Assembly (NCBI GenBank): GCA_027492205.1 | Contig: JAOZFN010000009.1 | Location: 1 to 64,000 of the forward strand | Source: Thermoproteota archaeon | GTDB taxonomy: Archaea; Korarchaeota; Korarchaeia; Korarchaeales; Korarchaeaceae | Direction of reading: 5' to 3' | DNA length: 64,000 nucleotides | Shown here: piece after piece, positions 1 through 64,000 of the stretch | How the letters are laid out: every line of letters starts with the position of its first letter | How positions within the stretch are numbered: the first letter of the stretch is position 1 | Program-made: the position numbers and the translations under genes | The notes under the pieces: model-generated | The model's database searches: none | What the model was told of the DNA's origin: nothing | What the model saw: only the letters and a program-made list of their open reading frames with translations

Positions 1-420
1 GAAGATATCAATGTGGGCGGCGAGGTGAGAAGTCCAGACGGGCTCGTGGAGCCCGTCGTCCGAGACGCCAACAAGAAGGACGTGAGGCAGATAACCAGGG
101 AAATAGAGGGGCTTGCAAGCAGGGCTCGGAGCGAGGAGGGGCTCAGCCCCAGGGACGGCTCCGGGGGCACATTCACGGGCTCGAACCGGGGCTCCGAGGG
201 AGTGGAGATAGTCACGCCGATCATCAATCCGCCTCAGTCTGCCATACTCGGCGTGGGCGCGATCACCCAGACGCCGGTCGTAACTGGAGGGGAGATCGAG
301 GTCAGGCCCCAGATGGCCCTCTGTCTGGTCTTCGACCACAGGGTCGTGGACGGCGTGCCCGCCTCCAGGTTCCTCAGGCGGGTGGTCGAACTCTTGGAGA
401 ACCCGGAGGAGCTGGTTTAA
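1..420 (+). CDS. 2-oxoacid dehydrogenase E2 acyltransferase, catalytic C-terminal domain (5'-truncated by the window)
   Basis: TPIINPPQSAILG and FDHRVVDG catalytic motifs; the frame is open from base 1. Confidence 0.9.
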   Translation, partial: EDINVGGEVRSPDGLVEPVVRDANKKDVRQITREIEGLASRARSEEGLSPRDGSGGTFTGSNRGSEGVEIVTPIINPPQSAILGVGAITQTPVVTGGEIEVRPQMALCLVFDHRVVDGVPASRFLRRVVELLENPEELV

Positions 421-454
421 GCTCCTCCCCGAGTCCCTTTTTTGGCGTTTCTCT

Positions 455-586
455 CACAGGATCGACGGTCTTTCGAAAGAAGAGGCGGAGAGGTTGGCCG
501 ATCTAGCGGAGAGGTACTGTCACCTCGCAAGGACCTTGAGGGACTGCGTGGACATCGAGTTCAACCTGGAGTGGGGAGGAGCGTGA
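455..586 (+). pseudogene. OsmC-like protein, C-terminal remnant
   Basis: Hand translation gives RIDGLSKEEAERLADLAERYCHLARTLRDCVDIEFNLEWGGA*, resembling the OsmC C-terminal AEKYCxxxxTL helix. There is no start codon or N-terminal half, and the stop overlaps the cupin ATG. Confidence 0.5.
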
Positions 587-942
587 TGCGGCCCAAGGTC
601 GGGCACTGGAGAGAGATCCCGGAGGAGACGGTCTCGTCGGCGAAGGGTCTCTACAGGAGGTGGCTCATAACCCCGAGGGACGGGGCCCCGAACTTCGCCA
701 TGAGGCTCTTTAGGATGGTTCCGGGAGGGGAGACTCCACCGCACTCGCACGACTGGGAGCACGAGGTCTTCATTCTCTCCGGTAGGGGGAGGGCCATCTT
801 GGATGGAGAGGATTATGAGCTGACCCCGGGCACGTTTCTGTTTATTCCTGGGGGAGTCGAACACACATTCCAAAACAACGGCGGGGGGGACCTGGTGTTC
901 CTCTGTCTGATCCCGGCGAGCGCGGTCCCGCCAGGCAAGTGA
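586..942 (+). CDS. Cupin domain protein
   Basis: PPHSHDWEHEVFILSG and PGGVEH cupin motifs; ATG at 586 follows GGAGG. Confidence 0.85.
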   Translation: MRPKVGHWREIPEETVSSAKGLYRRWLITPRDGAPNFAMRLFRMVPGGETPPHSHDWEHEVFILSGRGRAILDGEDYELTPGTFLFIPGGVEHTFQNNGGGDLVFLCLIPASAVPPGK

Positions 943-954
943 ACAGAACACCCC

Positions 955-2133
955 TCATGGTCGGGAGTAGATCAGGATCGAGGCGTCCACGCCGCCGTAC
1001 CTCACGGCCCTCCTCTCCTCGAGCCTGAGCGCGCTCATGGCCCTCTCGAACTTAGGCAAAGCGGGGCCGCCGAGTATGGCGGAGGCCTTCAGCTCGAGCT
1101 TTTCCGCCAGCGCCCTGGCCAGCCCACCGAAAGCCGCCTCGATGTCCCTCCTCCGACCGGTCCTGAGTTCGTAGGGCGGGTTGGTTGACAGGGCGCCAAT
1201 CCTATCCACCCGCTCAGGCAGGAACTCCGCGCTAAACACGGAGAACGTTATGGAGTCCTGCACCCCGGCCGAGACCGCGTTTCTCGCGGCGCCCGCGACG
1301 TGCTTCGGGCTCACGTCGGATGCGAGGATTGCCGGTCGAAAGTACGGCCTCGCCCCAGCGTCCACCCGGTCTAGTATCTCTTCGACCGGGAGGTCGCGGA
1401 ACGGCTTTAGGAGTCTGAAGGGCCAGCCCTCTGCCCTCCTCCACGTGCCCGGAGGGATTCTCTTGGCCGCCAGAGCCGCCTCTATCGGGATGGTCCCACC
1501 TCCGCACATCGGGTCGACAAGGGGCGACGACGGGTCCCTCTCTACCTCGGCGAGCCAGCCGGTCAACCTGACCAGGGAGTACGCGACCACCGGGCTGAGG
1601 GAGGCGGGGTGCTGGTACACCCTGTACCTGCGCTTGTGGAGACTCTCCCCGACGAGGTCTATACCGAGCAAGAGCACGCTGCCGGAGACGTAGGCCCTGA
1701 CGGTGACGTCCGGGCTCTTCAGGTTGGCCCTTATTCTCTCCCCGCTACGCCGGAGGAAGTGCTCCACCACGGCGGCCCCAACCTCCGCGGCTATCTCCGG
1801 GCTCCTGTATGCGTGTTTCCCCGCCCGCTCCGCCCTGACCGCGAACGTCACGTTGGGGTCGAAGTAGTCTGACCACTCCACCCAGCCGGCCATCTCGCCG
1901 ACCGACGCAAGGTCGCTCGGGTCGACCTCCCCCTCCCCAACCAGGAGGAGTATTCTGTTGGCCGACCGTATACCGTACACCAGTTCAACCGCCTTCTCGG
2001 GTTCTGCAAGGAACCGCACCTTTCCGGGAACGACCGGCCGCGCCGCCTCGCCTATCAGCTCCTCGATCTCCCCCCTCACCACATCCTCGAGACCCGGAAG
2101 GGTGACGGCAAGATACTCGTGCTGGCGTCCCAC
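955..2133 (-). CDS. THUMP-domain RNA methyltransferase (Trm14-like tRNA m2G methyltransferase)
   Basis: THUMP region, SLHKRRYR, DPMCGGGTIPIEAA SAM motif, TNPPY. Confidence 0.85.
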   Translation of the reverse strand: MGRQHEYLAVTLPGLEDVVRGEIEELIGEAARPVVPGKVRFLAEPEKAVELVYGIRSANRILLLVGEGEVDPSDLASVGEMAGWVEWSDYFDPNVTFAVRAERAGKHAYRSPEIAAEVGAAVVEHFLRRSGERIRANLKSPDVTVRAYVSGSVLLLGIDLVGESLHKRRYRVYQHPASLSPVVAYSLVRLTGWLAEVERDPSSPLVDPMCGGGTIPIEAALAAKRIPPGTWRRAEGWPFRLLKPFRDLPVEEILDRVDAGARPYFRPAILASDVSPKHVAGAARNAVSAGVQDSITFSVFSAEFLPERVDRIGALSTNPPYELRTGRRRDIEAAFGGLARALAEKLELKASAILGGPALPKFERAMSALRLEERRAVRYGGVDASILIYSRP

Positions 2134-2157
2134 GCGACGACCCCCGCCGTTCGGCCG

Positions 2158-3918
2158 CTACATCCTGGCGGCCTCCTCGAGGTCCTTCATGAGGACGGCC
2201 CTCTCGTAGGCCTTGACGACATCGGTTCTCGTCAGTATGCCCACGAGCCTCCCGTCCTCGACGACGGGAAGCCTCCCCACGTCGCACCTCAGCATCTTCA
2301 GGAGCGCGTCGTGCACGGACATACCCGGGGTGACGGTGACCGGCTGCCTGTTCATCACGTCCCTCACCCTGACGCGATCCCACTGGCTCGGGTGAATCCT
2401 CCTCAAGTCGGCGAAGGCCACCATGCCCACGAGCTTACCCTCCGGGTCCACGACCGGAAACCCCATGTGGTGGGTCCTGAGCATGATCTCGTGGAGTTCC
2501 CCCAGCGTTATGTCCGGCTGGACGGTCACGACCTCCCTGACCATGGCGTCGGAGACCCTCAGCCTGTCCAGCACCTCGAGGCCGACTACGGGAACTCGCT
2601 TTCCCCTCTCCTCGATGCGTCTGGTGTAGATCGTGCTCTCCATCAGAATGAGGGAGAGGAAGTAAGCGGTCGAGCACGAGGCGAGGAGAGATGGGATCAG
2701 CTTGTAGTTTCTCCCCAGCTCGGTTATGATCACCACGGCCGTGAGCGGGGCCCTGGCGGCAGCGGCAAAGGTGGCGGCCATCCCGGCGAGTGCGAACATC
2801 TCGGGCGTGCGGAAAACCCCTGGAGAGATCGCGTGGAGTACCTTACCAACCAACGCCCCGGAGGTAGCTCCGATGAAGAGCGTCGGGGTGAATATCCCGC
2901 CCGACCCGCCTGATCCCACGGAAAAAGAGGTTGCGAGTATCTTGACGGCCGTCAGCGTGAGCAGGAGGTGGAGGGTCCCCTCTCCGGAGAGGATTCTATT
3001 CAACCCGTCGAAACCCGGCCCCATGACACCCCATCCCAGACTCCAGAAGGCGAGCAGGCCACTTAGCAGACCACCTAGGGCAGGTTTCAGCCACGCGGGG
3101 GCGGCCCACGCCTCAAACCGATCCTCGACCTCATAGAGTGTGTCGACCCAGACCCTGGCCACGGCGGCCGAGAGGGCCCCGAGCGCCAGCAGGGCGGCTA
3201 CCTCCACGGGGTTCGGAAACGGGATGTGCGCCGGTATCAGGATCACCGGCATGGACTTTCTCAGCGTCCAGGAGACGGATACCGCGGATATCGATGCTAC
3301 AAACGCTGGAATGAGTTCAACGGAGTATACTGCCCCCAGGAGTATCTCCAGGCCGAAGAGAACCCCTCCCAGAGGGGCGTCGAAGGCGGCCGCTATCCCG
3401 GCGGAGAGCCCGGCAATAAGGAGGAGCTTCCTCGGCCTGGCCGGCACCTTGAGGACCTCGGCCGCAAAGGAACCCAGACCCGCCCCGACCTGGCCTATCG
3501 GGCCCTCCCTGCCCGCGCTTCCGCCGAGACCGATCAGGGCCCCGGACGCGAGTATCCTCGCCACCGGAACCCTGGGGGGTATCCTGCCCTCCTTGAACAG
3601 GAAGGCCTCGAGGACGTTTGGAATCCCGTGACCCCTGACGTCGGGCGCGATCTTCCACGCGATCACACCGGAGACCAGCCCGCCCGCCGCGGGGGCGAGG
3701 ATCAACCCCAGGTCGATGAACCCCAGGGTCAGCTCCCCCTCAATCACTTCCAGGAATTCTCTGAAGATCTCTATGGACTTGTCCAGAGCCACGGCGGAGA
3801 GGCCCGCTATCGCTCCGATCGCAACGGCGGAGAGTTCCAGCTTCCCGTAGCGCCTGGTGAGTCCAGCGATTCGCCGCCAGAACACCTGCCTCCTTATCTC
3901 CCTGTGAGGCTCTAACAT
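2158..3918 (-). CDS. CLC-family chloride channel/H+ antiporter with a C-terminal CBS pair
   Basis: GHGIP, GREGP and GGIFTP motifs, multiple TM segments, two CBS domains. Confidence 0.92.
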   Translation of the reverse strand: MLEPHREIRRQVFWRRIAGLTRRYGKLELSAVAIGAIAGLSAVALDKSIEIFREFLEVIEGELTLGFIDLGLILAPAAGGLVSGVIAWKIAPDVRGHGIPNVLEAFLFKEGRIPPRVPVARILASGALIGLGGSAGREGPIGQVGAGLGSFAAEVLKVPARPRKLLLIAGLSAGIAAAFDAPLGGVLFGLEILLGAVYSVELIPAFVASISAVSVSWTLRKSMPVILIPAHIPFPNPVEVAALLALGALSAAVARVWVDTLYEVEDRFEAWAAPAWLKPALGGLLSGLLAFWSLGWGVMGPGFDGLNRILSGEGTLHLLLTLTAVKILATSFSVGSGGSGGIFTPTLFIGATSGALVGKVLHAISPGVFRTPEMFALAGMAATFAAAARAPLTAVVIITELGRNYKLIPSLLASCSTAYFLSLILMESTIYTRRIEERGKRVPVVGLEVLDRLRVSDAMVREVVTVQPDITLGELHEIMLRTHHMGFPVVDPEGKLVGMVAFADLRRIHPSQWDRVRVRDVMNRQPVTVTPGMSVHDALLKMLRCDVGRLPVVEDGRLVGILTRTDVVKAYERAVLMKDLEEAARM

Positions 3919-4001
3919 CCACCGCGTCCCTCTCGCCTCGACAGACCTGTCGGCTTTCGCCTGTCAGGCCCTTAATTATTGCTCCCCCACTCAACGACCT
4001 G

Positions 4002-5153
4002 ATGGGCGTCAGAGTCCCGATCTCAAGGCCGCTGCTCGGAGCGGAAGAAGTGGAGGAGGTGGGGCTTGTCCTCAAGAGCGGAATGCTAGCGCAAGGGAAG
4101 AGGGTGAAAGAGCTGGAGGATGGGTTTGCCGAGTACGTGGGCGCTGAGCACGGCATCGCAGTGTCCAACGGGACGCTCGCCCTCCTGGTGGCCCTTCAGG
4201 CCATGGGGATTGGGCCGGGGGACGAGGTCATCACGACCCCCCTCTCGTTCTTCGCGACGGCCTCGACCATCCTCATGACGGGCGCCGTCCCCGTATTCGT
4301 TGACGTTGACCCGGAGACCTACAACCTCGATCCCGGGCGGGTGGAGGAGGTCCTGTCGGATCGCACCCGGGCGATAGTTCCGGTCCACCTCTTCGGCCAC
4401 CCCGTCGACATGGACCCCCTGCTGAAGATAGCTCGGGAGAGGGATCTGCTGATTCTCGAGGACGCCGCGCAGGCTCACGGAGCTGAGTACAGGGGAAGGA
4501 AGGTCGGATCCATCGGCCACGCGGCCGCGTTCAGCTTCTACCCGACGAAGAACATGACGACCGCCGAGGGTGGGATGATAACGACGAGCGACGACCGGCT
4601 GGCAGAGAGGTGTAGGCTCCTCAGAGACCACGGACAGGAGTCAAAGTACGTCCACATCATGCTCGGAATGAACTGCAGGATGACGGATCTCCAGGCGGCC
4701 ATAGGGATAGTGCAGCTGAAAAAGCTGGATAGCATGAATGAGAGAAGGCGGGAGATAGCCAGAACGTACGTAGACGAACTCGGTGGACTCGAAGGGATCG
4801 AAATGCCGGTTGAACGCCCCTGGGCAAGGCACTCCTGGCACCTCTTTGCGGTCAGGGTCACCGGCCCGTCGAGGGACAGGCTGGTGGGAGCGCTCCGCGA
4901 TCGGGGAGTGGATGCCAGGCCGAGTTATCCCATGCCGATATACGACCAGCCTGTGATGAAGAAGCTGGGGATCAGGGAGTTCGACCCACTGTGGTTCGCA
5001 AGGTCGGGGAAGGGGTTCAAGAGGGCGGAGTGCCCGAACGCGGAGAGGCTCGTCGATCAGCTCCTTCTCCTCCCCATCCATCCCGGAATGAGCGACGAGG
5101 ACGTCCAATTCGTCACGAGAGCGGTTAAGGAGGCCCTGAGGGAGGTCAGCTGA
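4002..5153 (+). CDS. DegT/DnrJ/EryC1/StrS PLP-dependent sugar aminotransferase
   Basis: VSNGTLAL, EDAAQAHG, FSFYPTKNMTTAEGG. Confidence 0.92.
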   Translation: MGVRVPISRPLLGAEEVEEVGLVLKSGMLAQGKRVKELEDGFAEYVGAEHGIAVSNGTLALLVALQAMGIGPGDEVITTPLSFFATASTILMTGAVPVFVDVDPETYNLDPGRVEEVLSDRTRAIVPVHLFGHPVDMDPLLKIARERDLLILEDAAQAHGAEYRGRKVGSIGHAAAFSFYPTKNMTTAEGGMITTSDDRLAERCRLLRDHGQESKYVHIMLGMNCRMTDLQAAIGIVQLKKLDSMNERRREIARTYVDELGGLEGIEMPVERPWARHSWHLFAVRVTGPSRDRLVGALRDRGVDARPSYPMPIYDQPVMKKLGIREFDPLWFARSGKGFKRAECPNAERLVDQLLLLPIHPGMSDEDVQFVTRAVKEALREVS

Positions 5154-5646
5154 CCCACCTGCTCAGGGCCGCCCTGAGAACTTTGGATAAGGGGGCGCCG
5201 ACCAGAACTCCAGCCGCCGCCTGAAAGAGGTTCCCGGGCAGCTCCGCGACCGCCGCCCCCGGTCCCAGCAGAATGGCCTCCACGGTGAAGTAGCCCAGCA
5301 CCATCTCGGCCACCGCGACGGTCGCGCCTGCGATCTCCGCCAACCTCCCCCGGCCCGAGACCAAGCCGGCTAGGGCGCCCTCAACTCCCTTGATGGCCAG
5401 AGTGTAGGGGGCGTAGTGAGCGTATCCAGACAGCAGGTCGGCGAGGGCCGAGCCGACTCCTCCGCAGAACGCCCCCACCGTGGGACCGAGAGCCAGTCCC
5501 AGGGCGATCACCACGGTGTCGCCCAAGTTTATGTATCCCTGAGTCGCCGGAACCGGGATCTGCACTACCAGAGTGGTTGCTGCCACGAGGGCGGCGCCCA
5601 TGCCTGCGAAGGCGGCCCAGACGGACCCGTTCCTCGGCCCGGCCAT
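5146..5646 (-). CDS. ECF transporter S component (HmpT/PdxU-like)
   Basis: IPVPATQGYINLGD, GSALADLLSGY and IKGVEG motifs with about 6 TM segments; ATG at 5646 (the longer ORF upstream is antisense to the next gene). Confidence 0.85.
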   Translation of the reverse strand: MAGPRNGSVWAAFAGMGAALVAATTLVVQIPVPATQGYINLGDTVVIALGLALGPTVGAFCGGVGSALADLLSGYAHYAPYTLAIKGVEGALAGLVSGRGRLAEIAGATVAVAEMVLGYFTVEAILLGPGAAVAELPGNLFQAAAGVLVGAPLSKVLRAALSRWVS

Positions 5647-5663
5647 CGCGGGCACCGAAGATG

Positions 5664-5683
5664 TATAAGTCAGCATTCTTATA
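5664..5683. promoter_or_regulatory. Inverted repeat TATAAG-N8-CTTATA between divergent genes (back-to-back TATA boxes and/or operator)
   Basis: Perfect 6-bp inverted repeat in the AT-rich gap between the ECF-S gene and the ThrC-like/wHTH gene. Confidence 0.5.
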
Positions 5684-5712
5684 TTTGAGTCAGAAAGCTT
5701 ATGTATCGGACT

Positions 5713-7086
5713 ATGACGAAGTGGCTGGCCCGCTGCCCCAAGTGTGGGCTGAGCCGCGAGCTGATTCAGGTAACGCCTACCTGCCCCAAATGCGGTACCC
5801 CCCTCCTTCTCCTGCCAGACCTCCAGGAACTGCGGGACAGGGTGACCCCCGACGTCTTGGCCAACAGGGTTGCGGGAGTCTGGAGATACAGGGAACTCCT
5901 GCCGGTCTCTCGGGATCCCGTCACGCTCGGAGAGGGTGGAACCAGGCTCCACGCGTGCAGGAGACTCGGGAGGGAGGCGGATCTGCGCGGCCTCCTGGTG
6001 AAGGACGAGACGAAGAACCCCACAGGCTGCTTCATAGACAGGGGATCCACGGTGCTGGTATCTCGAATAGTTGAAGAGGGATACCAGGGCGTCTACGGAA
6101 CTGTCAAAGGAAACCTTGGGGCCTCTCTCGCTGCCTACTCGGCCAGGGCGGGGGTGGGGTGCGCGGTGAGGGTGGACGGGCCGACCGACCCGGCGAAGCT
6201 CTATCAGATGATTGCCTACGGGGCTGCAGTCTCCCCACCAGACGGCCGAATGGAGGCTCCAGAGCGATACTACAACGTCTTGAACTCTGACCCCCTCCTC
6301 GTGGAGGGCGAGAAGACGATATCGCTGGAGGTGCTGGAGTCCCTGGGGTGGGAGGAGCCTGACGCGATCGTCGTGCCCGTGGGTAGCGGCTCCCTCATGA
6401 CCGCGGTCTGGAAGGGAATCACGGAGGCCAGGGAGCTGGGACTCGTGCGGTCGATGGGCGTCCGACTCTACGGGGTGAGGCCGGGCGAGGAGAGCGCCGT
6501 CGCCCTGGACCTCCACTTTCCTGAGCCAGACCGCTTGGACCAGGCTAGTGAGGCTGTCAGGGAGAGCGGCGGGGACTTGATCACGGTCGGAGACGAGGAG
6601 ATGCTGGAGGCCTCGAGGAAGCTCGCCCGCGCCGAGGGGATATTCGCCGAACCCGCCGCGGCCTCCACGCTGGCGGCCGCGGAGATGCTGAGGGTAGAGG
6701 GAGAGATCTCTCCCTCAGACACGGTCGTCCTCATAGTGACCGGGTCCGGGCTGAAGGACCCCACCGCCGCCGTCAGGGAGCTTGAGAGGCTCCATTTAAC
6801 CGACGCCTACGTGAAGGGGGAGCGCGTTGGCAGGCCGCTCGGGAGGACGAAGACGGCGATCCTGAGGATACTGACCTCTGGTAAGATGCACGGGTACGAG
6901 GTCTGGAGGAGGCTGAGGGGATCCGGCGTGGAGATCTCGCTTCCGGCAGTTTACCAGCACCTCAAGTCGCTAGAGGAGATGGGCGCGATTGCCAGGGTCC
7001 AGACGGTGTCAAAGAATGGGAGGTCTCGCGTGGTCTACTCCATAACCCCGAGAGGCAGGCTCCTCCTGTCGACCGTGGAGGGATGA
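5713..7086 (+). CDS. Threonine-synthase-like PLP fold-II protein lacking the catalytic Lys, fused to a C-terminal PadR/ArsR-like winged HTH
   Basis: N-terminal CxxC..CxxC, TLGEGGT, NPTGCFIDRG (canonical NPTGSFKDRG), VPVGSGS, EPAAAS, TGSGLKD, then ILRILTSGKMHGYEVWRRL..SLPAVYQHLKSLEEMG..YSITPRGR. Confidence 0.85.
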   Translation: MTKWLARCPKCGLSRELIQVTPTCPKCGTPLLLLPDLQELRDRVTPDVLANRVAGVWRYRELLPVSRDPVTLGEGGTRLHACRRLGREADLRGLLVKDETKNPTGCFIDRGSTVLVSRIVEEGYQGVYGTVKGNLGASLAAYSARAGVGCAVRVDGPTDPAKLYQMIAYGAAVSPPDGRMEAPERYYNVLNSDPLLVEGEKTISLEVLESLGWEEPDAIVVPVGSGSLMTAVWKGITEARELGLVRSMGVRLYGVRPGEESAVALDLHFPEPDRLDQASEAVRESGGDLITVGDEEMLEASRKLARAEGIFAEPAAASTLAAAEMLRVEGEISPSDTVVLIVTGSGLKDPTAAVRELERLHLTDAYVKGERVGRPLGRTKTAILRILTSGKMHGYEVWRRLRGSGVEISLPAVYQHLKSLEEMGAIARVQTVSKNGRSRVVYSITPRGRLLLSTVEG

Positions 7087-7124
7087 GGTCGCGTTAATTA
7101 ACGCCCACCCATCGAGAGCGCCCG

Positions 7125-7547
7125 GTGGGTGATTCCGTGAGCTCGGAGGAAAAGAGGCTGAGGATCCTCACGGCCCTGAGGGGGGTCTATGACCCTGAGA
7201 TACCCATCAACGTCGTAGATCTCGGTCTGATCAGGGAGGTCACCGTCGAAGAGAAGGAGGGACCCACTACTGTGAGGGTCAGGTACACTCTCACGGCCCC
7301 CGGGTGTCCGCTGGCCCAGATGCTCTCTTCCCTCATCAAGAAGACCGTAGAGGCCGCAGTCGGCAGCGACGTCAACGTTGAGCTGATCTACGAGGACTTC
7401 CCGCCCTGGACCCCGGCCGACATGACCGAGGAGGGCAGAGAGGAGTTCAAGAGGAGGTACGGCTACGACATAATGGACTCCTTCCTCAAGCAGTGGGGTA
7501 GCATCGAGAACTACGTCGAGGCGGTCAGGAAGGCCCTTGGGAAGTGA
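7125..7547 (+). CDS. DUF59/MIP18/SufT-like Fe-S cluster assembly factor
   Basis: VYDPEIPINVVDLGLI, TLTAPGCP, PPWT. Confidence 0.9.
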   Translation: MGDSVSSEEKRLRILTALRGVYDPEIPINVVDLGLIREVTVEEKEGPTTVRVRYTLTAPGCPLAQMLSSLIKKTVEAAVGSDVNVELIYEDFPPWTPADMTEEGREEFKRRYGYDIMDSFLKQWGSIENYVEAVRKALGK

Positions 7548-7560
7548 AGGTGGCGGGGAC

Positions 7561-8460
7561 TCACCCCCGCTCCGACCCGGTGACGGCCAGCGTCACCCCA
7601 GCCAAGAGGACCGCGCCGCCAATCACGACCCTTAGGGACGGGACCTCGCCCAGCACGACCCAGGCCAGGACCGTCGCTCCTATGGGCTCCATCAGGATCG
7701 CCAGCGAGACCACGTGCGCCTTGACGTACTTCAGGGCGTAGTTGTAGAGGGTGTGACCCACGCATGAGGGTCCCAGGGCCAGGGCCAGAAAGATCGCGTA
7801 CTCCCTGAACGGGTAGCCAGTTAGGGGGCTCCCTATCGAGAGCGCGCCGGCAGCCAGCGCGAGCCCAGAGACCCCGTAGACGGACGCCGCGTAAGACAGG
7901 GTGTCGAGGCTCCTCCTCAGCGCCCTGCCCGCCACCAAGTAGAGTGCCAGGGCCACCGCGCCCGCGAGGGCGAGGGTTGCTCCCAAGAGGTCGCGCTCGG
8001 TGAGGGTCCAGGCCTCGCCTACGATCGCGGCGGCGCCCAGCATTCCCAGAGCGATTCCGACGGCCTCTCGAAGGGTTATCCTGTCTCCAAGGAGGGCCCA
8101 CCCCAAGACGGCGGCAAACATCGGGGCAGAGTCGACCAGCACAACGCTCACCGCAACGGAGGTGTACTTGAGGGAGGTCACCCAAGTCGCGAAGTGAACG
8201 GCCAGGGCGATCCCCGAGGCCGCTAGGTGTGGGAGCAAACCCTCAACGACCTCTACAGATCTCAGTAGGGATGGGAGTGAGACGAGCGACATAATCGCGG
8301 CCGCTATCAGAAGTCTGTTGGCCGCTATCACCATGGCCGGCGCGTTGCTCAGCTTGATCAGGACGCTGGCGGAGGACACGGAGGAGACCCCTATCGCCAG
8401 CGCCAGCCTCGGGTCGAGCCCGCGTTGACCCCGCGCCACGGCCGAGCGCTCCCCCCTCAC
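7561..8460 (-). CDS. DMT/EamA family transporter
   Basis: About 10 TM segments in a duplicated EamA pattern (SLKYTSVA; ALKYVKA..EPIGA). Confidence 0.88.
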   Translation of the reverse strand: MRGERSAVARGQRGLDPRLALAIGVSSVSSASVLIKLSNAPAMVIAANRLLIAAAIMSLVSLPSLLRSVEVVEGLLPHLAASGIALAVHFATWVTSLKYTSVAVSVVLVDSAPMFAAVLGWALLGDRITLREAVGIALGMLGAAAIVGEAWTLTERDLLGATLALAGAVALALYLVAGRALRRSLDTLSYAASVYGVSGLALAAGALSIGSPLTGYPFREYAIFLALALGPSCVGHTLYNYALKYVKAHVVSLAILMEPIGATVLAWVVLGEVPSLRVVIGGAVLLAGVTLAVTGSERG

Positions 8461-8492
8461 GGTATTAAGGAGATCGGGAGCAGGCGACCAGA

Positions 8493-8910
8493 GTGGGTAC
8501 CTGGAGGGGGATCATCTGCCAGAGGGACTGTCCAGACGCGTGCGGCCTCCCGGTCAGGGTCGAGGGAAGCTCCAGAGGAATTCCCGATAAGGCTCCTCAC
8601 GAGTTCAGTTCCCCCGATACGAGCGCCCAGGACGAACTCGACTCGCTAGATGAGGTTCACGTGAGTCCTGAAGACGCGAGGAGCTTGGACTCACGGACGG
8701 GGCCCTGGACAGACCTCGAGTCCTCGGCGGGTGGGAGGGCCGTGGCTGGGGTTAGGGTTGTCGGGTCGCTTCTAGAGGCGGTGGCGTGGGTCAGGAGGTC
8801 AGGCAGGCTGACGAACGGGTTTGTTAACGATCTCGTCAGCCCCGAGAAGCAGGCCGTCGGGGGCGGCAACACGTTCAACTCTACCTACGTTAGGCTGAGG
8901 CCCCTCAGCG
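8493..8910 (+). pseudogene. Internally deleted molybdopterin oxidoreductase remnant
   Basis: N-terminal ICQRDCPDAC Fe-S motif joined directly to molybdopterin-dinucleotide-binding domain motifs (EEFPIRLLT in a shifted frame; VHVSPEDA; VNDL..GGGNTFNSTYVRL). Confidence 0.7.
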
Positions 8911-8978
8911 TGAGGCGAGGCTCGGACGGCACCTTTTTTGAGTGGAGAGCGGGAACTCAAACTGAGAGGCTGTCTATC

Positions 8979-9869
8979 ATGATCCTGCGGGAGGCAGATG
9001 AAGGCGACGTGGGCGACATCGTCGCCGTCTACACCTACGGAGAGCGAATAGACGACCGGCTGGAGAGGGTCCGGAGGTTCGGCTGGTGGGGAGACGAGGA
9101 GGCGCTCGCCTGGTACCTGAAGTCGCTGAAGAGGACCGGAGGTATCTCGATAGTCGCGGTGGAAGAGGAGAAGGTCGTTGGAGAGGCCGAGATAGCCCCC
9201 GACAGTGGCCCCAGTCTCGTCGGAGAGCACGCATTTCTGCTGAGCCTCTGGACGCACCCCAAGTACCGGGGGAAGGGGGTGGGGAAGGCCCTCCTGGACA
9301 GGTGCCTCGAGATAGCCAAGGAGTGGGGCTTCCGAGTGGTCGACACGATCCCGATACCGGGGAGCGAGAAGTTCTTCTCCGCCACGGGGTTCTCCAAGGT
9401 GGCCAGGCAGGTCGTCGCCGAGGCCAGCAGCAGGCCGACCCCTGGGTTGGCAGGGTTAGTCAGCTTGGGGCCGGGGGACTTCCCAGAGAACCTCTGTCTC
9501 CTTGCAGGACACGTGAGGCCTGGAAGGCTCAGCTGGGAACTCCTCTGGGGGCAGGCGGAGGTAGGTCTTGGGCTACCCTCCCCTAAGGCGTTCAGGCTCA
9601 GGGTGGGGTCGTGGAACTTCGCGCTTCTCCTCTACGCCATTCCTTCAAGGAATGGGCCAAAGGCGGCTGCCCTGCTGTGGGGGGAACCCCGAGTGGGAGT
9701 TGGCCAGGTTTTCGACGCCGTCGAGGTCAGCCTCAGAATTGCGTCTGAGGCGGGGTTCAAGAGGGTAAGGGCTCAGCTGTGGGAGAAGTTCCTGCCCTCC
9801 TTCTCGGCCGCTGGATTCGATGAGGTGAAGAAGGTGCCCTGGGTGCGGAAGCAGATCAGGCCCAGATGA
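8979..9869 (+). CDS. GNAT family N-acetyltransferase
   Basis: MILREA start; LWTHPKYRGKGVGKALL acetyl-CoA motif A. Confidence 0.8.
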   Translation: MILREADEGDVGDIVAVYTYGERIDDRLERVRRFGWWGDEEALAWYLKSLKRTGGISIVAVEEEKVVGEAEIAPDSGPSLVGEHAFLLSLWTHPKYRGKGVGKALLDRCLEIAKEWGFRVVDTIPIPGSEKFFSATGFSKVARQVVAEASSRPTPGLAGLVSLGPGDFPENLCLLAGHVRPGRLSWELLWGQAEVGLGLPSPKAFRLRVGSWNFALLLYAIPSRNGPKAAALLWGEPRVGVGQVFDAVEVSLRIASEAGFKRVRAQLWEKFLPSFSAAGFDEVKKVPWVRKQIRPR

Positions 9870-9932
9870 CCGGTGGGGACCCTGTGAGATTAATTAACCC
9901 CCTCGTAGCCGCGCCTGCGGAGGAGTGAGGAA

Positions 9933-10964
9933 ATGGCTGGAGCTTCGTTTGGAGACGGGAAGTACGACGCCATCGTTGTTGGAGGCGGCATAGCGGGCCT
10001 CACGGCGGCCCTCTATCTGGCCAGGCAGAATCTGAGGACCTTGGTGGTCACGATGGACGTCGGCGGACAGCTGCTCTTGGCCACTGAGATTCAGAACTAC
10101 CCGGGATTCAAGTCGATCGACGGATTCAGCCTCTCCAAGAAGGTCGAGGAACAGGCCAAGCTATTTGGAGCCGAGTTCAAGTACGATGAGGTCGTGGAGA
10201 TCGTCAGAGACGGAGACCTCTTCGCAGTCAGGACCGTGACTGGAGGGGAGTATGAGGCAGACGCTCTAATCCTCGCGTTTGGGAAGAAGCCGAGGGAGCT
10301 GGGAGTTCCAGGGGAGGAGAAATTCAAGGGGAGAGGTGTGAGCTACTGCGCGACGTGCGACGCCCCCCTGTTCAAGGGAAAGAGGGTGGTTCTCGCGGGG
10401 GTCGGGCCGCACGGGATCGAGGCCGCCAGCATGCTCTCCGACCTAGTCAGCGAACTGTACTGGGTGTTCCCGGGGGACACTCCCGGGGGAGAGGAGGAGG
10501 TGCTCAAATCGGTGGCCTCGCGACCCAACGTGCGGGTGCTCGCCAAGTCCAAGATAGTGGAGATCCGGGGGGGTTCCAAGGTGGAGGCGGTCCTTGTGGA
10601 GACTCCGGACGGCAGGGTGGAGCTCGAGGTCGACGGGGTGTTCGTAGAGATGGGATACGTGCCCGAGACGGGCATGGTCCGCGGGCTGGTCGAGCTCAAT
10701 GAGAAGGGTGAGATCGTCGTGGACAAGCTCTGCAGGACGTCCGCCCAGGGGGTCTTCGCGGCCGGAGACGTGACGGACGTCCCGTACAAGCAGGCGATCA
10801 TTTCCGCGGGGATGGGCGCCACGGCCGCGCTCTCCGCCTACGGCTACCTGATGAGGAAGAGGGGGAAGGAGCTCAAGACCCTGTCCGACTGGAAGCACGT
10901 CGATGTGGGTGGAGAGAAGGAAGGGCCTGGAGGGGGAGGGCTCTTCTTTGCCCCCCCATCCTAA
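9933..10964 (+). CDS. trxB: Thioredoxin reductase
   Basis: GGGIAG FAD motif, GRGVSYCATCD, GVFAAGD. Confidence 0.9.
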   Translation: MAGASFGDGKYDAIVVGGGIAGLTAALYLARQNLRTLVVTMDVGGQLLLATEIQNYPGFKSIDGFSLSKKVEEQAKLFGAEFKYDEVVEIVRDGDLFAVRTVTGGEYEADALILAFGKKPRELGVPGEEKFKGRGVSYCATCDAPLFKGKRVVLAGVGPHGIEAASMLSDLVSELYWVFPGDTPGGEEEVLKSVASRPNVRVLAKSKIVEIRGGSKVEAVLVETPDGRVELEVDGVFVEMGYVPETGMVRGLVELNEKGEIVVDKLCRTSAQGVFAAGDVTDVPYKQAIISAGMGATAALSAYGYLMRKRGKELKTLSDWKHVDVGGEKEGPGGGGLFFAPPS

Positions 10965-11001
10965 ACACTCACGCCGGCATCGGGTGAGTCCCCGCCACCT
11001 T

Positions 11002-11064
11002 GTCGCCCTGCCTGAGCGCGATGAGATCCTCCCAAACCGGCTTCGCGCTCACCGGCAGGGGTCG
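11002..11064. repeat. 55-bp hairpin with a 16-bp stem, flanked by a GTCG direct repeat
   Basis: ccctgcc-tgagcgcga (11006-11021) pairs with tcgcgctca-cc-ggcaggg (11043-11060); gtcg lies at 11002-11005 and 11061-11064. Confidence 0.6.
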
Positions 11065-11071
11065 GTTCCAT

Positions 11072-11983
11072 TCAATCACCGACACTGGGTTCCAAGCCTG
11101 AGAGTCGCCGTATCATTTGTGCAACGAGTCTGATCTCCCTCTGAGCCTCGGGCGCCGCCCTGAGCCTGATGAAGTGGGTCCACGCAGAGTCCCTACCGCT
11201 AATCAGGATCCTAGTGGTGCACGCCTGTGGGAGGATGTACCTGGCGTCCTCCATCTCCACGCCAGCGTCAACAAGTCCGTAGTAGATTTTGAGGGATCTC
11301 TCGACTTCCCTCTCCATCCTCCTCCTCAGCTCGGCGTCGAGGTGGCCGGGTAGGTAGTACCCGGCGACCTGAGACACCCTCTGGCTCTGCTGAGTGAAGC
11401 TCAGCGCCCTGTGCCTGACCAGCTGGTGGCTGCAGACCCTGGATATCCCTTCCACCAAGAACGCGTGGAAGCCGTGCCTCGGATCTGGCCAGGGAGAAGA
11501 CAGGAGCATGTGGACCCAGATGTCCTCCACCTCCTCGCTCGACAGCTCGACCCAGAAACCGACCCCTGGGCCCCCTCCTTCTGAACTCAGTCCCAGGGCC
11601 CTGGAGAGAATTGGGAAGTGGAGGAGGATCCTCTTGGCCAACTCTCTGACCTCAGGGTCACCGCGCTCGATCATCTCGACGGCGACGCGGGGGTTCATGG
11701 ACAGAAGTCCCTCGTCCTCGGACAGCTCCACGAACTTCCAGTGAAAGAGCCTCGACTTAACCTCCTCCGGATCGTCCTCGATCCACACTCGGATGAGGCT
11801 GTGCTCGAACACGGAGAGGTGTCCCCAACCCAGGAGCTTTCTGAAGAGTAGCTCCATCCTCTTGGGCGTCGCCTCCCCGATCATGCCCTCCACGGGCTTG
11901 GAACTCCGGGACACCCTCGCGCCCAGATACAGGAGCCAGTCCCCTCCGGCGACCTCAACCCTTGAGACCCTCAACCTCACCAC
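11072..11983 (-). CDS. thyX: FAD-dependent thymidylate synthase
   Basis: GHLSVFEH, SRVCSHQLVRHRALSFTQQSQR, EDARYILP, AQREIR. Confidence 0.9.
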   Translation of the reverse strand: MVRLRVSRVEVAGGDWLLYLGARVSRSSKPVEGMIGEATPKRMELLFRKLLGWGHLSVFEHSLIRVWIEDDPEEVKSRLFHWKFVELSEDEGLLSMNPRVAVEMIERGDPEVRELAKRILLHFPILSRALGLSSEGGGPGVGFWVELSSEEVEDIWVHMLLSSPWPDPRHGFHAFLVEGISRVCSHQLVRHRALSFTQQSQRVSQVAGYYLPGHLDAELRRRMEREVERSLKIYYGLVDAGVEMEDARYILPQACTTRILISGRDSAWTHFIRLRAAPEAQREIRLVAQMIRRLSGLEPSVGD

Positions 11984-12509
11984 CCAGGCTCTTGGGGAGG
12001 CTCACGCCCCTCTGCCCCTGATAGAAGCCGGAGTACGGCCTCGAGGACTTGCCGTCGAGCCTGAAGAAGACCACGTGAAGGAACCTGACCCCCCTGTAGA
12101 TCTTCACGGGGGATGGCCTGGTCCAGGCGACCTCTACGGTCAGCTGCCCCTCAAAGCCAGCGTCTACGAGAGTCGGGGCGGACAGGAACCCCCACCGGGC
12201 GAAGGTGCTCCTGAGACCGCAGAGCCCTGCCACGTCCTCCGGGAGCCTAACCCTCTCCTGAGTGACCAGGAGAAGGCTCGTGTCTCCGGGGACTATGAGT
12301 CCCTCATCTGGGATCTCTCTTATCACGAAGTGCTTCTCCGGATCGGCGCTCCTGAGGTCGATCACTTCGCCCCCGAAGGATGGAAACGCCACCTCCTCAC
12401 CGATTCTCAGGTCGACACCGTTTTCTCGAATAGTGTCTGGGTAGAGGGGATCTATCTCAAGTCTACCCGACTCTAACAGGCCTCTTATGGCCTTGTCGCT
12501 CAGTAGCAT
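11955..12509 (-). CDS. dcd: dCTP deaminase
   Basis: MLLSD start, ENGVDLRIG, RSTFARWG, VDAGFEGQLTVE, YQGQ. Confidence 0.92.
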   Translation of the reverse strand: MLLSDKAIRGLLESGRLEIDPLYPDTIRENGVDLRIGEEVAFPSFGGEVIDLRSADPEKHFVIREIPDEGLIVPGDTSLLLVTQERVRLPEDVAGLCGLRSTFARWGFLSAPTLVDAGFEGQLTVEVAWTRPSPVKIYRGVRFLHVVFFRLDGKSSRPYSGFYQGQRGVSLPKSLGGEVEGLKG

Positions 12510-12586
12510 GTCTCCGCCCACCCTCGTGGGCCCAGGATTTAATGCCGCGTTGGCCGCCTGTCCAAGCACGTTCCCAGGCAGTCACC

Positions 12587-13009
12587 TCAGATTGCGTACT
12601 CCAGCGAGCCCGACCCCTGCTGGCCTCTCTGCTGCCTCGATATCACGGGTGCGGGGAGCGGCGGGGGGACGCCGATGGATCGGCTGGCCACCACGGCGTC
12701 GGCCATCGCGGATGAGAACACCGCCTGGACCACGGCGTCGGGGGGCTTACCAGAGCTGGACCTCTGAACGGCTTCCTTAACCTCCTTTTCGCTTCCCTGG
12801 ATCAGGACTATCCCTCTGATCGTTATCTGAGCCACCGCCGGATTGTAAGTTGCCGAGACGACGAACGATCCCTTTGCCTTTCCCTGGCCAGCTGGCTCAA
12901 GCTTGTGAACGGTCACGTTAAGCTGTATCTGAACAGGAGCAGGTAAAGGGGTCTCGACGTCCCAGAGACGCTCTGCGGAGATGCTTGTGGTCCTCACGCT
13001 CACCATCAT
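12587..13009 (-). CDS. Hypothetical protein (beta-strand/helix pattern, possibly SecB-like)
   Basis: Plausible ORF with a GVPPPLP tail; function not recognised. Confidence 0.55.
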   Translation of the reverse strand: MMVSVRTTSISAERLWDVETPLPAPVQIQLNVTVHKLEPAGQGKAKGSFVVSATYNPAVAQITIRGIVLIQGSEKEVKEAVQRSSSGKPPDAVVQAVFSSAMADAVVASRSIGVPPPLPAPVISRQQRGQQGSGSLEYAI

Positions 13010-13103
13010 GGCGGTACTTGCGCACTCCCTCGAGGCCTATTTTTAATGATCTTGTGGCCCTAGGGTCAGACGTGCACACTCTCCTGTCCAGGGAGGTCTA
13101 AGA

Positions 13104-13985
13104 TTGGGCGCCCTGATCGGCTTGATAGGGAGATACCCGCCCCCCGTTGTCGTAGAGCCCCAGACGCCTCTAGTAAACGTCCTAAGGGGGTTGAAGAACA
13201 GGGCGGTTAGGCACGCGCTCGTGCAGGAGGAGGGGCGGCTTGTCGGGATAATATCTGCCAGGGACATCCTCCGCGATATCGTCAGGGCCGAGGATAGAAC
13301 TCTCTCACAACTGAACGAGAGACTCGCAAGGGATGTGATGACCCGGGACGTCGTAACGGTCGGCTTCGAGGAGGGCTTCGCGAGGCTGGTGGAGAAGTTC
13401 CTTGAGCACGACTTCGGGACAATCCCCGTTGTCGGCGCCAAAGGCAAGGCTGTGGGCGTTGTATCAGAGCGCCACATCGTGGACGCGCTTTCCGGACACG
13501 TGACTTATGTTCGCGTCGGTGAGATAGCCAGCTCCCCGTTGATCACGGCTGACGCCGGATCCACGCTCTACGACGCGATCGCCAAGATGGTCGAGTTCAA
13601 CATACGGAGAGTTCCGTTCATCGGAGAGACCGGAAGCCTGACGGGGATCATCACGCTGAAGGATGTCGTCTCTCTCTTGGGATCTTGGAGGACGGTGGAG
13701 GCAATTGAGGTGGGGAGAGGGGGCGAGATCCTCGATACTCCGCTCGACCCAACGTGGAGGTGCTCTATCGCCTCGATCGACTCCAAGGTCGACGTCAGTG
13801 AGGCTCTCAAGAAGATGAGGTCGCTGGGGGTCGGAAGCCTGCTGGTGAGAGACGGTGACCAGATAGTGGGGATAGTGACGGAGAGGGACGTGGTCAGGAA
13901 ACTACCCAAGGTCATGGGCGCTGACGTCTTCGTCGACGCGGTCAGGCAGGAGATCTTCGTGGGTAGGATATCCAAGTACGGATGA
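13104..13985 (+). CDS. Four-CBS-domain protein
   Basis: Repeated LVGIISARD / VGVVSERH / GIITLKD / VGIVTERD. Confidence 0.88.
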   Translation: MGALIGLIGRYPPPVVVEPQTPLVNVLRGLKNRAVRHALVQEEGRLVGIISARDILRDIVRAEDRTLSQLNERLARDVMTRDVVTVGFEEGFARLVEKFLEHDFGTIPVVGAKGKAVGVVSERHIVDALSGHVTYVRVGEIASSPLITADAGSTLYDAIAKMVEFNIRRVPFIGETGSLTGIITLKDVVSLLGSWRTVEAIEVGRGGEILDTPLDPTWRCSIASIDSKVDVSEALKKMRSLGVGSLLVRDGDQIVGIVTERDVVRKLPKVMGADVFVDAVRQEIFVGRISKYG

Positions 13986-13986
13986 T

Positions 13987-14982
13987 CTAACCCGAGAGGA
14001 CCCTCCAGAGTTCCTCAGAAACGGGTCTGTTGAGGTCAAGCTTCGATCCGTCTAACCTCTCCAAGACGCGGACGGAGGGATCAGAGACGAACTCTCCCAC
14101 TACTGCCGCGGCGATGCCGTTCGCCCTGAGCTCGCGGACGATCTCCTCGGCCGAGTCCACTGGGGCCGCTATGAGCAGGGAGCCCGAACTCACGAGTCGA
14201 AGGGGGTCAGCCCCCAGGGCCTCGCACACTACCTGGGTCTCCGGCCTGATCGGGATATCCTCCTCGCGGACAACGACCCCGACGCCGGACGCCATGGCGA
14301 CCTCCTGAATTCCGGCGGCTATTCCCCCCTCGGTGGGGTCGTGGAGCGCGTGCGCCCCTAAGTCGGCGGCGATCCTCGCGTCCCTGACAACGCTTATCTC
14401 TCGGATGAACTCCGCAGCCCTGTCTAAAACGCCCTCGTCGACCTTTTCGGCGAGCCTCTCCCTCAGGTCGGTCGCCAAGATGGCCGTCCCCTCGAGGGCA
14501 GCCGCCTTGGTTACTATGGCCAGATCGCCGGGCTTCGCTCCGGAACTCCTGATGAGCTTGTCGGGGCTCGTGAATCCTATGGCCGTCGTGACAATTATGT
14601 CTCGGTCGAGCCAGGGTGTAACCTCCGTGTGGCCGCCGACCACGCTCGCCCCGACCTCGTCGGCGGCGGACCTTATCTGATCGGCCAGCTCCTCGAGCCT
14701 CTCGAACGTAGTGCCGCCGCTGGCCAGGAGGGTCACGACGAGCCACCTCGGGTCGGCCCCCGAGGTGGCGACGTCGTTGCACGCCACGTGGACAGACAGC
14801 CATCCCGCGTTCCTACCGGCCCCGGTGATGGGGTCCGAGTGAACCACCACTGCGACCCCGTCGGCCAAGAGGGCCGCGTAGTCCTCGCCCAACCCTGGAC
14901 CCAGGAGGACGTCGTCCCTTGGCTCGTAGATTCTGCTCAGGAATTCCCCCAGCTGATCGGGTGGGAGCTTTCCAGCCAGCAC
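13987..14982 (-). CDS. AIR synthase/HypE-family protein
   Basis: GKLPP, GPGLGED, SDPITG, NDVATSG, GGHTEVT, HDPTEGG; GTG start inferred. Confidence 0.85.
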   Translation of the reverse strand: MLAGKLPPDQLGEFLSRIYEPRDDVLLGPGLGEDYAALLADGVAVVVHSDPITGAGRNAGWLSVHVACNDVATSGADPRWLVVTLLASGGTTFERLEELADQIRSAADEVGASVVGGHTEVTPWLDRDIIVTTAIGFTSPDKLIRSSGAKPGDLAIVTKAAALEGTAILATDLRERLAEKVDEGVLDRAAEFIREISVVRDARIAADLGAHALHDPTEGGIAAGIQEVAMASGVGVVVREEDIPIRPETQVVCEALGADPLRLVSSGSLLIAAPVDSAEEIVRELRANGIAAAVVGEFVSDPSVRVLERLDGSKLDLNRPVSEELWRVLSG

Positions 14983-15157
14983 GGGCCGATCACTCGGACG
15001 CAGTGAAAAAAGTTGACTGAATGGGGGACCCGACCCGGACTCGGGCCGGGACCCCTTGGAGGGTGGCCCGTGCATCCGTAAAGCCCCGAGGCTTTATGGA
15101 TTTCGATTAGAACCGTCGGCGGACCATTGACAACGTTTTGAAACGGTCATCCACGCG

Positions 15158-15661
15158 TCAAAGCTTGTAGCCGAACCTCCTCAGAAGCTCCTTGCGCTCC
15201 CTTACGTCCTCGTCGCCCTCGACGCCAAGCGGCGTGAGGCCGTCAACGACCCCAAGGAGCCCCCTCCCTTGGCTGGTCTCCGCCACTATGGCCTGAAGCG
15301 GGTTTGCCGTGGCGGCGAAGATGTTGGCGATCTCGCTCACGGTCTTCAGCCTGTTCAGGACGTTGATCGGCCACGCGTCGCGAATCAGGATGACGAGGGT
15401 GTGGCCCGCGGCGAGCCTCTTCGCCCTCTCGATGGCCTCCTTCTCCAGCTCGGGGTCGTTTCCGACGTGCCTGATCAGCCTCTTCCCCGACGACTCGCAG
15501 AAGGCTATCCCGAACTTTATCGAAGGACACGATTCGATCAGGGCCTCGTAGACATCCTCTACCGTCTTGATGAAGTGAGACTGAGCCACGATTATGTTGG
15601 TCCCCTCTGGAGGGGAGATGTCCACCACATGGATCTTCACGCCCTCACACATTCCATCCAC
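15158..15661 (-). CDS. Adenosine-specific kinase family (DUF355)
   Basis: [35 protein letters not shown]. Confidence 0.88.
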
Positions 15662-15828
15662 CCCGCGCCGCTATCGTAACATCTGGGGAAAAATACGTAA
15701 AGTTGACGGCCCCTCGGGCACTACGAGCTAATGGCTTCTGTCGCCAGGCGAAGCTGCCAGGCGGATGAGCCCCGCATGTGTCGAAATACCTATCTATACC
15801 CGTCGAGGGGGGTGGTCCGGAGGGTGGC

Positions 15829-17445
15829 TTGAGGAAAAGCGGCCTCGTGTTGCTGATCCTGCTCTCGGCCCTCATGGCGGCGCCAAGCGGGACGGGTACT
15901 GCTAGTGAGGGATTGGCCAGGCTCCCGACAGGTGCGTGCACCCTATTCTGCCCAATATCCGACTACGTGAAGGTGTGGTACGTAGACCTGAACTCGTCCC
16001 TTGCCGGGAGTCAGAGGATCGCGAGGGTGGGGGTTGGCGAAGAGTTTGAAGTTTACGTGGAGGTCTGGCTGAAGAAGACATCTTCCGATGCTCCAATGGC
16101 GCTCATACTTGTTGGGTCGTGGTCCAATGAGTGGCCTCCTGTGAGGGGGGCCTTCGTTAAGATATATGAGGGAATCCCCAGCTCCACAGGGTCGAAGTAC
16201 AGGCTCAGGGCGACCATGGGGGCGCCACAAACCCCTGGAAACTACAGCCTATGGGTAATGTACGTCCCGCCGCCGCAAGAGCCCGGCGCCGATCCGGTCG
16301 AGAACCTCTTCAAGATCTGGAGTGAGACCGAGAACCTCACGGGCAAGGCCCCCTGGGAGCTGCCGAACTGCGGTCCCCCTCACGCTCGAGTGGAGGTTGT
16401 TGCCAAGCCCAAGATCACCCTCACGAACTTCTGGGTGAGCAAGCATCAAGTATCGCCGGGAGAGACTGTAGAGTTTGGCGCCAGGGTAAACAACGTGGGT
16501 ACCGCGGAGGGAACCTACGAGGTTGAGGCAAAGCTAGACGGCTCACACCTGGAGACGAAGACGGGCGTGCTGGCCCCCGGACAGAGCCGAGACCTGACGT
16601 GGAGGGTCAAGCTGAACCAGCCAGGAGACCACTGGATAGACGTCGGCGGCTCCTTCTCCGCCCAGATTCACGTGCTCGAGCCCGGGGAACTTAAGGTAAA
16701 GAACCTGAGGGCCAGCTCCTCCGAGCTGATGCCCGGGGATACGCTCAAGGTGTACGTTACCGTGGAGAACGATGGGGAAATGGAGAGAGACATCCAGCTC
16801 GCGCTGGTCGTCGACGGAAAGGTTGTCAACAGCAAGACGGTCCTGATCGAACCGATGTCGTCAAAAGACGTGCAATTCGAAGTCACCCTTGAGAAGCCGG
16901 GTGTGCACGAGGTGAAGGTAGGCAAGCTGGGTCCCCTGGAGGTTCGCGTCCTGTCTCCCGGCGAGTGCAGGCTGCTCGAAGTAACCGTGGGCAACGGCAC
17001 GGTCGTTTCCGGCGAGGTCGTTAACTTGACGGCCACGCTAAGCAACGTGGGTGATCTAGAGACGACCTGTGTCGTTGAGGTTAATGTAAATGGGACGGTA
17101 AAGACCTCAGAAGTCGTCCGCATCCCCGGCAAGGGCACGAAAAACGTCACCTTCTCCTTCCCCACCTGGGCCGCCGGGCTTTACTTCGTCGACGTCAACG
17201 GCACAGAATACACGGTGGAGGCCATGAGTCCTCCGAGTCCAGAGGGCGAAGCTGAAGGTGGGAGTGGGAGGTTGAGGGTCGCAGCAGGGGTCGCATCGCT
17301 CGCAGCCGGTGGGGCGGTGGCTGCTTACGTTATGGTAGGGAGACTGAGGTCCTCTAAGTCAAGGCACGGCTTGGGCGCCAGGAAGACGCGGAGACACAAG
17401 AAGAGAAGGCCCGTGGGAGCCAGGAGGAGGAGCGGTCTGCGATGA
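15829..17445 (+). CDS. Secreted, membrane-anchored CARDB/Ig-like repeat surface protein
   Basis: Signal peptide, three V.N.G CARDB-like repeats, C-terminal TM helix and basic tail. Confidence 0.8.
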   Translation: MRKSGLVLLILLSALMAAPSGTGTASEGLARLPTGACTLFCPISDYVKVWYVDLNSSLAGSQRIARVGVGEEFEVYVEVWLKKTSSDAPMALILVGSWSNEWPPVRGAFVKIYEGIPSSTGSKYRLRATMGAPQTPGNYSLWVMYVPPPQEPGADPVENLFKIWSETENLTGKAPWELPNCGPPHARVEVVAKPKITLTNFWVSKHQVSPGETVEFGARVNNVGTAEGTYEVEAKLDGSHLETKTGVLAPGQSRDLTWRVKLNQPGDHWIDVGGSFSAQIHVLEPGELKVKNLRASSSELMPGDTLKVYVTVENDGEMERDIQLALVVDGKVVNSKTVLIEPMSSKDVQFEVTLEKPGVHEVKVGKLGPLEVRVLSPGECRLLEVTVGNGTVVSGEVVNLTATLSNVGDLETTCVVEVNVNGTVKTSEVVRIPGKGTKNVTFSFPTWAAGLYFVDVNGTEYTVEAMSPPSPEGEAEGGSGRLRVAAGVASLAAGGAVAAYVMVGRLRSSKSRHGLGARKTRRHKKRRPVGARRRSGLR

Positions 17446-17560
17446 AGGTAGTCGCCGAATACGCCACCCTTTGTGTCCACTAGCGGGGCTTGCGTCGCAT
17501 CTTTTTATCTATAGACCCCAGACAGGGCGTGAAGGTCCCACTGGTTCGAGGGGATCTCTC

Positions 17561-17992
17561 TTGGGCGCCAGCGATCGGGGCAAGACTGGGGGCGATAAGT
17601 TACGAAAGCTCGTCAGAACCCTCAGAAGAAAGAGTTCTAAGATCTCTCTAACGGTTGCTGAGGCAGGAATGATACAGAGGTCGATCAGGAGGGCTTCGAA
17701 CAGGCTGCGCGGTAGAAAGGGCACGGTCGTAGTTGGGAGAAAGACCATAGCGTTTGACGGGGAGATGGCGTTCGTCTTTCCGGGCCATCCCAAGGTGAGC
17801 GCCTTCGTCGAGAGGCTGTGGAAGAGGGGGTTCGTAGAGCTCGTCAGCAGCAAGCCTAAGGTCTACGTTGGTCCAGGCGTCGTCGTCGCGGCCATTGTGC
17901 TGTTAAGAAACGAGATAGTAGCAAAAAGACGGTGGGCGGAGGGAGTAGATGACCTAGTCCTGTCTCTGCTCATTAAGGAGCTGGGGGAGTGA
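17561..17992 (+). CDS. Hypothetical basic protein
   Basis: ORF placed between a TATA-like site and the next gene; no family recognised. Confidence 0.45.
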   Translation: MGASDRGKTGGDKLRKLVRTLRRKSSKISLTVAEAGMIQRSIRRASNRLRGRKGTVVVGRKTIAFDGEMAFVFPGHPKVSAFVERLWKRGFVELVSSKPKVYVGPGVVVAAIVLLRNEIVAKRRWAEGVDDLVLSLLIKELGE

Positions 17993-17996
17993 TGTC

Positions 17997-18563
17997 TTGG
18001 AGGGTGTTCACGGGAGTAAATCGCGAATATGGGTTGGAAGACCTCCGACCGTCTACATAGGCGCCGATGACTTGGGAGACAATGACGGAACCGGCGAGAT
18101 ATGCGTGGAAGGAGTCGAACACTTGGAATCCTTCTCCCCGACCGGAGTCAGGTTGTTTAGAGTGAAGCTGGCAGATCCCTCCCTAATCGGCAGGGGCCGT
18201 GAGAACATGGCTTGGGCCATTGAAGCCCGTGGAGATCCCTGGCTGCTCCTGGAGGAGTTTGGATCCATCGTGGCGGATAGAAGTGGGATGGACAGCAACC
18301 CGGGGCTGGCCCTCCTACTAGACTCCCCTCCCACCGACGCCCTGGTAGAGTTGGCGGAGAGGATCCGCAGAGAACGGGTTGCCCTGGAAGAAGTTCACAG
18401 GGTAGCTGAAGCCCACGGCGTAGAGCTATGGGAACTGGGAGGCAGCGGCTTAGGGGTTATCGGGGCCTTTGCAGCCGCCGTCCTGAGTTCCGCAGGGATC
18501 GCAGAGGAGGTCTCCGTTGAGGGTTTAAATCCGCAGAGAGGACGTCGATCCAGGCGCCAATGA
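17997..18563 (+). CDS. Stand-alone protein resembling the TiaS N-terminal (DD-motif) region
   Basis: YIGADDLG, NMAWAI, SNPGLA, GLGVIGAFAA pattern. Confidence 0.55.
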   Translation: MEGVHGSKSRIWVGRPPTVYIGADDLGDNDGTGEICVEGVEHLESFSPTGVRLFRVKLADPSLIGRGRENMAWAIEARGDPWLLLEEFGSIVADRSGMDSNPGLALLLDSPPTDALVELAERIRRERVALEEVHRVAEAHGVELWELGGSGLGVIGAFAAAVLSSAGIAEEVSVEGLNPQRGRRSRRQ

Positions 18564-18841
18564 GGTTAATTCCTTCACCTGAGCGGTGAGGACTGATGGG
18601 CGGACCGAGGCGCCCAACCAATCCCCTCTCCCGCGAGACGCCAGCTAAGAACTCACTGCATTGACGAACTCTCCGGTCAGCCTCACCTCTCAGCCTGCGA
18701 GACCCTCCTACGGTGCTACGAGGACGAGATGCGCTCCACGCCAGCCGAACCACCCGAGTCGCAGGCGGCCTATCCGGCCGACTCACACGCGGGATACCTA
18801 AACCCTTTAATCGCTCTCTAATCCCGCCGTGATGATGCAAA

Positions 18842-20212
18842 GTGTGGAGCTTGTTAGAAATCCTCAGAACCAACCCGAGTTCCCTCAAGGAAGACCTAGA
18901 ACGGAGAGGGATGGATCCCACGGTGGTCGATGAAATCGTCGACTTAGACAGGAGATGGAGGGAGGCCAAGTTCAAGCTCGACGAGATGAGGAGGTATAGA
19001 AACGAGGTCACCGCAAGGATAGCGAGGGCCCGGGGAGACGAGAAAGAAGGCCTCCTGAAGGAAGCCAAGCGGGCGGCCCAAGAGGTCAAGTTACTGGAAG
19101 CCGAGTACTCCAGGCTCACAAAGCTGAGGATGGAGGCCCTGTGGAGACTTCCGGCGGCCCCCCTCCACCCGGAGGTCCCTACGTGCCCCGAAGGAGAGGA
19201 GGGGGTTCCCATCAGGTTCTGGGGCAAGCCGATGGTCTGGGAGGGCCACCTCGAGCAATTCCGCAAGGAGACAGAGAGGTGGGGTTTCAGGGTGGACTAC
19301 GAGGTCATTGACTGGAAGCCGAAGGGCCACGCGGACGAGGCGGAGATGGTGCTGGGGCTGGGAGACACCAAGAGGGCGGCCAAGGTCTCGGGCGCCAGGT
19401 TCTACTACCTATACGAGGACCTGGTCTGGCTCGACATGGCTCTGATGCTCTTTGCGGTGGACAGGCTGACGGCCAAGGGCTTCCGCCTCGTCATCCCGCC
19501 CTACATGATGAGGGGAGAGCTCTACAGGGGGGTAACACCCCTCGAGGACTTCATCGACGCGATATACAAGGTCGAGGGGGAGGACCTCTTCCTGATATCC
19601 ACGTCCGAGCACCCGCTCGTCGCGCAGCACGCGAGGGAGGAGATACAGGACGCAAGCCTACCCCTCCTGTACGTCGGGGTGAGCCCCTGCTTCCGCAAGG
19701 AGGCGGGCGCCCACGGGAGAGACACGAAGGGAATATTCAGGGTGCATCAGTTCCACAAGGTGGAGCAGGTCGTCTTCAGCATGCCTGAGGAGAGCTGGGA
19801 GTGGCACGAGAGGCTCATTCAAAATGCAGAGGAACTCTGGCAGGCCCTCGAGATTCCGTATAGGATAGTCGACATATGCGCCACGGAGCTCGGGCCGCAG
19901 GCGGCCAGGAAGTTCGACCTGGAGGCCTGGATGCCGGCGCAGGGCAGGTACCGCGAGATGGTTAGCTGCAGCAACTGCCTAGACTGGCAGGCCTTCAGGC
20001 TGGGGATTAGGTACATAAGGGGTGACGGGACGAGAGGTTACGTCCACACCCTCAACAGCACGGCCATCGCCACGACCAGGGCAATCACCGCGATCTTGGA
20101 GAACTACCAGCGGCCTGACGGAGCCGTGGAGATCCCAAGGGTCCTGAGACCGTACCTAGAACCGTTCAGTCGCGCTCCAAAGGAGTTGATCCTTCCAGCC
20201 TCCAATAGGTAG
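18842..20212 (+). CDS. serS: Seryl-tRNA synthetase
   Basis: N-terminal coiled coil, STSE, CFRKEAG..GIFRVHQFHKVEQ, EMVSCSNC, HTLNSTA. Confidence 0.96.
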   Translation: MWSLLEILRTNPSSLKEDLERRGMDPTVVDEIVDLDRRWREAKFKLDEMRRYRNEVTARIARARGDEKEGLLKEAKRAAQEVKLLEAEYSRLTKLRMEALWRLPAAPLHPEVPTCPEGEEGVPIRFWGKPMVWEGHLEQFRKETERWGFRVDYEVIDWKPKGHADEAEMVLGLGDTKRAAKVSGARFYYLYEDLVWLDMALMLFAVDRLTAKGFRLVIPPYMMRGELYRGVTPLEDFIDAIYKVEGEDLFLISTSEHPLVAQHAREEIQDASLPLLYVGVSPCFRKEAGAHGRDTKGIFRVHQFHKVEQVVFSMPEESWEWHERLIQNAEELWQALEIPYRIVDICATELGPQAARKFDLEAWMPAQGRYREMVSCSNCLDWQAFRLGIRYIRGDGTRGYVHTLNSTAIATTRAITAILENYQRPDGAVEIPRVLRPYLEPFSRAPKELILPASNR

Positions 20213-20279
20213 GACGGATCCGACCATCTCGATAACGCTCAATAAGATGCGGATATCGTTCCTATTGGGAGGGTTCGAG

Positions 20280-20720
20280 CTGACCGAGATAACGCGCACC
20301 GGCGTATCCATCCCGAGCGGACTCCTCAAGGAGCTCGATAGAATCGTCGAAGCGCTGGATGTGCCGAGCAGGTCAAAGGCCATAAGCGAGGCCATAGCCG
20401 AGTACATAGGCGACCGCGCCTGGTTGCTGGAGGGCGGCGAGGACTACGAGGTTGTGGGGTCGGTGACCGTCCTGTACAGACACGAGGAGACCTCGGAGAG
20501 GATCACCGAGATCCAGCACAGGTTCATCGAGATAATCAGGTCGACCTCCCACGTACACCTGGACGTGGGCAGGTGTCTAGAGGTCACGATAGTAGCTGGG
20601 CCTGTGTCGAAGGCGAGGGAGCTGGTGAGGACGCTCCACTCCATCAGGGGCGTAGAGGCTATAAGGGCGTCGGTCTTTCCCGTGGGGAGGGCGGGGGACC
20701 GTGGCCACCCCCACGGCTGA
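20280..20720 (+). CDS. nikR: NikR-like ribbon-helix-helix metal-responsive regulator (probable CTG start)
   Basis: TRTGVSIP..SRSKAI RHH domain; QH..HVHL..CLE metal-binding motif. Confidence 0.8.
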   Translation: MTEITRTGVSIPSGLLKELDRIVEALDVPSRSKAISEAIAEYIGDRAWLLEGGEDYEVVGSVTVLYRHEETSERITEIQHRFIEIIRSTSHVHLDVGRCLEVTIVAGPVSKARELVRTLHSIRGVEAIRASVFPVGRAGDRGHPHG

Positions 20721-21579
20721 GAGAGAGAAGGCCAACGTGTGGTTCACGGACCACCACACGGAGAACCTCACTCTCTCCTTCAGAGTCAAGGACCTCCTCT
20801 GGTCGGAGAAGAGCAAGTACCAGAGGATAGACGTGCTGGACACGTACGAGTACGGCCGAATACTAGTGTTGGACGGCCTGATCCAGTTAACGGAGCGGGA
20901 CGAGTTCATCTACCACGAGATGCTGGTCCATCCGGCGATGATGACCCACCCCAGACCCCGGAGCGTGTTGATCGTGGGGGGAGGAGACGGCGGGGCGGCG
21001 AGAGAGGTCCTGAAGCACCCCACCGTCCGTAGGGTGGTTCAGGCAGAGCTGGACGAGAGGGTGGTGGAGGTCTCTAAGAGGTTCTTCCCTCAGCTCGCGG
21101 CGTCCTACTCGGACCCTAGGCACGAACTCGTGATAGCGGACGGGTACGAGTTCATGGACCAGACAGAGGAGCGGTTCGATGTGGTCATCGTCGACAGCAC
21201 CGATCCGGTCGGCGAGGCGAGAAAGCTCTTCACGAGGGATTTCTACTCCAAGGTCAAGGGCGTCTTGGCTCAGGGCGGCATAGCCGTCGCCCAGGCCGAG
21301 ACCCCCTTCCTCTACCCGCAGGTCACCAAGGGACTCTACGACGTCTTCAAGTCCGTGTTCGGGCACGTTAAGCTCTACCTGGCCTTCACGCCCACCTACC
21401 AGAGCGGGATGTGGGGGTTCGTGATGGGCTCCGACACCCCCCTCGAGGTAGACAGGGACCTCCTCGAGGAGCGGTATGCGGAGAGGGGATTGAGGGGATC
21501 CCTGAAGTTCTACAACCCCGGGGTCCACCTGGGCCTCGCCGAGCTGCCGAACTTCCTGAGGGACCTCGTCTCTCGCTAG
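20701..21579 (+). CDS. speE: Polyamine aminopropyltransferase (spermidine synthase)
   Basis: LDGLIQLTERDEFIYHEML, GGGDGG, VDSTDP. Confidence 0.93.
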   Translation: MATPTAEREKANVWFTDHHTENLTLSFRVKDLLWSEKSKYQRIDVLDTYEYGRILVLDGLIQLTERDEFIYHEMLVHPAMMTHPRPRSVLIVGGGDGGAAREVLKHPTVRRVVQAELDERVVEVSKRFFPQLAASYSDPRHELVIADGYEFMDQTEERFDVVIVDSTDPVGEARKLFTRDFYSKVKGVLAQGGIAVAQAETPFLYPQVTKGLYDVFKSVFGHVKLYLAFTPTYQSGMWGFVMGSDTPLEVDRDLLEERYAERGLRGSLKFYNPGVHLGLAELPNFLRDLVSR

Positions 21580-23444
21580 CCCCCCTCTAGGTTCTTGGAA
21601 GTCCACTGCCGGAGGTAGTGAGGCAGGTCTTCGTGGTACACGACCGTGGCCGTCTCCCTAACGAAGTCTGGGAGGAGGGAGAAGTAGGCTGGCCTGGCGT
21701 ACCGATTGTCCCCGAGAACGAACACGCCTGGCTCGTCGTGAGATCTTATGACCCTGCCCAGAGCCTGGGAGGCCCTTCGGAGAGCGGGAACCACGTAGGC
21801 AAGGTACCTTCCCCTCTCCCTTCCGTGCTCCTTCTCTCTGAACTCGAGCAGGAGCCTGGTCCTGGTGTTCATTCGATCGAAGGGTATCCCAACCAAGTAG
21901 ACTCCGACCAGCTCCCTCCCCGGGAAGTCAGCACCCTCGCTGAACCTCCCGCCCATTGGGGCGAGCAGGACCGCGGGACTCTCGGTCTCGGCGGCGCCCT
22001 TGAACTCCTCAAGCACCCTCCGGGCCTCGTCCCCGCTCATGTCCTCTCTCTCCACGAAGAGAGGTCTGCCGAGCCTCGCGCAGGCCTCCGAGACGCCGTC
22101 AATTATCACGCCCTGAATCCTGTAGCTGGCGGTGAACACCGCGACGTTCCCCGGAACGTTCTCCAAGAAGTCTGAGACGGAATCCACGTAGGCTTCGGCC
22201 ATGCCGGGCGGTAGCGACTCGCCCCTAGTGGTGAGGTCTCTGGTGATGAAGGACTCCACCCTCTCTGGATCGACCTCGGAGGGCACGTTGGCGGGGGCGC
22301 ACGAGTCCAGGCCGACGGCCTCTGCGAAGGCGTCTACCGGGGCGAGGGTGCCGGACATGAATATCCTGGCGTAGAACCTTGGCCAGATTTTGGAGAGAAA
22401 CTCCCTGGCCCGCATGTCCCAGACCTCGAACTCTAGGCGATCCCCCCGCGCCCTCGAGACTATGAAGGCCACCCCATCCTCTCCCGCAAGCTTGAGGCAC
22501 TTCTCGAAGAACTCTCCCAAGTGGTGCAGAGACGACCTGGGCGCCTTCCCTTCGGCGGCCCTCAACTTTTGAACCTGGTTACCAAGCTTGATGATGCTTG
22601 CGACGTCCCCCTCCTCGAGCCCGCCCGCCGCCAGGAGGTCTAGCGGGTAGAAGACCCCGTCCTCATCTATTTTCTGGCCCACTCTCCTCATCTCGAGCAG
22701 GATCGATCTGAGGCTCTCGAGCAGGCCGTCCTCCTCGGGGAAGTACTCTCTAACCTCGGCGATCGCCCTCTCCACCGTGGTAGTGGTCACTTTCTCCGAG
22801 TTTATCGACATGGCGGCTCCCTCGATGTTGTGGGCCTCGTCCACCACGAGGATAGACTTGCTGAAGGGTATGATCCTCCTTATTGCCCAGCCAGCCGGTC
22901 CCAAGATGTAGTTGTAGCTCAGGGCCACCAGCGTGGCATCTCTCAGGACCAAGAACTGCAGGTAGTATGGGCACATCCCCCTCTCCGCCGACACCCTCAT
23001 CAGCTCCGAGAACGTCAGCGGCCTGTCGGTCAGGCCCTCCAGTGGGCGAACCCTCCTGTAGTACACGCACGTCTCCTTCTTCAGGCGACAGAGGTTTTCG
23101 ACGGCCCTGTAGTCCCTGATCCCCCTCTCCCTCGCAAGCAGGCACATGTCCCTCTTGCCCCGGAGCGAGAGTCCGAAGGGCCCCTTACCCCAGCTCTTCC
23201 ACACGGCCGTCAGCTCCTCTATTGGCCTGTCCGTCTCGTTTCCTGTCCTGACCGCCCAGATGATCCTCAGGTCGGAGCCCTCCACCTGGTCGAGAAGGGC
23301 CGCAAGGACCACCGGGGTCTTGCCGAACCCCGTTGGCGCCTGGATGCATATGTTGGCCCCCCTCCTCAGGTTGGCCGCTATGAACTCGATCAGTTCGACT
23401 TGGCGCTTTCTCGGCCTGTATGGAAAGTACTTGAAGCGGCTCAT
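21576..23444 (-). CDS. XPD/Rad3/DinG Fe-S helicase
   Basis: APTGFGKT, four Fe-S cysteines including CPYY, DEAHN, SGTL, QALGRVIRS. Confidence 0.92.
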   Translation of the reverse strand: MSRFKYFPYRPRKRQVELIEFIAANLRRGANICIQAPTGFGKTPVVLAALLDQVEGSDLRIIWAVRTGNETDRPIEELTAVWKSWGKGPFGLSLRGKRDMCLLARERGIRDYRAVENLCRLKKETCVYYRRVRPLEGLTDRPLTFSELMRVSAERGMCPYYLQFLVLRDATLVALSYNYILGPAGWAIRRIIPFSKSILVVDEAHNIEGAAMSINSEKVTTTTVERAIAEVREYFPEEDGLLESLRSILLEMRRVGQKIDEDGVFYPLDLLAAGGLEEGDVASIIKLGNQVQKLRAAEGKAPRSSLHHLGEFFEKCLKLAGEDGVAFIVSRARGDRLEFEVWDMRAREFLSKIWPRFYARIFMSGTLAPVDAFAEAVGLDSCAPANVPSEVDPERVESFITRDLTTRGESLPPGMAEAYVDSVSDFLENVPGNVAVFTASYRIQGVIIDGVSEACARLGRPLFVEREDMSGDEARRVLEEFKGAAETESPAVLLAPMGGRFSEGADFPGRELVGVYLVGIPFDRMNTRTRLLLEFREKEHGRERGRYLAYVVPALRRASQALGRVIRSHDEPGVFVLGDNRYARPAYFSLLPDFVRETATVVYHEDLPHYLRQWTSKNLEGG

Positions 23445-23492
23445 TGACCTCCGCGTTCTCCCACGCGGGTTACGTGATAAATGGTGGGCGAC

Positions 23493-24381
23493 TCAGGAAA
23501 GGGAGACCAACCTTCTTCCCATAACTCTCCGGGTCTCAACCAGCCCAAGCTTCTCTAATATGTCGACGTTCCTCTTGAGGGTCCCGGTCGAGACGCCAAG
23601 CCTGTCCGCTAAGGGCCTTATGGGTTGGGGCCCCTCCCTCTCAAGGAGAACTAAGATGTTCTTCAGAGTTGAATTGCGCAAGGCCACGCGCACCGCGGCG
23701 TCCCTCCTCCTGCCCGGCAGAAAGTAGACCCGTTCCCCCAAGATCTCTTCCGACGTGATCAAACCGGCCCTTTCCATTACCCCCCAAGTGATGCTTGAGC
23801 GTGCTGCGTGGGATCTGAAGCTGATCAAGCTCGGACACGCTGGCGGCCCCCACATCGTCCAAGAGGGGGAGGAGTACTGCCCTGATAGGGTGAGATAAAA
23901 CACCAGATTTGGGAATCCCCTTGACTCTCTGCGGCTGGTGAATCTGCCTCCGCCTGCTAAACGTTGCTCTCAGGGAGCCCAAGACGACGAGCCCAGCCAG
24001 CGAGACCGCGATGAATTTGAGTGGGGTTGCGGCGCCTGGAGAAAGATAGGGGCAGGGAGATTTGGAATCTCGCCCATCATTTCTATGCCCACGAAAATTG
24101 GGAGCCTTTTAGGGGAGGAAGAGGGTCCCGCCGACCAAAATCAGCGCGGCGCCTCGCCTCTCAGATCGAGGAGACCCGGCGTCCAGACTACTATCAGAGA
24201 AGTCCCGTTTGCAGAAGCGAGGCCCTCCAGAGCCTCGTCAGCCTCGTGTACCCAGGCAGACAACTTGCCCTCGCCGACGGTCGAGGCGGCCGTTGCTGGG
24301 ATAAATGCCGGTAGGAAGAAAGAGGCATGTTAGTACGAGTAGCTGAACCCTCAGTCGCTGAGTTCTGGGCGGAACCTTCAT
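23493..24381 (-). pseudogene. Frameshifted membrane-anchored double-wHTH transcription regulator
   Basis: Signal-like start MKVPPRTQRLRVQLLVL, TM LKFIAVSLAGLVVLG, wHTH1 VLSHPIR..STLKHHLG, +1 shift in a G6 tract (C6 at 23780-23785), then VMERAGLI and wHTH2; a further shift and an in-frame TGA lie upstream. Confidence 0.7.
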
Positions 24382-24617
24382 CAGCTTTTCAAATTTGGCC
24401 ACGGAGGATCTTTTGTCATACCCCTTTTGTTTCGGCCGCTAGGACTGCGCTGAGGAGATCTGGTTCTATGCAGAGGGTCCCCCCATTATTCACATGTCAG
24501 CTCTCGGACTATCCGTATCCCGACCTCCCCAACGCACAACGGCCAGCTTCTCACATAAGCGCTCGACTTGATCAAAACACGGTCGATGCTCAAAAACGGT
24601 ATGAGGGGGAAGCCCCC

Positions 24618-24989
24618 CTATCCGAGCAGGGGGAGGAGCAGCGAGATGCCCAGCAAGAGCCCGACGATTGCCGACAGCACTATGCCCAGTACGAAGGCCA
24701 CTACCGCTATAACTATGGCCTGTCCCCAGCCTATGTCAAACCAGACCTTGATCAGCCATATCCAGACGACGATGGCCACCAAGAACCCTATGACCGGAAT
24801 TAGCTTCACCAAGATGACGTTCAGTACGGCGCCGATGAGGGCTAGTAGGGCCACGGAGAGCAGGCCCTTTTCTTTTTCTTTCGGCAGGACGAACCTCTGA
24901 GAGAGCCACAGCGCGGTCACGTTAGCAACAAATGCGGCCAGTGCGACGGCGGGCGCCCAGGTCACACTCCCAACTCCGAAAGCTGGCAT
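24618..24989 (-). CDS. Small multi-pass membrane protein
   Basis: About four hydrophobic helices; IKVWFDIGWGQA motif. Confidence 0.75.
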   Translation of the reverse strand: MPAFGVGSVTWAPAVALAAFVANVTALWLSQRFVLPKEKEKGLLSVALLALIGAVLNVILVKLIPVIGFLVAIVVWIWLIKVWFDIGWGQAIVIAVVAFVLGIVLSAIVGLLLGISLLLPLLG

Positions 24990-25037
24990 TGTAAGATTCT
25001 GCCTCTTCCCCTGAGATATAAGCCTACTCAACCCGGG

Positions 25038-25634
25038 TCACATGCCAGGCCTCCTCAGCCTCGGGTCGGAGGGGGAGTACGGAAATGGACGGCCGAGCGT
25101 GTCGAGGGTGACGATCTCTTCGACCGGCCTCCTGCCTGTGGTTCTCGGTGAGGCCCGCGGCCTCCCGACGGTGAGCACAGCAACGGGACGCAGACCCGCG
25201 CCGACAGCCCCGACGGCTCTGAGCACGGCCTCATCGTTGAAGGCGCCCACCCAGCAGGTCCCGTATCCGAGGGCGTGGGCGGCGAGCATGGCGAACGTGC
25301 ACGCTATCGTGGCATCCTGAAGCGAGTAGAGCTCAGCCCCCCTGGTCCCGTACCTCCTCGCCGACACCGCAGGTTCAGCGAGAAACACCAGGGACACTGG
25401 GGCCTCAGCTACGAATCTCTGCCCCCAGCAGGCATCGGCGAGTCTCCTCCTAGTCTCCGGATCCTTCGCGACTACAATTCTATACGCTTGCAGGTTGCCG
25501 GCCGACGGCGCGCTGCAGGCCGCCTCTATTATCCTGTTCAGGTCTTCCTCACCCACCGGATCCGGGAGGTAAGACCTCACCGACCTCCTGCGGCCCATCA
25601 CCTCGAACAGGTCGGTGCAGTCCTTCCTCCCCAT
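25038..25634 (-). CDS. Nitroreductase family protein
   Basis: RRSVRSY, APSAGNLQ, GYGTCWVGAF. Confidence 0.92.
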   Translation of the reverse strand: MGRKDCTDLFEVMGRRRSVRSYLPDPVGEEDLNRIIEAACSAPSAGNLQAYRIVVAKDPETRRRLADACWGQRFVAEAPVSLVFLAEPAVSARRYGTRGAELYSLQDATIACTFAMLAAHALGYGTCWVGAFNDEAVLRAVGAVGAGLRPVAVLTVGRPRASPRTTGRRPVEEIVTLDTLGRPFPYSPSDPRLRRPGM

Positions 25635-25635
25635 G

Positions 25636-26745
25636 TCACCCCAGCTCCTTCCTCAGCTCCCTCTCCATGAGCTCGACGTCCTCCATCGTCAGCCTGCCGT
25701 AGCTGATCCTCATCCACTCCGGGGGCGCCCCGAAGGCCGCGCCCGGAACCACCCCCACCACGACATCCCTGGACGGGTCGAGGAGCCTCGAGACCAGTTC
25801 AGAAGAGTCCGGGAACTTAGGGTGCCTAGCGAAGACGTAGAACGCCCCCTTAGGCTCGACGAACTCGAATCCGAGCTTCATAAGGGCCCCTACCAAGGCG
25901 TCTCTCCTGAGCCTGTAGAACTCCCTCACCCCCTCGAAGTAGACTTCGTCGGCGGCCCGCACCTCCTCCGCGAACACCATCTGGGAGATGTCGCTGGACC
26001 CGGCCGTCGTGTGGTAGACGATTCTCCCTATCCTCTGAGCGACCTCCCTGTCCGACGAGTAGATGTAGCCTATCCTTATCCCCGGGAGGGAGAGGCTCTT
26101 CGAGGCAGTGTCCAGTATTAGATCCCCGGGGAAGGGTGGCCTGCCCTGGAAGTATATCTCATGGTACACGGCGTCGTTTATCAGGGCAACTCCCCGCCTG
26201 CTAAGCTCCTCCCAGAGCTCCTCGATCTGCCTCGAGGGTGGTACGTGCCCCGTAGGGTTATTGGGGAAGTTGATCAGCACACCCCTGACATCGTCCGAGA
26301 GCTTGGACAGGATCTCCTCAACGAGGTCCCCGGACAGGGGGTCGTACGTGTCGTACTTGACGCCAGCAGTCTCTGCCTGTGGATAGTAGAGCGGAAAGCC
26401 GGGCTTCGGTAGAAGTAACTTCCCCCCTCGGAACAGGGCCATGGACACGAAGCAGGCATGTGCCCCGCTGGCGGTTATGACAATCCTCTCAGGATCTTCG
26501 GGCAGGCCGAGCGTCCTCGCAGCGAACTCCGCGGCCGCCTTCCGCGTGGATTTCGTCCCCACAAAAGGTGTGTAGGACCTCCCCACCCCCTTAGCTCTCC
26601 GTAGAACGTCCTCCACGGGTAAGGGGGGATCGTGAGAGGGGGCCCCTATGTGAGCGTCGACCACGACTTTCCCCTGGCCTCTCAGGCTATCGCACCGAGC
26701 GAAAACGTCTCTAATGGACAGTACCTGAGTCCGCGAACCCGACAA
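25636..26745 (-). CDS. Class I/II PLP-dependent aminotransferase
   Basis: NFPNNPTG, DAVY, SKSLSLPGIRIG, PKGAFY. Confidence 0.9.
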   Translation of the reverse strand: MSGSRTQVLSIRDVFARCDSLRGQGKVVVDAHIGAPSHDPPLPVEDVLRRAKGVGRSYTPFVGTKSTRKAAAEFAARTLGLPEDPERIVITASGAHACFVSMALFRGGKLLLPKPGFPLYYPQAETAGVKYDTYDPLSGDLVEEILSKLSDDVRGVLINFPNNPTGHVPPSRQIEELWEELSRRGVALINDAVYHEIYFQGRPPFPGDLILDTASKSLSLPGIRIGYIYSSDREVAQRIGRIVYHTTAGSSDISQMVFAEEVRAADEVYFEGVREFYRLRRDALVGALMKLGFEFVEPKGAFYVFARHPKFPDSSELVSRLLDPSRDVVVGVVPGAAFGAPPEWMRISYGRLTMEDVELMERELRKELG

Positions 26746-26823
26746 CTAGTCTCCCTTGCCCCCAGTCAGGTATTGGAAAAACCTTTTTCTCCCGGTGGGG
26801 CGGCCCCTCCGAGCGAAGTTCTG

Positions 26824-28200
26824 CTAAACTCTCCCTAGCCCGGACGTCTTGCTGAATTTCTCGCCCAACACCGACTCCATTGCGGCCCTCTTCCTAGCGT
26901 ACTCGGCCATGGACTCGGCGCCCAGCTCCTCGAACAGGCTTGCAGCCTTCAGGTACCACCCGGCTGCCTCCGCATGGGATACCTCCGAGACGAGCTCGGC
27001 AATCCACAGCGTGGCGCGGGCCTCGACTTCGGCCACACCCGGTAGGTCGATGCCGGCCTCCCTGACACCCGCGGTCGAGAGCTTGAGCTCAGCCCACGCC
27101 CTAAACGCCCGATGCTTCAGCCCAGACTCGGTGAAGGCGAGGGCGGCCCTCTCAAGCGCCTCGTGATACTGAGCGAGGACCGGGGCCCCGGAATCGGCGT
27201 GGGGTCGGAGGGTCTCGGCGGCCTCTTGAAAAAGAACGCCTGCTAAAGCGCTCTTTCCGGACTTAACGGCCAGGCGTCCAGCTTTCATCAGCAACCTCCA
27301 CCTCCTAATGGGATCACGGCCTCTAGAGGACAGGGTTGACAGGATCGCCGCGGCAGCAAGCGGGAGCTCGGCCGCCTGAGCCTCCTCCGCGACCTCCTCC
27401 GAGTTCAGCTCCGGGGCGACCCGGATGACGGCAACCGCCTCAGCCCAGAAGCCGGCGTCTATCATGGCGTCCAAGGTCGCCAGCCGAGCACGTCGACTAA
27501 GCTCGGCCGCCGTTAGGCGGCCGATTAGACTCCACACGAAGGATGGCCAGTTCCCCAGGATGGATACCAGTACATCTCTCAAAGATCGGGCGGAGATTCT
27601 TCCGTCCTCCGCCCTCTCATACGACTCCTTCATGACGGATAGTACGATACCAGCGGGCCATCCAACCCTGCCCAGGGCGTCAACTCCTCTAAGATCTCTC
27701 CCAGACCGCTCAAATTCCTTGGCCAGGGACTGCTCGAGCCTCCGAAGTATGGCCGGATGAACATTCGTCAGGGATCCCGTCGCCAGCCTCAGGGCACTCG
27801 CAACGGGGCCATCCGCTCGCTTGGGCGAGTCTCGTTCAGCCCACTTGTGGTGAAGGGTCGCGGCGGCGAGCGCGCCCATGAAGAGGGCCTCCGGGTTAAC
27901 ATCCAAGCGATCCAGCGCCTTGAGGATCCGGGGGACTGCGGACGGATCCCGCAGGGTTAGGGCGTAGCCGAACCGGTACCACCAGTCGTAGTCGGTGGGA
28001 AGGTCCCCTCGGGGGCTGATGCCGAAGAGCGCCGCCCTGCGAAGCAGGGGAAGCCAGAGCACTAGTGACCTGAGCTTTGAGGCGTTCGCCGCCTTGGCTA
28101 AGCTCGAGAGGATCTCCTCCGACGAGGAACTCTCGGTCCGACGGTGCGACCGCAAGGCCGCCGAGAACAGCCTGGCCGCCAATCCGGGCTGAGGGAGCAC
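26824..28200 (-). CDS. Hypothetical alpha-helical (TPR/SNAP-like repeat) protein
   Basis: Ala-rich helical repeats, e.g. AAGWYLKAASLFEELG. Confidence 0.55.
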   Translation of the reverse strand: MLPQPGLAARLFSAALRSHRRTESSSSEEILSSLAKAANASKLRSLVLWLPLLRRAALFGISPRGDLPTDYDWWYRFGYALTLRDPSAVPRILKALDRLDVNPEALFMGALAAATLHHKWAERDSPKRADGPVASALRLATGSLTNVHPAILRRLEQSLAKEFERSGRDLRGVDALGRVGWPAGIVLSVMKESYERAEDGRISARSLRDVLVSILGNWPSFVWSLIGRLTAAELSRRARLATLDAMIDAGFWAEAVAVIRVAPELNSEEVAEEAQAAELPLAAAAILSTLSSRGRDPIRRWRLLMKAGRLAVKSGKSALAGVLFQEAAETLRPHADSGAPVLAQYHEALERAALAFTESGLKHRAFRAWAELKLSTAGVREAGIDLPGVAEVEARATLWIAELVSEVSHAEAAGWYLKAASLFEELGAESMAEYARKRAAMESVLGEKFSKTSGLGRV

Positions 28201-28256
28201 GACGCCGCCGCAGCTCTGTACGTTAAGACTTGGACATTCCGAACGTAATACGTCGG

Positions 28257-29798
28257 TCAGCCGAGGGGTGTTCCTAGCTCCTCTAGGGGAGCCCCGGCCA
28301 GGAACCTCTTGACGGCCTCGACAAGGACGGCCCTGTCTGCCCTCACCTGGGCCATGGTGTCCCTGTCCCTGAGGGTGACGGTCCCGTCATCGAGCGTCTG
28401 ATAGTCGACCGTGATGCATAGCGGCGTTCCGACCTCGTCCATGCGCCTGTACCTCCTGCCTATGGAGTCCTTCTCGTCATAGTAGACGAAGAACTCGCCC
28501 GAGAGCTCCCGAGCTAGCTCCCTCGCGACCTCCGGGAGCCCGTCCTTCGAGACGAGTGGAAACACGGCCACGTCGATCGGGGCGAGGTACCTCGGTATCT
28601 TGAGCCACTTTCTCTTCTCATCCTCCACGTAGGACATCATGAGCAGGTGGAGAACCGTCCGGTCCAGGCCGATAGACGGCTCGTAGAGGTGCGGCGCCAC
28701 CTTTCCCCTCGGGGTCTGGACCGAGAGATCGATACCAGACGCCTTGGAGTGACCCTTCAGGTCGTAGTCGGTTCGGTAGGCATTGTTGACCAGCTCCACC
28801 CAACCGAGATCCTCTGTGTACACCTCGAGGTCCCAGTGGGCGGAGGCGTAGTGGGCCCTCTCGTCAGGGCCCAGCTCCCGATACCTGAGCCTCTCCAGCG
28901 GGAGGCCGATTACCTCGTTGAAGAACTTCTGATAGATCACCAGCCAGTAAGTGATGAGCGAGTTTATGGTGTAGCCGCTCTCCAGGGCCTCGCGGGCCGT
29001 AATCTCCGTGATCTCGCCCGTGTCTCTGTCATCCAACCGAAGGAACCTGAGCCTGTAGTCCAGCAGGGGCCTCAGCTTCTCGTCGTACTGAGATGTGTCC
29101 TCCGGATCGAAGAATACGTGGATCTCGAGCTGCTGGAACTCCCTCATCCTCACCAGGGCACGCCTGGGCGCTATCTCGTTCCTGAACACCCTCCCCCTCT
29201 GGGCCATTATGAAGGGGAGCTTCCCCCTCATGGTCAGGAAGGTCCTCCTGAACTCGACCACGCTGCCCTGAGTCGTCTCAGGCCTCAGAGCGGCGTTAGG
29301 CTCCTCTGCCTCGGCCCCGACTGCGATGGTGAACATCAGGTTGAACCTCTTCACCTCGGTCCAGTCGAAGGCCCCGCACTTGGGGCACCTGACCTCCCCC
29401 TCCAGCAGCATGCGGTGCAGCTCCTCGTCTGGGTATCCCTCGAGGTTCTCCTTCACCCCCAGCTTCTCCTCCAAGAGCTTGTCGATCCTGAACCTCGAGT
29501 GGCACCTCTTACACTCCACCAGCCTGTCGAAGAAGTGCTTGAGGTGTCCAGAGGCATCGAAGACCTGTATGGGAAGCATCAGCGGGGTCTCGAGCTCGAA
29601 CGCCCCTTCTGGCCTGACGATGTGCCTCCTCCACAGGTCGGCAATCTTTTCCTTAAGCCTGTAGCCCAGGGGCCCGTAGACCCAGAAGCCCGCGGGGGCC
29701 TGGGGGTACAGGTCCCTAGCGGAGGGCCAGAAGAATCCCCTCCGATTCGCCAGCTCGACAACCTTCTCGAACGTCCCCTTCACAGCAGGCCCAGCCAT
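28257..29798 (-). CDS. glyS: Glycyl-tRNA synthetase (alpha2 type)
   Basis: RRGF, FNLMF, LRPETTQG, FRNEI, RMREFQQLE, EPSIG, SIGRRYRRMDEVG. Confidence 0.95.
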   Translation of the reverse strand: MAGPAVKGTFEKVVELANRRGFFWPSARDLYPQAPAGFWVYGPLGYRLKEKIADLWRRHIVRPEGAFELETPLMLPIQVFDASGHLKHFFDRLVECKRCHSRFRIDKLLEEKLGVKENLEGYPDEELHRMLLEGEVRCPKCGAFDWTEVKRFNLMFTIAVGAEAEEPNAALRPETTQGSVVEFRRTFLTMRGKLPFIMAQRGRVFRNEIAPRRALVRMREFQQLEIHVFFDPEDTSQYDEKLRPLLDYRLRFLRLDDRDTGEITEITAREALESGYTINSLITYWLVIYQKFFNEVIGLPLERLRYRELGPDERAHYASAHWDLEVYTEDLGWVELVNNAYRTDYDLKGHSKASGIDLSVQTPRGKVAPHLYEPSIGLDRTVLHLLMMSYVEDEKRKWLKIPRYLAPIDVAVFPLVSKDGLPEVARELARELSGEFFVYYDEKDSIGRRYRRMDEVGTPLCITVDYQTLDDGTVTLRDRDTMAQVRADRAVLVEAVKRFLAGAPLEELGTPLG

Positions 29799-30364
29799 CG
29801 GACCACCTTCTCCGGAATCTTGGCCTCCTCTAGGATCACCCGAAGGGCGTCCTCCTTGCTCGAGCCCTCCATGGTCAGCATCTCCATTAGAAACTTGGCG
29901 GTCTCCGCGTACTCCCAGGGGTATATCACCCAGCTCTCGGTCTGCTCCACGTAGTAGTCCGGAGTTACCTTGCTCCAAGGCTTGTAGTGGAGCGTCGCGG
30001 CGCGGACCTCCGAGGCCCCCATTTCCCTCACGTGCCTGACGGCCTCGGCTAGGCTGTCTCCCGTGTCGGCCACGTCGTCCACCACCAGCACCCTCTTTCC
30101 GTCCACCCTTTCCCTGAGGGGCTCCACGATCCTAGCTCCCTCCCTCTTCTCGAGGGCGGAGTAGTGCTCTATCCTCACGCTCCTTATCTCCCTAACGTCC
30201 AGGAAGTCGCTGAGATAGCGGGCGATGACCATGCCACCCCTGAAGATGGACACGAGGACCTCGGGCCGGTATCCGTTCCTGGTGATCTTGTCTGCCAGCT
30301 TCATGGTCATCTCGAGGATGTCGTTCGGCCTAACGGTCAGAAACTCCACCAGACCACCTCCCAA
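29780..30364 (-). CDS. Purine-type phosphoribosyltransferase
   Basis: RGG, VLVVDDVADTGDS PRPP motif, WVIYPWE. Confidence 0.9.
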   Translation of the reverse strand: MGGGLVEFLTVRPNDILEMTMKLADKITRNGYRPEVLVSIFRGGMVIARYLSDFLDVREIRSVRIEHYSALEKREGARIVEPLRERVDGKRVLVVDDVADTGDSLAEAVRHVREMGASEVRAATLHYKPWSKVTPDYYVEQTESWVIYPWEYAETAKFLMEMLTMEGSSKEDALRVILEEAKIPEKVVRWLGLL

Positions 30365-30656
30365 CCTGAAGGGGAGGACAGCGACACGGCTTGAAGCCGC
30401 ACCGGGGACACCCCCAACCGTACCTCTCGACGAACGCCGACTCCAAGTCGACGTCCAGGAGGTCGAGGGTGCTTAACAGCCAGGCGAAGACGTCCGCCGC
30501 CTCGGCCCTGATGTCCTCCTCAGATCCCCGCCTGATAGCCTCCAGCAGCTCACCCAGCTCCTCAACGAGGTGCAGAGCCGTGAGCGGGGCGCCCCTCTCC
30601 GAGTCCCTCTCGTGGTAGGTCTCCCGAATGAGCGCCTGGGCCTCGGAGATCCTCAA
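30330..30656 (-). CDS. MazG-like NTP pyrophosphohydrolase with a C-terminal Cys motif
   Basis: LVEELGEL, EAADVFAW, CPRC..PCRC. Confidence 0.88.
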   Translation of the reverse strand: MRISEAQALIRETYHERDSERGAPLTALHLVEELGELLEAIRRGSEEDIRAEAADVFAWLLSTLDLLDVDLESAFVERYGWGCPRCGFKPCRCPPLQVGRWSGGVSDR

Positions 30657-30668
30657 CTGGCAGGCACC

Positions 30669-30833
30669 TCACGCGGCCGCCCTAAGCACTAGGAGGATCA
30701 CGGAAGACGCTATGGAGACCGCCACGGGGAACCACTTTGGAACCTTCAGGCCGCCGGACTCCTCCTGTGAGAAGGACAGCAAGCCGGCGGTCGACATCGG
30801 CATGAAGCTCCGCTCCTTCTTTTTCTTGGGCAT
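30669..30833 (-). CDS. secG: Preprotein translocase subunit Sec61beta (54 aa; absent from the ORF track)
   Basis: Hand translation MPKKKKERSFMPMSTAGLLSFSQEESGGLKVPKWFPVAVSIASSVILLVLRAAA; the AGLLSF motif and single TM are typical of archaeal Sec61beta. Confidence 0.85.
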   Translation of the reverse strand: MPKKKKERSFMPMSTAGLLSFSQEESGGLKVPKWFPVAVSIASSVILLVLRAAA

Positions 30834-30943
30834 ACTCCCTCCCCTTCGCCCACCGAGGGGACGAGGGATATAACTTTGACTCCAACCGCTGTAACTGGGT
30901 CAGGGGCCGACCAGTGGAAAAATCTTAAGGTCGAGCGGACGGG

Positions 30944-31918
30944 GTGAGCGCCTCGTTGGAGATAAGACTCTCAAACGGCGTAGAGGTTCGTGAGGGGGAC
31001 ACCAGAATCCTCCTCGACCCGAGGAGGACGGAGCCAGGCGTGCCCACCCTGGTGTCCCACGCACACGCCGATCACGTGCCGAGGGACCTCAAGACCTCCT
31101 CCTCACCGCTCGCCTGCACCCGAGCAACGGCGGACGTGATATGGGCCAGGTACGGGGGTATCAGGAGGCCGGTGATAGTCGAGTTTGGGGAGCCCATAGA
31201 GGTTGGCAGCCTGACGATCACGGCCTATCCAGCCGGGCACATCCTCGGCTCGGCCATGTTCCTCATCGAGGGCAGGGGACCTTCCCTCCTGTACACGGGC
31301 GACGTTAACCCCCTGGGGGGCCTCACGGTCGAGTCGCCAGCGATCGTTCCGAGGGCGGACGTGATAGTCATGGAGTCCACCTACGGCTCCCCGAGGTTCG
31401 GGTTTCCCCACCCCCAGAGGGTCAGGGCTGAGCTCGCCCTCTGGGCGGCCAGGGTCATGAGGGAAGGGTCTACGCCCGCCGTGCTGGCCTACGCCGTTGG
31501 AAAGGCCCAAGAGGTCATCGCAGCGCTGAACAGGCTGCTCGACGTCCCGGTTCAGGCCGATCCTGAGATCATGAGGGTGACCGAGGCTTACAAAAACCAC
31601 ACTAAGGCAGATCTCTCTGCCTCCCCGCTGGGAGGCCACGAAGGTGGAGTCGCCGTCGTGAGCGCCCGAAGCAGGGCGGTCGCCAGAAGGCTCTCCTTGG
31701 CGACTGGGTGGGTGGTACTGAGGGTTCCCAGGTGGGCTGACGCCGGATTCCCTCTGAGCTCTCACGCGGATTACGCGGGGCTGGTGGAGGTCGCGAGGAG
31801 ATCAGAAGCAGGTAGGGCTTACACGGTTTGGGGACGGACGAGAGAGCTTGCGAGAGGGCTAACCCTGGAGCTGGGCGTGGAGGCCAAGCCACTCAGCTCG
31901 AGGTGGGAGTCCCTCTAA
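30944..31918 (+). CDS. Metallo-beta-lactamase/beta-CASP nuclease
   Basis: SHAHADH, AGHILGS, YTGD, MESTYG, GKAQE, SSHAD. Confidence 0.88.
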   Translation: MSASLEIRLSNGVEVREGDTRILLDPRRTEPGVPTLVSHAHADHVPRDLKTSSSPLACTRATADVIWARYGGIRRPVIVEFGEPIEVGSLTITAYPAGHILGSAMFLIEGRGPSLLYTGDVNPLGGLTVESPAIVPRADVIVMESTYGSPRFGFPHPQRVRAELALWAARVMREGSTPAVLAYAVGKAQEVIAALNRLLDVPVQADPEIMRVTEAYKNHTKADLSASPLGGHEGGVAVVSARSRAVARRLSLATGWVVLRVPRWADAGFPLSSHADYAGLVEVARRSEAGRAYTVWGRTRELARGLTLELGVEAKPLSSRWESL

Positions 31919-31959
31919 CCGGCCTCCATGCCCAGCCCTCCCCTACAACCCTCCGAACC

Positions 31960-32466
31960 TCAGGCCTTAGCGAGGGACCGGAGGACCTCAGGCGGGATCT
32001 CGTCGGGCACTATAGATGCCTGCTCCCTGACGGTCTCCAGCACGAGCGAGGTGTTGGTCTCCCTCACGCCGGGGATGCTAAGTATCCTCTTCAGGAGCTC
32101 GTTGAGCTCGTGCTGATCGCCAGCGATGAGCTTCACGACTATGTCGTACGGGCCCGTTATCTCGTGGACCTCGAGCACGTTCTGTGGGGCGATATCGACA
32201 ACCTTCTTGGCCACCTCTGCGTGCTTGCCTGGCTCTGTCCTCATGAGGATTATGTACTTGTACCCCTTGCCCAGCTTGGCGTGGTCCACTAGGGCCGTGT
32301 ACCCCTTGATGATCCCCAGCTCCTCCAGCTTCCTGACCTTCTTCATGACGCCAGCTGGACTCATGCCAAGCTCCCTGGCGATCTGGGTGTATGTCACCCT
32401 CCCGTCCTCCACGAGCTTCTTCAGGATATTTAACTCCCGGTTGGTTATACCCTTCCTTCTGGGCAT
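31960..32466 (-). CDS. Lrp/AsnC family regulator
   Basis: N-terminal HTH (LEELGIIKGY) and ITGPYD RAM domain. Confidence 0.92.
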   Translation of the reverse strand: MPRRKGITNRELNILKKLVEDGRVTYTQIARELGMSPAGVMKKVRKLEELGIIKGYTALVDHAKLGKGYKYIILMRTEPGKHAEVAKKVVDIAPQNVLEVHEITGPYDIVVKLIAGDQHELNELLKRILSIPGVRETNTSLVLETVREQASIVPDEIPPEVLRSLAKA

Positions 32467-32576
32467 TACAAAGTCACCCCTACATCCTCGACTCCGAAGG
32501 GCGCATTATCGCGCCCTACCAACCCTAAACATCAGAAACCTAAATAAAAAGTTTCAAGTTAAGGCCGTGTCTCCCA

Positions 32577-34310
32577 ATGGCCTTCCCAATATTTTACAGG
32601 GGAATAATCAAAGCCGCTAGAAGGGTCTTCAGATTAGGCAGTTTTCGACTGGCGGTCGGCATAGGAGCCCTTGAGGGCGCAGCACTATTCTTAGCGTGTT
32701 TTTGGGTGTGCGACATCAACGCAACGATTTGGTTAACACTAACATATTCCGCATCTCTCGTAATTGCGTTCACACTGTTGAGCGGCGTCGGCGGGCCACT
32801 CGACTCGAGGAGGGCCGCCTGGCTGGTAACACTCACACAGGCACCTCTTGCCATCGCACCCCTGGCGCTCGCCCCCCTCGGGGCCAGGGGGATCTACTCG
32901 GGGCTGCTGGCTGGCCTCCACGCCTCCATCTATCTGAGGGCCCTCTCGGTCCTGTCAATGACCATGGAGGTTGGGAGGGCGCTTCCATCCTTTCTTGCGC
33001 CTCTTCTCGTGGCTTGGTGGCCGGTTAAGTCCGGTGAGATGGGACTTCCACTGCTCGGCCTCCCACTGCTGACCGCGGCACTCACACTCTGGCTGACGCT
33101 GGAGACGGAAGACAGGATTTCGAGGAGGCTCGTCGGAGAGAACGCCCTTCAGACGGTGAGGGCAATTGCCAGGCTCCTGCTTGTGGGCGACCCGGACCCC
33201 CTGGAGAGCATCCTCGCCGCGAGGGCCAAGCCGGGGAGGGTGGGGATCCTGGGGGTGAAGTTGGGGAGCGTGGCGGTTGTGGCCCCCGACTTCCACCCCG
33301 GACCGCTTGGAGATGCCGGCAGCTCCAACGGGCCCTACAGGGTCTTATCAAGCTTAGAGGGGGCTGGACTCAAGGCGATATTCCTCAGGAGGGTGAGCAC
33401 TCACGGGAGGAACCTCCCCAGCAGGTGGTGGATTGACAAGGTGGCCGAGCGCACCCTGGTGATCTTGAATTCTGCCCCCCCGGTTGAAGTGGGTCCCCCG
33501 GTGATCGTCAGATCGGAGACGGAGAGCATCGAGGTGTCCGCCCAGCGATTTGGCGACTACGTGCTGCTAGCAATATCCGGCTGGCCCAGAGACGCCGAGG
33601 ACTTCCCTGAGACGGTCGAGCTGAGGCTGAAGGAGCGGGTTTCCGCCTCGGGCGGCGGGCCTATCCCGCTGATCGTTGACAGGCACGACTCCCTCGGGGC
33701 CGGCGAGCCGTGGAGCGTTGAGCCCTTCAGCGTGGAGGAGGAGCTCATCTTGGAAGCCGCCTGGAGGGCGTATCGGGGGGCGGTCGGCTCCCCCACCTCC
33801 AAGCGAGTGCTCGTGGGATTCGGCTCGGCCCACGGTCTCAAGGATGAACTCTCAAGCGTGGGGCCCGGTGGAGTGAGGGTCGTAACCTTGAGGGCGGCCG
33901 ACGGATCCTGGGCCGTCGCCTACGTGTCTGTGGACGGAAACAACATGGTGCCGGAGCTCAGGGCCAGGATATGCGCGAGGCTCAGGTCGGCCAGATACGA
34001 GCCCATAGTCGCCACCACTGACACGCACTACACGCTCTCGCCCGAGACCCCGATCAACCCGGTGGGGTGGGAGGGTGAGGAGGAGGCCGTCCTTAGGCTG
34101 GTAGAGACGGCCCTGGAGGAGGCCGAGTCATCGGAGGCACCAGCGCCCGTGAGCGCAGGCTACGGTGAGTTGGAGGTCATGCTGGTCGGTCGAGAAGCCG
34201 TCGACTCCATCGCCCTCGCGGCCGTGACGGCAGACCACGCGGCCCCCCTCGTGGCGATGGGGGCCGCGGTGCCGATGCTGCCTACGGCGCTGGTGGGCCT
34301 CCTGTTCTGA
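32577..34310 (+). CDS. DUF2070-family membrane protein
   Basis: N-terminal TMs, HPGP, STH, DRHD, DGNN, TTDTH. Confidence 0.8.
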   Translation: MAFPIFYRGIIKAARRVFRLGSFRLAVGIGALEGAALFLACFWVCDINATIWLTLTYSASLVIAFTLLSGVGGPLDSRRAAWLVTLTQAPLAIAPLALAPLGARGIYSGLLAGLHASIYLRALSVLSMTMEVGRALPSFLAPLLVAWWPVKSGEMGLPLLGLPLLTAALTLWLTLETEDRISRRLVGENALQTVRAIARLLLVGDPDPLESILAARAKPGRVGILGVKLGSVAVVAPDFHPGPLGDAGSSNGPYRVLSSLEGAGLKAIFLRRVSTHGRNLPSRWWIDKVAERTLVILNSAPPVEVGPPVIVRSETESIEVSAQRFGDYVLLAISGWPRDAEDFPETVELRLKERVSASGGGPIPLIVDRHDSLGAGEPWSVEPFSVEEELILEAAWRAYRGAVGSPTSKRVLVGFGSAHGLKDELSSVGPGGVRVVTLRAADGSWAVAYVSVDGNNMVPELRARICARLRSARYEPIVATTDTHYTLSPETPINPVGWEGEEEAVLRLVETALEEAESSEAPAPVSAGYGELEVMLVGREAVDSIALAAVTADHAAPLVAMGAAVPMLPTALVGLLF

Positions 34311-34370
34311 GGTGGGTTGGCCTAAGCTGAGGCGCGACAGATTTAATTCAGGAGAGGGGAGATTAAAGAG

Positions 34371-35640
<1,270 letters not shown>

Positions 35641-35644
<4 letters not shown>

Positions 35645-37194
35645 TCCTCACCCCTCGGGGCCCGCGCCGAGAGCCTGCCGATCACCAGCCCTATGCCCGC
35701 GGCCGCGACGGCCACCACCGCGGTAAAGGTGCTCGAGGCTCCCCCCAGCGGGGCTGACCGGGAGGGCGCGGCCGGGGTTCGCTCAGGCGAAGCCGACGGA
35801 ACGCTCACCTCAAAGTCGGAGAACTCCGGCTGTCCGGGCGCGGCCGCGTAGTAGACGCGCAGAGTCGAGGAGGTCTCGTTTCTGGACGGCTCGCACGATA
35901 TGGAGAACGTCAGGGTCTCCTCGGGATCGAGCTCGCCGAGGAAAACGCCCTGCCCCTCGCAAGCGCCCTCCACGACCGTGACGTTTACGCCCTTCGCTTG
36001 CCCGTCGCCGACGTTCGCCAGCAGACCGCGGACGTAGAGCTTGCCAGCCACCCACTCGGCCGAGGCTGAGGTGAGCGTCACCCGAGCCCTCTGGCTCCTG
36101 TAGAACCCGAGGGTCACGGTCCTCTGGGCTGGCCTGCCCCCGCTCGAGTACGCCAACTCGACCGTCAGGGAGTACGTCTCCGGGGCCTCGGACGGGAGCA
36201 CGCGGAGCCTGACCAGCGCAGACTCCCCCGGGGCTATGTCTCCGAGCCTAAGGGAGGAGGGTCCGAGAACCGTGGCCCCCTGCGAATGCACCGACAGGTG
36301 GACGTCCTCGGCCCCCAGCTCCCCCTCATTCGCGACCCTCAGGTCGATCACGTTCTCGACGCCAGGGGTCAGGCCCTCCTGGGCGATCGAGACCACGAGG
36401 TCGGCCTCGCCCTCCGATGACACCAGAACCGGCAGAGAGAACTCGGCCGTCCTCTCACCGGCCTCGAAGGCGTACCTCACCTTCAGGGCAATCACTGCCT
36501 CGCCCTCAAAGTCCGCCGGGGCGGAGACCGGTATGTCGAGCTCGGCCCACCCTCCGGGGCCTATCACGATCCCCTCGGCCAGGCTCGTCAGGAGGGGGGT
36601 GAGCTCCCTGGAGACCACCTGCACGGAGACTATGCGGGCGTCGACCCCTCCTCTGTTGATGAGGGTCACGCGAAGGGTGCCGGTGGACCCCTGCCTCAAG
36701 GAGAGTGATTGATGGGTTAGAACTAGCTCTGGGGGACCAGCCACCCTCAGGCCGTAGGTTAGGGCGCAAGCCTGGGCCTCCGCCGAGCGCATCCCCGCCT
36801 CCGAGAAGTTCAGCTCGAGCGTGATGAGCGCCGTCCCAGGGCCGGCGGCGGCCGTGACGTACGCGTCGAACTCTAGTGCCGCGCTCTGGGAGGGGCCTAT
36901 CACGATGGGAGTCGGGAGTTCGATAGAGGAGGCTCCCGACGCCGACCTGACCCCAGGCGGGAGCCTGACCCTCGCGTCCAGCACGGTCACCGACCTGGTC
37001 CCGTTGTTGCGGACGGCGAGCGAGACATGGACCAGACCCGTGCCCGGGAAGACGGGTCCCTGGTAAGTCGCGGGAGTCCACGAGGCCCCGTCCGCCTGGA
37101 GGACGCCACCACAGGACTGATCGGCCCCGGCCCGCGCGGGGGCCAAGGGGGCCGAGAGTAGGAGCACTAAGAGGGCCGCCTCACGGTATCGCAT
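35641..37194 (-). CDS. COG1361/S-layer-like Ig-repeat membrane-anchored protein
   Basis: Signal peptide, repeated N.G...A..V and LG.I.PGE motifs, C-terminal TM; lies between the ABC genes. Confidence 0.8.
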
Positions 37195-37876
37195 CCGGGC
37201 TCACCTCCCTGAGGACCCTGCCGTCCTTCAGCAGAATCACCCTGTCGGCCCGAGAGGCCATCTCGCGGTCGTGCGTGACCATGACGACGGTCCTTCCCTG
37301 GCGGGCGAGGTCTGCCAGCATCCGAACGACCTGCTCTCCCGACCTGGAGTCCAGGTTGCCGGTAGGCTCGTCGGCCAGCACGATCCTGGGGTCGTTGGCC
37401 AAGGCCCTCGCTATGGCCACCCTCTGCTGCTCGCCGCCGCTGAGCTCCCCCGGCCTGTGGTGGGCGCGCTCCCTGAGCCCCACCTGGTCCAGCAGCTCCA
37501 TGGCCCTGCGCCTCCTGCCCCCCCTGTGGTCTCCAATGGCGAGCGCCAGCTCCACGTTCTCGACGGCCGTCAGCCAAGGCACCAAGTTGAAGGTCTGGAA
37601 GACCAACCCTATGCTCCCCCTCCTGAGCCTGGTCGCCTCGGCGTCCCGTACCCTGGTGACGTCGGACCCGAGCAGGCTGACCGTCCCCCTGGTGGGCCTC
37701 GTCATGAGGCCGAGCACCATGAGGAGGGTCGTCTTCCCAGACCCGGACGGCCCCATCACCGCGACGAACTCTCCGGCGTAGATCCTGAGGCTGACTCCCC
37801 TCAGCGCCGCCACCGCAGAGCTCCCCGCCCCGTAGATCTTCCAGACGTCGCTGAGCTCGTAGACTTCCTTGGGCAT
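37181..37876 (-). CDS. ABC transporter ATP-binding protein (LolD/MacB type)
   Basis: GPSGSGKT, LSGGEQQRVAIARAL, ADEPTGNLD, VTHD. Confidence 0.95.
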   Translation of the reverse strand: MPKEVYELSDVWKIYGAGSSAVAALRGVSLRIYAGEFVAVMGPSGSGKTTLLMVLGLMTRPTRGTVSLLGSDVTRVRDAEATRLRRGSIGLVFQTFNLVPWLTAVENVELALAIGDHRGGRRRRAMELLDQVGLRERAHHRPGELSGGEQQRVAIARALANDPRIVLADEPTGNLDSRSGEQVVRMLADLARQGRTVVMVTHDREMASRADRVILLKDGRVLREVSPDAIP

Positions 37877-37992
37877 CTGCGGGATTATGGCGGCCCCGAT
37901 ATATTAACCTCCGGCCCCCTGCCGCCCCCAGCGACGCCCCAGATCGCCCGGAGAATAAGCCTTTTTATCGAGGGGAGGGAGGCCCGCCCCAG

Positions 37993-40905
37993 GTGATCTA
38001 CTTCGCTGGCGAGGGGAGAGATGAGTTCAAGGATTGGCTCCGCTCGATAGAGGCCAAGTGGCAGAAGAGGTGGAGAGAGGCCAGGATCTTCGAGGCGGAC
38101 CCTGACCCCTCGCGACCAAAGTACTTCCTCACGGTACCGTACCCGTACACCTCGGGGCCGCTTCACATAGGCCACGGCAGGACCTACACCATCGGGGACG
38201 TGCACGCCCGCTACCTGAGGCACAAGGGCTACAACGTGCTCTGGCCGATGGCGTTCCACATCACCGGCACCCCCATAGAGGCCATCTCGGCCAGGATCAG
38301 GATGGGGGACGAGGAGTACATCAGACTCTACCGCTCCTACCTCAAGCTCTACGTGAAGGGCGAGGACGAGATCGACAGGCTCATTGAGAGGTTCAAGGAC
38401 CCGTGGGAGGTCATGAAGTTCTTCTCCAGCGTTATCAGCTCAGACTTCGACGCCCTCGGCTACTCCATCGACTGGAGGCGGAGGTTCACCACCGGAGACC
38501 CCGAGTACAACTCCTTCGTGTCCTGGCAGTTCATCAGGCTGAGGGAGAAGGGGTACATAGTCCAAGGGGGCCACCCAGTGCTCTACGACGTGATGGAGGA
38601 GCAGGCGGTCGGCGAGGACGACATACTCGGCGGCGACGAGATCAAGCCCGGGATTGTGGAGTTCACCGCCGTGAAGTTCGACGCCGGGGAGGGCAGGTAC
38701 CTAGTGGCGGCCACGCTGAGGCCGGAGACCCTGCCCGGCGTCACCAACGTCTGGGTGAACCCGGACGCAAGGTACGTGGAGCTCGAGGCCAAGGGAGAGC
38801 GGTGGATAGTCTCGGAGGAGGCAGAGGTCAAGCTCAGGCTCCAGCAGCACCCAGTGAAGAGGGTCGGGGAGCTCAGGGGAAGGGAGCTCGTCGGGCTCAG
38901 GGTCAGGGACCCGCTGGTGGGCAGGTCCGTCCCCGTGCTGCCCGGAACGTTCGTCGACCCGGACGAGGCCACCGGAGTGGTCTACAGCGTCCCGGCCCAC
39001 GCCCCCTACGACTACGCCGCCCTCATGGATGTCAAGGCGGACCCTGAGAGGTTCGGCGTCCCGAGAGAACTCGTGGAGGGCCTGCAGCCCATCCCCATAA
39101 TCAGGCTTCCGGGGTACGGCGAGCTGCCCGCCAAGGAGGCCTGCGAGCGACACGGGGTCCGGAGCCAGGAGGACAGGGAGGCCCTGGAGGCGGCCACGGA
39201 GGAGATCTACAAGAAGGAGTTCTACGAGGGCGTCATGACCGCCGGTCCCTTCGCCGGGCTCAAGGTGACGGAAGCCAAGGAGAGGACGAGGGAGTTCCTG
39301 TTCGGGCGGGGCCTGGGATTCACCTTCTACGAGGTGACTGCCCTCAAGAAGCCCGTCGTGAGCAGGTCGGGAGGGAAGGTCGTCGTCGCCGTGCTGCCAG
39401 ACCAGTGGTTCCTAGACTTCAACGCGCCCGGCTGGAAGGAGCGCGGCAGGGAGGCCCTCAAGGCAATGGCCATAGTCCCCGAGAAGTACAGGAAGCTGTT
39501 CGAGGACACGATAGAGTGGCTCGACAAGAGGCCCTGCGCCAGGAAGAGGGGCATAGGCACCAGGCTACCGTTCGACCCCCAGTGGATCATCGAGTCGCTC
39601 AGCGATTCCACGATCTACATGGCATTCTACACGGTCATCCACAGGATCAGGGCCCTCGGGATAGATCCCTCCAAGATGGGCGTCGAGTTCTGGGACTACG
39701 TGTTCTGGGGGAAGGGGGACCCGGACGAGCTGGCCCAGAGGGTGGAGGTCAGTCCTGAGGACCTCAAGGGCCTCAGGGAGGAGTTCGAGTACTGGTACCC
39801 GGTCGACCACAGGCACACCATGATCGCCCACATCACCAACCACCTGACGTTCTTCATCATGCACCACGCGGCCCTGTTCGACGAGAGGTACTGGCCCAAG
39901 AAGATCACCCTGAACGAGCCCGTCATCAGGGAGGGGACCAAGATGAGCAAGAGCAAGGGGAACGTGATACCGCTGGTGGAGATCCCGAAGGTGTACTCGG
40001 CCGACTGGTTCAGGCTCTACTCCGTCAGCGCCGCGGACCTGGCGACCGTGCTGGACTGGAGGGACAGGGACGTCCAGACCGTCGGCGGGAGGCTCAGGAG
40101 GTTCGTCGAGATATTCCGGATGGTGGCAGAGTCAGAGCCCAGCGGGGAGAGGGACGTCGGGGTGCTGGCGAGGTGGCTGGAGTCCAGGACGGCCTCCATG
40201 CTCCGGCAGGTCGACGAGATGCTGGCCAACCACAGGTACAGGGACGCCGCGATCCGGGCCTTCTTCGACCATCTCAGAGACGTGGAGATCTACCTGAGGT
40301 ACGGCGGGCGGGACTTTGGCCTGCTGAGGAAGATCTTCCGGAGCTGGGCCGTTGCCCTGGAGCCGTTCATCCCTCACCTCGCCGAGGAGGTCTGGGAGCG
40401 GCTGGGAGGGGAGGGGTTCGTCTCCCTCGCGCCGTGGCCGGAGCCCGAGGAGGGGGCCGTGAGGCCGGAACTCGAGGAGGCCTTCAGGGTGGTCGAGAGG
40501 ACCATAGAGGACGTCAACAAGATACTGCGGACGGTGAGGGAGAGGAAGGAGAGGCTGTTCATCTACCTAGCCCCGGACTGGAAGTACGAGATTATCTCGA
40601 GGCTGGAGGCGGAACTCAAGCCCCCCATCAGCCAGAAAGATGCCTTCAGAGTCGCGTCTGAGTTCCTCAGAGCCCACGGGAAGGAGGCCCAGCACCTGAT
40701 CAGGGAGTTCGTGGGCGAGCAGGGCGCCATAAGGCACTCCACCCCCGAGGCCGAGAGGGAGATGTTCTCGGCCCTTGTGGACATGATCAAGGACAGGACC
40801 GGCGTAAGGGAGGTCGTCATAGCCCTGCCGGGAGAGGGAGTCCCAGACCCGATGGGCAAGGCCAAGCTGGCGATTCCGGGCAGGCCGGCGCTCTACCTAG
40901 AGTAG
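37993..40905 (+). CDS. leuS: Leucyl-tRNA synthetase (archaeal type)
   Basis: PYPYTSGPLHIGH, ATLRPET, SVPAHAP, IESLSDSTIY, KMSKSKGN. Confidence 0.96.
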   Translation: MIYFAGEGRDEFKDWLRSIEAKWQKRWREARIFEADPDPSRPKYFLTVPYPYTSGPLHIGHGRTYTIGDVHARYLRHKGYNVLWPMAFHITGTPIEAISARIRMGDEEYIRLYRSYLKLYVKGEDEIDRLIERFKDPWEVMKFFSSVISSDFDALGYSIDWRRRFTTGDPEYNSFVSWQFIRLREKGYIVQGGHPVLYDVMEEQAVGEDDILGGDEIKPGIVEFTAVKFDAGEGRYLVAATLRPETLPGVTNVWVNPDARYVELEAKGERWIVSEEAEVKLRLQQHPVKRVGELRGRELVGLRVRDPLVGRSVPVLPGTFVDPDEATGVVYSVPAHAPYDYAALMDVKADPERFGVPRELVEGLQPIPIIRLPGYGELPAKEACERHGVRSQEDREALEAATEEIYKKEFYEGVMTAGPFAGLKVTEAKERTREFLFGRGLGFTFYEVTALKKPVVSRSGGKVVVAVLPDQWFLDFNAPGWKERGREALKAMAIVPEKYRKLFEDTIEWLDKRPCARKRGIGTRLPFDPQWIIESLSDSTIYMAFYTVIHRIRALGIDPSKMGVEFWDYVFWGKGDPDELAQRVEVSPEDLKGLREEFEYWYPVDHRHTMIAHITNHLTFFIMHHAALFDERYWPKKITLNEPVIREGTKMSKSKGNVIPLVEIPKVYSADWFRLYSVSAADLATVLDWRDRDVQTVGGRLRRFVEIFRMVAESEPSGERDVGVLARWLESRTASMLRQVDEMLANHRYRDAAIRAFFDHLRDVEIYLRYGGRDFGLLRKIFRSWAVALEPFIPHLAEEVWERLGGEGFVSLAPWPEPEEGAVRPELEEAFRVVERTIEDVNKILRTVRERKERLFIYLAPDWKYEIISRLEAELKPPISQKDAFRVASEFLRAHGKEAQHLIREFVGEQGAIRHSTPEAEREMFSALVDMIKDRTGVREVVIALPGEGVPDPMGKAKLAIPGRPALYLE

Positions 40906-40940
40906 TTTGCCTCCACCGCACACTTTTTATTTCACCCTTT

Positions 40941-40962
40941 GTTATACGTTATACCGATATAC
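40941..40962 (+). promoter_or_regulatory. Tandem heptamers GTTATAC-GTTATAC-c-GATATAC, candidate operator
   Basis: Located just downstream of TTTTTAT (40924-40930) and upstream of the HTH gene start. Confidence 0.45.
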
Positions 40963-40980
40963 CGCGGCGTGGGGAGGGCC

Positions 40981-41505
40981 TTGTCGTCGCGCCAGCCTGA
41001 TGACGCAGAGGACCCCAGGGAGCAGAGCGGACTGCTCGAGAGGCTGATGAAGATCGAGCGTGAGATCAGGGCCGTTGAGAAGAGGTTGGCGACGATAGAG
41101 AAGCTGTTGGAGGGGGATCCCGAGGCGAGGGCCATAGTCCTCCTGTACATGAAGATCGTGGGTCTCCACAGGGCGAGCGTGGACAGGATCGCCACGGCCC
41201 TTCAGGCTCAGAGGGCCCTGACTCAGGCCGGCGTGATAGACGACATAGCGAGGGATGTGATAGAGGCCCTGGCCGTGAGGGGGCCTATGAACATTTCGGA
41301 ACTCACGAGAGAACTCAGAAAGGTGAGAGGATCGGCCTCGAGGAGGATAATCGCCCAGAGGCTCAGAATGCTGGAGAACTTGGGCGTAGTGAGGAGGGTT
41401 CCAGGCGGCAAGGGCAGGAGGTACGAGCTGTCGGGCGCGCTCACGGGTGGGCAGGAAGGATATAGCAATGATCCAAACGGTGATAGCGCAGGTGATTGGG
41501 AGTGA
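40981..41505 (+). CDS. Coiled-coil plus winged-HTH regulator
   Basis: GPMNISELTRELR..SASRRIIAQRLRMLENLGVV; TTG start after GGGAGG. Confidence 0.78.
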   Translation: MSSRQPDDAEDPREQSGLLERLMKIEREIRAVEKRLATIEKLLEGDPEARAIVLLYMKIVGLHRASVDRIATALQAQRALTQAGVIDDIARDVIEALAVRGPMNISELTRELRKVRGSASRRIIAQRLRMLENLGVVRRVPGGKGRRYELSGALTGGQEGYSNDPNGDSAGDWE

Positions 41506-41846
41506 TAGATGTGGACTGGGAGGAGGACGGGGGGAGCGACGTTGAGGAGCTGAGGGAGGTCCTCTCTGCCGTTTCCGAGTTCCTCGACAAGCTGCCCGAG
41601 CTCGTGAAGAAGGTGCTCGACGCCCTATACTCCAAGGATCTCGGGGAGAGGGTGGGGGACAGCGTGGCCACCTTCTACAGGAAGCTCAGGGAGTCTGGGA
41701 TGCCCGAGGACATGGTGAACAAGATGACGATGGAGTTCTTCGACAGGAGCATGATCGTCGACCGCCTGGTGAGGGAGATTGTAGGGTCCATCAGAAAGGA
41801 GCTCGCCGAGGAGAAAGAGAGCGAGGATGAGGAAGAGGAGATATGA
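41496..41846 (+). CDS. Hypothetical acidic helical protein
   Basis: Overlaps both neighbours; FYRKLRESGMPE motif. Confidence 0.65.
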   Translation: MGVIDVDWEEDGGSDVEELREVLSAVSEFLDKLPELVKKVLDALYSKDLGERVGDSVATFYRKLRESGMPEDMVNKMTMEFFDRSMIVDRLVREIVGSIRKELAEEKESEDEEEEI

Positions 41847-42151
41847 GTAGGGGCTCCGGCCTGAGGGTGGCGTCGAGGGTTCTGCTGTTCCTGGCTGGAG
41901 CACTGGCCGTGATCGCGGTCTACGCCCCCCTGCTCGCCCTCGGCACAGCGTGGCGCTACAGGAGAATGAGGTCTGGGTTCAGCCGCAGACTCAAGCGAGC
42001 CGGACTTCCGGCCGAGTTGAGGAGCCAGCTGTCCTCTCGCTTTGGGGAGGCAACCTCCCCCACCGGCCTGATGGACGCCCTGTCCGAGGGGCTCTCACGG
42101 GGGGCGCGCTTTTACAAGTGGCCCGGATTTGGACCTCGGGGTAGGGAATGA
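41843..42151 (+). CDS. Hypothetical membrane protein
   Basis: N-terminal TM, FSRRLKRAGLP; ATGA overlaps. Confidence 0.6.
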   Translation: MSRGSGLRVASRVLLFLAGALAVIAVYAPLLALGTAWRYRRMRSGFSRRLKRAGLPAELRSQLSSRFGEATSPTGLMDALSEGLSRGARFYKWPGFGPRGRE

Positions 42152-42876
42152 CTGCGGTCGTGAAGGAATGGGGACCGCGCCAGAGCAACCCCGTGGTGCT
42201 GCTCGGAATTCCGGGGCCTGGGCTCGTCGGGATCATAGCCGCTGACTACCTGATTGAGAAGCTGGGACTCCAGGAGAGCGGGGTGGTGGAAGTGCCCGCG
42301 CTCCCCTCGGTGGCCGCCGTGAGAGACGGCGTCCTCGTCCCCCCAGTCCGGGTGTACTCCGGGGGCGGCGTCTACGTCGTGAAGTCCGACGTGCCCCTCC
42401 TGCCAGACGCCTTCGTGGCGGTCGTGGAGGGAGTGATGAACTGGGCCATGGAGAAGAGGCCGAGGATGGCCGTGTTCATCGGGGGCGTTCCGGAGCAGTC
42501 CAGGATGGACATACAGAAGCCGGAGGTATTCGTGGTGTTCAACGGCCAGGACGCCAGCCGTGCGGCGGGGGACGTCAAGGCCACGAGGCTGGGGGACGGG
42601 CTCCTGTCGGGCTACCCGGTGGTCTTCCTGTGGGCGGCCAAGAGGAGGGGAATACCGGCGATGGCGCTGATGGTGCAGTCCTTCATGAAGTACCCAGACC
42701 CGGGGGCCGCCGCCGAGGCGATCAGGTCCATGGAGCCCTTCGTTGGTGAGATCGACCTTGGAGAGCTTGAGGCCAGGTCAGAGGCCATCAGGCTCAAGCT
42801 CAAGGACCTTATGGAGCAGACTAGCCAGGTGATGGCTCAGGGGGAGGAGGCGAAGGCCGTCCCGTACATCGCGTGA
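42148..42876 (+). CDS. PAC2 proteasome assembly chaperone family protein
   Basis: GIPGPGLVGIIAADYL, PPVRVY, YPDPGAAA. Confidence 0.88.
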   Translation: MTAVVKEWGPRQSNPVVLLGIPGPGLVGIIAADYLIEKLGLQESGVVEVPALPSVAAVRDGVLVPPVRVYSGGGVYVVKSDVPLLPDAFVAVVEGVMNWAMEKRPRMAVFIGGVPEQSRMDIQKPEVFVVFNGQDASRAAGDVKATRLGDGLLSGYPVVFLWAAKRRGIPAMALMVQSFMKYPDPGAAAEAIRSMEPFVGEIDLGELEARSEAIRLKLKDLMEQTSQVMAQGEEAKAVPYIA

Positions 42877-43226
42877 GGGGGGTGGTGGGAGTGGGGTGGT
42901 ACTACAGGGAGGTTAGGTGGGCCGTCTACTCCGTTAGGGGTCCAGTCGAGCCCATATCGGACGTGTTCGTTGAGAGGGACAGGGTGAAGGTCGTCGTGGA
43001 CCTGCCGGGGACGAGGAAGGAGGACGTCAACCTGCTGGTCAGGGAAGACGCCGTCTTCCTGGAGGCCAGGGCCAACGTCGGGGGGAATCCGGTGACGTAC
43101 AGGAAGCTCATCAGGCTGCCCGTCGAGGTCGACCCCGAGGGGGCCAGGGCGACCATGAGGTCCGGCATGCTCGTCGTCGAGGCCCCCATCAAGAGGCCCC
43201 AGTTCAGGAGGATAGGTGTAGAGTGA
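42873..43226 (+). CDS. Small heat-shock protein (Hsp20)
   Basis: EPISDV, VDLPG, LPVEVD, SGMLVV alpha-crystallin motifs. Confidence 0.85.
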   Translation: MRGVVGVGWYYREVRWAVYSVRGPVEPISDVFVERDRVKVVVDLPGTRKEDVNLLVREDAVFLEARANVGGNPVTYRKLIRLPVEVDPEGARATMRSGMLVVEAPIKRPQFRRIGVE

Positions 43227-43227
43227 T

Positions 43228-45012
43228 ATGCCCGACGAGCGGGACCTGCCCTTCGGCGTCCTCGCCGAGTGCTACTACAGGCTGGAGTCGACGTCCGGCC
43301 GACTGGACATGATATCCCTCCTGAGGGATCTCCTTAGCAGGACCCCCCCCGACGTCATAGACAAGGTCGTCTACCTGACGCTGGGTCGGGTTGCCCCGGA
43401 GTTCGTCGACCTTGAGCTGGGGATAGGGGAGAAGCTGGCCCTCAGGGCCATCGCCATGGCCAGCGGCATGGCGGAGAGCAAGGTGGAGGCCAAGTACAAG
43501 GAGCTGGGCGACATCGGCCTAGTCGCGGAGTGGGCGATCCAGAACAGGAGCGTCCTGGCGTTTCTCAAGGAGGAGCTCACCGTCAACAGGGTCTTCAATG
43601 CCCTCGTCAAGATAGCCAAGACGTCCGGCCCGAGTTCTCAAGACATCAAGCTGAAGACCCTCTCAGGCCTTCTGGCGGATGCGGAGCCCCTGGAGGCAAG
43701 GTACATCATGAGAATCATAACGGAGAAGCTCAGGCTGGGCGTCAGGGACATGACGATCCTGGACGCGCTGGCAGAAGCCTTCCTAGGAGGCAGGCAGAGG
43801 AGGGAGATGCTCGAGAGGAAGTACAACACCTACCCCGACATCGGGAGGATAGCAAGGGTGCTCGCCGAGAAGGGCGAGGCTGGCCTGGAGGAGATAAAGG
43901 TCTCCCTAGGGGTCCCGATAAGGCCCATGCTCGCCCAGAGGCTCAGAGAGGCGTCGGAGATCCTCGAGAAGATGGGCAGCAGGTTCCTCGCGGAGATGAA
44001 GTACGACGGGGAGAGGATGCAGGTACACGTGTGGCCGGACGGGCGCGTGGAGATATTCTCCAGGAGGCTGGAGAACATCACCCACCCGTATCCGGACGTG
44101 AGGGAGGGCGTTCGAGAGGCCTTCAAGGGAGAGAGCGCGATACTAGATGGAGAGGGGGTGGCCTTCAACCCCGATACCGGCGAGCTGTACCCGTTCCAGG
44201 AGCTGATGCACCGCAGGCGGAAGTACGGCGTGGAGGAGATGATGGAGAAGTACCCGGTCGTGCTCTTCCTGTTCGATCTGCTCTACCTCAATGGCGAGGA
44301 GCTGATCGACAGGCCGCTGGAGGAGAGGCGGAGGCTTCTAGAGCACGTGATCGAGGAGAGCGACCGGATAAAGCTGGCCGAGGGCTGGCTCCAGGAGTGG
44401 ACCACCGAGGAGCTGGAGAAGAGGCTAGAGCTGGCCGTGGAGAGGGGCACCGAGGGGCTGATGATCAAGGACCCGGCCTCCAGGTACCAGGCGGGCGTCA
44501 GGGGCTGGAGCTGGGTGAAGTACAAGAGGAGCTACGTCAGCAAGATGGTCGAGCCCGTCGACCTGGTGGCGGTGGGCGGGTTCTGGGGGAGGGGGAAGAG
44601 GGCGGGAACCTACGGGGCCCTGCTCCTGGCGGTATACGACCCGGGGACCGACACGTTCAAGACCGTCTGCAAGATGGGCACCGGCTTCACCGACGAGCAG
44701 CTCGCCCAGCTCCCGGAGATCTTCAAGGAGTACGTGATAGAGCACAGGCACCCCAGCGTGGTCAGCAACATAGAGGCCGACGTCTGGTTCGTCCCGGCCA
44801 AGGTCCTGGAGGTCATAGGAGACGAGATCACGCTGAGCCCGGTGCACACCTGCGCCTGGGGGAAGGTGAAACCCGACGCCGGCCTGGCAATCAGGTTCCC
44901 GAGGTTCACCGGCAGGTGGAGAGACGACAAGTCGCCTCAAGACGCGACCACCGAGCAGGAGATAGTTGAGATGTACAGAGAGCAGCTAAGAATTATTTCA
45001 GAAAAGCGTTGA
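43228..45012 (+). CDS. lig: ATP-dependent DNA ligase
   Basis: PMLA, KYDGERMQ, DGEG, FDLLY, EGLMIK, WVKYK, IRFPRF. Confidence 0.96.
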   Translation: MPDERDLPFGVLAECYYRLESTSGRLDMISLLRDLLSRTPPDVIDKVVYLTLGRVAPEFVDLELGIGEKLALRAIAMASGMAESKVEAKYKELGDIGLVAEWAIQNRSVLAFLKEELTVNRVFNALVKIAKTSGPSSQDIKLKTLSGLLADAEPLEARYIMRIITEKLRLGVRDMTILDALAEAFLGGRQRREMLERKYNTYPDIGRIARVLAEKGEAGLEEIKVSLGVPIRPMLAQRLREASEILEKMGSRFLAEMKYDGERMQVHVWPDGRVEIFSRRLENITHPYPDVREGVREAFKGESAILDGEGVAFNPDTGELYPFQELMHRRRKYGVEEMMEKYPVVLFLFDLLYLNGEELIDRPLEERRRLLEHVIEESDRIKLAEGWLQEWTTEELEKRLELAVERGTEGLMIKDPASRYQAGVRGWSWVKYKRSYVSKMVEPVDLVAVGGFWGRGKRAGTYGALLLAVYDPGTDTFKTVCKMGTGFTDEQLAQLPEIFKEYVIEHRHPSVVSNIEADVWFVPAKVLEVIGDEITLSPVHTCAWGKVKPDAGLAIRFPRFTGRWRDDKSPQDATTEQEIVEMYREQLRIISEKR

Positions 45013-45020
45013 TTTTTTTT
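45013..45020 (+). terminator. Oligo-T terminator after lig
   Basis: T8 immediately after the stop codon. Confidence 0.6.
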
Positions 45021-45358
45021 ATCATAATTATGGGAAGAGGGCATGTTGCTGGGAAGACCAGCACAAATTAAGCCTTGCGAAGGGCAATACCTTCGACAAC
45101 AGGAACTCCACGCCTCGGTCACCTGCCCCCAGGCCATCCCCATGTCTCTCCGGCCTGTGCCTGGCCCTCCCCACCTTCTCCACGACCTTGACGTAGAAGG
45201 CCTCCACCTCCTCCGGAGTGAACTCGACCGCCAAGCCCCGAGGCCCTCCCGCGCCTGCCGGTAACCTTCGACATCTGCTGACGGCCTGCTTACAACGCAA
45301 GTCGGTAACGCACCGGGCCCTCATCCTTTTATGGTGGTGCCGCAGAGATCAATCAGGC

Positions 45359-45577
45359 ATGCCTGCCAAGGCAAAGGTGAGGCCCAACATCAGGGTGAGC
45401 TACGAGGGCAACCCGGAGGAGGACGACCTCACCCCAGAGGAGGTCGAGTCCCTCAAGGAGGCAATAATGGATGTCCTCATGGGCAGGACGATGAGCTTCA
45501 ACGAGCTTCTAGACGAGCTGGTGAGAGAGGGGAAGCTCACCGAGGAGGAGGCGGAGGAACTCAGGGAGCCCGAATAG
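45359..45577 (+). CDS. Small acidic protein, putative antitoxin
   Basis: LTPEEVESLKEAIMDVLMGRTMSFNEL resembles archaeal RelB-like antitoxin C-termini; adjacent to the RelE-like gene. Confidence 0.6.
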   Translation: MPAKAKVRPNIRVSYEGNPEEDDLTPEEVESLKEAIMDVLMGRTMSFNELLDELVREGKLTEEEAEELREPE

Positions 45578-45787
45578 GATCGAGGGGATCCTGAACCCCA
45601 TTCCCCTGAACCCCCTCCTTCTGTGCCAGACGTCCGGGAGGTAGATGACCTTTTCCTCCCAACCGATCGCGTAGAAGACCCTGTAGGCCCTCCTGGGGCC
45701 GACCTTCAGCTCCCAGATCGGGGCCTCGACCCGACCCATGGGGGTATCCACGGGGAAGGAGCCCCTCAGCCTCTTCCCCGTCGTGGG
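45509..45787 (-). pseudogene. RelE/ParE toxin, 3' part (interrupted by IS607)
   Basis: PTTGKRLRG..WELKVG..YRVFYAI....VIYL..VWHRR. Confidence 0.75.
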
Positions 45788-45848
45788 CTGCTACATGAAA
45801 TAAGACAAACAGCGCATTTATATTCGAGTGAGTTGTATGTAAAAGTGA

Positions 45849-46457
45849 ATGAAACACCTCTACCGCATCGGCCAGGCCGCAAAGCTGCTGGGCGTCAGCA
45901 CCACCACGCTCAGGCGCTGGATCTACGCTGGCAAGGTCAAGGCAGTCAGGACGCAGGGAGGTCACTTCAGGATACCCGAATCGGAGGTCAAGAGGCTGCT
46001 GGGCGGCGCGGAGGAAGTCAGGGCCGCGATATACGCCAGGGTGAGCAGCAGGGATCAGCTAGATGACTTGGATAGGCAGGTGGAGAGGCTCCAGGACTAC
46101 TGCTCCGCCAGGGGATACAGGGTGGTGGCCACGATAACGGATGTCGCCTCTGGCCTCAACGAAAACAGGAGAGGGCTGAACAGGCTCTTCAAGCTTGTGG
46201 TGAGTGGGGAGGTGGATGCGGTGGTCATCGCATACAGAGACAGGCTGACCAGGTTCGGCTTCCGCTACCTGGAGAGGCTGTTTCGCGGGTATGGCGCCAG
46301 GATAGATGTGGTGCTGGGAGAAACTCCCAGAGACGCCAGGCAGGAGCTTGTGGAAGATCTGATATCGATTGTCACATCATTCGCTGGCAGGCTCTATGAG
46401 ATGAGGAGCAGGAGGGCCAGGGAGGTGGCCAAGGCTGTCCGAGAGCTGTTCAGTTAG
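45849..46457 (+). CDS. tnpA: IS607 serine transposase (MerR-like HTH plus resolvase domain)
   Basis: AAKLLGVSTTTLRRW, IYARVSS, DVASG, RDRLTRFGF, ELVEDL. Confidence 0.94.
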   Translation: MKHLYRIGQAAKLLGVSTTTLRRWIYAGKVKAVRTQGGHFRIPESEVKRLLGGAEEVRAAIYARVSSRDQLDDLDRQVERLQDYCSARGYRVVATITDVASGLNENRRGLNRLFKLVVSGEVDAVVIAYRDRLTRFGFRYLERLFRGYGARIDVVLGETPRDARQELVEDLISIVTSFAGRLYEMRSRRAREVAKAVRELFS

Positions 46458-47613
46458 GCTGACGGCGAACTTCAAACTCGACGGCCCTACGGAGCGGCTG
46501 GAGCCGCTGTTCTCCACCTACAAAGATCTGGTGCGGGAACTCCTGGACCACGCCGTAAAACGCAACGTGACCAGCTTCAAGAGACTGAAGTCAGAGAAGT
46601 ATCGCGAGTTGCGGGCAAAGTATCCAGATCTGCCCTCTCACTACGTTTACACGGCCTGTCAGATGGCTGCCAGCATCTACAGGTCCTTCAGGAAGCACAA
46701 GAGGCGAGGGAAAGTCAGGAAGGAGAGACCGAGATTCAGGGGCTCGGTGCTGATGCTGGACGACCACCTGTTCAGGCTAGATCTGGAGAGGTGGGAGGCG
46801 CGGATCTCAACTCCCAGGGGGAGGCTGGCATTCAGGCTGATGCACGGAGACTACCACGAGAGGTTCAAGAGCGCCAAGGTAGGCCAGGCCTGGATAGTTC
46901 GCAGGGGCGATGAATACTACCTCAAGGCGGTCTTCCGGTTTGACGTGGAGCTAAGGGAACTGGATGGCTGCATCTTGGGCGTGGATGTCAACGAGAACAA
47001 CGTCACCGTGGCCTGGGACTCTGGGGCCGAGCGTGTGAAGACGGGAGAGCGCTCGATAAGGACGGCCTACTTCCTCAAGCGCAGGCGCATACAGTCCGCC
47101 CTAAAGGCTGGGGAGACGAGGGAGAGGCTCCTTGTCAAATACCGCGAGCGGGAGCGCAACCGCATAGCCGACCTCTACCACAAGTTGGCGCTTCAGATAG
47201 TCGAGAGAGCAATCGAGATCGGAGCCTCTGTGGTTGCGATGGAGGATCTAAAAGGAATCAGGAGAAGGATTCGCTACTCCCGGGCAATGAACGGGAGGCT
47301 GCACAGGTGGAGCTTCCGCAGGTTTCAGCAGATACTTGAGTACAAGGCCAGGCTTGCGGGGTTAAATGTCATATACGTGAACCCGAGGGGCACGTCCAGG
47401 CGGTGCCCGATATGTGGGGGCAAGCTGAGCCCGAATGGGCACCGCAGGCTCAAGTGCCCCAGATGTGGATTCGAGGGCGACCGAGACGTCGTGGGAGCCC
47501 TCAACGTGATGAAGAGGGCACGCGAGATGTGGGGAGCATCCGTTCCCCCCGAAGGCCCCCGTGTGAAGCCCCTGGCGGCGGACGGGGGAAGGCCCTCGCA
47601 TCATTTGATCTGA
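46435..47613 (+). CDS. tnpB: RNA-guided endonuclease TnpB (probable CTG start at 46435)
   Basis: RuvC GVDVN, MEDL, DRDVVGALN; CxxC..CxxC zinc finger. Confidence 0.92.
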   Translation: MSESCSVRLTANFKLDGPTERLEPLFSTYKDLVRELLDHAVKRNVTSFKRLKSEKYRELRAKYPDLPSHYVYTACQMAASIYRSFRKHKRRGKVRKERPRFRGSVLMLDDHLFRLDLERWEARISTPRGRLAFRLMHGDYHERFKSAKVGQAWIVRRGDEYYLKAVFRFDVELRELDGCILGVDVNENNVTVAWDSGAERVKTGERSIRTAYFLKRRRIQSALKAGETRERLLVKYRERERNRIADLYHKLALQIVERAIEIGASVVAMEDLKGIRRRIRYSRAMNGRLHRWSFRRFQQILEYKARLAGLNVIYVNPRGTSRRCPICGGKLSPNGHRRLKCPRCGFEGDRDVVGALNVMKRAREMWGASVPPEGPRVKPLAADGGRPSHHLI

Positions 47614-47654
47614 ATGTATGCAAGGGTTAGAACGGTCCCGCTCGAGTCCAGACT
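47500..47654 (+). ncRNA. Predicted TnpB omega-RNA (right-end scaffold plus flank-derived guide); limits approximate
   Basis: Inferred from the known TnpB architecture; GC-rich hairpins at 47530-47600. Confidence 0.4.
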
Positions 47655-47745
47655 CCCTGACGTCCCTCAGGATCTCCCTGACCACTGGCGGGTCGAGCTT
47701 TCCGAGCCTCTTGCAGAACCTCGACGTGGGGACGAGCCTCCACAT
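47635..47745 (-). pseudogene. RelE/ParE toxin, 5' part (interrupted by IS607)
   Basis: MWRLVPTSRFCKRLGKLDPPVVREILRDVRESGLERD; GGAGG upstream. Confidence 0.72.
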
Positions 47746-48465
47746 GCCAGACGCGCTCCTCCACGTCGTCTCGTCTTTTAAATAGGGATGTGCTCTTTTC
47801 CACTCTGAGGCCTCCCAAACCTCGCGCGTTACGCGTAACGCCCGGATCGTGGAGCTGGCCAGCCTCCCGACCTCTAAGAGCCGGAGGGTCGCTAAAAACC
47901 GCCTAGGAACAGGGTCCACGAGCGCGAGCTGGGCCGTCTAGGTCTTGCTGGCCCCCTTGTTCCCTATAAAGCCTATGCAGGCGGCTTCCCCTGGCGAGGA
48001 TCTGCTCTGGGTAGCTCAGCCCTCCTCGGGACTATGCTCAACTCTCCTCAGGGCCTTCTCGATCTCGCTCTTAGGCGGGCTGACGCGCGTCCTGACTATG
48101 CCCACGGCCTCCCTGAGGACAACGGGGGCGCGCTCTCTGACGGTCTAGCCATCTCCTCGTTCTCCCTGCGCTCTAAGTACCTCTTCTCTCCCTCGAGCCT
48201 GAGACCTTAGCCAGTCAGCGCGCGAAGGGTTCGCGGATCTCCTCCAATAAGCAAGCATACGACGCAAGCTTATAGGTCTCGGAGAGTGACCCCACGCCGA
48301 TCTCGGCATTAATCTCGATTCTCGTGGTTCTCATGTAGAGTTCGCAGGCGCTTACAATCTCTCTAATGCTCTTTGGGATGGACTCAAACGCCGCTTTATC
48401 GCCAGAGCCCGCTCATCAGCCCAGGGAGCGGGACCTTCCCTAAGAGAGTTTATCGCGCGATGGGA

Positions 48466-49257
48466 CTAGTCAGGAGAGTCGGGAGGCTGCCTGTAATACC
48501 TCAGCCTCTGTAGGTGGTAGTCCCTGATAACCTGCCTGGCCGCCTCCGTAAGGTTGGGCTCTCCAGTGCTGGAGAATGTGAGGTTCCTCCTCCTAGCGAT
48601 CTCGGTCAAGACCTCCACAGGGTCTCCCTCCTCAACCCCGTAGACCCTGGACACCTCCCCGGGCAGCCTCCTCATGACGTCCCCCAGGAGGGCTGCGGCG
48701 GCCTCGACTGGATTCTCGAGGGCCTCCGGCTTGGCGCCCCTGAGGACCATCTCCAGGGGTGCTCCCTCGGGGGGGAGTATCCCGGGGGAGTCCACGAGAT
48801 AGAGGCCGCCTTCAACCCTGAACAGCTGGAAGTGCCTCGTGTATCCCGAGCTTCCGGGAACGGCGCTGACGCTGGCCGAGCGCCTTCCCTTTAGAACGTT
48901 GATTATGGAGCTCTTTCCGACCTTTGGAAAGCCGACCACCAGTATCCTTGAGGGCCTCTCGGTCGCGATCCTCCTCAGCTCCCTTCTCAGCCTCAGCGTG
49001 CCCAGCCTCTTTGTGGCGCTCGTGGTAAGGACGCTGAGGCCCTCGGCCCTGAACGCATTCACCCACCCCCAGAGTACTTCTTCCGGCACGAGGTCCGACT
49101 TGTTTACCACGACCAAGAGCCTCCTGCCTGCGTCGGAGACAAGCTCCTCAAGTCTTCCGTGTCTGGTCACGTCCGGCGCCCTCGCGTCCGTCACCTCAAT
49201 CACTATGTGGACGTCGCCCAGCATTCTCCTGATGTCCCTCAGCGTGGCGACCCTCAT
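48466..49257 (-). CDS. Circularly permuted GTPase (YlqF/RbgA family)
   Basis: DAR, NKSD before GFPKVGKSS, then DSPG. Confidence 0.9.
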   Translation of the reverse strand: MRVATLRDIRRMLGDVHIVIEVTDARAPDVTRHGRLEELVSDAGRRLLVVVNKSDLVPEEVLWGWVNAFRAEGLSVLTTSATKRLGTLRLRRELRRIATERPSRILVVGFPKVGKSSIINVLKGRRSASVSAVPGSSGYTRHFQLFRVEGGLYLVDSPGILPPEGAPLEMVLRGAKPEALENPVEAAAALLGDVMRRLPGEVSRVYGVEEGDPVEVLTEIARRRNLTFSSTGEPNLTEAARQVIRDYHLQRLRYYRQPPDSPD

Positions 49258-49438
49258 CCGGCATCACGTTCCCCTCGTCCCCACCGTTCAGGCGGCTCTG
49301 GCGTTCCGATCGTTTGAGGAACCTTCTCCAAACCAAAAAAGTGAAGTGCCCGCCGGTTAAAGCGGCGGGAGAGGAAACGGTTGGATCACCCCTTGGGGAT
49401 CGTTGCCAACAGTCGCCGGAGACCTGACGCCGCGCTCT

Positions 49439-49633
49439 CTAAGAGCCGTCGCAGTTCGCCGAAGATCCACAGCGCGAGGAGAGCACCTTCTCCAGAATTC
49501 TCTCTAAGGTTCCGAAGAATCGCGGCGGTGCTAGTTTGACCCCTGAGACGTGCCCTGCGGAGTCCTTTGCCATCAGGGTAATAGAATGCCTCCCCTTGGT
49601 CAGGTTAACAGTCACGACGCTCCCGTTGCCCAC
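49439..49633 (-). pseudogene. Fragment of a PKD/Ig-like domain
   Basis: GNGSVVTVNLTKGRHSITLMAKDSAG pattern, without the rest of a protein. Confidence 0.45.
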
Positions 49634-49683
49634 TGCGGCGGTACGGTCTTAAGCAGGTCAGTGATGCGGCCCCTTCGATGTAG

Positions 49684-50298
49684 ATGGTGAGCTTTCCCTC
49701 GAGTCTGGATGAGATAGGGAGGCTGATCGCATCGTGCACGCTATGCGACCTACACATGTTTAGGAAGAACCCCGTGCCGGGGGAAGGCAGTCCCGACGCG
49801 GACCTGATGCTGATAGGGGAGGCCCCCGGGCGGACGGAGGATGAGACGGGCAGGCCGTTCGTGGGGTCGGCCGGAAAGATCCTCGATGAGGCCCTGGCCA
49901 AGGCCGGCCTCTCCAGAGAGGTCGTCTACATCACGAACGTGGTGAAGTGCCGTCCCCCCAACAACAGGGACCCGAGGCCGGAGGAGGTGCGGGCCTGCTC
50001 CCCCTACCTTGAGGCGCAGGTGAGGATTATATCCCCCAGGGTGATCCTGACGCTGGGGAGGCACAGCACGGGCCTCGTGTTCTCCTGGGCGGGCCTGCCC
50101 TTCAGGTCCATCATGGCGGTCAGGGGGAGAGCCCGTCGAGTGGAGGTGCTGGGTCTCCGGGTGACGGTGGTTCCCACCGTCCACCCGGCCGCATGCCTCT
50201 ACAACCCAAAGCTGAGACCCCTCCTCGAGGAGGACGTGAAGCTGGCCTCCCGGTTGTCGCGGGGAATGGGACTTGAGGGATCGCTTGAGCTGGAGTGA
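49684..50298 (+). CDS. udg: Family-4 uracil-DNA glycosylase
   Basis: CxxC, GEAPG, PFVG, VKCRPPNNR, HPAA. Confidence 0.94.
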   Translation: MVSFPSSLDEIGRLIASCTLCDLHMFRKNPVPGEGSPDADLMLIGEAPGRTEDETGRPFVGSAGKILDEALAKAGLSREVVYITNVVKCRPPNNRDPRPEEVRACSPYLEAQVRIISPRVILTLGRHSTGLVFSWAGLPFRSIMAVRGRARRVEVLGLRVTVVPTVHPAACLYNPKLRPLLEEDVKLASRLSRGMGLEGSLELE

Positions 50299-51688
50299 GC
50301 TGTACACGCTGATGGAGCGCGTCGAGGGCACCTACCGGTCCCTCGACATCAGGCTGCTCGCCTCTAGGCGCGGGTCTCTCCTTGAGCTCGTGACGGGCAG
50401 GGTGCTCCCCCTCCCCACCAGGAGGGCGAGGAAGAGGGAGAAGGTCCGGTTAGGGGGCTCCCTCGTCCTCGTCAGGGAGGTGACCGAACCCGACACTCTC
50501 GAGGGTCTCATGGAATCCGCCTCCTCCGGACAGGTGAGCGTGGCGGGCGCGAGGGTGAACCTCAGGCCCATAGAGGCGACCGTGTCTGAGAGGCCCCCGT
50601 GGCTGCAGGCCGTTGTGTGGGCGTTTCCATTCCCACTGGTGGTGGGGGAGCTGGCCAACTCGACGAGACCCCCAAACGAGATCGGGCCTGTGGTCCTGGA
50701 CGGTAGGGCCTACGAGGACCTCGACGCCCTAGTGAGGCAGGAGGTCATAATCCCGGAGGGGGTCGCGGCGTGGCGGCCCGGTCGCGGGTACCTCAGGTTC
50801 CTGCTCCCCATCTACGCCGGGATCACCGACGTCAAGCTCTCTGGGAGGGACGCGATAGTGACGGTGATACACCACGAGGACCTCTCTGGCAGGATATCGC
50901 TTCTCCCTGCAGTGAGGGGCGAAAGTCCGGGTGATTGCGGGGGAGCGGGGCTGAAGGAGGTTGCCAAGGCCGGTTCGCTGGTGAGGTCGAGGGCGCGCCT
51001 GCGCCTCTCTGGGTCGGTTGGTGGGTCGGCCGTGCTCACCCTTGACGGGGCGCCGGTGGACGAGGTCCCACTGGTACCTCGGAGAATACTCACCGGGGCC
51101 AGGATGGCCGTCTACAGCCACTTCGATCGCGGGCTCAGGAGGCTGAGGACCTGGCTGAGGCAGACTGACAGGATGGACGGCAGGAACTTTGAGTTTGCCG
51201 TGTTCTCCCTGCTCTACGTCCTTGGATTCGATCCCGTCTGGCTGGGGTACATGCCGTCCGACTCCCCAGACGTCGTGGCCGTCTCAGGAGACAGGGCCAT
51301 TCTGGTGGAGTGCACGGTGGCCCCGCCCAAGCCGGAGAAGGTGGCCATACTCGGCTCGAGGGCTGAAGATCTGGCCTACGCCACCGGCCTAAAGGTGGTG
51401 CCGGTCCTCTTCTTCGTGGGGAGAAGGAGCGAGCTGGATTCCGAGGTGATCGAGGAGGCCGAAGCCTCTGGGGTCCTGCTGGCGGACTCCCCCGTCATGG
51501 AGACGCTCCTGAAGGTGGCCTCCACTGGAGGGGGCGTGGAGAGGGCTCTGGAGGTCCTGCGACTGGGACTGGACTCTTATCCGACCTACAGGGCTTCAAA
51601 GCGGGAGATAGCCTGGGAGTGGCTCAGGGACGACGTGATGCCCGAGGTCCGAATTCTTCTCAGGGGACCTAGCCGCCGCCAAGCATGA
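50273..51688 (+). CDS. Hypothetical protein with a C-terminal PD-(D/E)XK-like nuclease domain
   Basis: FEFAVFSLLYVLGF..PDVVA..ILVECT. Confidence 0.6.
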   Translation: MRDRLSWSELYTLMERVEGTYRSLDIRLLASRRGSLLELVTGRVLPLPTRRARKREKVRLGGSLVLVREVTEPDTLEGLMESASSGQVSVAGARVNLRPIEATVSERPPWLQAVVWAFPFPLVVGELANSTRPPNEIGPVVLDGRAYEDLDALVRQEVIIPEGVAAWRPGRGYLRFLLPIYAGITDVKLSGRDAIVTVIHHEDLSGRISLLPAVRGESPGDCGGAGLKEVAKAGSLVRSRARLRLSGSVGGSAVLTLDGAPVDEVPLVPRRILTGARMAVYSHFDRGLRRLRTWLRQTDRMDGRNFEFAVFSLLYVLGFDPVWLGYMPSDSPDVVAVSGDRAILVECTVAPPKPEKVAILGSRAEDLAYATGLKVVPVLFFVGRRSELDSEVIEEAEASGVLLADSPVMETLLKVASTGGGVERALEVLRLGLDSYPTYRASKREIAWEWLRDDVMPEVRILLRGPSRRQA

Positions 51689-51974
51689 GGGATCCCCGAA
51701 GCACCTCCAGCGCTTCCGAGTCCCCCTCTGCGAGCACCTCTGTCCTCTCCATCACTATGGATCCGATCCTCCTCTCTCCGAGCGCCCTCAACCTCACCTC
51801 CACTCCTGGGCCCTCGATACTCACCTCGACGTCGAGGCCCGCTTCTAGGAGCTTGGAGACAACCCTCTTAACCGCCTCAGCCAGCGGCAGGGAGTACTCT
51901 CCGGAGAGGCGAGCCAGCTCCCTCAAGCTAGACACCCCCAGACAGTGAGGATATGCCTGAGACTGACCGCTCAC
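51669..51974 (-). CDS. Hypothetical protein
   Basis: ORF overlapping the archaemetzincin stop; true start probably slightly downstream. Confidence 0.5.
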   Translation of the reverse strand: MSGQSQAYPHCLGVSSLRELARLSGEYSLPLAEAVKRVVSKLLEAGLDVEVSIEGPGVEVRLRALGERRIGSIVMERTEVLAEGDSEALEVLRGSLMLGGG

Positions 51975-52506
51975 ACTTGGTGCAGAGCCGCCAACCCTTT
52001 CGGTCCACGTCGGAGATCGAGTTGCTGAAGCTCATGACGCACCTCGGGTCGTCGCAGTGGCCCAGACCCAGGGTGTGACCGAGTTCGTGAACGGCCTCCT
52101 TAAGGGCCCTCACCGCGAGGAGCCTGGAGTCCGCCCCCGCCGCGAGCCGATCCAAGTAGATTACGGCGTAGGTTCCCCCAACCTCAGCCTGTCCGAAGAC
52201 GAAGTTTAGGGACTCCTCGTAGGCGTCAGCCGCCATGACGCCAAGGGCCTTCCCGAAGGGCTCTCCCACCATGGACCTCCTCCTGAGGAAGTCAAGGATC
52301 AGGCTCGATCTGAACTGACCCCTGAGGGAATCGTACGCGGACTTGGGGGCCACCAAGGAAGGTCCGAGCGAGACTGACGTGAAGTCGAGCGCCCTGGGGA
52401 TGTTCTTCAGTAGGAACTCTAAGAGCCAAGACGGCGGGGCCAGTCTGGTCAGTGGGTCCACGAGGGGGTGGAGCGTGATGTGGACGGGCTTCGACCGACT
52501 CCGCAC
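51928..52506 (-). CDS. Archaemetzincin Zn metalloprotease
   Basis: LNFVFGQA, KEAVHELGHTLGLGHC..CVMSFS..C..C. Confidence 0.93.
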   Translation of the reverse strand: MRSRSKPVHITLHPLVDPLTRLAPPSWLLEFLLKNIPRALDFTSVSLGPSLVAPKSAYDSLRGQFRSSLILDFLRRRSMVGEPFGKALGVMAADAYEESLNFVFGQAEVGGTYAVIYLDRLAAGADSRLLAVRALKEAVHELGHTLGLGHCDDPRCVMSFSNSISDVDRKGWRLCTKCERSVSGISSLSGGV

Positions 52507-52559
52507 CTGACCCCCGAATCCGGGGCCCGTTTAAATTTCGGCTTGTTGGGTTAGCCTGG

Positions 52560-53141
52560 ATGAAGAGGCTGATAGAGGCCATAGGGGCTCTGAAGTCGCT
52601 CGTTAGGACTGGTTGGTCTCAGTCCTCGGTTCCACCATCAGCGGGAGAGACGGTCGCGGCGCACTCTTTCGAAGCATCGATCATAGCCCTGGTCCTCGCG
52701 TCGCAGGCCAAAGAGCGCGGAATCTCGATTAGCCCCGACAGATCCGCGGCGATGGCCGCGGTCCACGATCTACCGGAGGCGGTTACCGGAGACCTGCCTC
52801 CCTGGAGCAAGGATCGGTGCGGGTCGATGGACGCAGAGGCAGCGTCAGTCTTGAGGGTTCAGGGCGAGCTGCTCCGGCTCGTTGAGGAGTTCAACTCCGG
52901 GGGGAGTCCAGAGGCGCTGGTCGCCCGGGTCGCGGATCTACTTGCCACCGCCGTCCAGGGAGCCAGATACGCCTCAATGGGATTTCGCAGGGCGGGAGAG
53001 GTCGGCGCAGCCTGCCTAGAGGAGGCCCTCGAACTGGCGAAGGGACGCGAGTGGCTCGCGGGGCTGGTATCCGAGAACTTCGAGTGGCTCGCGGAGGAGC
53101 TTCGCGGGTATGGTATTCCATCGGGGGGCTGGTTCGACTGA
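52560..53141 (+). CDS. HD-domain hydrolase (YfbR/5'-deoxynucleotidase-like)
   Basis: RTGW, ETVAAHS, HDLPEAVTGD, AD. Confidence 0.88.
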   Translation: MKRLIEAIGALKSLVRTGWSQSSVPPSAGETVAAHSFEASIIALVLASQAKERGISISPDRSAAMAAVHDLPEAVTGDLPPWSKDRCGSMDAEAASVLRVQGELLRLVEEFNSGGSPEALVARVADLLATAVQGARYASMGFRRAGEVGAACLEEALELAKGREWLAGLVSENFEWLAEELRGYGIPSGGWFD

Positions 53142-53863
53142 GCGGCGACGAGAAGGCAGCGCTGAGGGAGTGGATTTGGAGGATGCTTGAAGAGAGGGGT
53201 GTTGCCAGGTTCCCAAGGCCCATTAGGGGTAGGATACCCAACTTCGAGGGCGCGGAGAGGGCTGCCGAGAACCTGAGAAGTCTCCCGGAGTATCGAGAGG
53301 CTAGGGTGATCTTCTGCAACCCCGACTCACCCCAGGCTCCGGTCAGAAGGATGGCGCTGGCCGACGGGAAGGTCGTGGTCATGGCCACCCCGAGGCTGAG
53401 GAGGGGGTTTCTAGTCCTCGATCCGAGGGAGATTCCCCCGAGCGAACTTCGAAGGGCAGCGACCATCAGGGGGGCGTTCCGCTACGGCCGGCCCGTCGAT
53501 CCCTGGAGCGTCAGCGTCGACGTGAAGGTTGTCGGGTCCGTGGCCGTCAGCCCCGACGGGAGCAGGCTCGGTAAGGGGCACGGGTACTCCGACCTGGAGT
53601 TCGCCATCCTGAGCGAGGTGGGCGCGGTCACACAGGACACGCTGGTGGTGACGACGGTCCACGACCTCCAAGTGGTTGATCGGGTCCCCTCCTCCGACCA
53701 CGATGTCCCGGTGGACGTGATAGTGACCCCCACTAGGGTCATCAGGGCCCCGAAGAGAGAGAAGCCTTCCCGCATTGAGTGGGAACTCCTGTCGGAAGGG
53801 GCCGTGAGGGAAATGCCGATACTCAGAGATGTCAGGGAGAAGAGGGGCGCCAGAAGCCCTTAG
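53138..53863 (+). CDS. 5-formyltetrahydrofolate cyclo-ligase family (MTHFSD-like; probable CTG start)
   Basis: GRIPNFEGA, NPDSPQ, TPRLR, GSRLGKGHGYSDLE, HDVPVD. Confidence 0.88.
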   Translation: MSGDEKAALREWIWRMLEERGVARFPRPIRGRIPNFEGAERAAENLRSLPEYREARVIFCNPDSPQAPVRRMALADGKVVVMATPRLRRGFLVLDPREIPPSELRRAATIRGAFRYGRPVDPWSVSVDVKVVGSVAVSPDGSRLGKGHGYSDLEFAILSEVGAVTQDTLVVTTVHDLQVVDRVPSSDHDVPVDVIVTPTRVIRAPKREKPSRIEWELLSEGAVREMPILRDVREKRGARSP

Positions 53864-53967
53864 GCGAGCGCAGCACTCCGCCCGGCTCGGGGAGGCGGTG
53901 TCAAGCGGGCCGTCTTTGAGTCAAGCTTATTATTCTCTGCCCGAGGGGGGAGAGCCAGAAAGTGGTC

Positions 53968-54297
53968 ATGGAAGAGAGTATAGAAGGGGAGAGGCTCAGA
54001 GATCCTATCACCGGACTCCCGATTGATCTTCTTGCCTGGGAGGAGATTGAGAAGGAGCAGCAGATCGTCAGAATCAAGGCGGAGCGCAGGAGGCACAAGC
54101 ACGTCACCATAATCGAGGGGCTCGACCTTCCCAAGGACATGATGAAGCGCCTTCTCAAGGACCTCAAGAGCAAGCTCGCCTGCGGCGGGACCTACAAGGA
54201 GGGTTACATACTCCTCCAGGGCGATCACAGGAGGAAGGTAAAGGACATACTCGTGAACGAGTGGGGGATCGAGGAGGACAAGATAGAGCTTGAGTGA
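53968..54297 (+). CDS. Translation initiation factor aIF1 (SUI1)
   Basis: VTIIEG, LKSKLACGGT, LQGDHR. Confidence 0.93.
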   Translation: MEESIEGERLRDPITGLPIDLLAWEEIEKEQQIVRIKAERRRHKHVTIIEGLDLPKDMMKRLLKDLKSKLACGGTYKEGYILLQGDHRRKVKDILVNEWGIEEDKIELE

Positions 54298-54353
54298 TCC
54301 GACAGCGGGGCAGGAATAAAACGGATCCCGGGGGCTGGCCCTGGGGTGATGTC

Positions 54354-55064
54354 ATGAGATACAAGATAATTGGGGATAACCTTCAGATGGTTCTGGTGGA
54401 GTTGGAGCCCGGCGAGAAGATCTACGCCGAGGCGGGCGCCCTTAACCACATGTCGGGGAACGTTCGGCTGAAGGCCACGGTCAGGGGAGGCTTCATCCAG
54501 GGGATAATGAGGAAGATAGCGGGGGAGAGCTTCTTTCTCACCGAGTTCACGGCCGAGGGAAGCCCTGGGGTAGTCGCCTTCTCCGGCACGGTGCCGGGCA
54601 AGATAACGGCCCTGAAGCTGGACGGGACCACTGAGTACTACGTTCAGAGGGGTGGGTTCTTGGCCGCCACCGACAGCGTCACGGTCAAGCCGGGAATCGC
54701 GAGGCGGCTCGGGGCGGCGCTCTTTGGAGGTGAGGGCCTCATAATGGAGAAAGTCAGCGGGGTCGGCACCGTCTTCGTGCACGCAGCCGGAGACTTCCTC
54801 GAGTACGACCTCAAGCCCGGGCAGGTGCTGAAGGTCGACACTGGGCAGCTGGTGGCCTTCGACGCTAGCGTGGACTACGACATCGAGAGGGTCGGCGGGA
54901 TAAGATCGATCCTGTTCGCTGGAGAGGGGCTGTTCCTGGCGACGCTGAGGGGCCCGGGGAGGGTCATCCTCCAGTCCATGAACATCCATGCGCTGGCCGC
55001 GGAGCTCGCGAGGTACATCCCAAGAGGGGGGAGCAGCGGATTCCAGCTGACCTTCGGAGACTGA
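54354..55064 (+). CDS. AIM24/TIGR00266 family protein
   Basis: AEAGAL, GESFF, FGGEGL, VDTG, GPGRVILQS. Confidence 0.9.
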   Translation: MRYKIIGDNLQMVLVELEPGEKIYAEAGALNHMSGNVRLKATVRGGFIQGIMRKIAGESFFLTEFTAEGSPGVVAFSGTVPGKITALKLDGTTEYYVQRGGFLAATDSVTVKPGIARRLGAALFGGEGLIMEKVSGVGTVFVHAAGDFLEYDLKPGQVLKVDTGQLVAFDASVDYDIERVGGIRSILFAGEGLFLATLRGPGRVILQSMNIHALAAELARYIPRGGSSGFQLTFGD

Positions 55065-55104
55065 CCACATGCGGGCACCCAGCTCGAGGGAGGGGCGCTC
55101 AGAC

Positions 55105-55395
55105 GTGAGGGCCAGGGACATGCTGGCGATCCTGGCCCTCGCCGCCCTCCTGCTGGTCCTGTCGGCGGTCATCCTCCTGTCGATATTGAAGTACCTCCCC
55201 CTGCTGAGCGCGGTCGTCCTCACTCTAATCGCCCTGTCGATAATCGTGTGGTTCGTATGGGGAACGCTCGCGGCCTCCGTGAAGATAATCGCCAGCCTGT
55301 ATTACGCGCTCCGTTCAAAGAGGGAAGGGGAGGTAGTGCGGCCTGTCAGGCTGGAGGAGGCCCGAGAGCCGGACAGGGGAGAGGGGGAGGACTAA
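55105..55395 (+). CDS. Small membrane protein
   Basis: Two long hydrophobic segments. Confidence 0.6.
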   Translation: MRARDMLAILALAALLLVLSAVILLSILKYLPLLSAVVLTLIALSIIVWFVWGTLAASVKIIASLYYALRSKREGEVVRPVRLEEAREPDRGEGED

Positions 55396-55401
55396 GACTC
55401 C

Positions 55402-56853
55402 TCACGGAGCCCCAATCCTCTTCAAAGCCTCCCCGTACTTGATTAAGCCCACCATCGCCCTCGCGGCCCTCTCCGGGGTCGGGTAGGCCGGTATTCCAAG
55501 CTCGTCGAACCTCTCCCTGTAGGCGATTCCGTACTCTCCCTGCCCGATGTCGGCCACCAGGACGGGCTTGTCCCGCCTCTCCCTCACCTCGGCCGCGATC
55601 CTGTCTGGGAGGTCGGAGGTGAGGCCCGGCACGTGGTGAAGCGGGAGCACTATCACCCCGTCGACCTCGGGGGCGTCCAGGAGGATCCGGAGCGACTCCA
55701 CGAACGCGTCGTCCGTGGCGCTCCCCGTGACGTCCACCGGGTTGGCTACGGCCGAGATGGGGGGGATCACGCCCCTGTCCATCAGCTCCCTTAGCCTGGA
55801 CTGCGTCTCCTCGGAGAGCTGGACGACCACGGCCCCCCTGCTCTCGAGCTCGTCGGCCGTCATGACCCCAGCCCCGCCTCCGTCCGTTAGGACGGCGATC
55901 CTGGGCCCCTTGGCCGGAGGCTGCATGGAGAGGGCCTTGGTGACGTCGAAGAGTTCCTCCACTTCGTAGACCCTCACGACGCCAGCCTGCCTGAGGGCGG
56001 CGGAGTAAACCTCGTCAGCCCCCGCCAGCGCGGCTGTGTGCGAGCTCGCCGCCCTGGCGCCCGCCCCGGTCCTGCCAGCCTTGAGCACCACGACCGGCTT
56101 CTTCGGGACGGTTCTCCTGGCGGCCTCGATGAACCTCCTCCCCTCCTCGATCGACTCGGCGTATATCACGATCACCCTGGTTTTGGGGTCGTCGGCCAGG
56201 TACTCCATGAGCTCCACCTCGTCTATGTCCGCCTTGTTGCCGTAGCTTACGAACTTCGCCAGCCCCAGACCCTCGCCAGCCATGTAGTCCACGCAGGCCA
56301 CGCCAAACGCGCCGGACTGGGTGAGGAGGGATATGTTACCAGGCCCGGGCCTCGGGAGGGACAGGAGGTCCCTGCCACCCAGTTCTTTCTTGTAGGGAAG
56401 GAACATGGTGTCCACTCCCGTCTCTGGGCACACTATTCCCACGCAGTTCGGGCCCACCACGCGTATTCCGTGTTTCTTCGCCACCTCAACGAGTTTCTCC
56501 TGAAGCTCGACGCCTTCCCCTCCCACCTCGGCGAACCCACCTGAGATGACGATCACGTGCTTGATCCCCTTCCTGCCGCACTCGTCCACCACGGCCGGAA
56601 CTATCCTCGCCGGGACAACGATCACACCGAGGTCCACCGGCTCCGGCAGGTCGGTGACGCTCGGATAGGTGGGCACGCCCAAGATTGGTTCCTTCGCCTT
56701 GGGGTTCACTGCGTAGAGCCCGCCCTTGTAGAGGCCGCTCCTCTGGTTTTCGACCATAACCCTGAGGAGCTCGTGCCCCACCGAGCCCGGCTCCCGGGAG
56801 GCGCCTATCACGGCAACCGATTCCGGGTAGAAGAAGGGGTCCAGGTGCCCCAC
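55402..56853 (-). CDS. acdA: ADP-forming acyl-CoA synthetase, alpha subunit
   Basis: VAVIGAS, GFAE, GPNCVG, QSGA, SYGNKAD, AASSHT phospho-His motif, GGAGVM, NPVD. Confidence 0.9.
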   Translation of the reverse strand: MGHLDPFFYPESVAVIGASREPGSVGHELLRVMVENQRSGLYKGGLYAVNPKAKEPILGVPTYPSVTDLPEPVDLGVIVVPARIVPAVVDECGRKGIKHVIVISGGFAEVGGEGVELQEKLVEVAKKHGIRVVGPNCVGIVCPETGVDTMFLPYKKELGGRDLLSLPRPGPGNISLLTQSGAFGVACVDYMAGEGLGLAKFVSYGNKADIDEVELMEYLADDPKTRVIVIYAESIEEGRRFIEAARRTVPKKPVVVLKAGRTGAGARAASSHTAALAGADEVYSAALRQAGVVRVYEVEELFDVTKALSMQPPAKGPRIAVLTDGGGAGVMTADELESRGAVVVQLSEETQSRLRELMDRGVIPPISAVANPVDVTGSATDDAFVESLRILLDAPEVDGVIVLPLHHVPGLTSDLPDRIAAEVRERRDKPVLVADIGQGEYGIAYRERFDELGIPAYPTPERAARAMVGLIKYGEALKRIGAP

Positions 56854-56894
56854 GGTTATCCCGCGCGGCCGGCCGCGCATTCCGTTAAAAATCG

Positions 56895-58091
56895 TTAAGA
56901 CGAGGGGGCCGACTCGGCCTCCTCCCTGGCCTCGGCCGCGGTCAGCAGGTGCCTCTCAACCGCCTGCACGGAGGACTCGAACTCCTCCCTCGGCGTATCC
57001 TCCATCTTGGTGAGCTCCTCCTCGTGCACCTCGTAGTAGAGCCTGGCCTCCTTCAGGAGGGAGGGAAGCCTCACCAGCTCCGGCTCCACCAGCAGGATGG
57101 CTATCTCGAAGTACTTAGACCCAGGGGCGACCGCCAGCCCCTCTCTAACGTCCACCCCAGCTATCTTCTCGCTCAGGAGCCTCTTGGCCTCGAACACCGC
57201 GTCTACGTTGAGGTACTCCTCCGGACCCCTGACCACGAGCGCGGCCTTCAGGGCAGTGCCCGTCCTGACCTCGGCCAGGCAGCCCTCCCTGAGGGCGGCC
57301 TCCGTCAGGAACTCCAGGCTCCCGCCGACGGACTCCACCCTAGCCTTCATGTAGCAGGGTACCGTGAGGGAGGCCTCGAAGAACCTGAGGATGGACTTCA
57401 GGTCCTGCGAGTCGAAGGTGGTCTTGTACCCGCCCCTCAAGGGCTCCACGTCGGCCGCCGACATGGCGACCATGCAGCGGCCCACGAGGGAGTTTATCCT
57501 GTCTAGGACCTGCTCGTCGCTCAGCCCCGGCTCGTCCCTGAGGACGATCTCCCTGGCAGTCTCGTTGTCCAAGAGTATCAGCGAGTCGACCCTGCCGAGC
57601 ATGTTGGCCGTGGCTATGACCGAGTTGTAGGCGAACCTCATGCTCTCCTTGGGGAACTTGAAGGGGAGCACGCCCACGGAGACTATGGGCTGGGTGGGCG
57701 GGCCTCCCCCGCCGAGCATCTCCCTGACGTAGTCGGCTACCACCGGCATGGACCCGCTGCCGGTCCCCCCTCCCAAGGCCGCAGAGAGCACCACCGCCGT
57801 CGAGTTCGCTATGCCCCTCTCGGCGACGACCCTCGTGAAGAGTTCCTTGCTCTCGGGTTCCAGCATGGCCTTCATGGAGTCCTTCCACCTGGCGCCGACC
57901 CCAGCGCCGCCGAATTTGCCGAAGAGGTAGAACCTGTCCTTGAGCACCTGGAGCTTGGCCTGGTCAGACACAGAGGTGTTGAAGACTACGGCGTCCACCA
58001 TGGCCGACGGGGCCTCTCCCGTGAACGTGTCGTAGGTCCTGTCGATGATCGCCCCGCCTGCCCCGCCCAGCCCTATCCCAAACCAGCGCAT
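56895..58091 (-). CDS. Tubulin/FtsZ-superfamily GTPase, CetZ-like (non-canonical)
   Basis: GLGGAGG, NTS, GAGVGA, GGGTGSG, VLPF, LLDN, T7-like FDSQD; acidic helical tail. Confidence 0.9.
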   Translation of the reverse strand: MRWFGIGLGGAGGAIIDRTYDTFTGEAPSAMVDAVVFNTSVSDQAKLQVLKDRFYLFGKFGGAGVGARWKDSMKAMLEPESKELFTRVVAERGIANSTAVVLSAALGGGTGSGSMPVVADYVREMLGGGGPPTQPIVSVGVLPFKFPKESMRFAYNSVIATANMLGRVDSLILLDNETAREIVLRDEPGLSDEQVLDRINSLVGRCMVAMSAADVEPLRGGYKTTFDSQDLKSILRFFEASLTVPCYMKARVESVGGSLEFLTEAALREGCLAEVRTGTALKAALVVRGPEEYLNVDAVFEAKRLLSEKIAGVDVREGLAVAPGSKYFEIAILLVEPELVRLPSLLKEARLYYEVHEEELTKMEDTPREEFESSVQAVERHLLTAAEAREEAESAPSS

Positions 58092-58151
58092 TAGGCCACC
58101 TCTTCCTGACGGCCCAAGATGGGAATAATATTAACGAGCGCCGACTCACGC

Positions 58152-60107
58152 TCAGGGTATCCTCCTCGCCAGTCTGCCGAGTAGCTCAGGCAGATCGCTG
58201 GCGGCACGATCGGTCCCGCCCGCTGAGAGTAGTCTCCTGAGTTCCGTGACCAAGCCGGACCTAACGGGCGCGCCCAGCCTCTCCTCCAGAAGGTCAAACA
58301 GTTCGGCGATCGCGTCGACCGCCGGAGCCGTGGGCGGCGCCTCAGGAGCTGGGGCTGGGGCCGGGAGCGGTGCGACGGGCTTCACGGCGGCTTCCTCTAT
58401 AGCCGGGGCTGTAGGTGTTTGCGTGGGCGCCTCCTCGAGTTTCGGTTCTGGCGTCTCGGCTGCGGCCGGCGCTACCGGCCCGCGCTCCGGGGCGCGCTCG
58501 GCCGGCTTAACAGCCTCCAGGCGCCGTACCTCCATCCGGGGAGCGGGCTTGGGCCTCGGGACTTCGACCCTGAGGGGCTTTATGAGATCGCCCTCGAGCT
58601 CCACGAGCCCCTCGTCCCTCAGCCTCCCGATCACCCACGGCCTCCACCTCTCCGGTATCTTCACCAGGTCCCCCACCCTAAGAGTCCCCGCCTTGGAGAG
58701 GGTAGTGAGGGCGTACTCCTTCCAGTAGGGGTAGAACCTCTCGGCGTCCGCCGCGGCCTCGAGGTACTCCGACAGCCTCCTCCGCACCTCCTTGAGCGGC
58801 GCCAGCGCCTGCCGGGCCTTCTCCTCAGGTGACATGGTAGGAACCTGAAGGGCCGCCCTTATGGTGGCCAGGACCGCGTCACCGTCCGAGACGAGCTTCA
58901 GCTGCTGAGAGATGGGTCCGGCCCTCTGCTCGGCTCTCCTGATGTATATCAGAAGTTCTAGGTTCTCTCTGATCCTCCTCACCTCCCGGTCGATCCTGTC
59001 CACGTCGTCTGGGTCCTTGACCTCGGCCCCCGCCCTGATCGAGGACAGCCTCACCGCCAGCGACCCTATCAGGGCGGTGAACGCGTTGGTGTTGAACTCC
59101 CTGTCGAGCATCTCGGCGGCCTTCTCGGCCTCGGAGATCAGGGCGAAGGCGCTCTCAAGCTCCAAGCTCAGTCTCTCTAGCTTCTCGAGCCCGTTCAGGA
59201 GGGGTTTGAGGGCCCTCTGCTCCAGAGACCTGAGGTCCACGAGGGCGTTCTCCATGCACTCCAGGTCCTCAGGGGGGCACCGGTTCTCGATCCGGGCGAT
59301 CCTGGCCTCGATCCACCTCACCGAGTCCTCGACGTAAACTGGGTCTATCCCGCTCTCCCTTATCCTGCTCGCCTTGAGGCGGATCGACTCTATCTGCCCC
59401 CTCACCCTAGAGAGCTCCGCCGCTAGGGCTGCCCTAGCCTCTTTAGACCTGGCGAGAACCTCTCTGATCTCTCTGATTTCTGAGTCGATCCTCTGGGTCT
59501 CTATAAGGGCGGCCTCGAGATCTGAAGTCGACTTCAGGGGAGAGCTCAGGAGTTCTTCCACCTTGGCGAGGTGGCCCCTCAGCTTGGAGGCTATCTCTGA
59601 GAACCCTCCCCTCTCGGCGGCGCCCAGCAGCTCCCTCGCATCCGCCTCGAGCGTCTCCAGCTTCCTCAGTAGGACTTTCCTGGCCTCCTCCCCTATCGCC
59701 CAGAGAACCGCCTCCAGAGAATCCATGAGGGACTCTATCCTGGGTGAGTACCGCCTGGCCACTCCCCCCTTCCCGAACGCCTTTCCCAGCGCCCTGGAGA
59801 GCGGACCCGGCTTCGAGGCGACGTCGGGATCGGAGGCCATCTCTCGAACGAGCTCGTCCACCTTCTCCACGACGCTCGTGAGTCTCGGCTTCAGCTCCTC
59901 CACCTGGAGGCTTCCGAGATCCTCCAGCCTCTGGAGTATGCCGTCCCCCCTCGCCGTCATCAGGAGGAGGAGCCCCAGTGCCTCCAGGATACCCGCCATC
60001 TCCAGGTTCTCGATCATGTACTCGACGACTTCGCTGGAGATCCCTCTCCTCTGCAGCTCTTTGAAGACGTATTCCCTGCTCGACTCGCTGCCCGACAGGG
60101 CAGGCAC
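58152..60107 (-). CDS. Long helical/coiled-coil protein with a wH-like segment, Pro/Ala linker and C-terminal helical domain
   Basis: About 450 aa heptad-rich region, then WVIGRLRDEGLVELEGDLIK, a PAPAP linker and a short helical tail. Confidence 0.75.
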   Translation of the reverse strand: MPALSGSESSREYVFKELQRRGISSEVVEYMIENLEMAGILEALGLLLLMTARGDGILQRLEDLGSLQVEELKPRLTSVVEKVDELVREMASDPDVASKPGPLSRALGKAFGKGGVARRYSPRIESLMDSLEAVLWAIGEEARKVLLRKLETLEADARELLGAAERGGFSEIASKLRGHLAKVEELLSSPLKSTSDLEAALIETQRIDSEIREIREVLARSKEARAALAAELSRVRGQIESIRLKASRIRESGIDPVYVEDSVRWIEARIARIENRCPPEDLECMENALVDLRSLEQRALKPLLNGLEKLERLSLELESAFALISEAEKAAEMLDREFNTNAFTALIGSLAVRLSSIRAGAEVKDPDDVDRIDREVRRIRENLELLIYIRRAEQRAGPISQQLKLVSDGDAVLATIRAALQVPTMSPEEKARQALAPLKEVRRRLSEYLEAAADAERFYPYWKEYALTTLSKAGTLRVGDLVKIPERWRPWVIGRLRDEGLVELEGDLIKPLRVEVPRPKPAPRMEVRRLEAVKPAERAPERGPVAPAAAETPEPKLEEAPTQTPTAPAIEEAAVKPVAPLPAPAPAPEAPPTAPAVDAIAELFDLLEERLGAPVRSGLVTELRRLLSAGGTDRAASDLPELLGRLARRIP

Positions 60108-60108
60108 C

Positions 60109-60591
60109 TCAGAGGGTTTTCCGCCGCCTATTTTTATCGATGCTGGGTGGCACTTCGAAGAAGTTTCTGGCCAGCCTCGTGGCCCAAGCGTACATCTTGC
60201 CGTTCTTCTTCCTCACGCCGACCAGGCCCTCGCGCCTGAGCCTCTTGACGTGCCTGTAGGCCGACGCCCCCCTCACCCTCGCGAGGTCAACCAAGTACAT
60301 GCCGCCCCTCTCCAAGAGGACGGCGAGGGTCCTGAGCTCTCCCCTGGTCAGCTCCGGTCTCGGGGCCAGCCTCCCCACGACGCCGTGAAACTCCCGCTTG
60401 AGGGTCATGTACCACCCGGTGGGCCTCCGCTCGATGGCTATGGACCTGCCCCTGTAGACCTCCTCGAGTCGAGATATCCAGCCGGGCACCTCCTCTGGGG
60501 GCACACCCGCGACCTTGGCCAGTTCCTCCTCCGAGAGCGGCCTGCCGGCGATGAAGAGCGCGGCCTCAATCACCAACTCCGGTCTGGTCAA
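60109..60591 (-). CDS. scpB: SMC-Scp complex subunit ScpB
   Basis: IEAALFIAGRPLS, ELTRGELRTLAVL, RGASAYRHVKRL..GLV. Confidence 0.9.
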   Translation of the reverse strand: MTRPELVIEAALFIAGRPLSEEELAKVAGVPPEEVPGWISRLEEVYRGRSIAIERRPTGWYMTLKREFHGVVGRLAPRPELTRGELRTLAVLLERGGMYLVDLARVRGASAYRHVKRLRREGLVGVRKKNGKMYAWATRLARNFFEVPPSIDKNRRRKTL

Positions 60592-61153
60592 CCCGCCTCA
60601 ACCGTATTAGGATCTCACCAAAAAGGGTCTCCTGCTGAAGCTCGACCTCCCCCTCCAGCTCCATGTGGAGGAGGGAGACCATAGCCTCGGCCGCCTCGGA
60701 CCTGTCCCTGGCCAGCTCGTGGAAGGGAACCTCGCGGCGTCCCGATCTGCCGATCAACTCCAGGAGCCTGGACCTCACCCTGTCCAAGTGCTCCGCCAGG
60801 CTCATTGCCGCCGAGATTATCCTGGAGAGGCCGTCCTCAGCCCTCCCGAGCGTTCTCGCCCACTCGATCGCCGCGGCGAACTCTGAGGGTCTGGGCCTCC
60901 GGGCCGGCACCCTCCCCAGCAGGGGCTCGGGAATGGTGGCCGCGGGAGCGGGCCTAATCCGCCTGGCCCCGGGTTTGGTCCCCTGGGGAGCCTCCTCGTC
61001 CTCGCCCAGCTTCGCGAGTGAGTCGGCGAACCTCCTAAGCTCGACCGCCAGGGAGTAGAGGGTCCTGGCAGCCCAGGGCATGTCCCGGGTTCGGCGGAAC
61101 TCTGCGAGGACGCGCTCAACCCTCAGCAGTATATTCGACGCGATCGAACTCAT
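60566..61153 (-). CDS. scpA: Kleisin ScpA (short, divergent)
   Basis: C-terminal SLLHMELEGEVELQQETLFGEILI kleisin wH motif; lies between smc and scpB. Confidence 0.82.
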   Translation of the reverse strand: MSSIASNILLRVERVLAEFRRTRDMPWAARTLYSLAVELRRFADSLAKLGEDEEAPQGTKPGARRIRPAPAATIPEPLLGRVPARRPRPSEFAAAIEWARTLGRAEDGLSRIISAAMSLAEHLDRVRSRLLELIGRSGRREVPFHELARDRSEAAEAMVSLLHMELEGEVELQQETLFGEILIRLRRVDQTGVGD

Positions 61154-63476
61154 CGAGCCTCACGCCCACCACCTTAGACTCGCCGTTCACCATCCTCACG
61201 CCAAGTATGGCGTCCGCCTCCTCGAGCGTGTCCTTCTTGAGGGAGATTATGATCACCTGCGACCCCCTTGCCACCATCCTCCTCAGGAGGGCCGCGTACC
61301 TCTTGCAGTTCCTCCCGTCCAGCATCATGTCTGCCTCGTCGAAGAAGTAGAGCGGGCTGGGTCGGACGCTCTGGAGGGCGTATATGAAGGCCAAGGCCGT
61401 GAGAGACTTCTCCCCGCCCGAGAGCGCCTCCATCGGAACCTCTCCCTTCTCCGGGAGGTTGACCCTGACCTCGAGCTCCAGTCTCGGCCACTCGCCCGAC
61501 ATCCAGACCTCACCCTCCCCGCCGAACATCTCTCCTATGGCCTCGTTGAATGCCTTCGACACCTTCTCGACGGTTTCCCTCAGGACCGCATCCCTCTCCT
61601 TTGCTATCTCGTCCAGGGCCCTCTCTATCGAGGCCCTCGCCTCTTCCAGCTGGGCCAGCGTCTCATCCATCTCCCGGGCCTTCGCCTCCTCCCTCCTCAG
61701 CTCCTCCAACGCGTCTGGACCGACCAGCGGAATGGTCCGGAGCCTGGCCGCCACGGCGGCGTACTCGGACTCCGGATCGTCGGACTCGGCCGCCTCCACG
61801 TCCTTCAGGCTCGCGAGCCTTGTCCTGAGCTCCTCTAGCCTCTGAGTCAGCTTACCTCTCTCCTCGGCGACGGCGCGCATCCTTCGCTCGTACGCCAGCC
61901 TCGAACTCATGGCCCTCTCAAGGTCGGCTCTGAGTTCGTCTATCCTCCTCCTCACCTCCCTCAGGGCCTCCTCAACCTCATGGGCGCGCTCCGGCGGGGG
62001 GAGTTCCCGCGCCCTCGCCTCCAGCTCCTCCAGCCTCTCCATGACCCTCTCCCGCTCCTCCAGCAGCTCTTCCAGCCTCCTCCTGAGGCGCCTCTCCTGC
62101 GCTGGGGAGGGGGGAGAGGACAGGATGCTGCCGTCCCTCTCGAGGATCTCGCCGTGCAGGCTGACGAATCGGTACCTGCCAACGTCGGACCTGGGGATGG
62201 AGTCCAAGTCCTCCACGAGCACGGCGTTCCCGACAATCGCCCCCACGAGTCCCTCCACGCCGGGCTCCGCCAGGACGTATTCTCTGAGCAGCCCGAGGGA
62301 GTACTCGGGCGGGTTCACGGGTCTCGGAGGCCTCAGGACGTCAAGCGGGAGCACCCTTATCCTGCGGCTCAGTCTCGAGCCTCTGAGGGACCTCACCATC
62401 TCGAGTCCGGCCTCCAGGGTTCTGACCACCGCATCGCCAACCCTCGCCCCGGCGACCGCCCTGTAGGCCATCTCGTAGCCCTCCACGGGCCTCACCAGTT
62501 CCGCGACTATCCCTACGTAATCCGGGTGACTCGTCACCGACCTCGGGGGCGGGGAGGCCCCCATGGTCGCCAAGAGGGTTCTCACCCCCTCCAGCTCCGC
62601 TTCAAGGGACCTGAGCCTCTCCCTGAGGGTCGCTATTCGGGCCTTGACCGTGGCGGCCTCACGGGCCCTCTTGAGTTCTTCCGAGCCCTCCAGCTTCCTG
62701 AGTTCCGACTCAGCCCGCCTGACCTCCCTCTTAATCTCCTCGATCTCCTCCTCGGATATGGCGGGGGCCTCCGGGGGCTGCAGCTCTTCTAGGTCCCTCT
62801 CGGTTCTCTCCATCCTCCTCAGTAGGACGGCCTTCTCCAGGGAAGCCAGTCTGCGCTCCAGCTCTTCCCTCTCGCGGTACGCCTCCGCCCTCCTCCTCAG
62901 AAACTCCAGCCTCTCCAGCCTGTCCCTCTGGAGCGCCCTGAGCACCCTGATGCGCTCCTCCACTCGCTCTAACTCTCTCAGCGTCTCCTCTCTCTTCCTC
63001 TCGAACTCCTCGACTCCGCTGATCTCCAGAATCAGCGCTGCCCTCTCCCTCGGGGTCGACTCGATTACTGCAGTGACCTCGCCCTGGCTGACGAAGTTGT
63101 GTCCGTCGGCCCTTAGGCCGAGCTCTGCCAGGGCGTCTCTGACCTCGTTGGCGGACGCCAACCTGCCGTTGAGTCTGTAGGACCCTCCAGATCTAGTTAT
63201 CCTCCTCTCGAGCCTCAGCGCCCCACCGGGGTGTCTGAGGACCAGCTCGACGGAGCAGGTGGCGGCCCCCTTCCTGATCAGGCCCCTGAGCCCCTGGGAC
63301 CTGAGCCAGCTCCCCCTGGCGCCCATGGCGAACATGACCGCCTCCATCACGTTGGACTTGCCCGAGCCGTTGGGCCCTGTGATGGCGGTCAAGTCGGAGG
63401 GGAACTCTATGGCGGCGCTGCGGAAGGACTTGAAGTTCTTCAGCCTGATCTTCGTGAGCCTGACGCCTGTGGTCAG
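61116..63476 (-). CDS. smc: SMC protein with hinge and short arms (about 786 aa; CTG start)
   Basis: LKNFKSF, GPNGSGKSN, SQG, hinge (GIVAELV..LPLD..VSLHGE), LSGGEKS, FFDEAD..LD. Confidence 0.92.
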   Translation of the reverse strand: MTTGVRLTKIRLKNFKSFRSAAIEFPSDLTAITGPNGSGKSNVMEAVMFAMGARGSWLRSQGLRGLIRKGAATCSVELVLRHPGGALRLERRITRSGGSYRLNGRLASANEVRDALAELGLRADGHNFVSQGEVTAVIESTPRERAALILEISGVEEFERKREETLRELERVEERIRVLRALQRDRLERLEFLRRRAEAYREREELERRLASLEKAVLLRRMERTERDLEELQPPEAPAISEEEIEEIKREVRRAESELRKLEGSEELKRAREAATVKARIATLRERLRSLEAELEGVRTLLATMGASPPPRSVTSHPDYVGIVAELVRPVEGYEMAYRAVAGARVGDAVVRTLEAGLEMVRSLRGSRLSRRIRVLPLDVLRPPRPVNPPEYSLGLLREYVLAEPGVEGLVGAIVGNAVLVEDLDSIPRSDVGRYRFVSLHGEILERDGSILSSPPSPAQERRLRRRLEELLEERERVMERLEELEARARELPPPERAHEVEEALREVRRRIDELRADLERAMSSRLAYERRMRAVAEERGKLTQRLEELRTRLASLKDVEAAESDDPESEYAAVAARLRTIPLVGPDALEELRREEAKAREMDETLAQLEEARASIERALDEIAKERDAVLRETVEKVSKAFNEAIGEMFGGEGEVWMSGEWPRLELEVRVNLPEKGEVPMEALSGGEKSLTALAFIYALQSVRPSPLYFFDEADMMLDGRNCKRYAALLRRMVARGSQVIIISLKKDTLEEADAILGVRMVNGESKVVGVRLDEFDRVEYTAEG

Positions 63477-64000
63477 GAGATCACCCTCCTGCCCTCCTCA
63501 GTGATCCTGAGGATGCTTCCCCTTGGGGTCTTCTCCATCTCGATGAAGCCCCCCTCGCTCAGCCTCCTAGCCCTGCGCCAGATCGTAGTCTTGGGCATCT
63601 CGAGGGCAGCCCTAAGCTCGGACAGGTAGGCAGATCCGCCCATCTGGTCCAGCTTCCTGAGGAGGGCTATGTCGTCGTACGAGAGCGGGGGCCTCTCTCC
63701 GGAGGTCCTCCTCCCCCGCGCCCGGAGGAGGAGTGCTATAGCGGCCGCCACGACGGCCCCGGCGGTCGCGATCCCGACCCAGAGGTATCTCAGCTCCCAC
63801 TCCGGCTGTGGTCCGTGAGATCTCGCCAGGAGGACGTAGGAGACCCAACAGGGGGTCTCCATGAAGACTATTGTCCTGTTGTCCACCGAGGTGACCGCGG
63901 AGGGCAGCTCAGACATCCCGACTAGGAGCGAGCCCTTCGGGAGTCGGATCTCGCAGGTACCCAGGTTGACGCTCAAGTTCACCGTCCAGACGTCTCCCTC
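63473..64000 (-). CDS. Membrane-anchored winged-HTH protein (5'-truncated by the window)
   Basis: Extracellular beta region, TM WVGIATAGAVVAAAIALLL, then LSELRAALEMPKTTIWRRARRLSEGGFI. Confidence 0.8.
   Translation of the reverse strand, partial: EGDVWTVNLSVNLGTCEIRLPKGSLLVGMSELPSAVTSVDNRTIVFMETPCWVSYVLLARSHGPQPEWELRYLWVGIATAGAVVAAAIALLLRARGRRTSGERPPLSYDDIALLRKLDQMGGSAYLSELRAALEMPKTTIWRRARRLSEGGFIEMEKTPRGSILRITEEGRRVIS

Follow-up and report, generated by a model that had tools for sequence, protein, structure and literature searches.

In the MocR regulators, to which the bacterial PdxR belongs, an N-terminal GntR wHTH is fused to an aminotransferase domain of fold-type I in which the PLP lysine is retained. 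Classical PadR proteins are ∼110-180 aa long with a C-terminal dimerisation helix, and ligand binding usually releases PadR repressors. In threonine synthase (ThrC, EC 4.2.3.1) the substrate phosphate is held by the Ser/Thr of the ASTGN loop and by an Arg that precedes EGQKT. As stated in excerpts of PMC5320631, MocR regulators such as GabR work via PLP-amino-acid sensing, PdxR regulons include pdxST, pdxK and the pdxU transporter gene, and MocR regulators are 'not present in Archaea'. The excerpted part of a 2023 survey of the PLP pathway lists bacterial PdxR-type regulators only (PMC9997740), and we found no literature description of an archaeal B6 regulator built on a Lys-less ThrC fold.

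The window, i.e. the whole 64,000-nucleotide stretch of Thermoproteota archaeon DNA that was analysed, contains a gene whose product is, like MocR and PdxR, a chimera that joins a PLP-enzyme fold to a winged HTH. Unlike MocR, however, it has a fold-type-II (ThrC) sensor domain, its wHTH is of the PadR type and C-terminal, and the lysine has been lost; a Pfam scan found no match to a GntR domain. The bacterial and archaeal proteins look like convergent designs, not homologs. We consider it probable that the archaeal protein is a B6-sensing pseudoenzyme regulator, i.e. a fold-type-II analogue of bacterial PdxR/MocR. It and its relatives adjoin genes for B6 import or synthesis, which points to an archaeal B6 control system, and the kinds of gene found in PdxR regulons are also the kinds linked to the archaeal Lys-less regulators. 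The features of the locus are as follows.

5146-5646, minus strand: ECF-type S-component, PdxU2/HmpT-like, 166 aa from ATG 5646, candidate B6 vitamer importer
5647-5712, between the two genes: putative divergent promoter/operator, three AT-rich boxes within 64% GC DNA
5661-5669: AT-rich box ATGTATAAG, conserved in congeneric L119 and L120
5678-5686: AT-rich box CTTATATTT, TATA-like, conserved in the same two loci
5696-5708: AT-rich box GCTTATGTATCGG, likewise conserved in both
5713-7086, plus strand: fusion gene for a ThrC-fold/PadR protein, a candidate regulator responsive to B6; its open frame extends back to ATG 5701, where residue numbering begins
5734-5793, plus strand: N-terminal Zn-ribbon, CPKC...CPKC, residues 12-31, read from the sequence
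5920-6744, plus strand: PALP domain (PF00291, E 3.1e-55), PLP-enzyme fold-type-II with the catalytic Lys lost, residues 74-348
6034-6036, plus strand: ATA codon, Ile112, at the Schiff-base Lys position
6787-6831, plus strand: flexible linker, residues 363-377
6859-7068, plus strand: PadR-type wHTH, residues 387-456

Architecture and database assignment of the probable regulator

The ORF at 5701-7086 (+) encodes 461 aa, and its domain order, from either start (5701 or 5713), is Zn-ribbon, ThrC fold and C-terminal PadR wHTH; this architecture is directly established. In the family alignment (A1), the Zn-ribbon residues C28 and C31 never vary, and conservation reaches at least 90% at C12 and C15. 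The fusion of a wHTH to the C-terminus, proposed in the first-pass annotation, was borne out by a PF03551 match of 46.9 bits (cut-off 27) that spans model positions 1-73 of 75. The wHTH matches two solved PadR-like structures in the PDB, 3elk (a putative transcriptional regulator) and 2esh (a conserved hypothetical protein), and its residues Y399, Y418 and L424 are invariant in A1. Unlike in classical PadR proteins, however, the wHTH comes after a 360-aa enzyme fold, which provides the predicted dimer interface.

The AlphaFold2 model of the regulator (mean pLDDT 90.2, pTM 0.76) has two confidently modelled domains with a disordered linker between them, residues 363-377 being the sole segment of at least three residues with pLDDT <50. 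The top Foldseek matches of this model are threonine synthases (TM-score by target 0.71-0.80); 2D1F, 1UIM, 6CGQ and 2ZSJ have this fold in common with it at TM-scores by target of 0.77-0.80 and 33-36% identity. For the predicted homodimer the score was 0.85, whereas none of three controls exceeded 0.00. Among the tool's calibration cases, 20 of 30 solved pairs and also 1 of 23 single chains reached this mark, and the pass may stem from structures known to the predictor, since ThrC dimers have been solved. The homodimer runs gave at least 55% contact agreement and partner pLDDT of at least 86, with the interface within the PALP domain. The regulator resembles ThrC in its archaeal-type N-terminus with a Zn-ribbon and in its predicted dimer interface, and differs from it by the absence of the Schiff-base Lys, the changed substrate loop and Arg, the sub-cut-off TIGR00260 score and the extra wHTH.

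That TIGR00260 score is 139.7 bits in one scan and 130.3 in another, under the cut-off of 167.1, and the regulator is also under the cut-off of each of five other ThrC equivalog models. A genuine ThrC is encoded elsewhere in the same genome (C7:16728-17726; 227 bits against a cut-off of 167). The NCBIfam equivalog model NF004170 (PRK05638), named "threonine synthase", aligns residues 11-459 of the regulator with model positions 3-441 of 442, and an end-to-end alignment of this kind means that the model already includes the wHTH. The window protein scores 254-258 bits with it, under the cut-off of 421, which was passed by two of ten scanned proteins, P0162 (451.6) and P0185 (427). Both carry Arg at the Schiff-base Lys position, so the name is probably wrong for the model's own members. 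The product of 5713-7086 is annotated as a threonine synthase by similarity, but it is most likely a transcription regulator in which a catalytically dead enzyme fold is joined to a DNA-binding domain.

Loss of the Schiff-base lysine

In HMMER alignments to the threonine synthases 2d1f, 6cgq and 1uim, Ile112 lies under the K of NPTGSFKDRG; positions 6016-6045 read AAC CCC ACA GGC TGC TTC ATA GAC AGG GGA, i.e. the NPTGCFIDRG of the first-pass annotation. The replacement of ASTGN by TVKGN was likewise confirmed, GTVKGNLGAS aligning under the ASTGNTSAS of solved ThrCs, and the motifs reported as retained, the PLP-phosphate loop and TGSGLK, are present as VPVGSGS and VTGSGLKD. All of the sequence statements made at that stage hold.

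Lysine occurs at the Schiff-base column in none of 121 close homologs, and the Ile substitution is not a chance event, since the same substitution pattern was seen in 120 of 120 homologs among the matches listed. In the genome loci, the Lys is present in 0 of 34 fused proteins versus 69 of 69 plain ThrCs, and it is kept in all 129 unfused ThrC ORFs of the fetched loci. It had been proposed that ThrC-wHTH fusions in general be scored for this loss; the Lys is absent in 76 of 78 readable PadR-fused representatives (50% identity), with P0173 and P0178 retaining it. One tree branch (SH-aLRT 96) splits fused from plain proteins. The loss of the Lys is therefore a feature of the family and not of this one gene.

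The two sides of the pocket have fared differently. The Arg of NPxRxEG, before EGxKT, is absent from all 34 fused proteins (the query reads DPLLVEGEKT) and the AST of ASTGN is variable across the fused set, which makes a phospho-amino acid ligand less likely. The cofactor positions G137, N138, G230, T347, G348, G350 and K352 are retained. However, some members have a degraded PLP-phosphate loop (LSTASGM in P0102 and P0116, VPTATGV in L129), so that PLP may not be bound by every member.

Linked B6 genes and the divergent intergenic region

The S-component encoded by the minus-strand gene ending at 5146 contains IPVPATQGYINLGD. Its earlier placement in the HmpT/PdxU group was upheld by a match to PF07155 (COG4720; 113.5 bits, cut-off 26.7), by its sole PDB match, 4hzu_S (HmpT/PdxU2, E 7.9e-12), and by 49% identity to a Firmicute protein that its source names PdxU2. 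It shares the Pfam family, the PAT.G motif, Y120, N140 and Q143 with PdxU2/HmpT of Lactobacillus brevis (4HZU chain S) and differs from it at E41, H84 and Q87, where it has D, K and E, respectively. According to excerpts of PMC4860826, HmpT carries pyridoxamine and its conserved pocket residues are E41, H84, Q87, Y120, N140 and Q143; at these six positions the query reads D, K, E, Y, N and Q, i.e. three of six identical and one conservative. Among the regulator-linked S-components that can be aligned, the D and a K-G-x-E-G motif are conserved, and the vitamer carried may differ from that of HmpT. PdxU and PdxU2/HmpT are described, in the excerpted text of PMC9997740, as PF07155 proteins, but PF07155 is titled riboflavin S-component and only three of the six pocket residues are identical, so B6 is a candidate substrate only. 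For the ECF energising module there are three CbiQ/EcfT matches above cut-off elsewhere in the genome, none adjoining.

PdxS, PdxT and PdxJ were not found in the window's own genome (96.4% complete), which yielded no PdxK-type kinase above cut-off (19 bits) and encodes at least six PALP proteins. From its gene content the organism appears unable to make PLP. This auxotrophy does not discriminate, however, because, among 43 genomes from the phylum, 5 have PdxS and the other 38 lack it with or without the fusion.

Linkage to B6 genes extends across the family, for which 57 distinct Lys-less loci were available from Thermoproteota, Nitrososphaerota, Bathyarchaeia and Thorarchaeota. Co-location with ECF S-components and pdxS/pdxT had been put forward as a test of the regulator reading: 34 of the 57 loci have a PF07155 S-component no more than 2 kb away, and pdxS/pdxT are near the Lys-less gene in 4 (L050, L160, L163 and L186). 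Loci holding solely Lys-bearing ThrC (129 such ORFs) gave no match to an S-component, pdxS or pdxT. At 18 of the 57 Lys-less loci a B6 gene is absent nearby, the upstream flank being cut in 5 of these 18, and at one further locus, L044, the divergent neighbour is an APC-family amino-acid permease. The recurring neighbours are thus two, B6 import genes and B6 synthesis genes, and together with the family-wide loss of the Lys this linkage supports the earlier reading of a pseudo-enzyme that regulates the transporter.

The head-to-head arrangement across 66 bp also stands, given starts at ATG 5646 and ATG 5713, which place the spacer at 5647-5712. With the other in-frame ATGs, at 5676 (for the S-component) and 5701 (for the regulator), the spacer would be shorter. 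The regulator more likely starts at ATG 5713, because the conserved box CTTATGTAT covers ATG 5701 and because in congeneric L120 stop codons follow the box before the start. No second cluster of these AT-rich boxes occurs in the 1.94-Mb genome, where single boxes gave 11 matches in all, although the boxes could simply be TATA boxes.

A conserved element also lies upstream of relatives. The 12-bp palindrome CCYATATATRGG, with at most two mismatches, was found upstream of 23 of 52 Lys-less genes but of none of the 110 genes for Lys-bearing ThrC, and in 21 of 1040 random windows; its variants CCTATATATAGG and CCCATATATGGG differ symmetrically. The full bipartite element is present in one copy per genome in four of five Nitrososphaerota genomes, always at the Lys-less regulator gene. 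The clade of the window itself has a degenerate form of the palindrome (three mismatches): the right box resembles it with three mismatches by hand comparison, and the best-scoring site in 5647-5712 is the central box CTTATATTTGAG, also with three.

The proposed circuit and its alternatives

Our preferred reading is that the ThrC-fold domain, having lost the Schiff-base Lys and the substrate-phosphate contacts while keeping the cofactor-holding positions, would sense PLP or a related phosphorylated B6 vitamer held without a covalent link. A GabR-like amino-acid sensor, which we think unlikely, would instead use PLP as a co-ligand and respond to threonine, serine, homoserine or a phospho-amino acid as an external aldimine, in which case the link to the S-component would reflect amino-acid or cofactor economy and not B6 homeostasis as such. 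The fold does belong to an amino-acid-converting enzyme, Lys-less mutants of fold-type-II enzymes hold PLP-amino-acid aldimines, and the permease at L044 would suit such a signal. However, the substrate-side residues are the least conserved in the pocket, no thr genes were seen among the few Pfam-scanned neighbours of the unlinked loci, and both recurring neighbours concern B6.

It is improbable that the S-component imports a different micronutrient (e.g. hydroxymethylpyrimidine or riboflavin) and that the dead ThrC fold senses that compound, since the same regulator is linked to the B6-specific pdxS/pdxT in four loci and the sensor is a PLP fold with its cofactor positions retained; the title of PF07155, the three differing pocket residues and the original naming of HmpT for hydroxymethylpyrimidine (excerpts of PMC4860826) count in favour of this alternative. 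Continued enzyme activity, in which a relocated K135 of TVKGN or Lys-free catalysis keeps ThrC or related activity and the wHTH serves only autoregulation, appears very improbable. K135 sits in the substrate loop and is kept by the closest clade, and the NCBIfam family is named threonine synthase, but the migrated catalytic Lys offered as an alternative in the first-pass annotation is not supported by the family comparison: among 34 fused proteins, only 11 have K in this column, the rest having T, N or D. There is no new invariant Lys in A1, where the conserved K101, K166, K205 and K352 are also found in plain ThrCs; moreover, the Arg before EGxKT is lost and the genome holds its genuine ThrC elsewhere.

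Returning to the B6-sensing pseudoenzyme, we infer that its ligand is PLP or PMP and that its wHTH binds the intergenic DNA. The sensor domain would dimerise as in ThrC, with the PadR wHTH tethered by the flexible linker and directed to the AT-rich boxes of the 66-bp divergent promoter, where it would control both its own gene and the PdxU2/HmpT-like S-component gene. The palindrome upstream of orthologs and the predicted homodimer lend indirect support to sequence-specific binding by a dimer. As the organism appears unable to make PLP, such a circuit would let it adjust B6 import to the PLP present in the cell. The direction of control is also an inference: the likeliest form would be repression when the vitamer is bound, whereas release by ligand, as is usual for PadR repressors, would result in induction by B6, i.e. 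the opposite sign. In relatives that make B6, the same regulator is located at pdxST instead.

More tentatively, the Lys-less proteins may form a widespread archaeal family of B6 master regulators (Thermoproteota, Nitrososphaerota, Bathyarchaeia and Asgard Thorarchaeota), in which the ThrC fold reads free PLP non-covalently, drives the PadR wHTH onto CCYATATATRGG and so switches B6 import or pdxST. Proteins that pass or nearly pass NF004170 and are named "threonine synthase" may falsely complete the threonine pathway in reconstructions of uncultured archaea. The family is a concrete candidate for archaeal B6 control, and its parts, i.e. ligand domain, DNA motif and target genes, are all amenable to testing. 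Lineages with the linked S-component are likely to be auxotrophic for B6 and to take part in cross-feeding. If the reading is true, this protein, which databases name threonine synthase, would be the founding member of its family in the published record. No archaeal B6 regulator and no transcription factor based on a fold-type-II PLP pseudoenzyme would precede it, and its origin would be independent of MocR/PdxR. It would also illustrate cleanly how the loss of one catalytic residue can make a sensor out of an enzyme fold, in convergence with MocR but from different parts.

The fused gene and its missing lysine

The candidate regulator gene, in which a threonine synthase (ThrC) fold is fused to a PadR-type winged helix-turn-helix (wHTH), and the ECF S-component gene lie head-to-head in DNA of 64% GC, with a 66-bp spacer given start codons at ATG 5646 and ATG 5713. 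The features of the locus are as follows, with residues counted from 5701.

5701-7086, + strand: regulator ORF, 461 aa
within 5701-7086, + strand: Zn-ribbon, CPKC..CPKC
residues 74-348, + strand: PALP domain (PLP-enzyme fold-type II), PF00291, E 3.1e-55
residues 387-456, + strand: PadR wHTH, PF03551, 46.9 bits (cut-off 27)
5146-5646, - strand: S-component, 166-aa membrane protein, PF07155, 113.5 bits (cut-off 26.7)

The first-pass annotation had read the ThrC domain as carrying Ile in place of the Schiff-base Lys and TVKGN in place of ASTGN, and both substitutions were borne out by the codons and by HMMER alignments to the solved threonine synthases 2d1f, 6cgq and 1uim. The motif N-P-T-G-C-F-I-D-R-G is encoded at 6016-6045, with ATA as the Ile codon; in the alignments this Ile sits under the K of NPTGSFKDRG, which confirms the loss of the lysine, and GTVKGNLGAS sits under ASTGNTSAS.

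A homolog search with the regulator gave 1201 matches, the best 120 of which were nearly all PF00291+PF03551 fusions from archaeal metagenome bins, those with names being called 'threonine synthase' or 'pyridoxal-phosphate dependent enzyme'. When fusions were scored for loss of the lysine, as the annotation had proposed, none of the 121 aligned sequences (the best 120 homologs and the query) had Lys at the Schiff-base column, where I, L, M or V was mostly found. Among 103 ThrC-like ORFs from genome loci, Lys was present in 0/34 of those bearing a wHTH (I 11, L 9, R 6, M 4, V 4) versus 69/69 of those without one (plain ThrCs). When the PALP regions of all 103 rows were placed in a maximum likelihood tree (IQ-TREE, quick search), fused proteins separated from plain ones at one branch (SH-aLRT 96), so that one state change suffices. 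We also searched 1.84 billion representatives clustered at 50% identity with a profile and aligned the best 150 matches. The alignment has 81 PadR-type fusions, three of them without the motif region, and the lysine was absent from 76 of the 78 that were readable. It also contains 57 unfused proteins with Lys, four short proteins with neither Lys nor wHTH, which are probably fragments, and nine Lys-bearing proteins of 610-633 aa with a C-terminal domain of another kind. Judging from these alignments, loss of the lysine is a trait of the family and not a local accident.

At least two subfamilies could be distinguished, i.e. one with a hydrophobic residue followed by DRG, which includes the window protein, and one with Arg, rarely Lys, followed by DR[A/C]. 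The two readable fusions that keep Lys, P0173 and P0178, are both Pfam-confirmed PadR fusions of the Arg-type subfamily with the motif NPTxSFKDR[A/S]; they may be intermediates, in which case fusion would probably have come before the loss of Lys. At locus L169 (4494-5941) a Lys-less ThrC-wHTH gene is broken into two overlapping ORFs by a frameshift or assembly error. The two Lys-bearing 610-633-aa proteins checked with Pfam (P0203 and P0266) end in LeuA_dimer (PF08502, the LeuA allosteric/dimerisation domain), and from their length the other seven are likely to do so too. This fusion is separate from the PadR type and may represent an allosterically regulated ThrC.

Pocket, fold and relation to threonine synthase

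We compared the pocket residues at columns with a conservation of at least 85% among plain ThrCs (numbering of the window protein). K101, P107, T108, D113, R114, G137, N138, K166, E202, G203, K205, T206, G230, E312, G313, T347, G348, G350 and K352 are kept in the fused set, and K112, A119, K122, I273 and G274 are gone. The AST of ASTGN varies among the fused proteins, and the Arg that precedes EGxKT in plain ThrCs is missing from 34/34 of them. We take N138, the G-rich loop and T347 to hold the cofactor in ThrC, and the Lys, the ASTGN Ser/Thr and the Arg to act on the substrate phosphate; if these roles hold, the cofactor side has been kept and the substrate side remodelled. The annotation had offered as an alternative that the Lys of TVKGN is a relocated catalytic residue. 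This reading is argued against because the K135 column is K in only 11/34 fused proteins, and no new invariant Lys was found.

The AlphaFold2 model (51-row alignment) had a mean pLDDT of 90.2 and a pTM of 0.76, with pLDDT below 50 only in the linker 363-377, and its best Foldseek matches in the PDB were threonine synthases (TM-score by target 0.71-0.80). Prediction of a homodimer with two PLP molecules scored 0.85, whereas the best of three controls scored 0.00, on a scale whose mark was reached by 20/30 solved pairs and 1/23 single chains; contact agreement between runs was at least 55%, partner pLDDT at least 86, and the confident interface lay in the PALP domain. As ThrC dimers have already been solved, the predicted homodimer counts as resemblance to those structures and not as separate proof.

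The window protein scored 130-140 bits with TIGR00260 (cut-off 167.1), and a second gene in the same genome (C7:16728-17726) scored 227 bits. On these scores the window protein is not the cell's threonine synthase. The equivalog model NF004170 (PRK05638, 'threonine synthase') aligns with it end-to-end, including the wHTH, with a score of 258 bits (cut-off 421). Two of the ten family members scanned passed this cut-off (P0162, 451.6 bits; P0185, 427 bits), and both are PadR-fused with Arg at the Schiff-base Lys position, so the name of NF004170 probably mislabels the model's own members, which would be a regulator family. The cut-off was reached in 0/14 control genomes of model archaea, and there is therefore no standard genetic model among them with a clear family member.

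Linkage to vitamin B6 genes

The pooled loci, i.e. the window, 13 loci from its phylum, 80 from genome contigs and 80 metagenome loci, contained 190 ThrC-like ORFs, of which 129 have Lys, 60 lack it and 1 could not be read, and merging of near-identical copies left 57 distinct Lys-less loci. The co-location with ECF S-components or pdxS/pdxT that the annotation had envisaged was found in these loci, with an S-component in 34/57 and pdxS and/or pdxT adjoining the regulator in 4/57, counts that describe the sample and carry no statistical test because related genomes are non-independent and the loci were gathered with the regulator as query. In 33 of the 34 an HMM built from the window S-component matched no more than 2 kb away; the other, L128, was counted by Pfam (PF07155, 40.4 bits). 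In L050, pdxS (PF01680, 320 bits) and pdxT (PF01174, 165 bits) are divergent from the regulator, L160 has the same layout, L186 has the order pdxS-pdxT-regulator on one strand, and in L163 pdxT adjoins the regulator. The divergent neighbour in one further locus (L044) is an APC-family permease. None of these genes lies beside the regulator in the remaining 18/57, five of which are cut upstream by a contig end; the neighbours scanned in this unlinked class are housekeeping genes, including topoisomerase IB, SAM synthetase, GatE, FttA and arginase. Those pooled loci that have Lys-bearing ThrC ORFs alone gave no S-component, pdxS or pdxT match. Linked loci were found in bins that carry the labels Thorarchaeota, Bathyarchaeia, Nitrososphaerota/Nitrosopumilales and Pelearchaeum, and in bins of the phylum to which the window belongs.

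In L128 (2529-5630, G003) the regulator is divergent from an S-component, downstream of which two ATPase-like ORFs and one T-like ORF run in its direction, candidates that make the gene set look like a complete ECF operon. In the Arg-type subfamily GatE (L053, L152) or the termination factor FttA (L060, L193) lies upstream in the same orientation, and B6 genes are absent from the vicinity of the regulator in these four loci. The window gene is itself flanked by a DegT-type PLP aminotransferase (4002-5153), convergent with the S-component, and downstream by a SufT-like protein (7125-7547) and an EamA transporter (7561-8460). Since these three are kept only within the genus (L118-L121) and not family-wide, they were read as plain synteny.

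The annotation's placing of the S-component in the HmpT/PdxU group was upheld by the PF07155 score, by its sole PDB match, 4hzu_S (E 7.9e-12), and by a Firmicute protein of 49% identity among 723 homologs, source-named 'PdxU2 of predicted pyridoxin-related ECF transporter'; the remaining homologs are mostly named just 'ECF transporter S component'. The 4hzu_S protein is an ECF S-component of L. brevis that was originally named HmpT and then renamed PdxU2; its bound substrate is pyridoxamine (PMC4860826). PdxU and PdxU2/HmpT are both listed as COG4720/PF07155 (PMC9997740). At the six conserved HmpT pocket positions, described as E41, H84, Q87, Y120, N140 and Q143 (PMC4860826), the window S-component has D, K, E, Y, N and Q; the pocket D and a K-G-x-E-G motif recur in the well-aligned regulator-linked S-components. 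Three EcfT/CbiQ genes are found elsewhere in the genome. S-components of ~245 aa lie beside the regulator in eight loci (L051, L054, L127, L129, L130, L039, L043 and L046), and the HMM matches them as two overlapping pieces, which suggests that, compared with the 166-aa form, they have an insertion or additional helices. PF07155 S-components scoring about 135-145 bits also occur in g3/g4 genomes (genera of the phylum) without the fused regulator.

The window's genome (1.94 Mb, 17 contigs, 96.4% complete) gave no match to PdxS, PdxT or PdxJ and encodes at least six PALP proteins as well as the DegT aminotransferase; the organism must therefore take B6 from outside or make it by some other route. 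No Phos_pyr_kin kinase scored above the cut-off in this genome (19 bits), and its B6 salvage kinase may be unrecognised or PLP itself may be imported. PdxS was found in 5 of the 43 species genomes of the phylum compared, none of these five having the fusion. Twenty genomes with fused loci, which may be incomplete, were searched as well, and PdxS was present in just 2. Phyletic complementarity with PdxS was not discriminating: most phylum genomes without the fusion also lack PdxS, which is missing from 38/43 with or without it.

The upstream element and a proposed model of regulation

An element ATATAWAA-N7-CCTATATATAGG is found upstream of the regulator gene across phyla, and its right half is a perfect 12-bp palindrome. 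Between the variants CCTATATATAGG and CCCATATATGGG the changes fall at symmetric positions, a pattern better matched by dimer recognition than by a plain TATA box. Among the 52 Lys-less genes with enough upstream DNA, CCYATATATRGG was found upstream of 12, 9 and 2 with 0, 1 and 2 mismatches, respectively; with up to 2 mismatches it was found upstream of 0/110 Lys-bearing ThrC genes and in 21/1040 random 120-nt windows of the same loci. It occurs at S-component-linked, pdxST-linked (L050, L160) and unlinked loci alike. L140 has two tandem copies of the palindrome (CCCTATATATAGACCCTATATATAAA) ahead of the regulator, at about 3700-3740. The clade to which the window belongs has a divergent form of the element, with 3 mismatches to the palindrome, that is conserved within the genus; its boxes, which may be an operator or a TATA box, are:

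5661-5669: box ATGTATAAG of the window's diverged element
5678-5686: box CTTATATTT of the window's diverged element
5696-5708: box GCTTATGTATCGG of the window's diverged element

Scanning the window's genome with the three boxes gave 11 single matches, the sole cluster being the regulator locus. The bipartite pattern, with up to 2 mismatches, gave one match each in four of five Nitrososphaerota genomes, always at the regulator gene, and a reversed-pattern control gave zero in the same five. No wider regulon was found by either scan.

Beyond sequence, linkage and modelling, what follows is what we infer. The putative B6-sensing pseudoenzyme regulator would dimerise through its ThrC-fold domains, each of which would hold a B6 vitamer phosphate non-covalently. 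Contact of its pair of tethered PadR wHTH domains with the AT-rich boxes, which lie between the divergent promoters and overlap them, would change with vitamer occupancy. Occupancy would in this way control the regulator's own transcription as well as that of the importer (or, in prototrophs, of pdxST), with repression by the liganded form as the physiologically sensible sign of control. In this it would resemble bacterial PdxR, of the MocR family, whose regulons take in pdxST, pdxK and pdxU (PMC5320631). The regulator and PdxR have no domain in common, and Archaea are reported to lack MocR (PMC5320631). Supplementary tables aside, we found no published description of a ThrC-wHTH regulator or of an archaeal B6 regulator (PMC11237513, PMC5320631, PMC9997740). 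Enzyme-fold/HTH vitamin sensors are themselves an already known kind, and we rate the regulator as a probable convergent example that is archaeal, fold-type II and Lys-less.

Follow-up and report, generated by a model that had tools for sequence, protein, structure and literature searches.

A tubulin homologue of Korarchaeota and a 651-aa helical protein, here called X, probably constitute a new tubulin-partner module. Their genes lie on the minus strand of the window (the whole stretch of 64,000 nucleotides analysed), directly behind smc, scpA, and scpB (Table 1). The conserved functional unit is probably a two-gene cytoskeletal module in which X1, the subfamily of X encoded here, docks on the tubulin, and the position behind the condensin genes is not required for it. 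The linkage of the tubulin gene with the condensin genes is confined to two sister genera, g1 and g4. Thus, a filament-coupled condensin system, which had been proposed in an earlier note on this DNA, is not supported.

Table 1. Features of the locus in the window
Feature	Position	Strand	Remarks
169-aa protein, hydrophobic helix and C-terminal wH/HTH	63473..63982	-	weak HTH_27/MarR matches, E ~2e-3
SMC, short, ~786 aa	61116..63476	-	SMC_N 1.6e-51, SMC_hinge 9.5e-15
ScpA (kleisin), 195 aa	60566..61153	-	overlaps smc by 38 nt
ScpB, 160 aa	60109..60591	-	PF04079 6.2e-22, 78.3 bits (cutoff 27.4); overlaps scpA by 26 nt
ATAAAAATA box, 3′ end of scpB	60129..60137	-	centre ~26 nt upstream of the X GTG
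X (X1 subfamily), 651 aa	58152..60107	-	GTG start, 1 nt past the scpB stop
Helix-plus-wH module of X, residues 441-513	58569..58787	-	invariant A455, Y459, W462, P485, W488, R489
TTAATATTATT box, X-tubulin gap	58124..58134	-	38 nt from box centre to tubulin ATG
CetZ-like tubulin-superfamily GTPase, 398 aa	56895..58091	-	PF00091 3.6e-17; 60-nt gap after X
Predicted X contact on tubulin, residues 250-269 (post-S7 loop and helix H9)	57285..57344	-	complex prediction
ADP-forming acyl-CoA synthetase-like gene	55402..56880	-	begins 14 nt past the end of the tubulin gene

The layout described earlier, with smc, scpA, and scpB overlapping one another, a helical protein starting right after scpB, and a tubulin-superfamily gene following on the same strand, agrees with the coordinates, the domain matches, and the AF2 model of X, which shows a helical protein with a winged helix (wH) in its C-terminal part. 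Close homologues carry the source name Candidatus Korarchaeota. The three overlapping genes have the canonical order of Smc-ScpAB condensin. However, the SMC scores below the cutoff of TIGR02169 (416.9 versus 729.4 bits; a 1165-position model), and its coiled-coil arms should be about half the usual length, since the hinge lies at residues 318-425 of a protein of ~786 aa. This short form is found phylum-wide, and most SMC ORFs in the phylum have 764-833 aa. The first ATG, GTG, or TTG codon of smc is the TTG at 63392 (ORF 61116-63392), and the conserved N-terminus reaches the CTG at 63476. This putative CTG start overlaps with the TGA stop codon of the 169-aa protein gene, a context gene kept upstream of smc in genus g1 (G001, G003, and G004). 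ScpA had no Pfam match in a direct search, and its Rad21_Rec8 C-terminal matches are weak. A profile built from 11 ScpA orthologues matched PDB chains in the C-terminal wH (4i99_C, 1.7e-11; 5xns_C, 4.1e-11) and in the N-terminal domain (6ivh_A, 5.7e-7).

The tubulin homologue is nearest to CetZ in both sequence and fold. It matches PF00091 with 63.7 bits (cutoff 33) and has the GGGTGSG motif at residues 107-113, a DSQD motif (DxxD, T7-type) at residues 227-230, and conserved C-terminal helices at residues ~341-394. Its best PDB sequences are CetZ proteins (4b46, 2.3e-21; 4b45, 1.9e-15; 3zid, 2.6e-14), and the top four Foldseek matches are CetZ1, CetZ, and CetZ2 at ~1e-13, with FtsZ and tubulin at 1e-10. 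An assignment to FtsZ (best PDB match 2.9e-12) or to TubZ (4xcq, 1.6e-6) was thus rejected. The g2 orthologues lack both T7 aspartates, and a dynamic filament is therefore doubtful in that genus. A term search of the accessible text of a CetZ family review (PMC9856176) returned neither 'Korarchae' nor an X-like partner gene. Contigs from RNA libraries comprised only three tiny pieces.

X had no family or fold match in Pfam, NCBIfam, and PDB searches, and its model (mean pLDDT 80.9) matched no solved structure at E <= 1e-3. In this model, helical bundles (residues 7-473) are followed by the wH (474-511), a disordered Pro/Ala linker (514-593), and three C-terminal helices (595-649). The protein is acidic as a whole (pI 5.3), with a wH segment of pI 9.2. 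The X family is confined to Korarchaeota family f1, except for a few distant matches, and a quick tree divides it into X1 and X2 clades (SH-aLRT 85 for the split).

Is the pairing of X and tubulin conserved? In the 15 genomes with a tubulin orthologue, belonging to genera g1, g4, g5, and g2, X adjoins the tubulin gene in 11 genomes from all four genera, lying immediately upstream in 10 and one gene away in G007. It is unlinked in two g5 genomes (G014 and G017), and contig ends make the linkage undeterminable in the other two (G002 and G018). The 10 immediate pairs are separated by 45-63 nt or, in g2, share a 4-nt start/stop overlap, and the g2 order is repeated on one metagenome contig. The gene preceding the pair varies: scpB in g1 and g4, a nucleotidyltransferase gene in g5, and an aminotransferase gene in g2. 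Since the adjacency is retained down to 35% identity of the tubulin and ~20% identity of X while the upstream neighbours differ, it is above chance. Furthermore, all ten g3 genomes searched lack a tubulin orthologue (best E-values 1e-4 to 1e-6), and the quick tree places every g3 X protein in the X2 clade, none in X1. Thus, X1 and the tubulin orthologue show matching presence and absence at the genus level. In summary, the X-tubulin pairing is conserved in four genera, while the full smc-scpAB-X-tubulin order exists only in the sister genera g1 and g4.

A direct contact between the two proteins is predicted. The complex prediction for X and tubulin gave a score of 0.65 (0.66, 0.62, and 0.65 in individual runs), while the best of three controls reached 0.01. 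The runs had at least 97% of contacts in common, with partner pLDDT of at least 86. Of 80 solved complexes, 58 had attained the score mark, as had 2 of 110 mismatched pairs, counts that apply only roughly here because own alignments and three chains were supplied. Since no solved structure resembles X, a known complex remembered by the predictor is an unlikely source of the score. On the X side, the predicted interface consists of residues 447-465 and 482-488 in the helix-plus-wH module, and four of its 15 residues (A455, W462, P485, and W488) are invariant, compared with 14 of 651 over the whole of X1 (p = 1.6e-4). The tubulin side is not extra conserved (3/15 invariant versus 74/398, p = 0.55), and its contact domain has pLDDT < 50 in the AF2 monomer model. 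W462, P485, and W488 are also invariant in the X2 paralogues encoded beside Ras-like GTPases; therefore, the motif could be structural or could bind a partner common to both subfamilies. Of the idea of a coiled-coil wH adaptor, the part that makes X a partner of the tubulin agrees with the adjacency, the presence/absence pattern, and the predicted complex. A wH acting as a free DNA reader does not fit that complex, in which it is the tubulin-binding surface.

The module may work as follows. The Korarchaeota-specific, CetZ-like tubulin homologue would form a filament, and X1 would serve as a large helical scaffold whose C-terminal helix-plus-wH docks on the C-terminal domain of the tubulin, at the post-S7 loop and H9. 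The N-terminal bundles, the disordered linker, and the helical tail of X may serve to recruit or space the filament or to regulate it. The place behind smc-scpA-scpB would be a gene order inherited by two sister genera; co-transcription with the condensin genes is possible in g1 and g4 without being a requirement of the module.

It is also conceivable, albeit rather unlikely, that X mainly serves switches of the small-GTPase type, as their scaffold, regulator, or effector. Docking of GTPases would then be a general property of the X family, and X1 would act on the nucleotide state or localization of the tubulin instead of being a cargo adaptor. A Ras/Arf-like GTPase gene (~200 aa) lies directly after the X2 gene in 14 of the 16 g3 genomes examined, and X2 divergently adjoins such a gene in 4/4 g2 genomes. 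In DPANN/Micrarchaeota, distant X homologues have 1216-1763 aa, and three of the four giant proteins scanned carry a Roadblock/LC7 domain (PF03259, ~1e-11) right after the X C-terminal region. Domains of this type, as in MglB and Ragulator, pair with small GTPases. The residues invariant across the family also fall on the predicted docking surface. On the other hand, none of six g5 X paralogues has a GTPase neighbour, and X is predicted to touch the tubulin at a site remote from the nucleotide pocket. This possibility overlaps with the docking module rather than excluding it.

A bridge by which X ties a tubulin-like filament to DNA or to condensin (ScpB or SMC), giving chromosome segregation by filaments in analogy to TubZRC, is quite improbable. 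X does start 1-3 nt past the scpB stop codon on the same strand in 5/5 g1 genomes (a count that takes in G002, where one contig carries SMC and X) and in 1/1 g4 genome, this order survives divergence to 44% identity of SMC and 30% of X, and the wH fold is shared with TubR and ScpB. However, the condensin linkage is missing in g5 (0/2 examined) and g2 (0/4), where unrelated genes precede the pair, and other genes come after smc-scpA-scpB in g3, g5, and g6, so that the gene order on the SMC side is not conserved in relatives. The g2 genomes (71-93% complete, so that absence is not proven) retain X-tubulin, with an SMC hinge in 1/5 and ScpB in 0/5. The wH of the acidic X is the predicted tubulin contact, and no iteron or centromere-like repeats were found in the region. 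Moreover, X and the tubulin gene each have an AT-rich, TATA-like box in front, and separate transcription is therefore possible. The ATAAAAATA box, which may be an archaeal TATA box giving X a leaderless transcript, is identical in G000, G001, and G003, with AT-rich variants in G004 and G007. The AT-rich box noticed earlier in the 58092-58151 gap, TTAATATTATT, is indeed present and is followed by GAGGTGG (58102-58096). It is kept in 4/4 g1 genomes, in one of them as a variant, and is missing from g4, in which another gene stands before the tubulin gene. Judging from the sequence, the two elements may provide the tubulin gene with a promoter of its own, a ribosome-binding site, or both.

It is very improbable that X and the tubulin are mere co-inherited neighbours with a falsely passing complex score: although the carriers are all members of a single taxonomic family and the four genera are not independent, mismatched pairs did reach the mark at times while the X-tubulin job differed from the calibration set-up, and the probably unrelated acyl-CoA synthetase-like gene is equally conserved beside the tubulin gene (g1, g4, and g2) with no functional link apparent, the adjacency has outlasted rearrangement on both sides and deep divergence, the g2 genes overlap, X1 and the tubulin orthologue match in their distribution over the genera, and the predicted interface coincides with the invariant X motif.

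The docking module of X1 and tubulin can be compared with several known systems. It recalls MglA/MglB-type Roadblock systems and ArvA-ArvB-ArvC, an archaeal vesiculation operon according to the accessible part of its description (PMC10927574), through the X2-GTPase neighbourhoods and the Roadblock/LC7 fusions. It differs in that a domain search gave no DUF2073 (ArvB) or DUF2072 (ArvC) match for X and that the X2-type neighbour GTPase was not found in the genome of the window with the query used. The closest matches of the tubulin are euryarchaeal, Haloferax volcanii CetZ1/CetZ2 and Methanosaeta CetZ, with which it shares the Tubulin/FtsZ GTPase domain with GGGTGSG and a helical C-terminal extension in place of the FtsZ_C domain. 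The CetZ_C match is weak, with PF21011 precomputed on two orthologues but below the Pfam cutoff for the copy at the locus (17.2 versus 21.6 bits), and this Korarchaeota protein is only ~20% identical to CetZ.

TubZRC is a plasmid and phage partition system of a TubZ filament, the wH adaptor TubR, and the centromere tubC. There too, a tubulin-superfamily GTPase gene lies beside the gene of a wH-containing partner. However, the TubZ match is far weaker than that of CetZ, TubR is a small DNA-binding wH dimer while X is a large acidic scaffold, the locus has no iterons, and the X wH is predicted to sit on the tubulin's globular C-terminal domain rather than on its tail. The X-tubulin pair is also chromosomal and limited to one archaeal family. 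Archaeal SepF is an anchor and modulator of FtsZ, whose C-terminal peptide it binds along with the membrane. As in FtsZ-SepF, the genome would encode a binding protein dedicated to a tubulin-family filament protein, with the binding by X being predicted; X has neither similarity to SepF nor a membrane segment, and its predicted place is on a lateral surface of the tubulin C-terminal domain.

The last ~9 kb of the window is a minus-strand gene run with hardly any non-coding DNA (see the table). The smc-scpA overlap is 38 nt long and the scpA-scpB overlap 26 nt. A single nucleotide separates the scpB stop codon from the gene of X, a helical protein, and the gene of a tubulin homologue follows X after 60 nt. 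In g1, the genus of the window's genome, an acyl-CoA synthetase-like gene lies 14 nt past the tubulin gene; it is also the downstream neighbour in the sister genus g4 and in the genus g2. When the ORFs and the sequence were checked again, the coordinates and spacings of the earlier note were right. Its identification of smc, scpA, scpB and the tubulin gene also holds by Pfam and, for ScpA, by a profile compared with solved structures.

Genes at the end of the window and loci of related genes in other Korarchaeota genomes (L, extracted locus; G, genome)
Feature	Sequence	Coordinates	Strand	Basis
169-aa membrane-helix and wH protein	window	63473-63982	minus	
SMC	window	61116-63476	minus	SMC_N and SMC_hinge above Pfam cutoffs
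ScpA	window	60566-61153	minus	11-orthologue profile against PDB
ScpB	window	60109-60591	minus	Pfam PF04079
X, 651 aa	window	58152-60107	minus	
Tubulin-superfamily protein, 398 aa	window	56895-58091	minus	Pfam PF00091
ADP-forming acyl-CoA synthetase-like gene	window	55402-56880	minus	
g2 tubulin orthologue without T7 aspartates	L028	1728-2909		
g2 tubulin orthologue without T7 aspartates	L029	2439-3623		
g2 tubulin orthologue without T7 aspartates	L030	2691-3875		
X2-GTPase pair	L047 (G013)	12463-14651		
X2-GTPase pair	L048 (G009)	6467-9029		
Tandem FtsZ-like genes	L047 (G013)	3592-9158		
Tandem FtsZ-like genes	L051 (G019)	8572-14201		

Both the head and the hinge of SMC are present (SMC_N, 175.3 bits; SMC_hinge, 55.5 bits; Pfam). 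The protein falls below the cutoff of the whole-protein equivalog TIGR02169 (416.9 vs 729.4 bits) because its arms are short. ScpB matches PF04079 with 78.3 bits (cutoff 27.4). As a single sequence, ScpA has no Pfam match; the profile of 11 orthologues matched an N-terminal domain (6ivh_A, 5.7e-7) and a C-terminal winged helix (wH; 4i99_C, 1.7e-11; 5xns_C, 4.1e-11) in the PDB. SMC matches at E ≤ 1e-20 are present in 34 of the 43 Korarchaeota genomes (for example, G013:C1:247727-249976), and the protein is short throughout the phylum, most ORFs being 764-833 aa in length with the hinge near residue 320-425. Compared with the 1165 positions of TIGR02169, the arms are thus roughly half the canonical length. 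Korarchaeota ScpA is likewise short (174-200 aa). In smc, the stretch before the conserved N-terminus lacks ATG, GTG and TTG codons (window 63392-63500). In all four g1 genomes a CTG (63476 in the window) shares bases with the TGA of the preceding gene, as CTGA, and the genome G004 has an in-frame GTG at a codon that reads GTC in the window's genome (G000), G001 and G003. These features suggest that smc is translated from a non-canonical start or by reinitiation.

What kind of tubulin does the window encode? The protein matches PF00091 over residues 6-182 (63.7 bits, cutoff 33). Residues 107-113 are GGGTGSG, the glycine-rich nucleotide-binding signature of the tubulin/FtsZ superfamily, in which G107-G111 and G113 are invariant (11-12 orthologues aligned), and a helical C-terminal extension (residues ~341-394) is strongly conserved. 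The nearest solved sequences are the CetZ entries 4b46, 4b45 and 3zid (2.3e-21, 1.9e-15 and 2.6e-14), ahead of every FtsZ, tubulin and TubZ chain, and CetZ structures occupy ranks 1-4 of the fold search (Foldseek). PF21011, the CetZ C-terminal domain, is just under its cutoff in the window's copy (17.2 vs 21.6 bits), and two g5-type orthologues have a precomputed match to it. The tubulin homologue is CetZ-like, a label that comes from the nearest sequence and fold and not from phylogeny. In the superfamily phylogeny as outlined in PMC9856176, the CetZ clade is bounded by Thermococcales CetZ. An FtsZ identity was rejected: the best FtsZ chain in the PDB search (2.9e-12) stands behind three CetZ entries, the protein reaches 40.6 bits with TIGR00065 (cutoff 295.2), and there is no match to PF12327 (FtsZ_C). 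The window's genome does have a separate FtsZ-like gene, on a different contig (G000:C10:32578-33060). A TubZ identity was dismissed since TubZ (4xcq) scores 1.6e-6, far behind CetZ, and appears at Foldseek rank 35.

The orthologues of g1, g4 and g5 have a T7-type motif, D227-S-Q-D230. Acidic residues of the T7 loop (DxxD/E) are required for GTP hydrolysis in the polymer. Both aspartates are gone in three g2 orthologues, in which DSQD is replaced by SAQG or SAQS. These orthologues retain GGGTG and an X partner with a 4-nt overlap, and their sequences suggest that they may be hydrolysis-dead.

The AF2 model of X (alignment of 16 sequences) has a mean pLDDT of 80.9. Residues 7-473 form helical bundles, mostly with pLDDT > 90, which are followed by a wH (474-511), a Pro/Ala-rich disordered linker (514-593) and three short C-terminal helices. 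Conservation peaks in the pre-wH helix and the wH (A455, Y459, P460, W462, P485, W488 and R489). The family motif of this helix-plus-wH module is YPxW ... IPxxWRxW, and W462, P485, W488 and R489 are invariant in 16/16 sequences. The whole X protein has no match in Pfam or NCBIfam. Six pieces have no Pfam match even at E ≤ 10: the N-terminal 110 aa of four orthologues and, from the X of the window, a 72-aa piece and the last 202 aa. Thus, a resemblance of the N-terminus to RecX repeats is unsupported and was dropped. Searching PDB sequences with X gave chance matches alone (E ≥ 0.3). The model had no Foldseek match at E ≤ 1e-3; all that appeared were small proteins resembling its wH, among them 5n35, which aligns over 57 residues. 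One unnamed ESM Atlas cluster at 0.81 was under the useful range. Close relatives are few: 7 from a word-based protein search, 9 loci from a genome-contig search, all of them already known, and 1 locus of g2 type from metagenome contigs. Of 1.84 billion representative proteins, only 42 matched an X profile at E ≤ 1e-3.

Is this gene order common in Korarchaeota? The collection comprises 43 species genomes of the phylum, 41 of which were searched for the tubulin orthologue. It was found in 15 genomes of g1, g4, g5 and g2, and the 10 genomes of g3 searched gave weak matches only (E 1e-4 to 1e-6). Tubulin-like matches in other phyla (genomes G032 and G037) have unrelated neighbour genes. The X family is present in 31/43 genomes, with every match inside the family f1 and none in the eight genomes outside it (profile A1). 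In 10 of the 15 genomes carrying the tubulin orthologue, X is directly upstream of the tubulin gene. X is one gene away in G007 and unlinked to the tubulin gene in G014 and G017; in G002 and G018 the arrangement is cut off by contig ends. The gene inserted in G007, a g4 genome, encodes a 464-aa helical protein (L024 8714-10108) with no X-family or Pfam match. The gene before X varies: scpB in g1 and g4, a nucleotidyltransferase gene in g5 and an aminotransferase gene in g2. Since scpB precedes X only in g1 and g4, the condensin-X-tubulin order is one state shared by these sister genera. Overlapping smc-scpA-scpB genes are also found in g3, g5 and g6, where different genes come next. Of five g2 genomes, which are 71-93% complete, one gave an SMC hinge, located at a contig edge, and none gave a ScpB match. 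The family-wide conserved unit is X and the tubulin gene, often with the acyl-CoA synthetase gene.

A quick tree divided the X family into two subfamilies, X1 and X2 (SH-aLRT 85 for the split), and X1 contains every tubulin-linked copy. In g3, X2 is directly followed, often with an overlap, by a gene for a ~200-aa Ras/Arf-like GTPase in 14 of 16 genomes examined. In g2, X2 is divergently adjacent to a Ras/Arf-like GTPase gene in 4/4 genomes. None of six additional X paralogues of g5 has a GTPase neighbour. In the window's genome X1 is the sole X-family copy, and an X2-type GTPase was absent with the query used. A Korarchaeota ArvA homologue is described in PMC10927574, and the X2-neighbour GTPase may be this protein. 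A second GTPase-like gene (~300 aa) lies two or three genes off in 7 of the g3 loci examined. The wider neighbourhood was examined in two g3 genomes, G013 and G019. In both, the X2-GTPase pair is ~3 kb away from an array of five tandem FtsZ-like genes, whose products are 323-360 aa in length and between which small ORFs (85-105 aa) occur. Distant X matches include giant proteins, two of which are source-named Micrarchaeota or Gugararchaeum. In three of four giant proteins scanned, a Roadblock/LC7 domain directly follows the X C-terminal region. These three (P0045, P0047 and P0051) are 1216-1763 aa in length and match PF03259 at about 1e-11; one is source-named Micrarchaeota.

Complex prediction was performed with X residues 1-513 and 590-651 and the whole tubulin homologue, as three chains with custom alignments. 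Binding of the adaptor to the tubulin homologue was predicted, with a score of 0.65 vs 0.01 for the best control. In calibration, the mark was met by 58/80 solved complexes and 2/110 mismatched pairs, which is only roughly valid for a three-chain job. Three runs had at least 97% of contacts in common, with a partner pLDDT of at least 86. The predicted interface consists of X residues 447-465 and 482-488 and tubulin residues 250-269 and 326. From the order of secondary structures in the model, the tubulin residues belong to helix H9 and the loop that follows S7. I take this region to be the M-loop region of tubulins; the mapping is tentative because the domain has pLDDT < 50 in the AF2 monomer. 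The 15 interface residues of X hold 4 of its 14 invariant residues (p = 1.6e-4), and invariant residues are not enriched on the tubulin side (p = 0.55). X2 shares three of the interface invariants of X, and this makes the case for a specific interface weaker. Of the coupling of condensin or DNA to a tubulin-like filament proposed in the earlier note, the partnership of adaptor and tubulin has computational support of three independent kinds. The condensin coupling does not: synteny across Korarchaeota gives it no support apart from the gene order of a single small clade. With broader support, no other claim on the locus would have been as striking.

In g1 and g4, co-transcription may still tie the module functionally to condensin. 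However, two AT-rich TATA-like boxes, called from reading the sequence alone, are conserved within g1: one lies inside scpB, ~26 nt before the start of X (60137-60129), and the other 38 nt before that of the tubulin gene (58134-58124). One of 20 sequencing runs is an RNA library. Its coverage of 56800-60700 consists of three contigs (56800-56970, 58824-58975 and 60140-60373) with a depth of 2-3.4, possibly from DNA carry-over, and these are uninformative on strand, ends and co-transcription. The first contig spans the junction of the tubulin and acyl-CoA synthetase-like genes, and the scpB-X and X-tubulin junctions are outside the three small contigs. A far-reaching model can be drawn. X would be an archaeal family of GTPase-docking scaffolds whose helix-plus-wH module binds a CetZ-like tubulin (X1) or a Ras/Arf-like GTPase (X2) and occurs in DPANN giants as a fusion with Roadblock/LC7; in the window's genus, X1 would be co-transcribed with smc-scpAB, and the CetZ-like filament made at the same time as an unusually short-armed condensin and physically coordinated with it. 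I consider this whole model unlikely.

At this locus a member of the tubulin family is paired with a predicted partner of its own, which comes from a new family, and the X family is undescribed so far. To my knowledge, no direct binding partner of any CetZ-type tubulin has been reported; a literature search found none, for Korarchaeota or otherwise. The X-tubulin pair is not described in the full-text literature searched, including passages in the main texts of PMC9856176, PMC10927574, PMC12787533, PMC2875224, PMC3349469 and PMC10936438. The term 'Korarchae' is absent from the text of the CetZ review PMC9856176, whose supplementary tables, like those of the ArvA paper PMC10927574, could list Korarchaeota homologues, and the terms FtsZ, tubulin, CetZ and GTPase are absent from the main text of the Korarchaeota genomics paper PMC12787533, which covers 101 MAGs. 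The predicted interface between W462, P485 and W488 of X and S7-H9 of the tubulin homologue offers a testable entry to the recruitment or regulation of non-FtsZ archaeal tubulins. The pairing of the X family with Ras-like GTPases and its fusion to Roadblock/LC7 in DPANN hint at a docking module common to archaeal cytoskeletal and small-GTPase systems.

How might the pair work? X1 is predicted to grip the CetZ-like protein via its helix-plus-wH module, and the docking site would be a lateral surface of the tubulin C-terminal domain. The large helical body and the tethered C-terminal helices of X may then recruit, space or regulate the filament. Both the polymerisation of the tubulin homologue and the cellular role of the module are what I infer here. 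The likeness to TubZRC suggested in the earlier note fails in several respects, and the GTPase itself is not TubZ-like. TubZRC has an iterated centromere, tubC, whereas no iteron array was found in the window region. Its adaptor TubR is a small DNA-binding wH protein, whereas X is not small and basic, with 651 aa and a pI of 5.3. TubR binds DNA; in contrast, the wH of X is predicted to contact a protein, the tubulin homologue.
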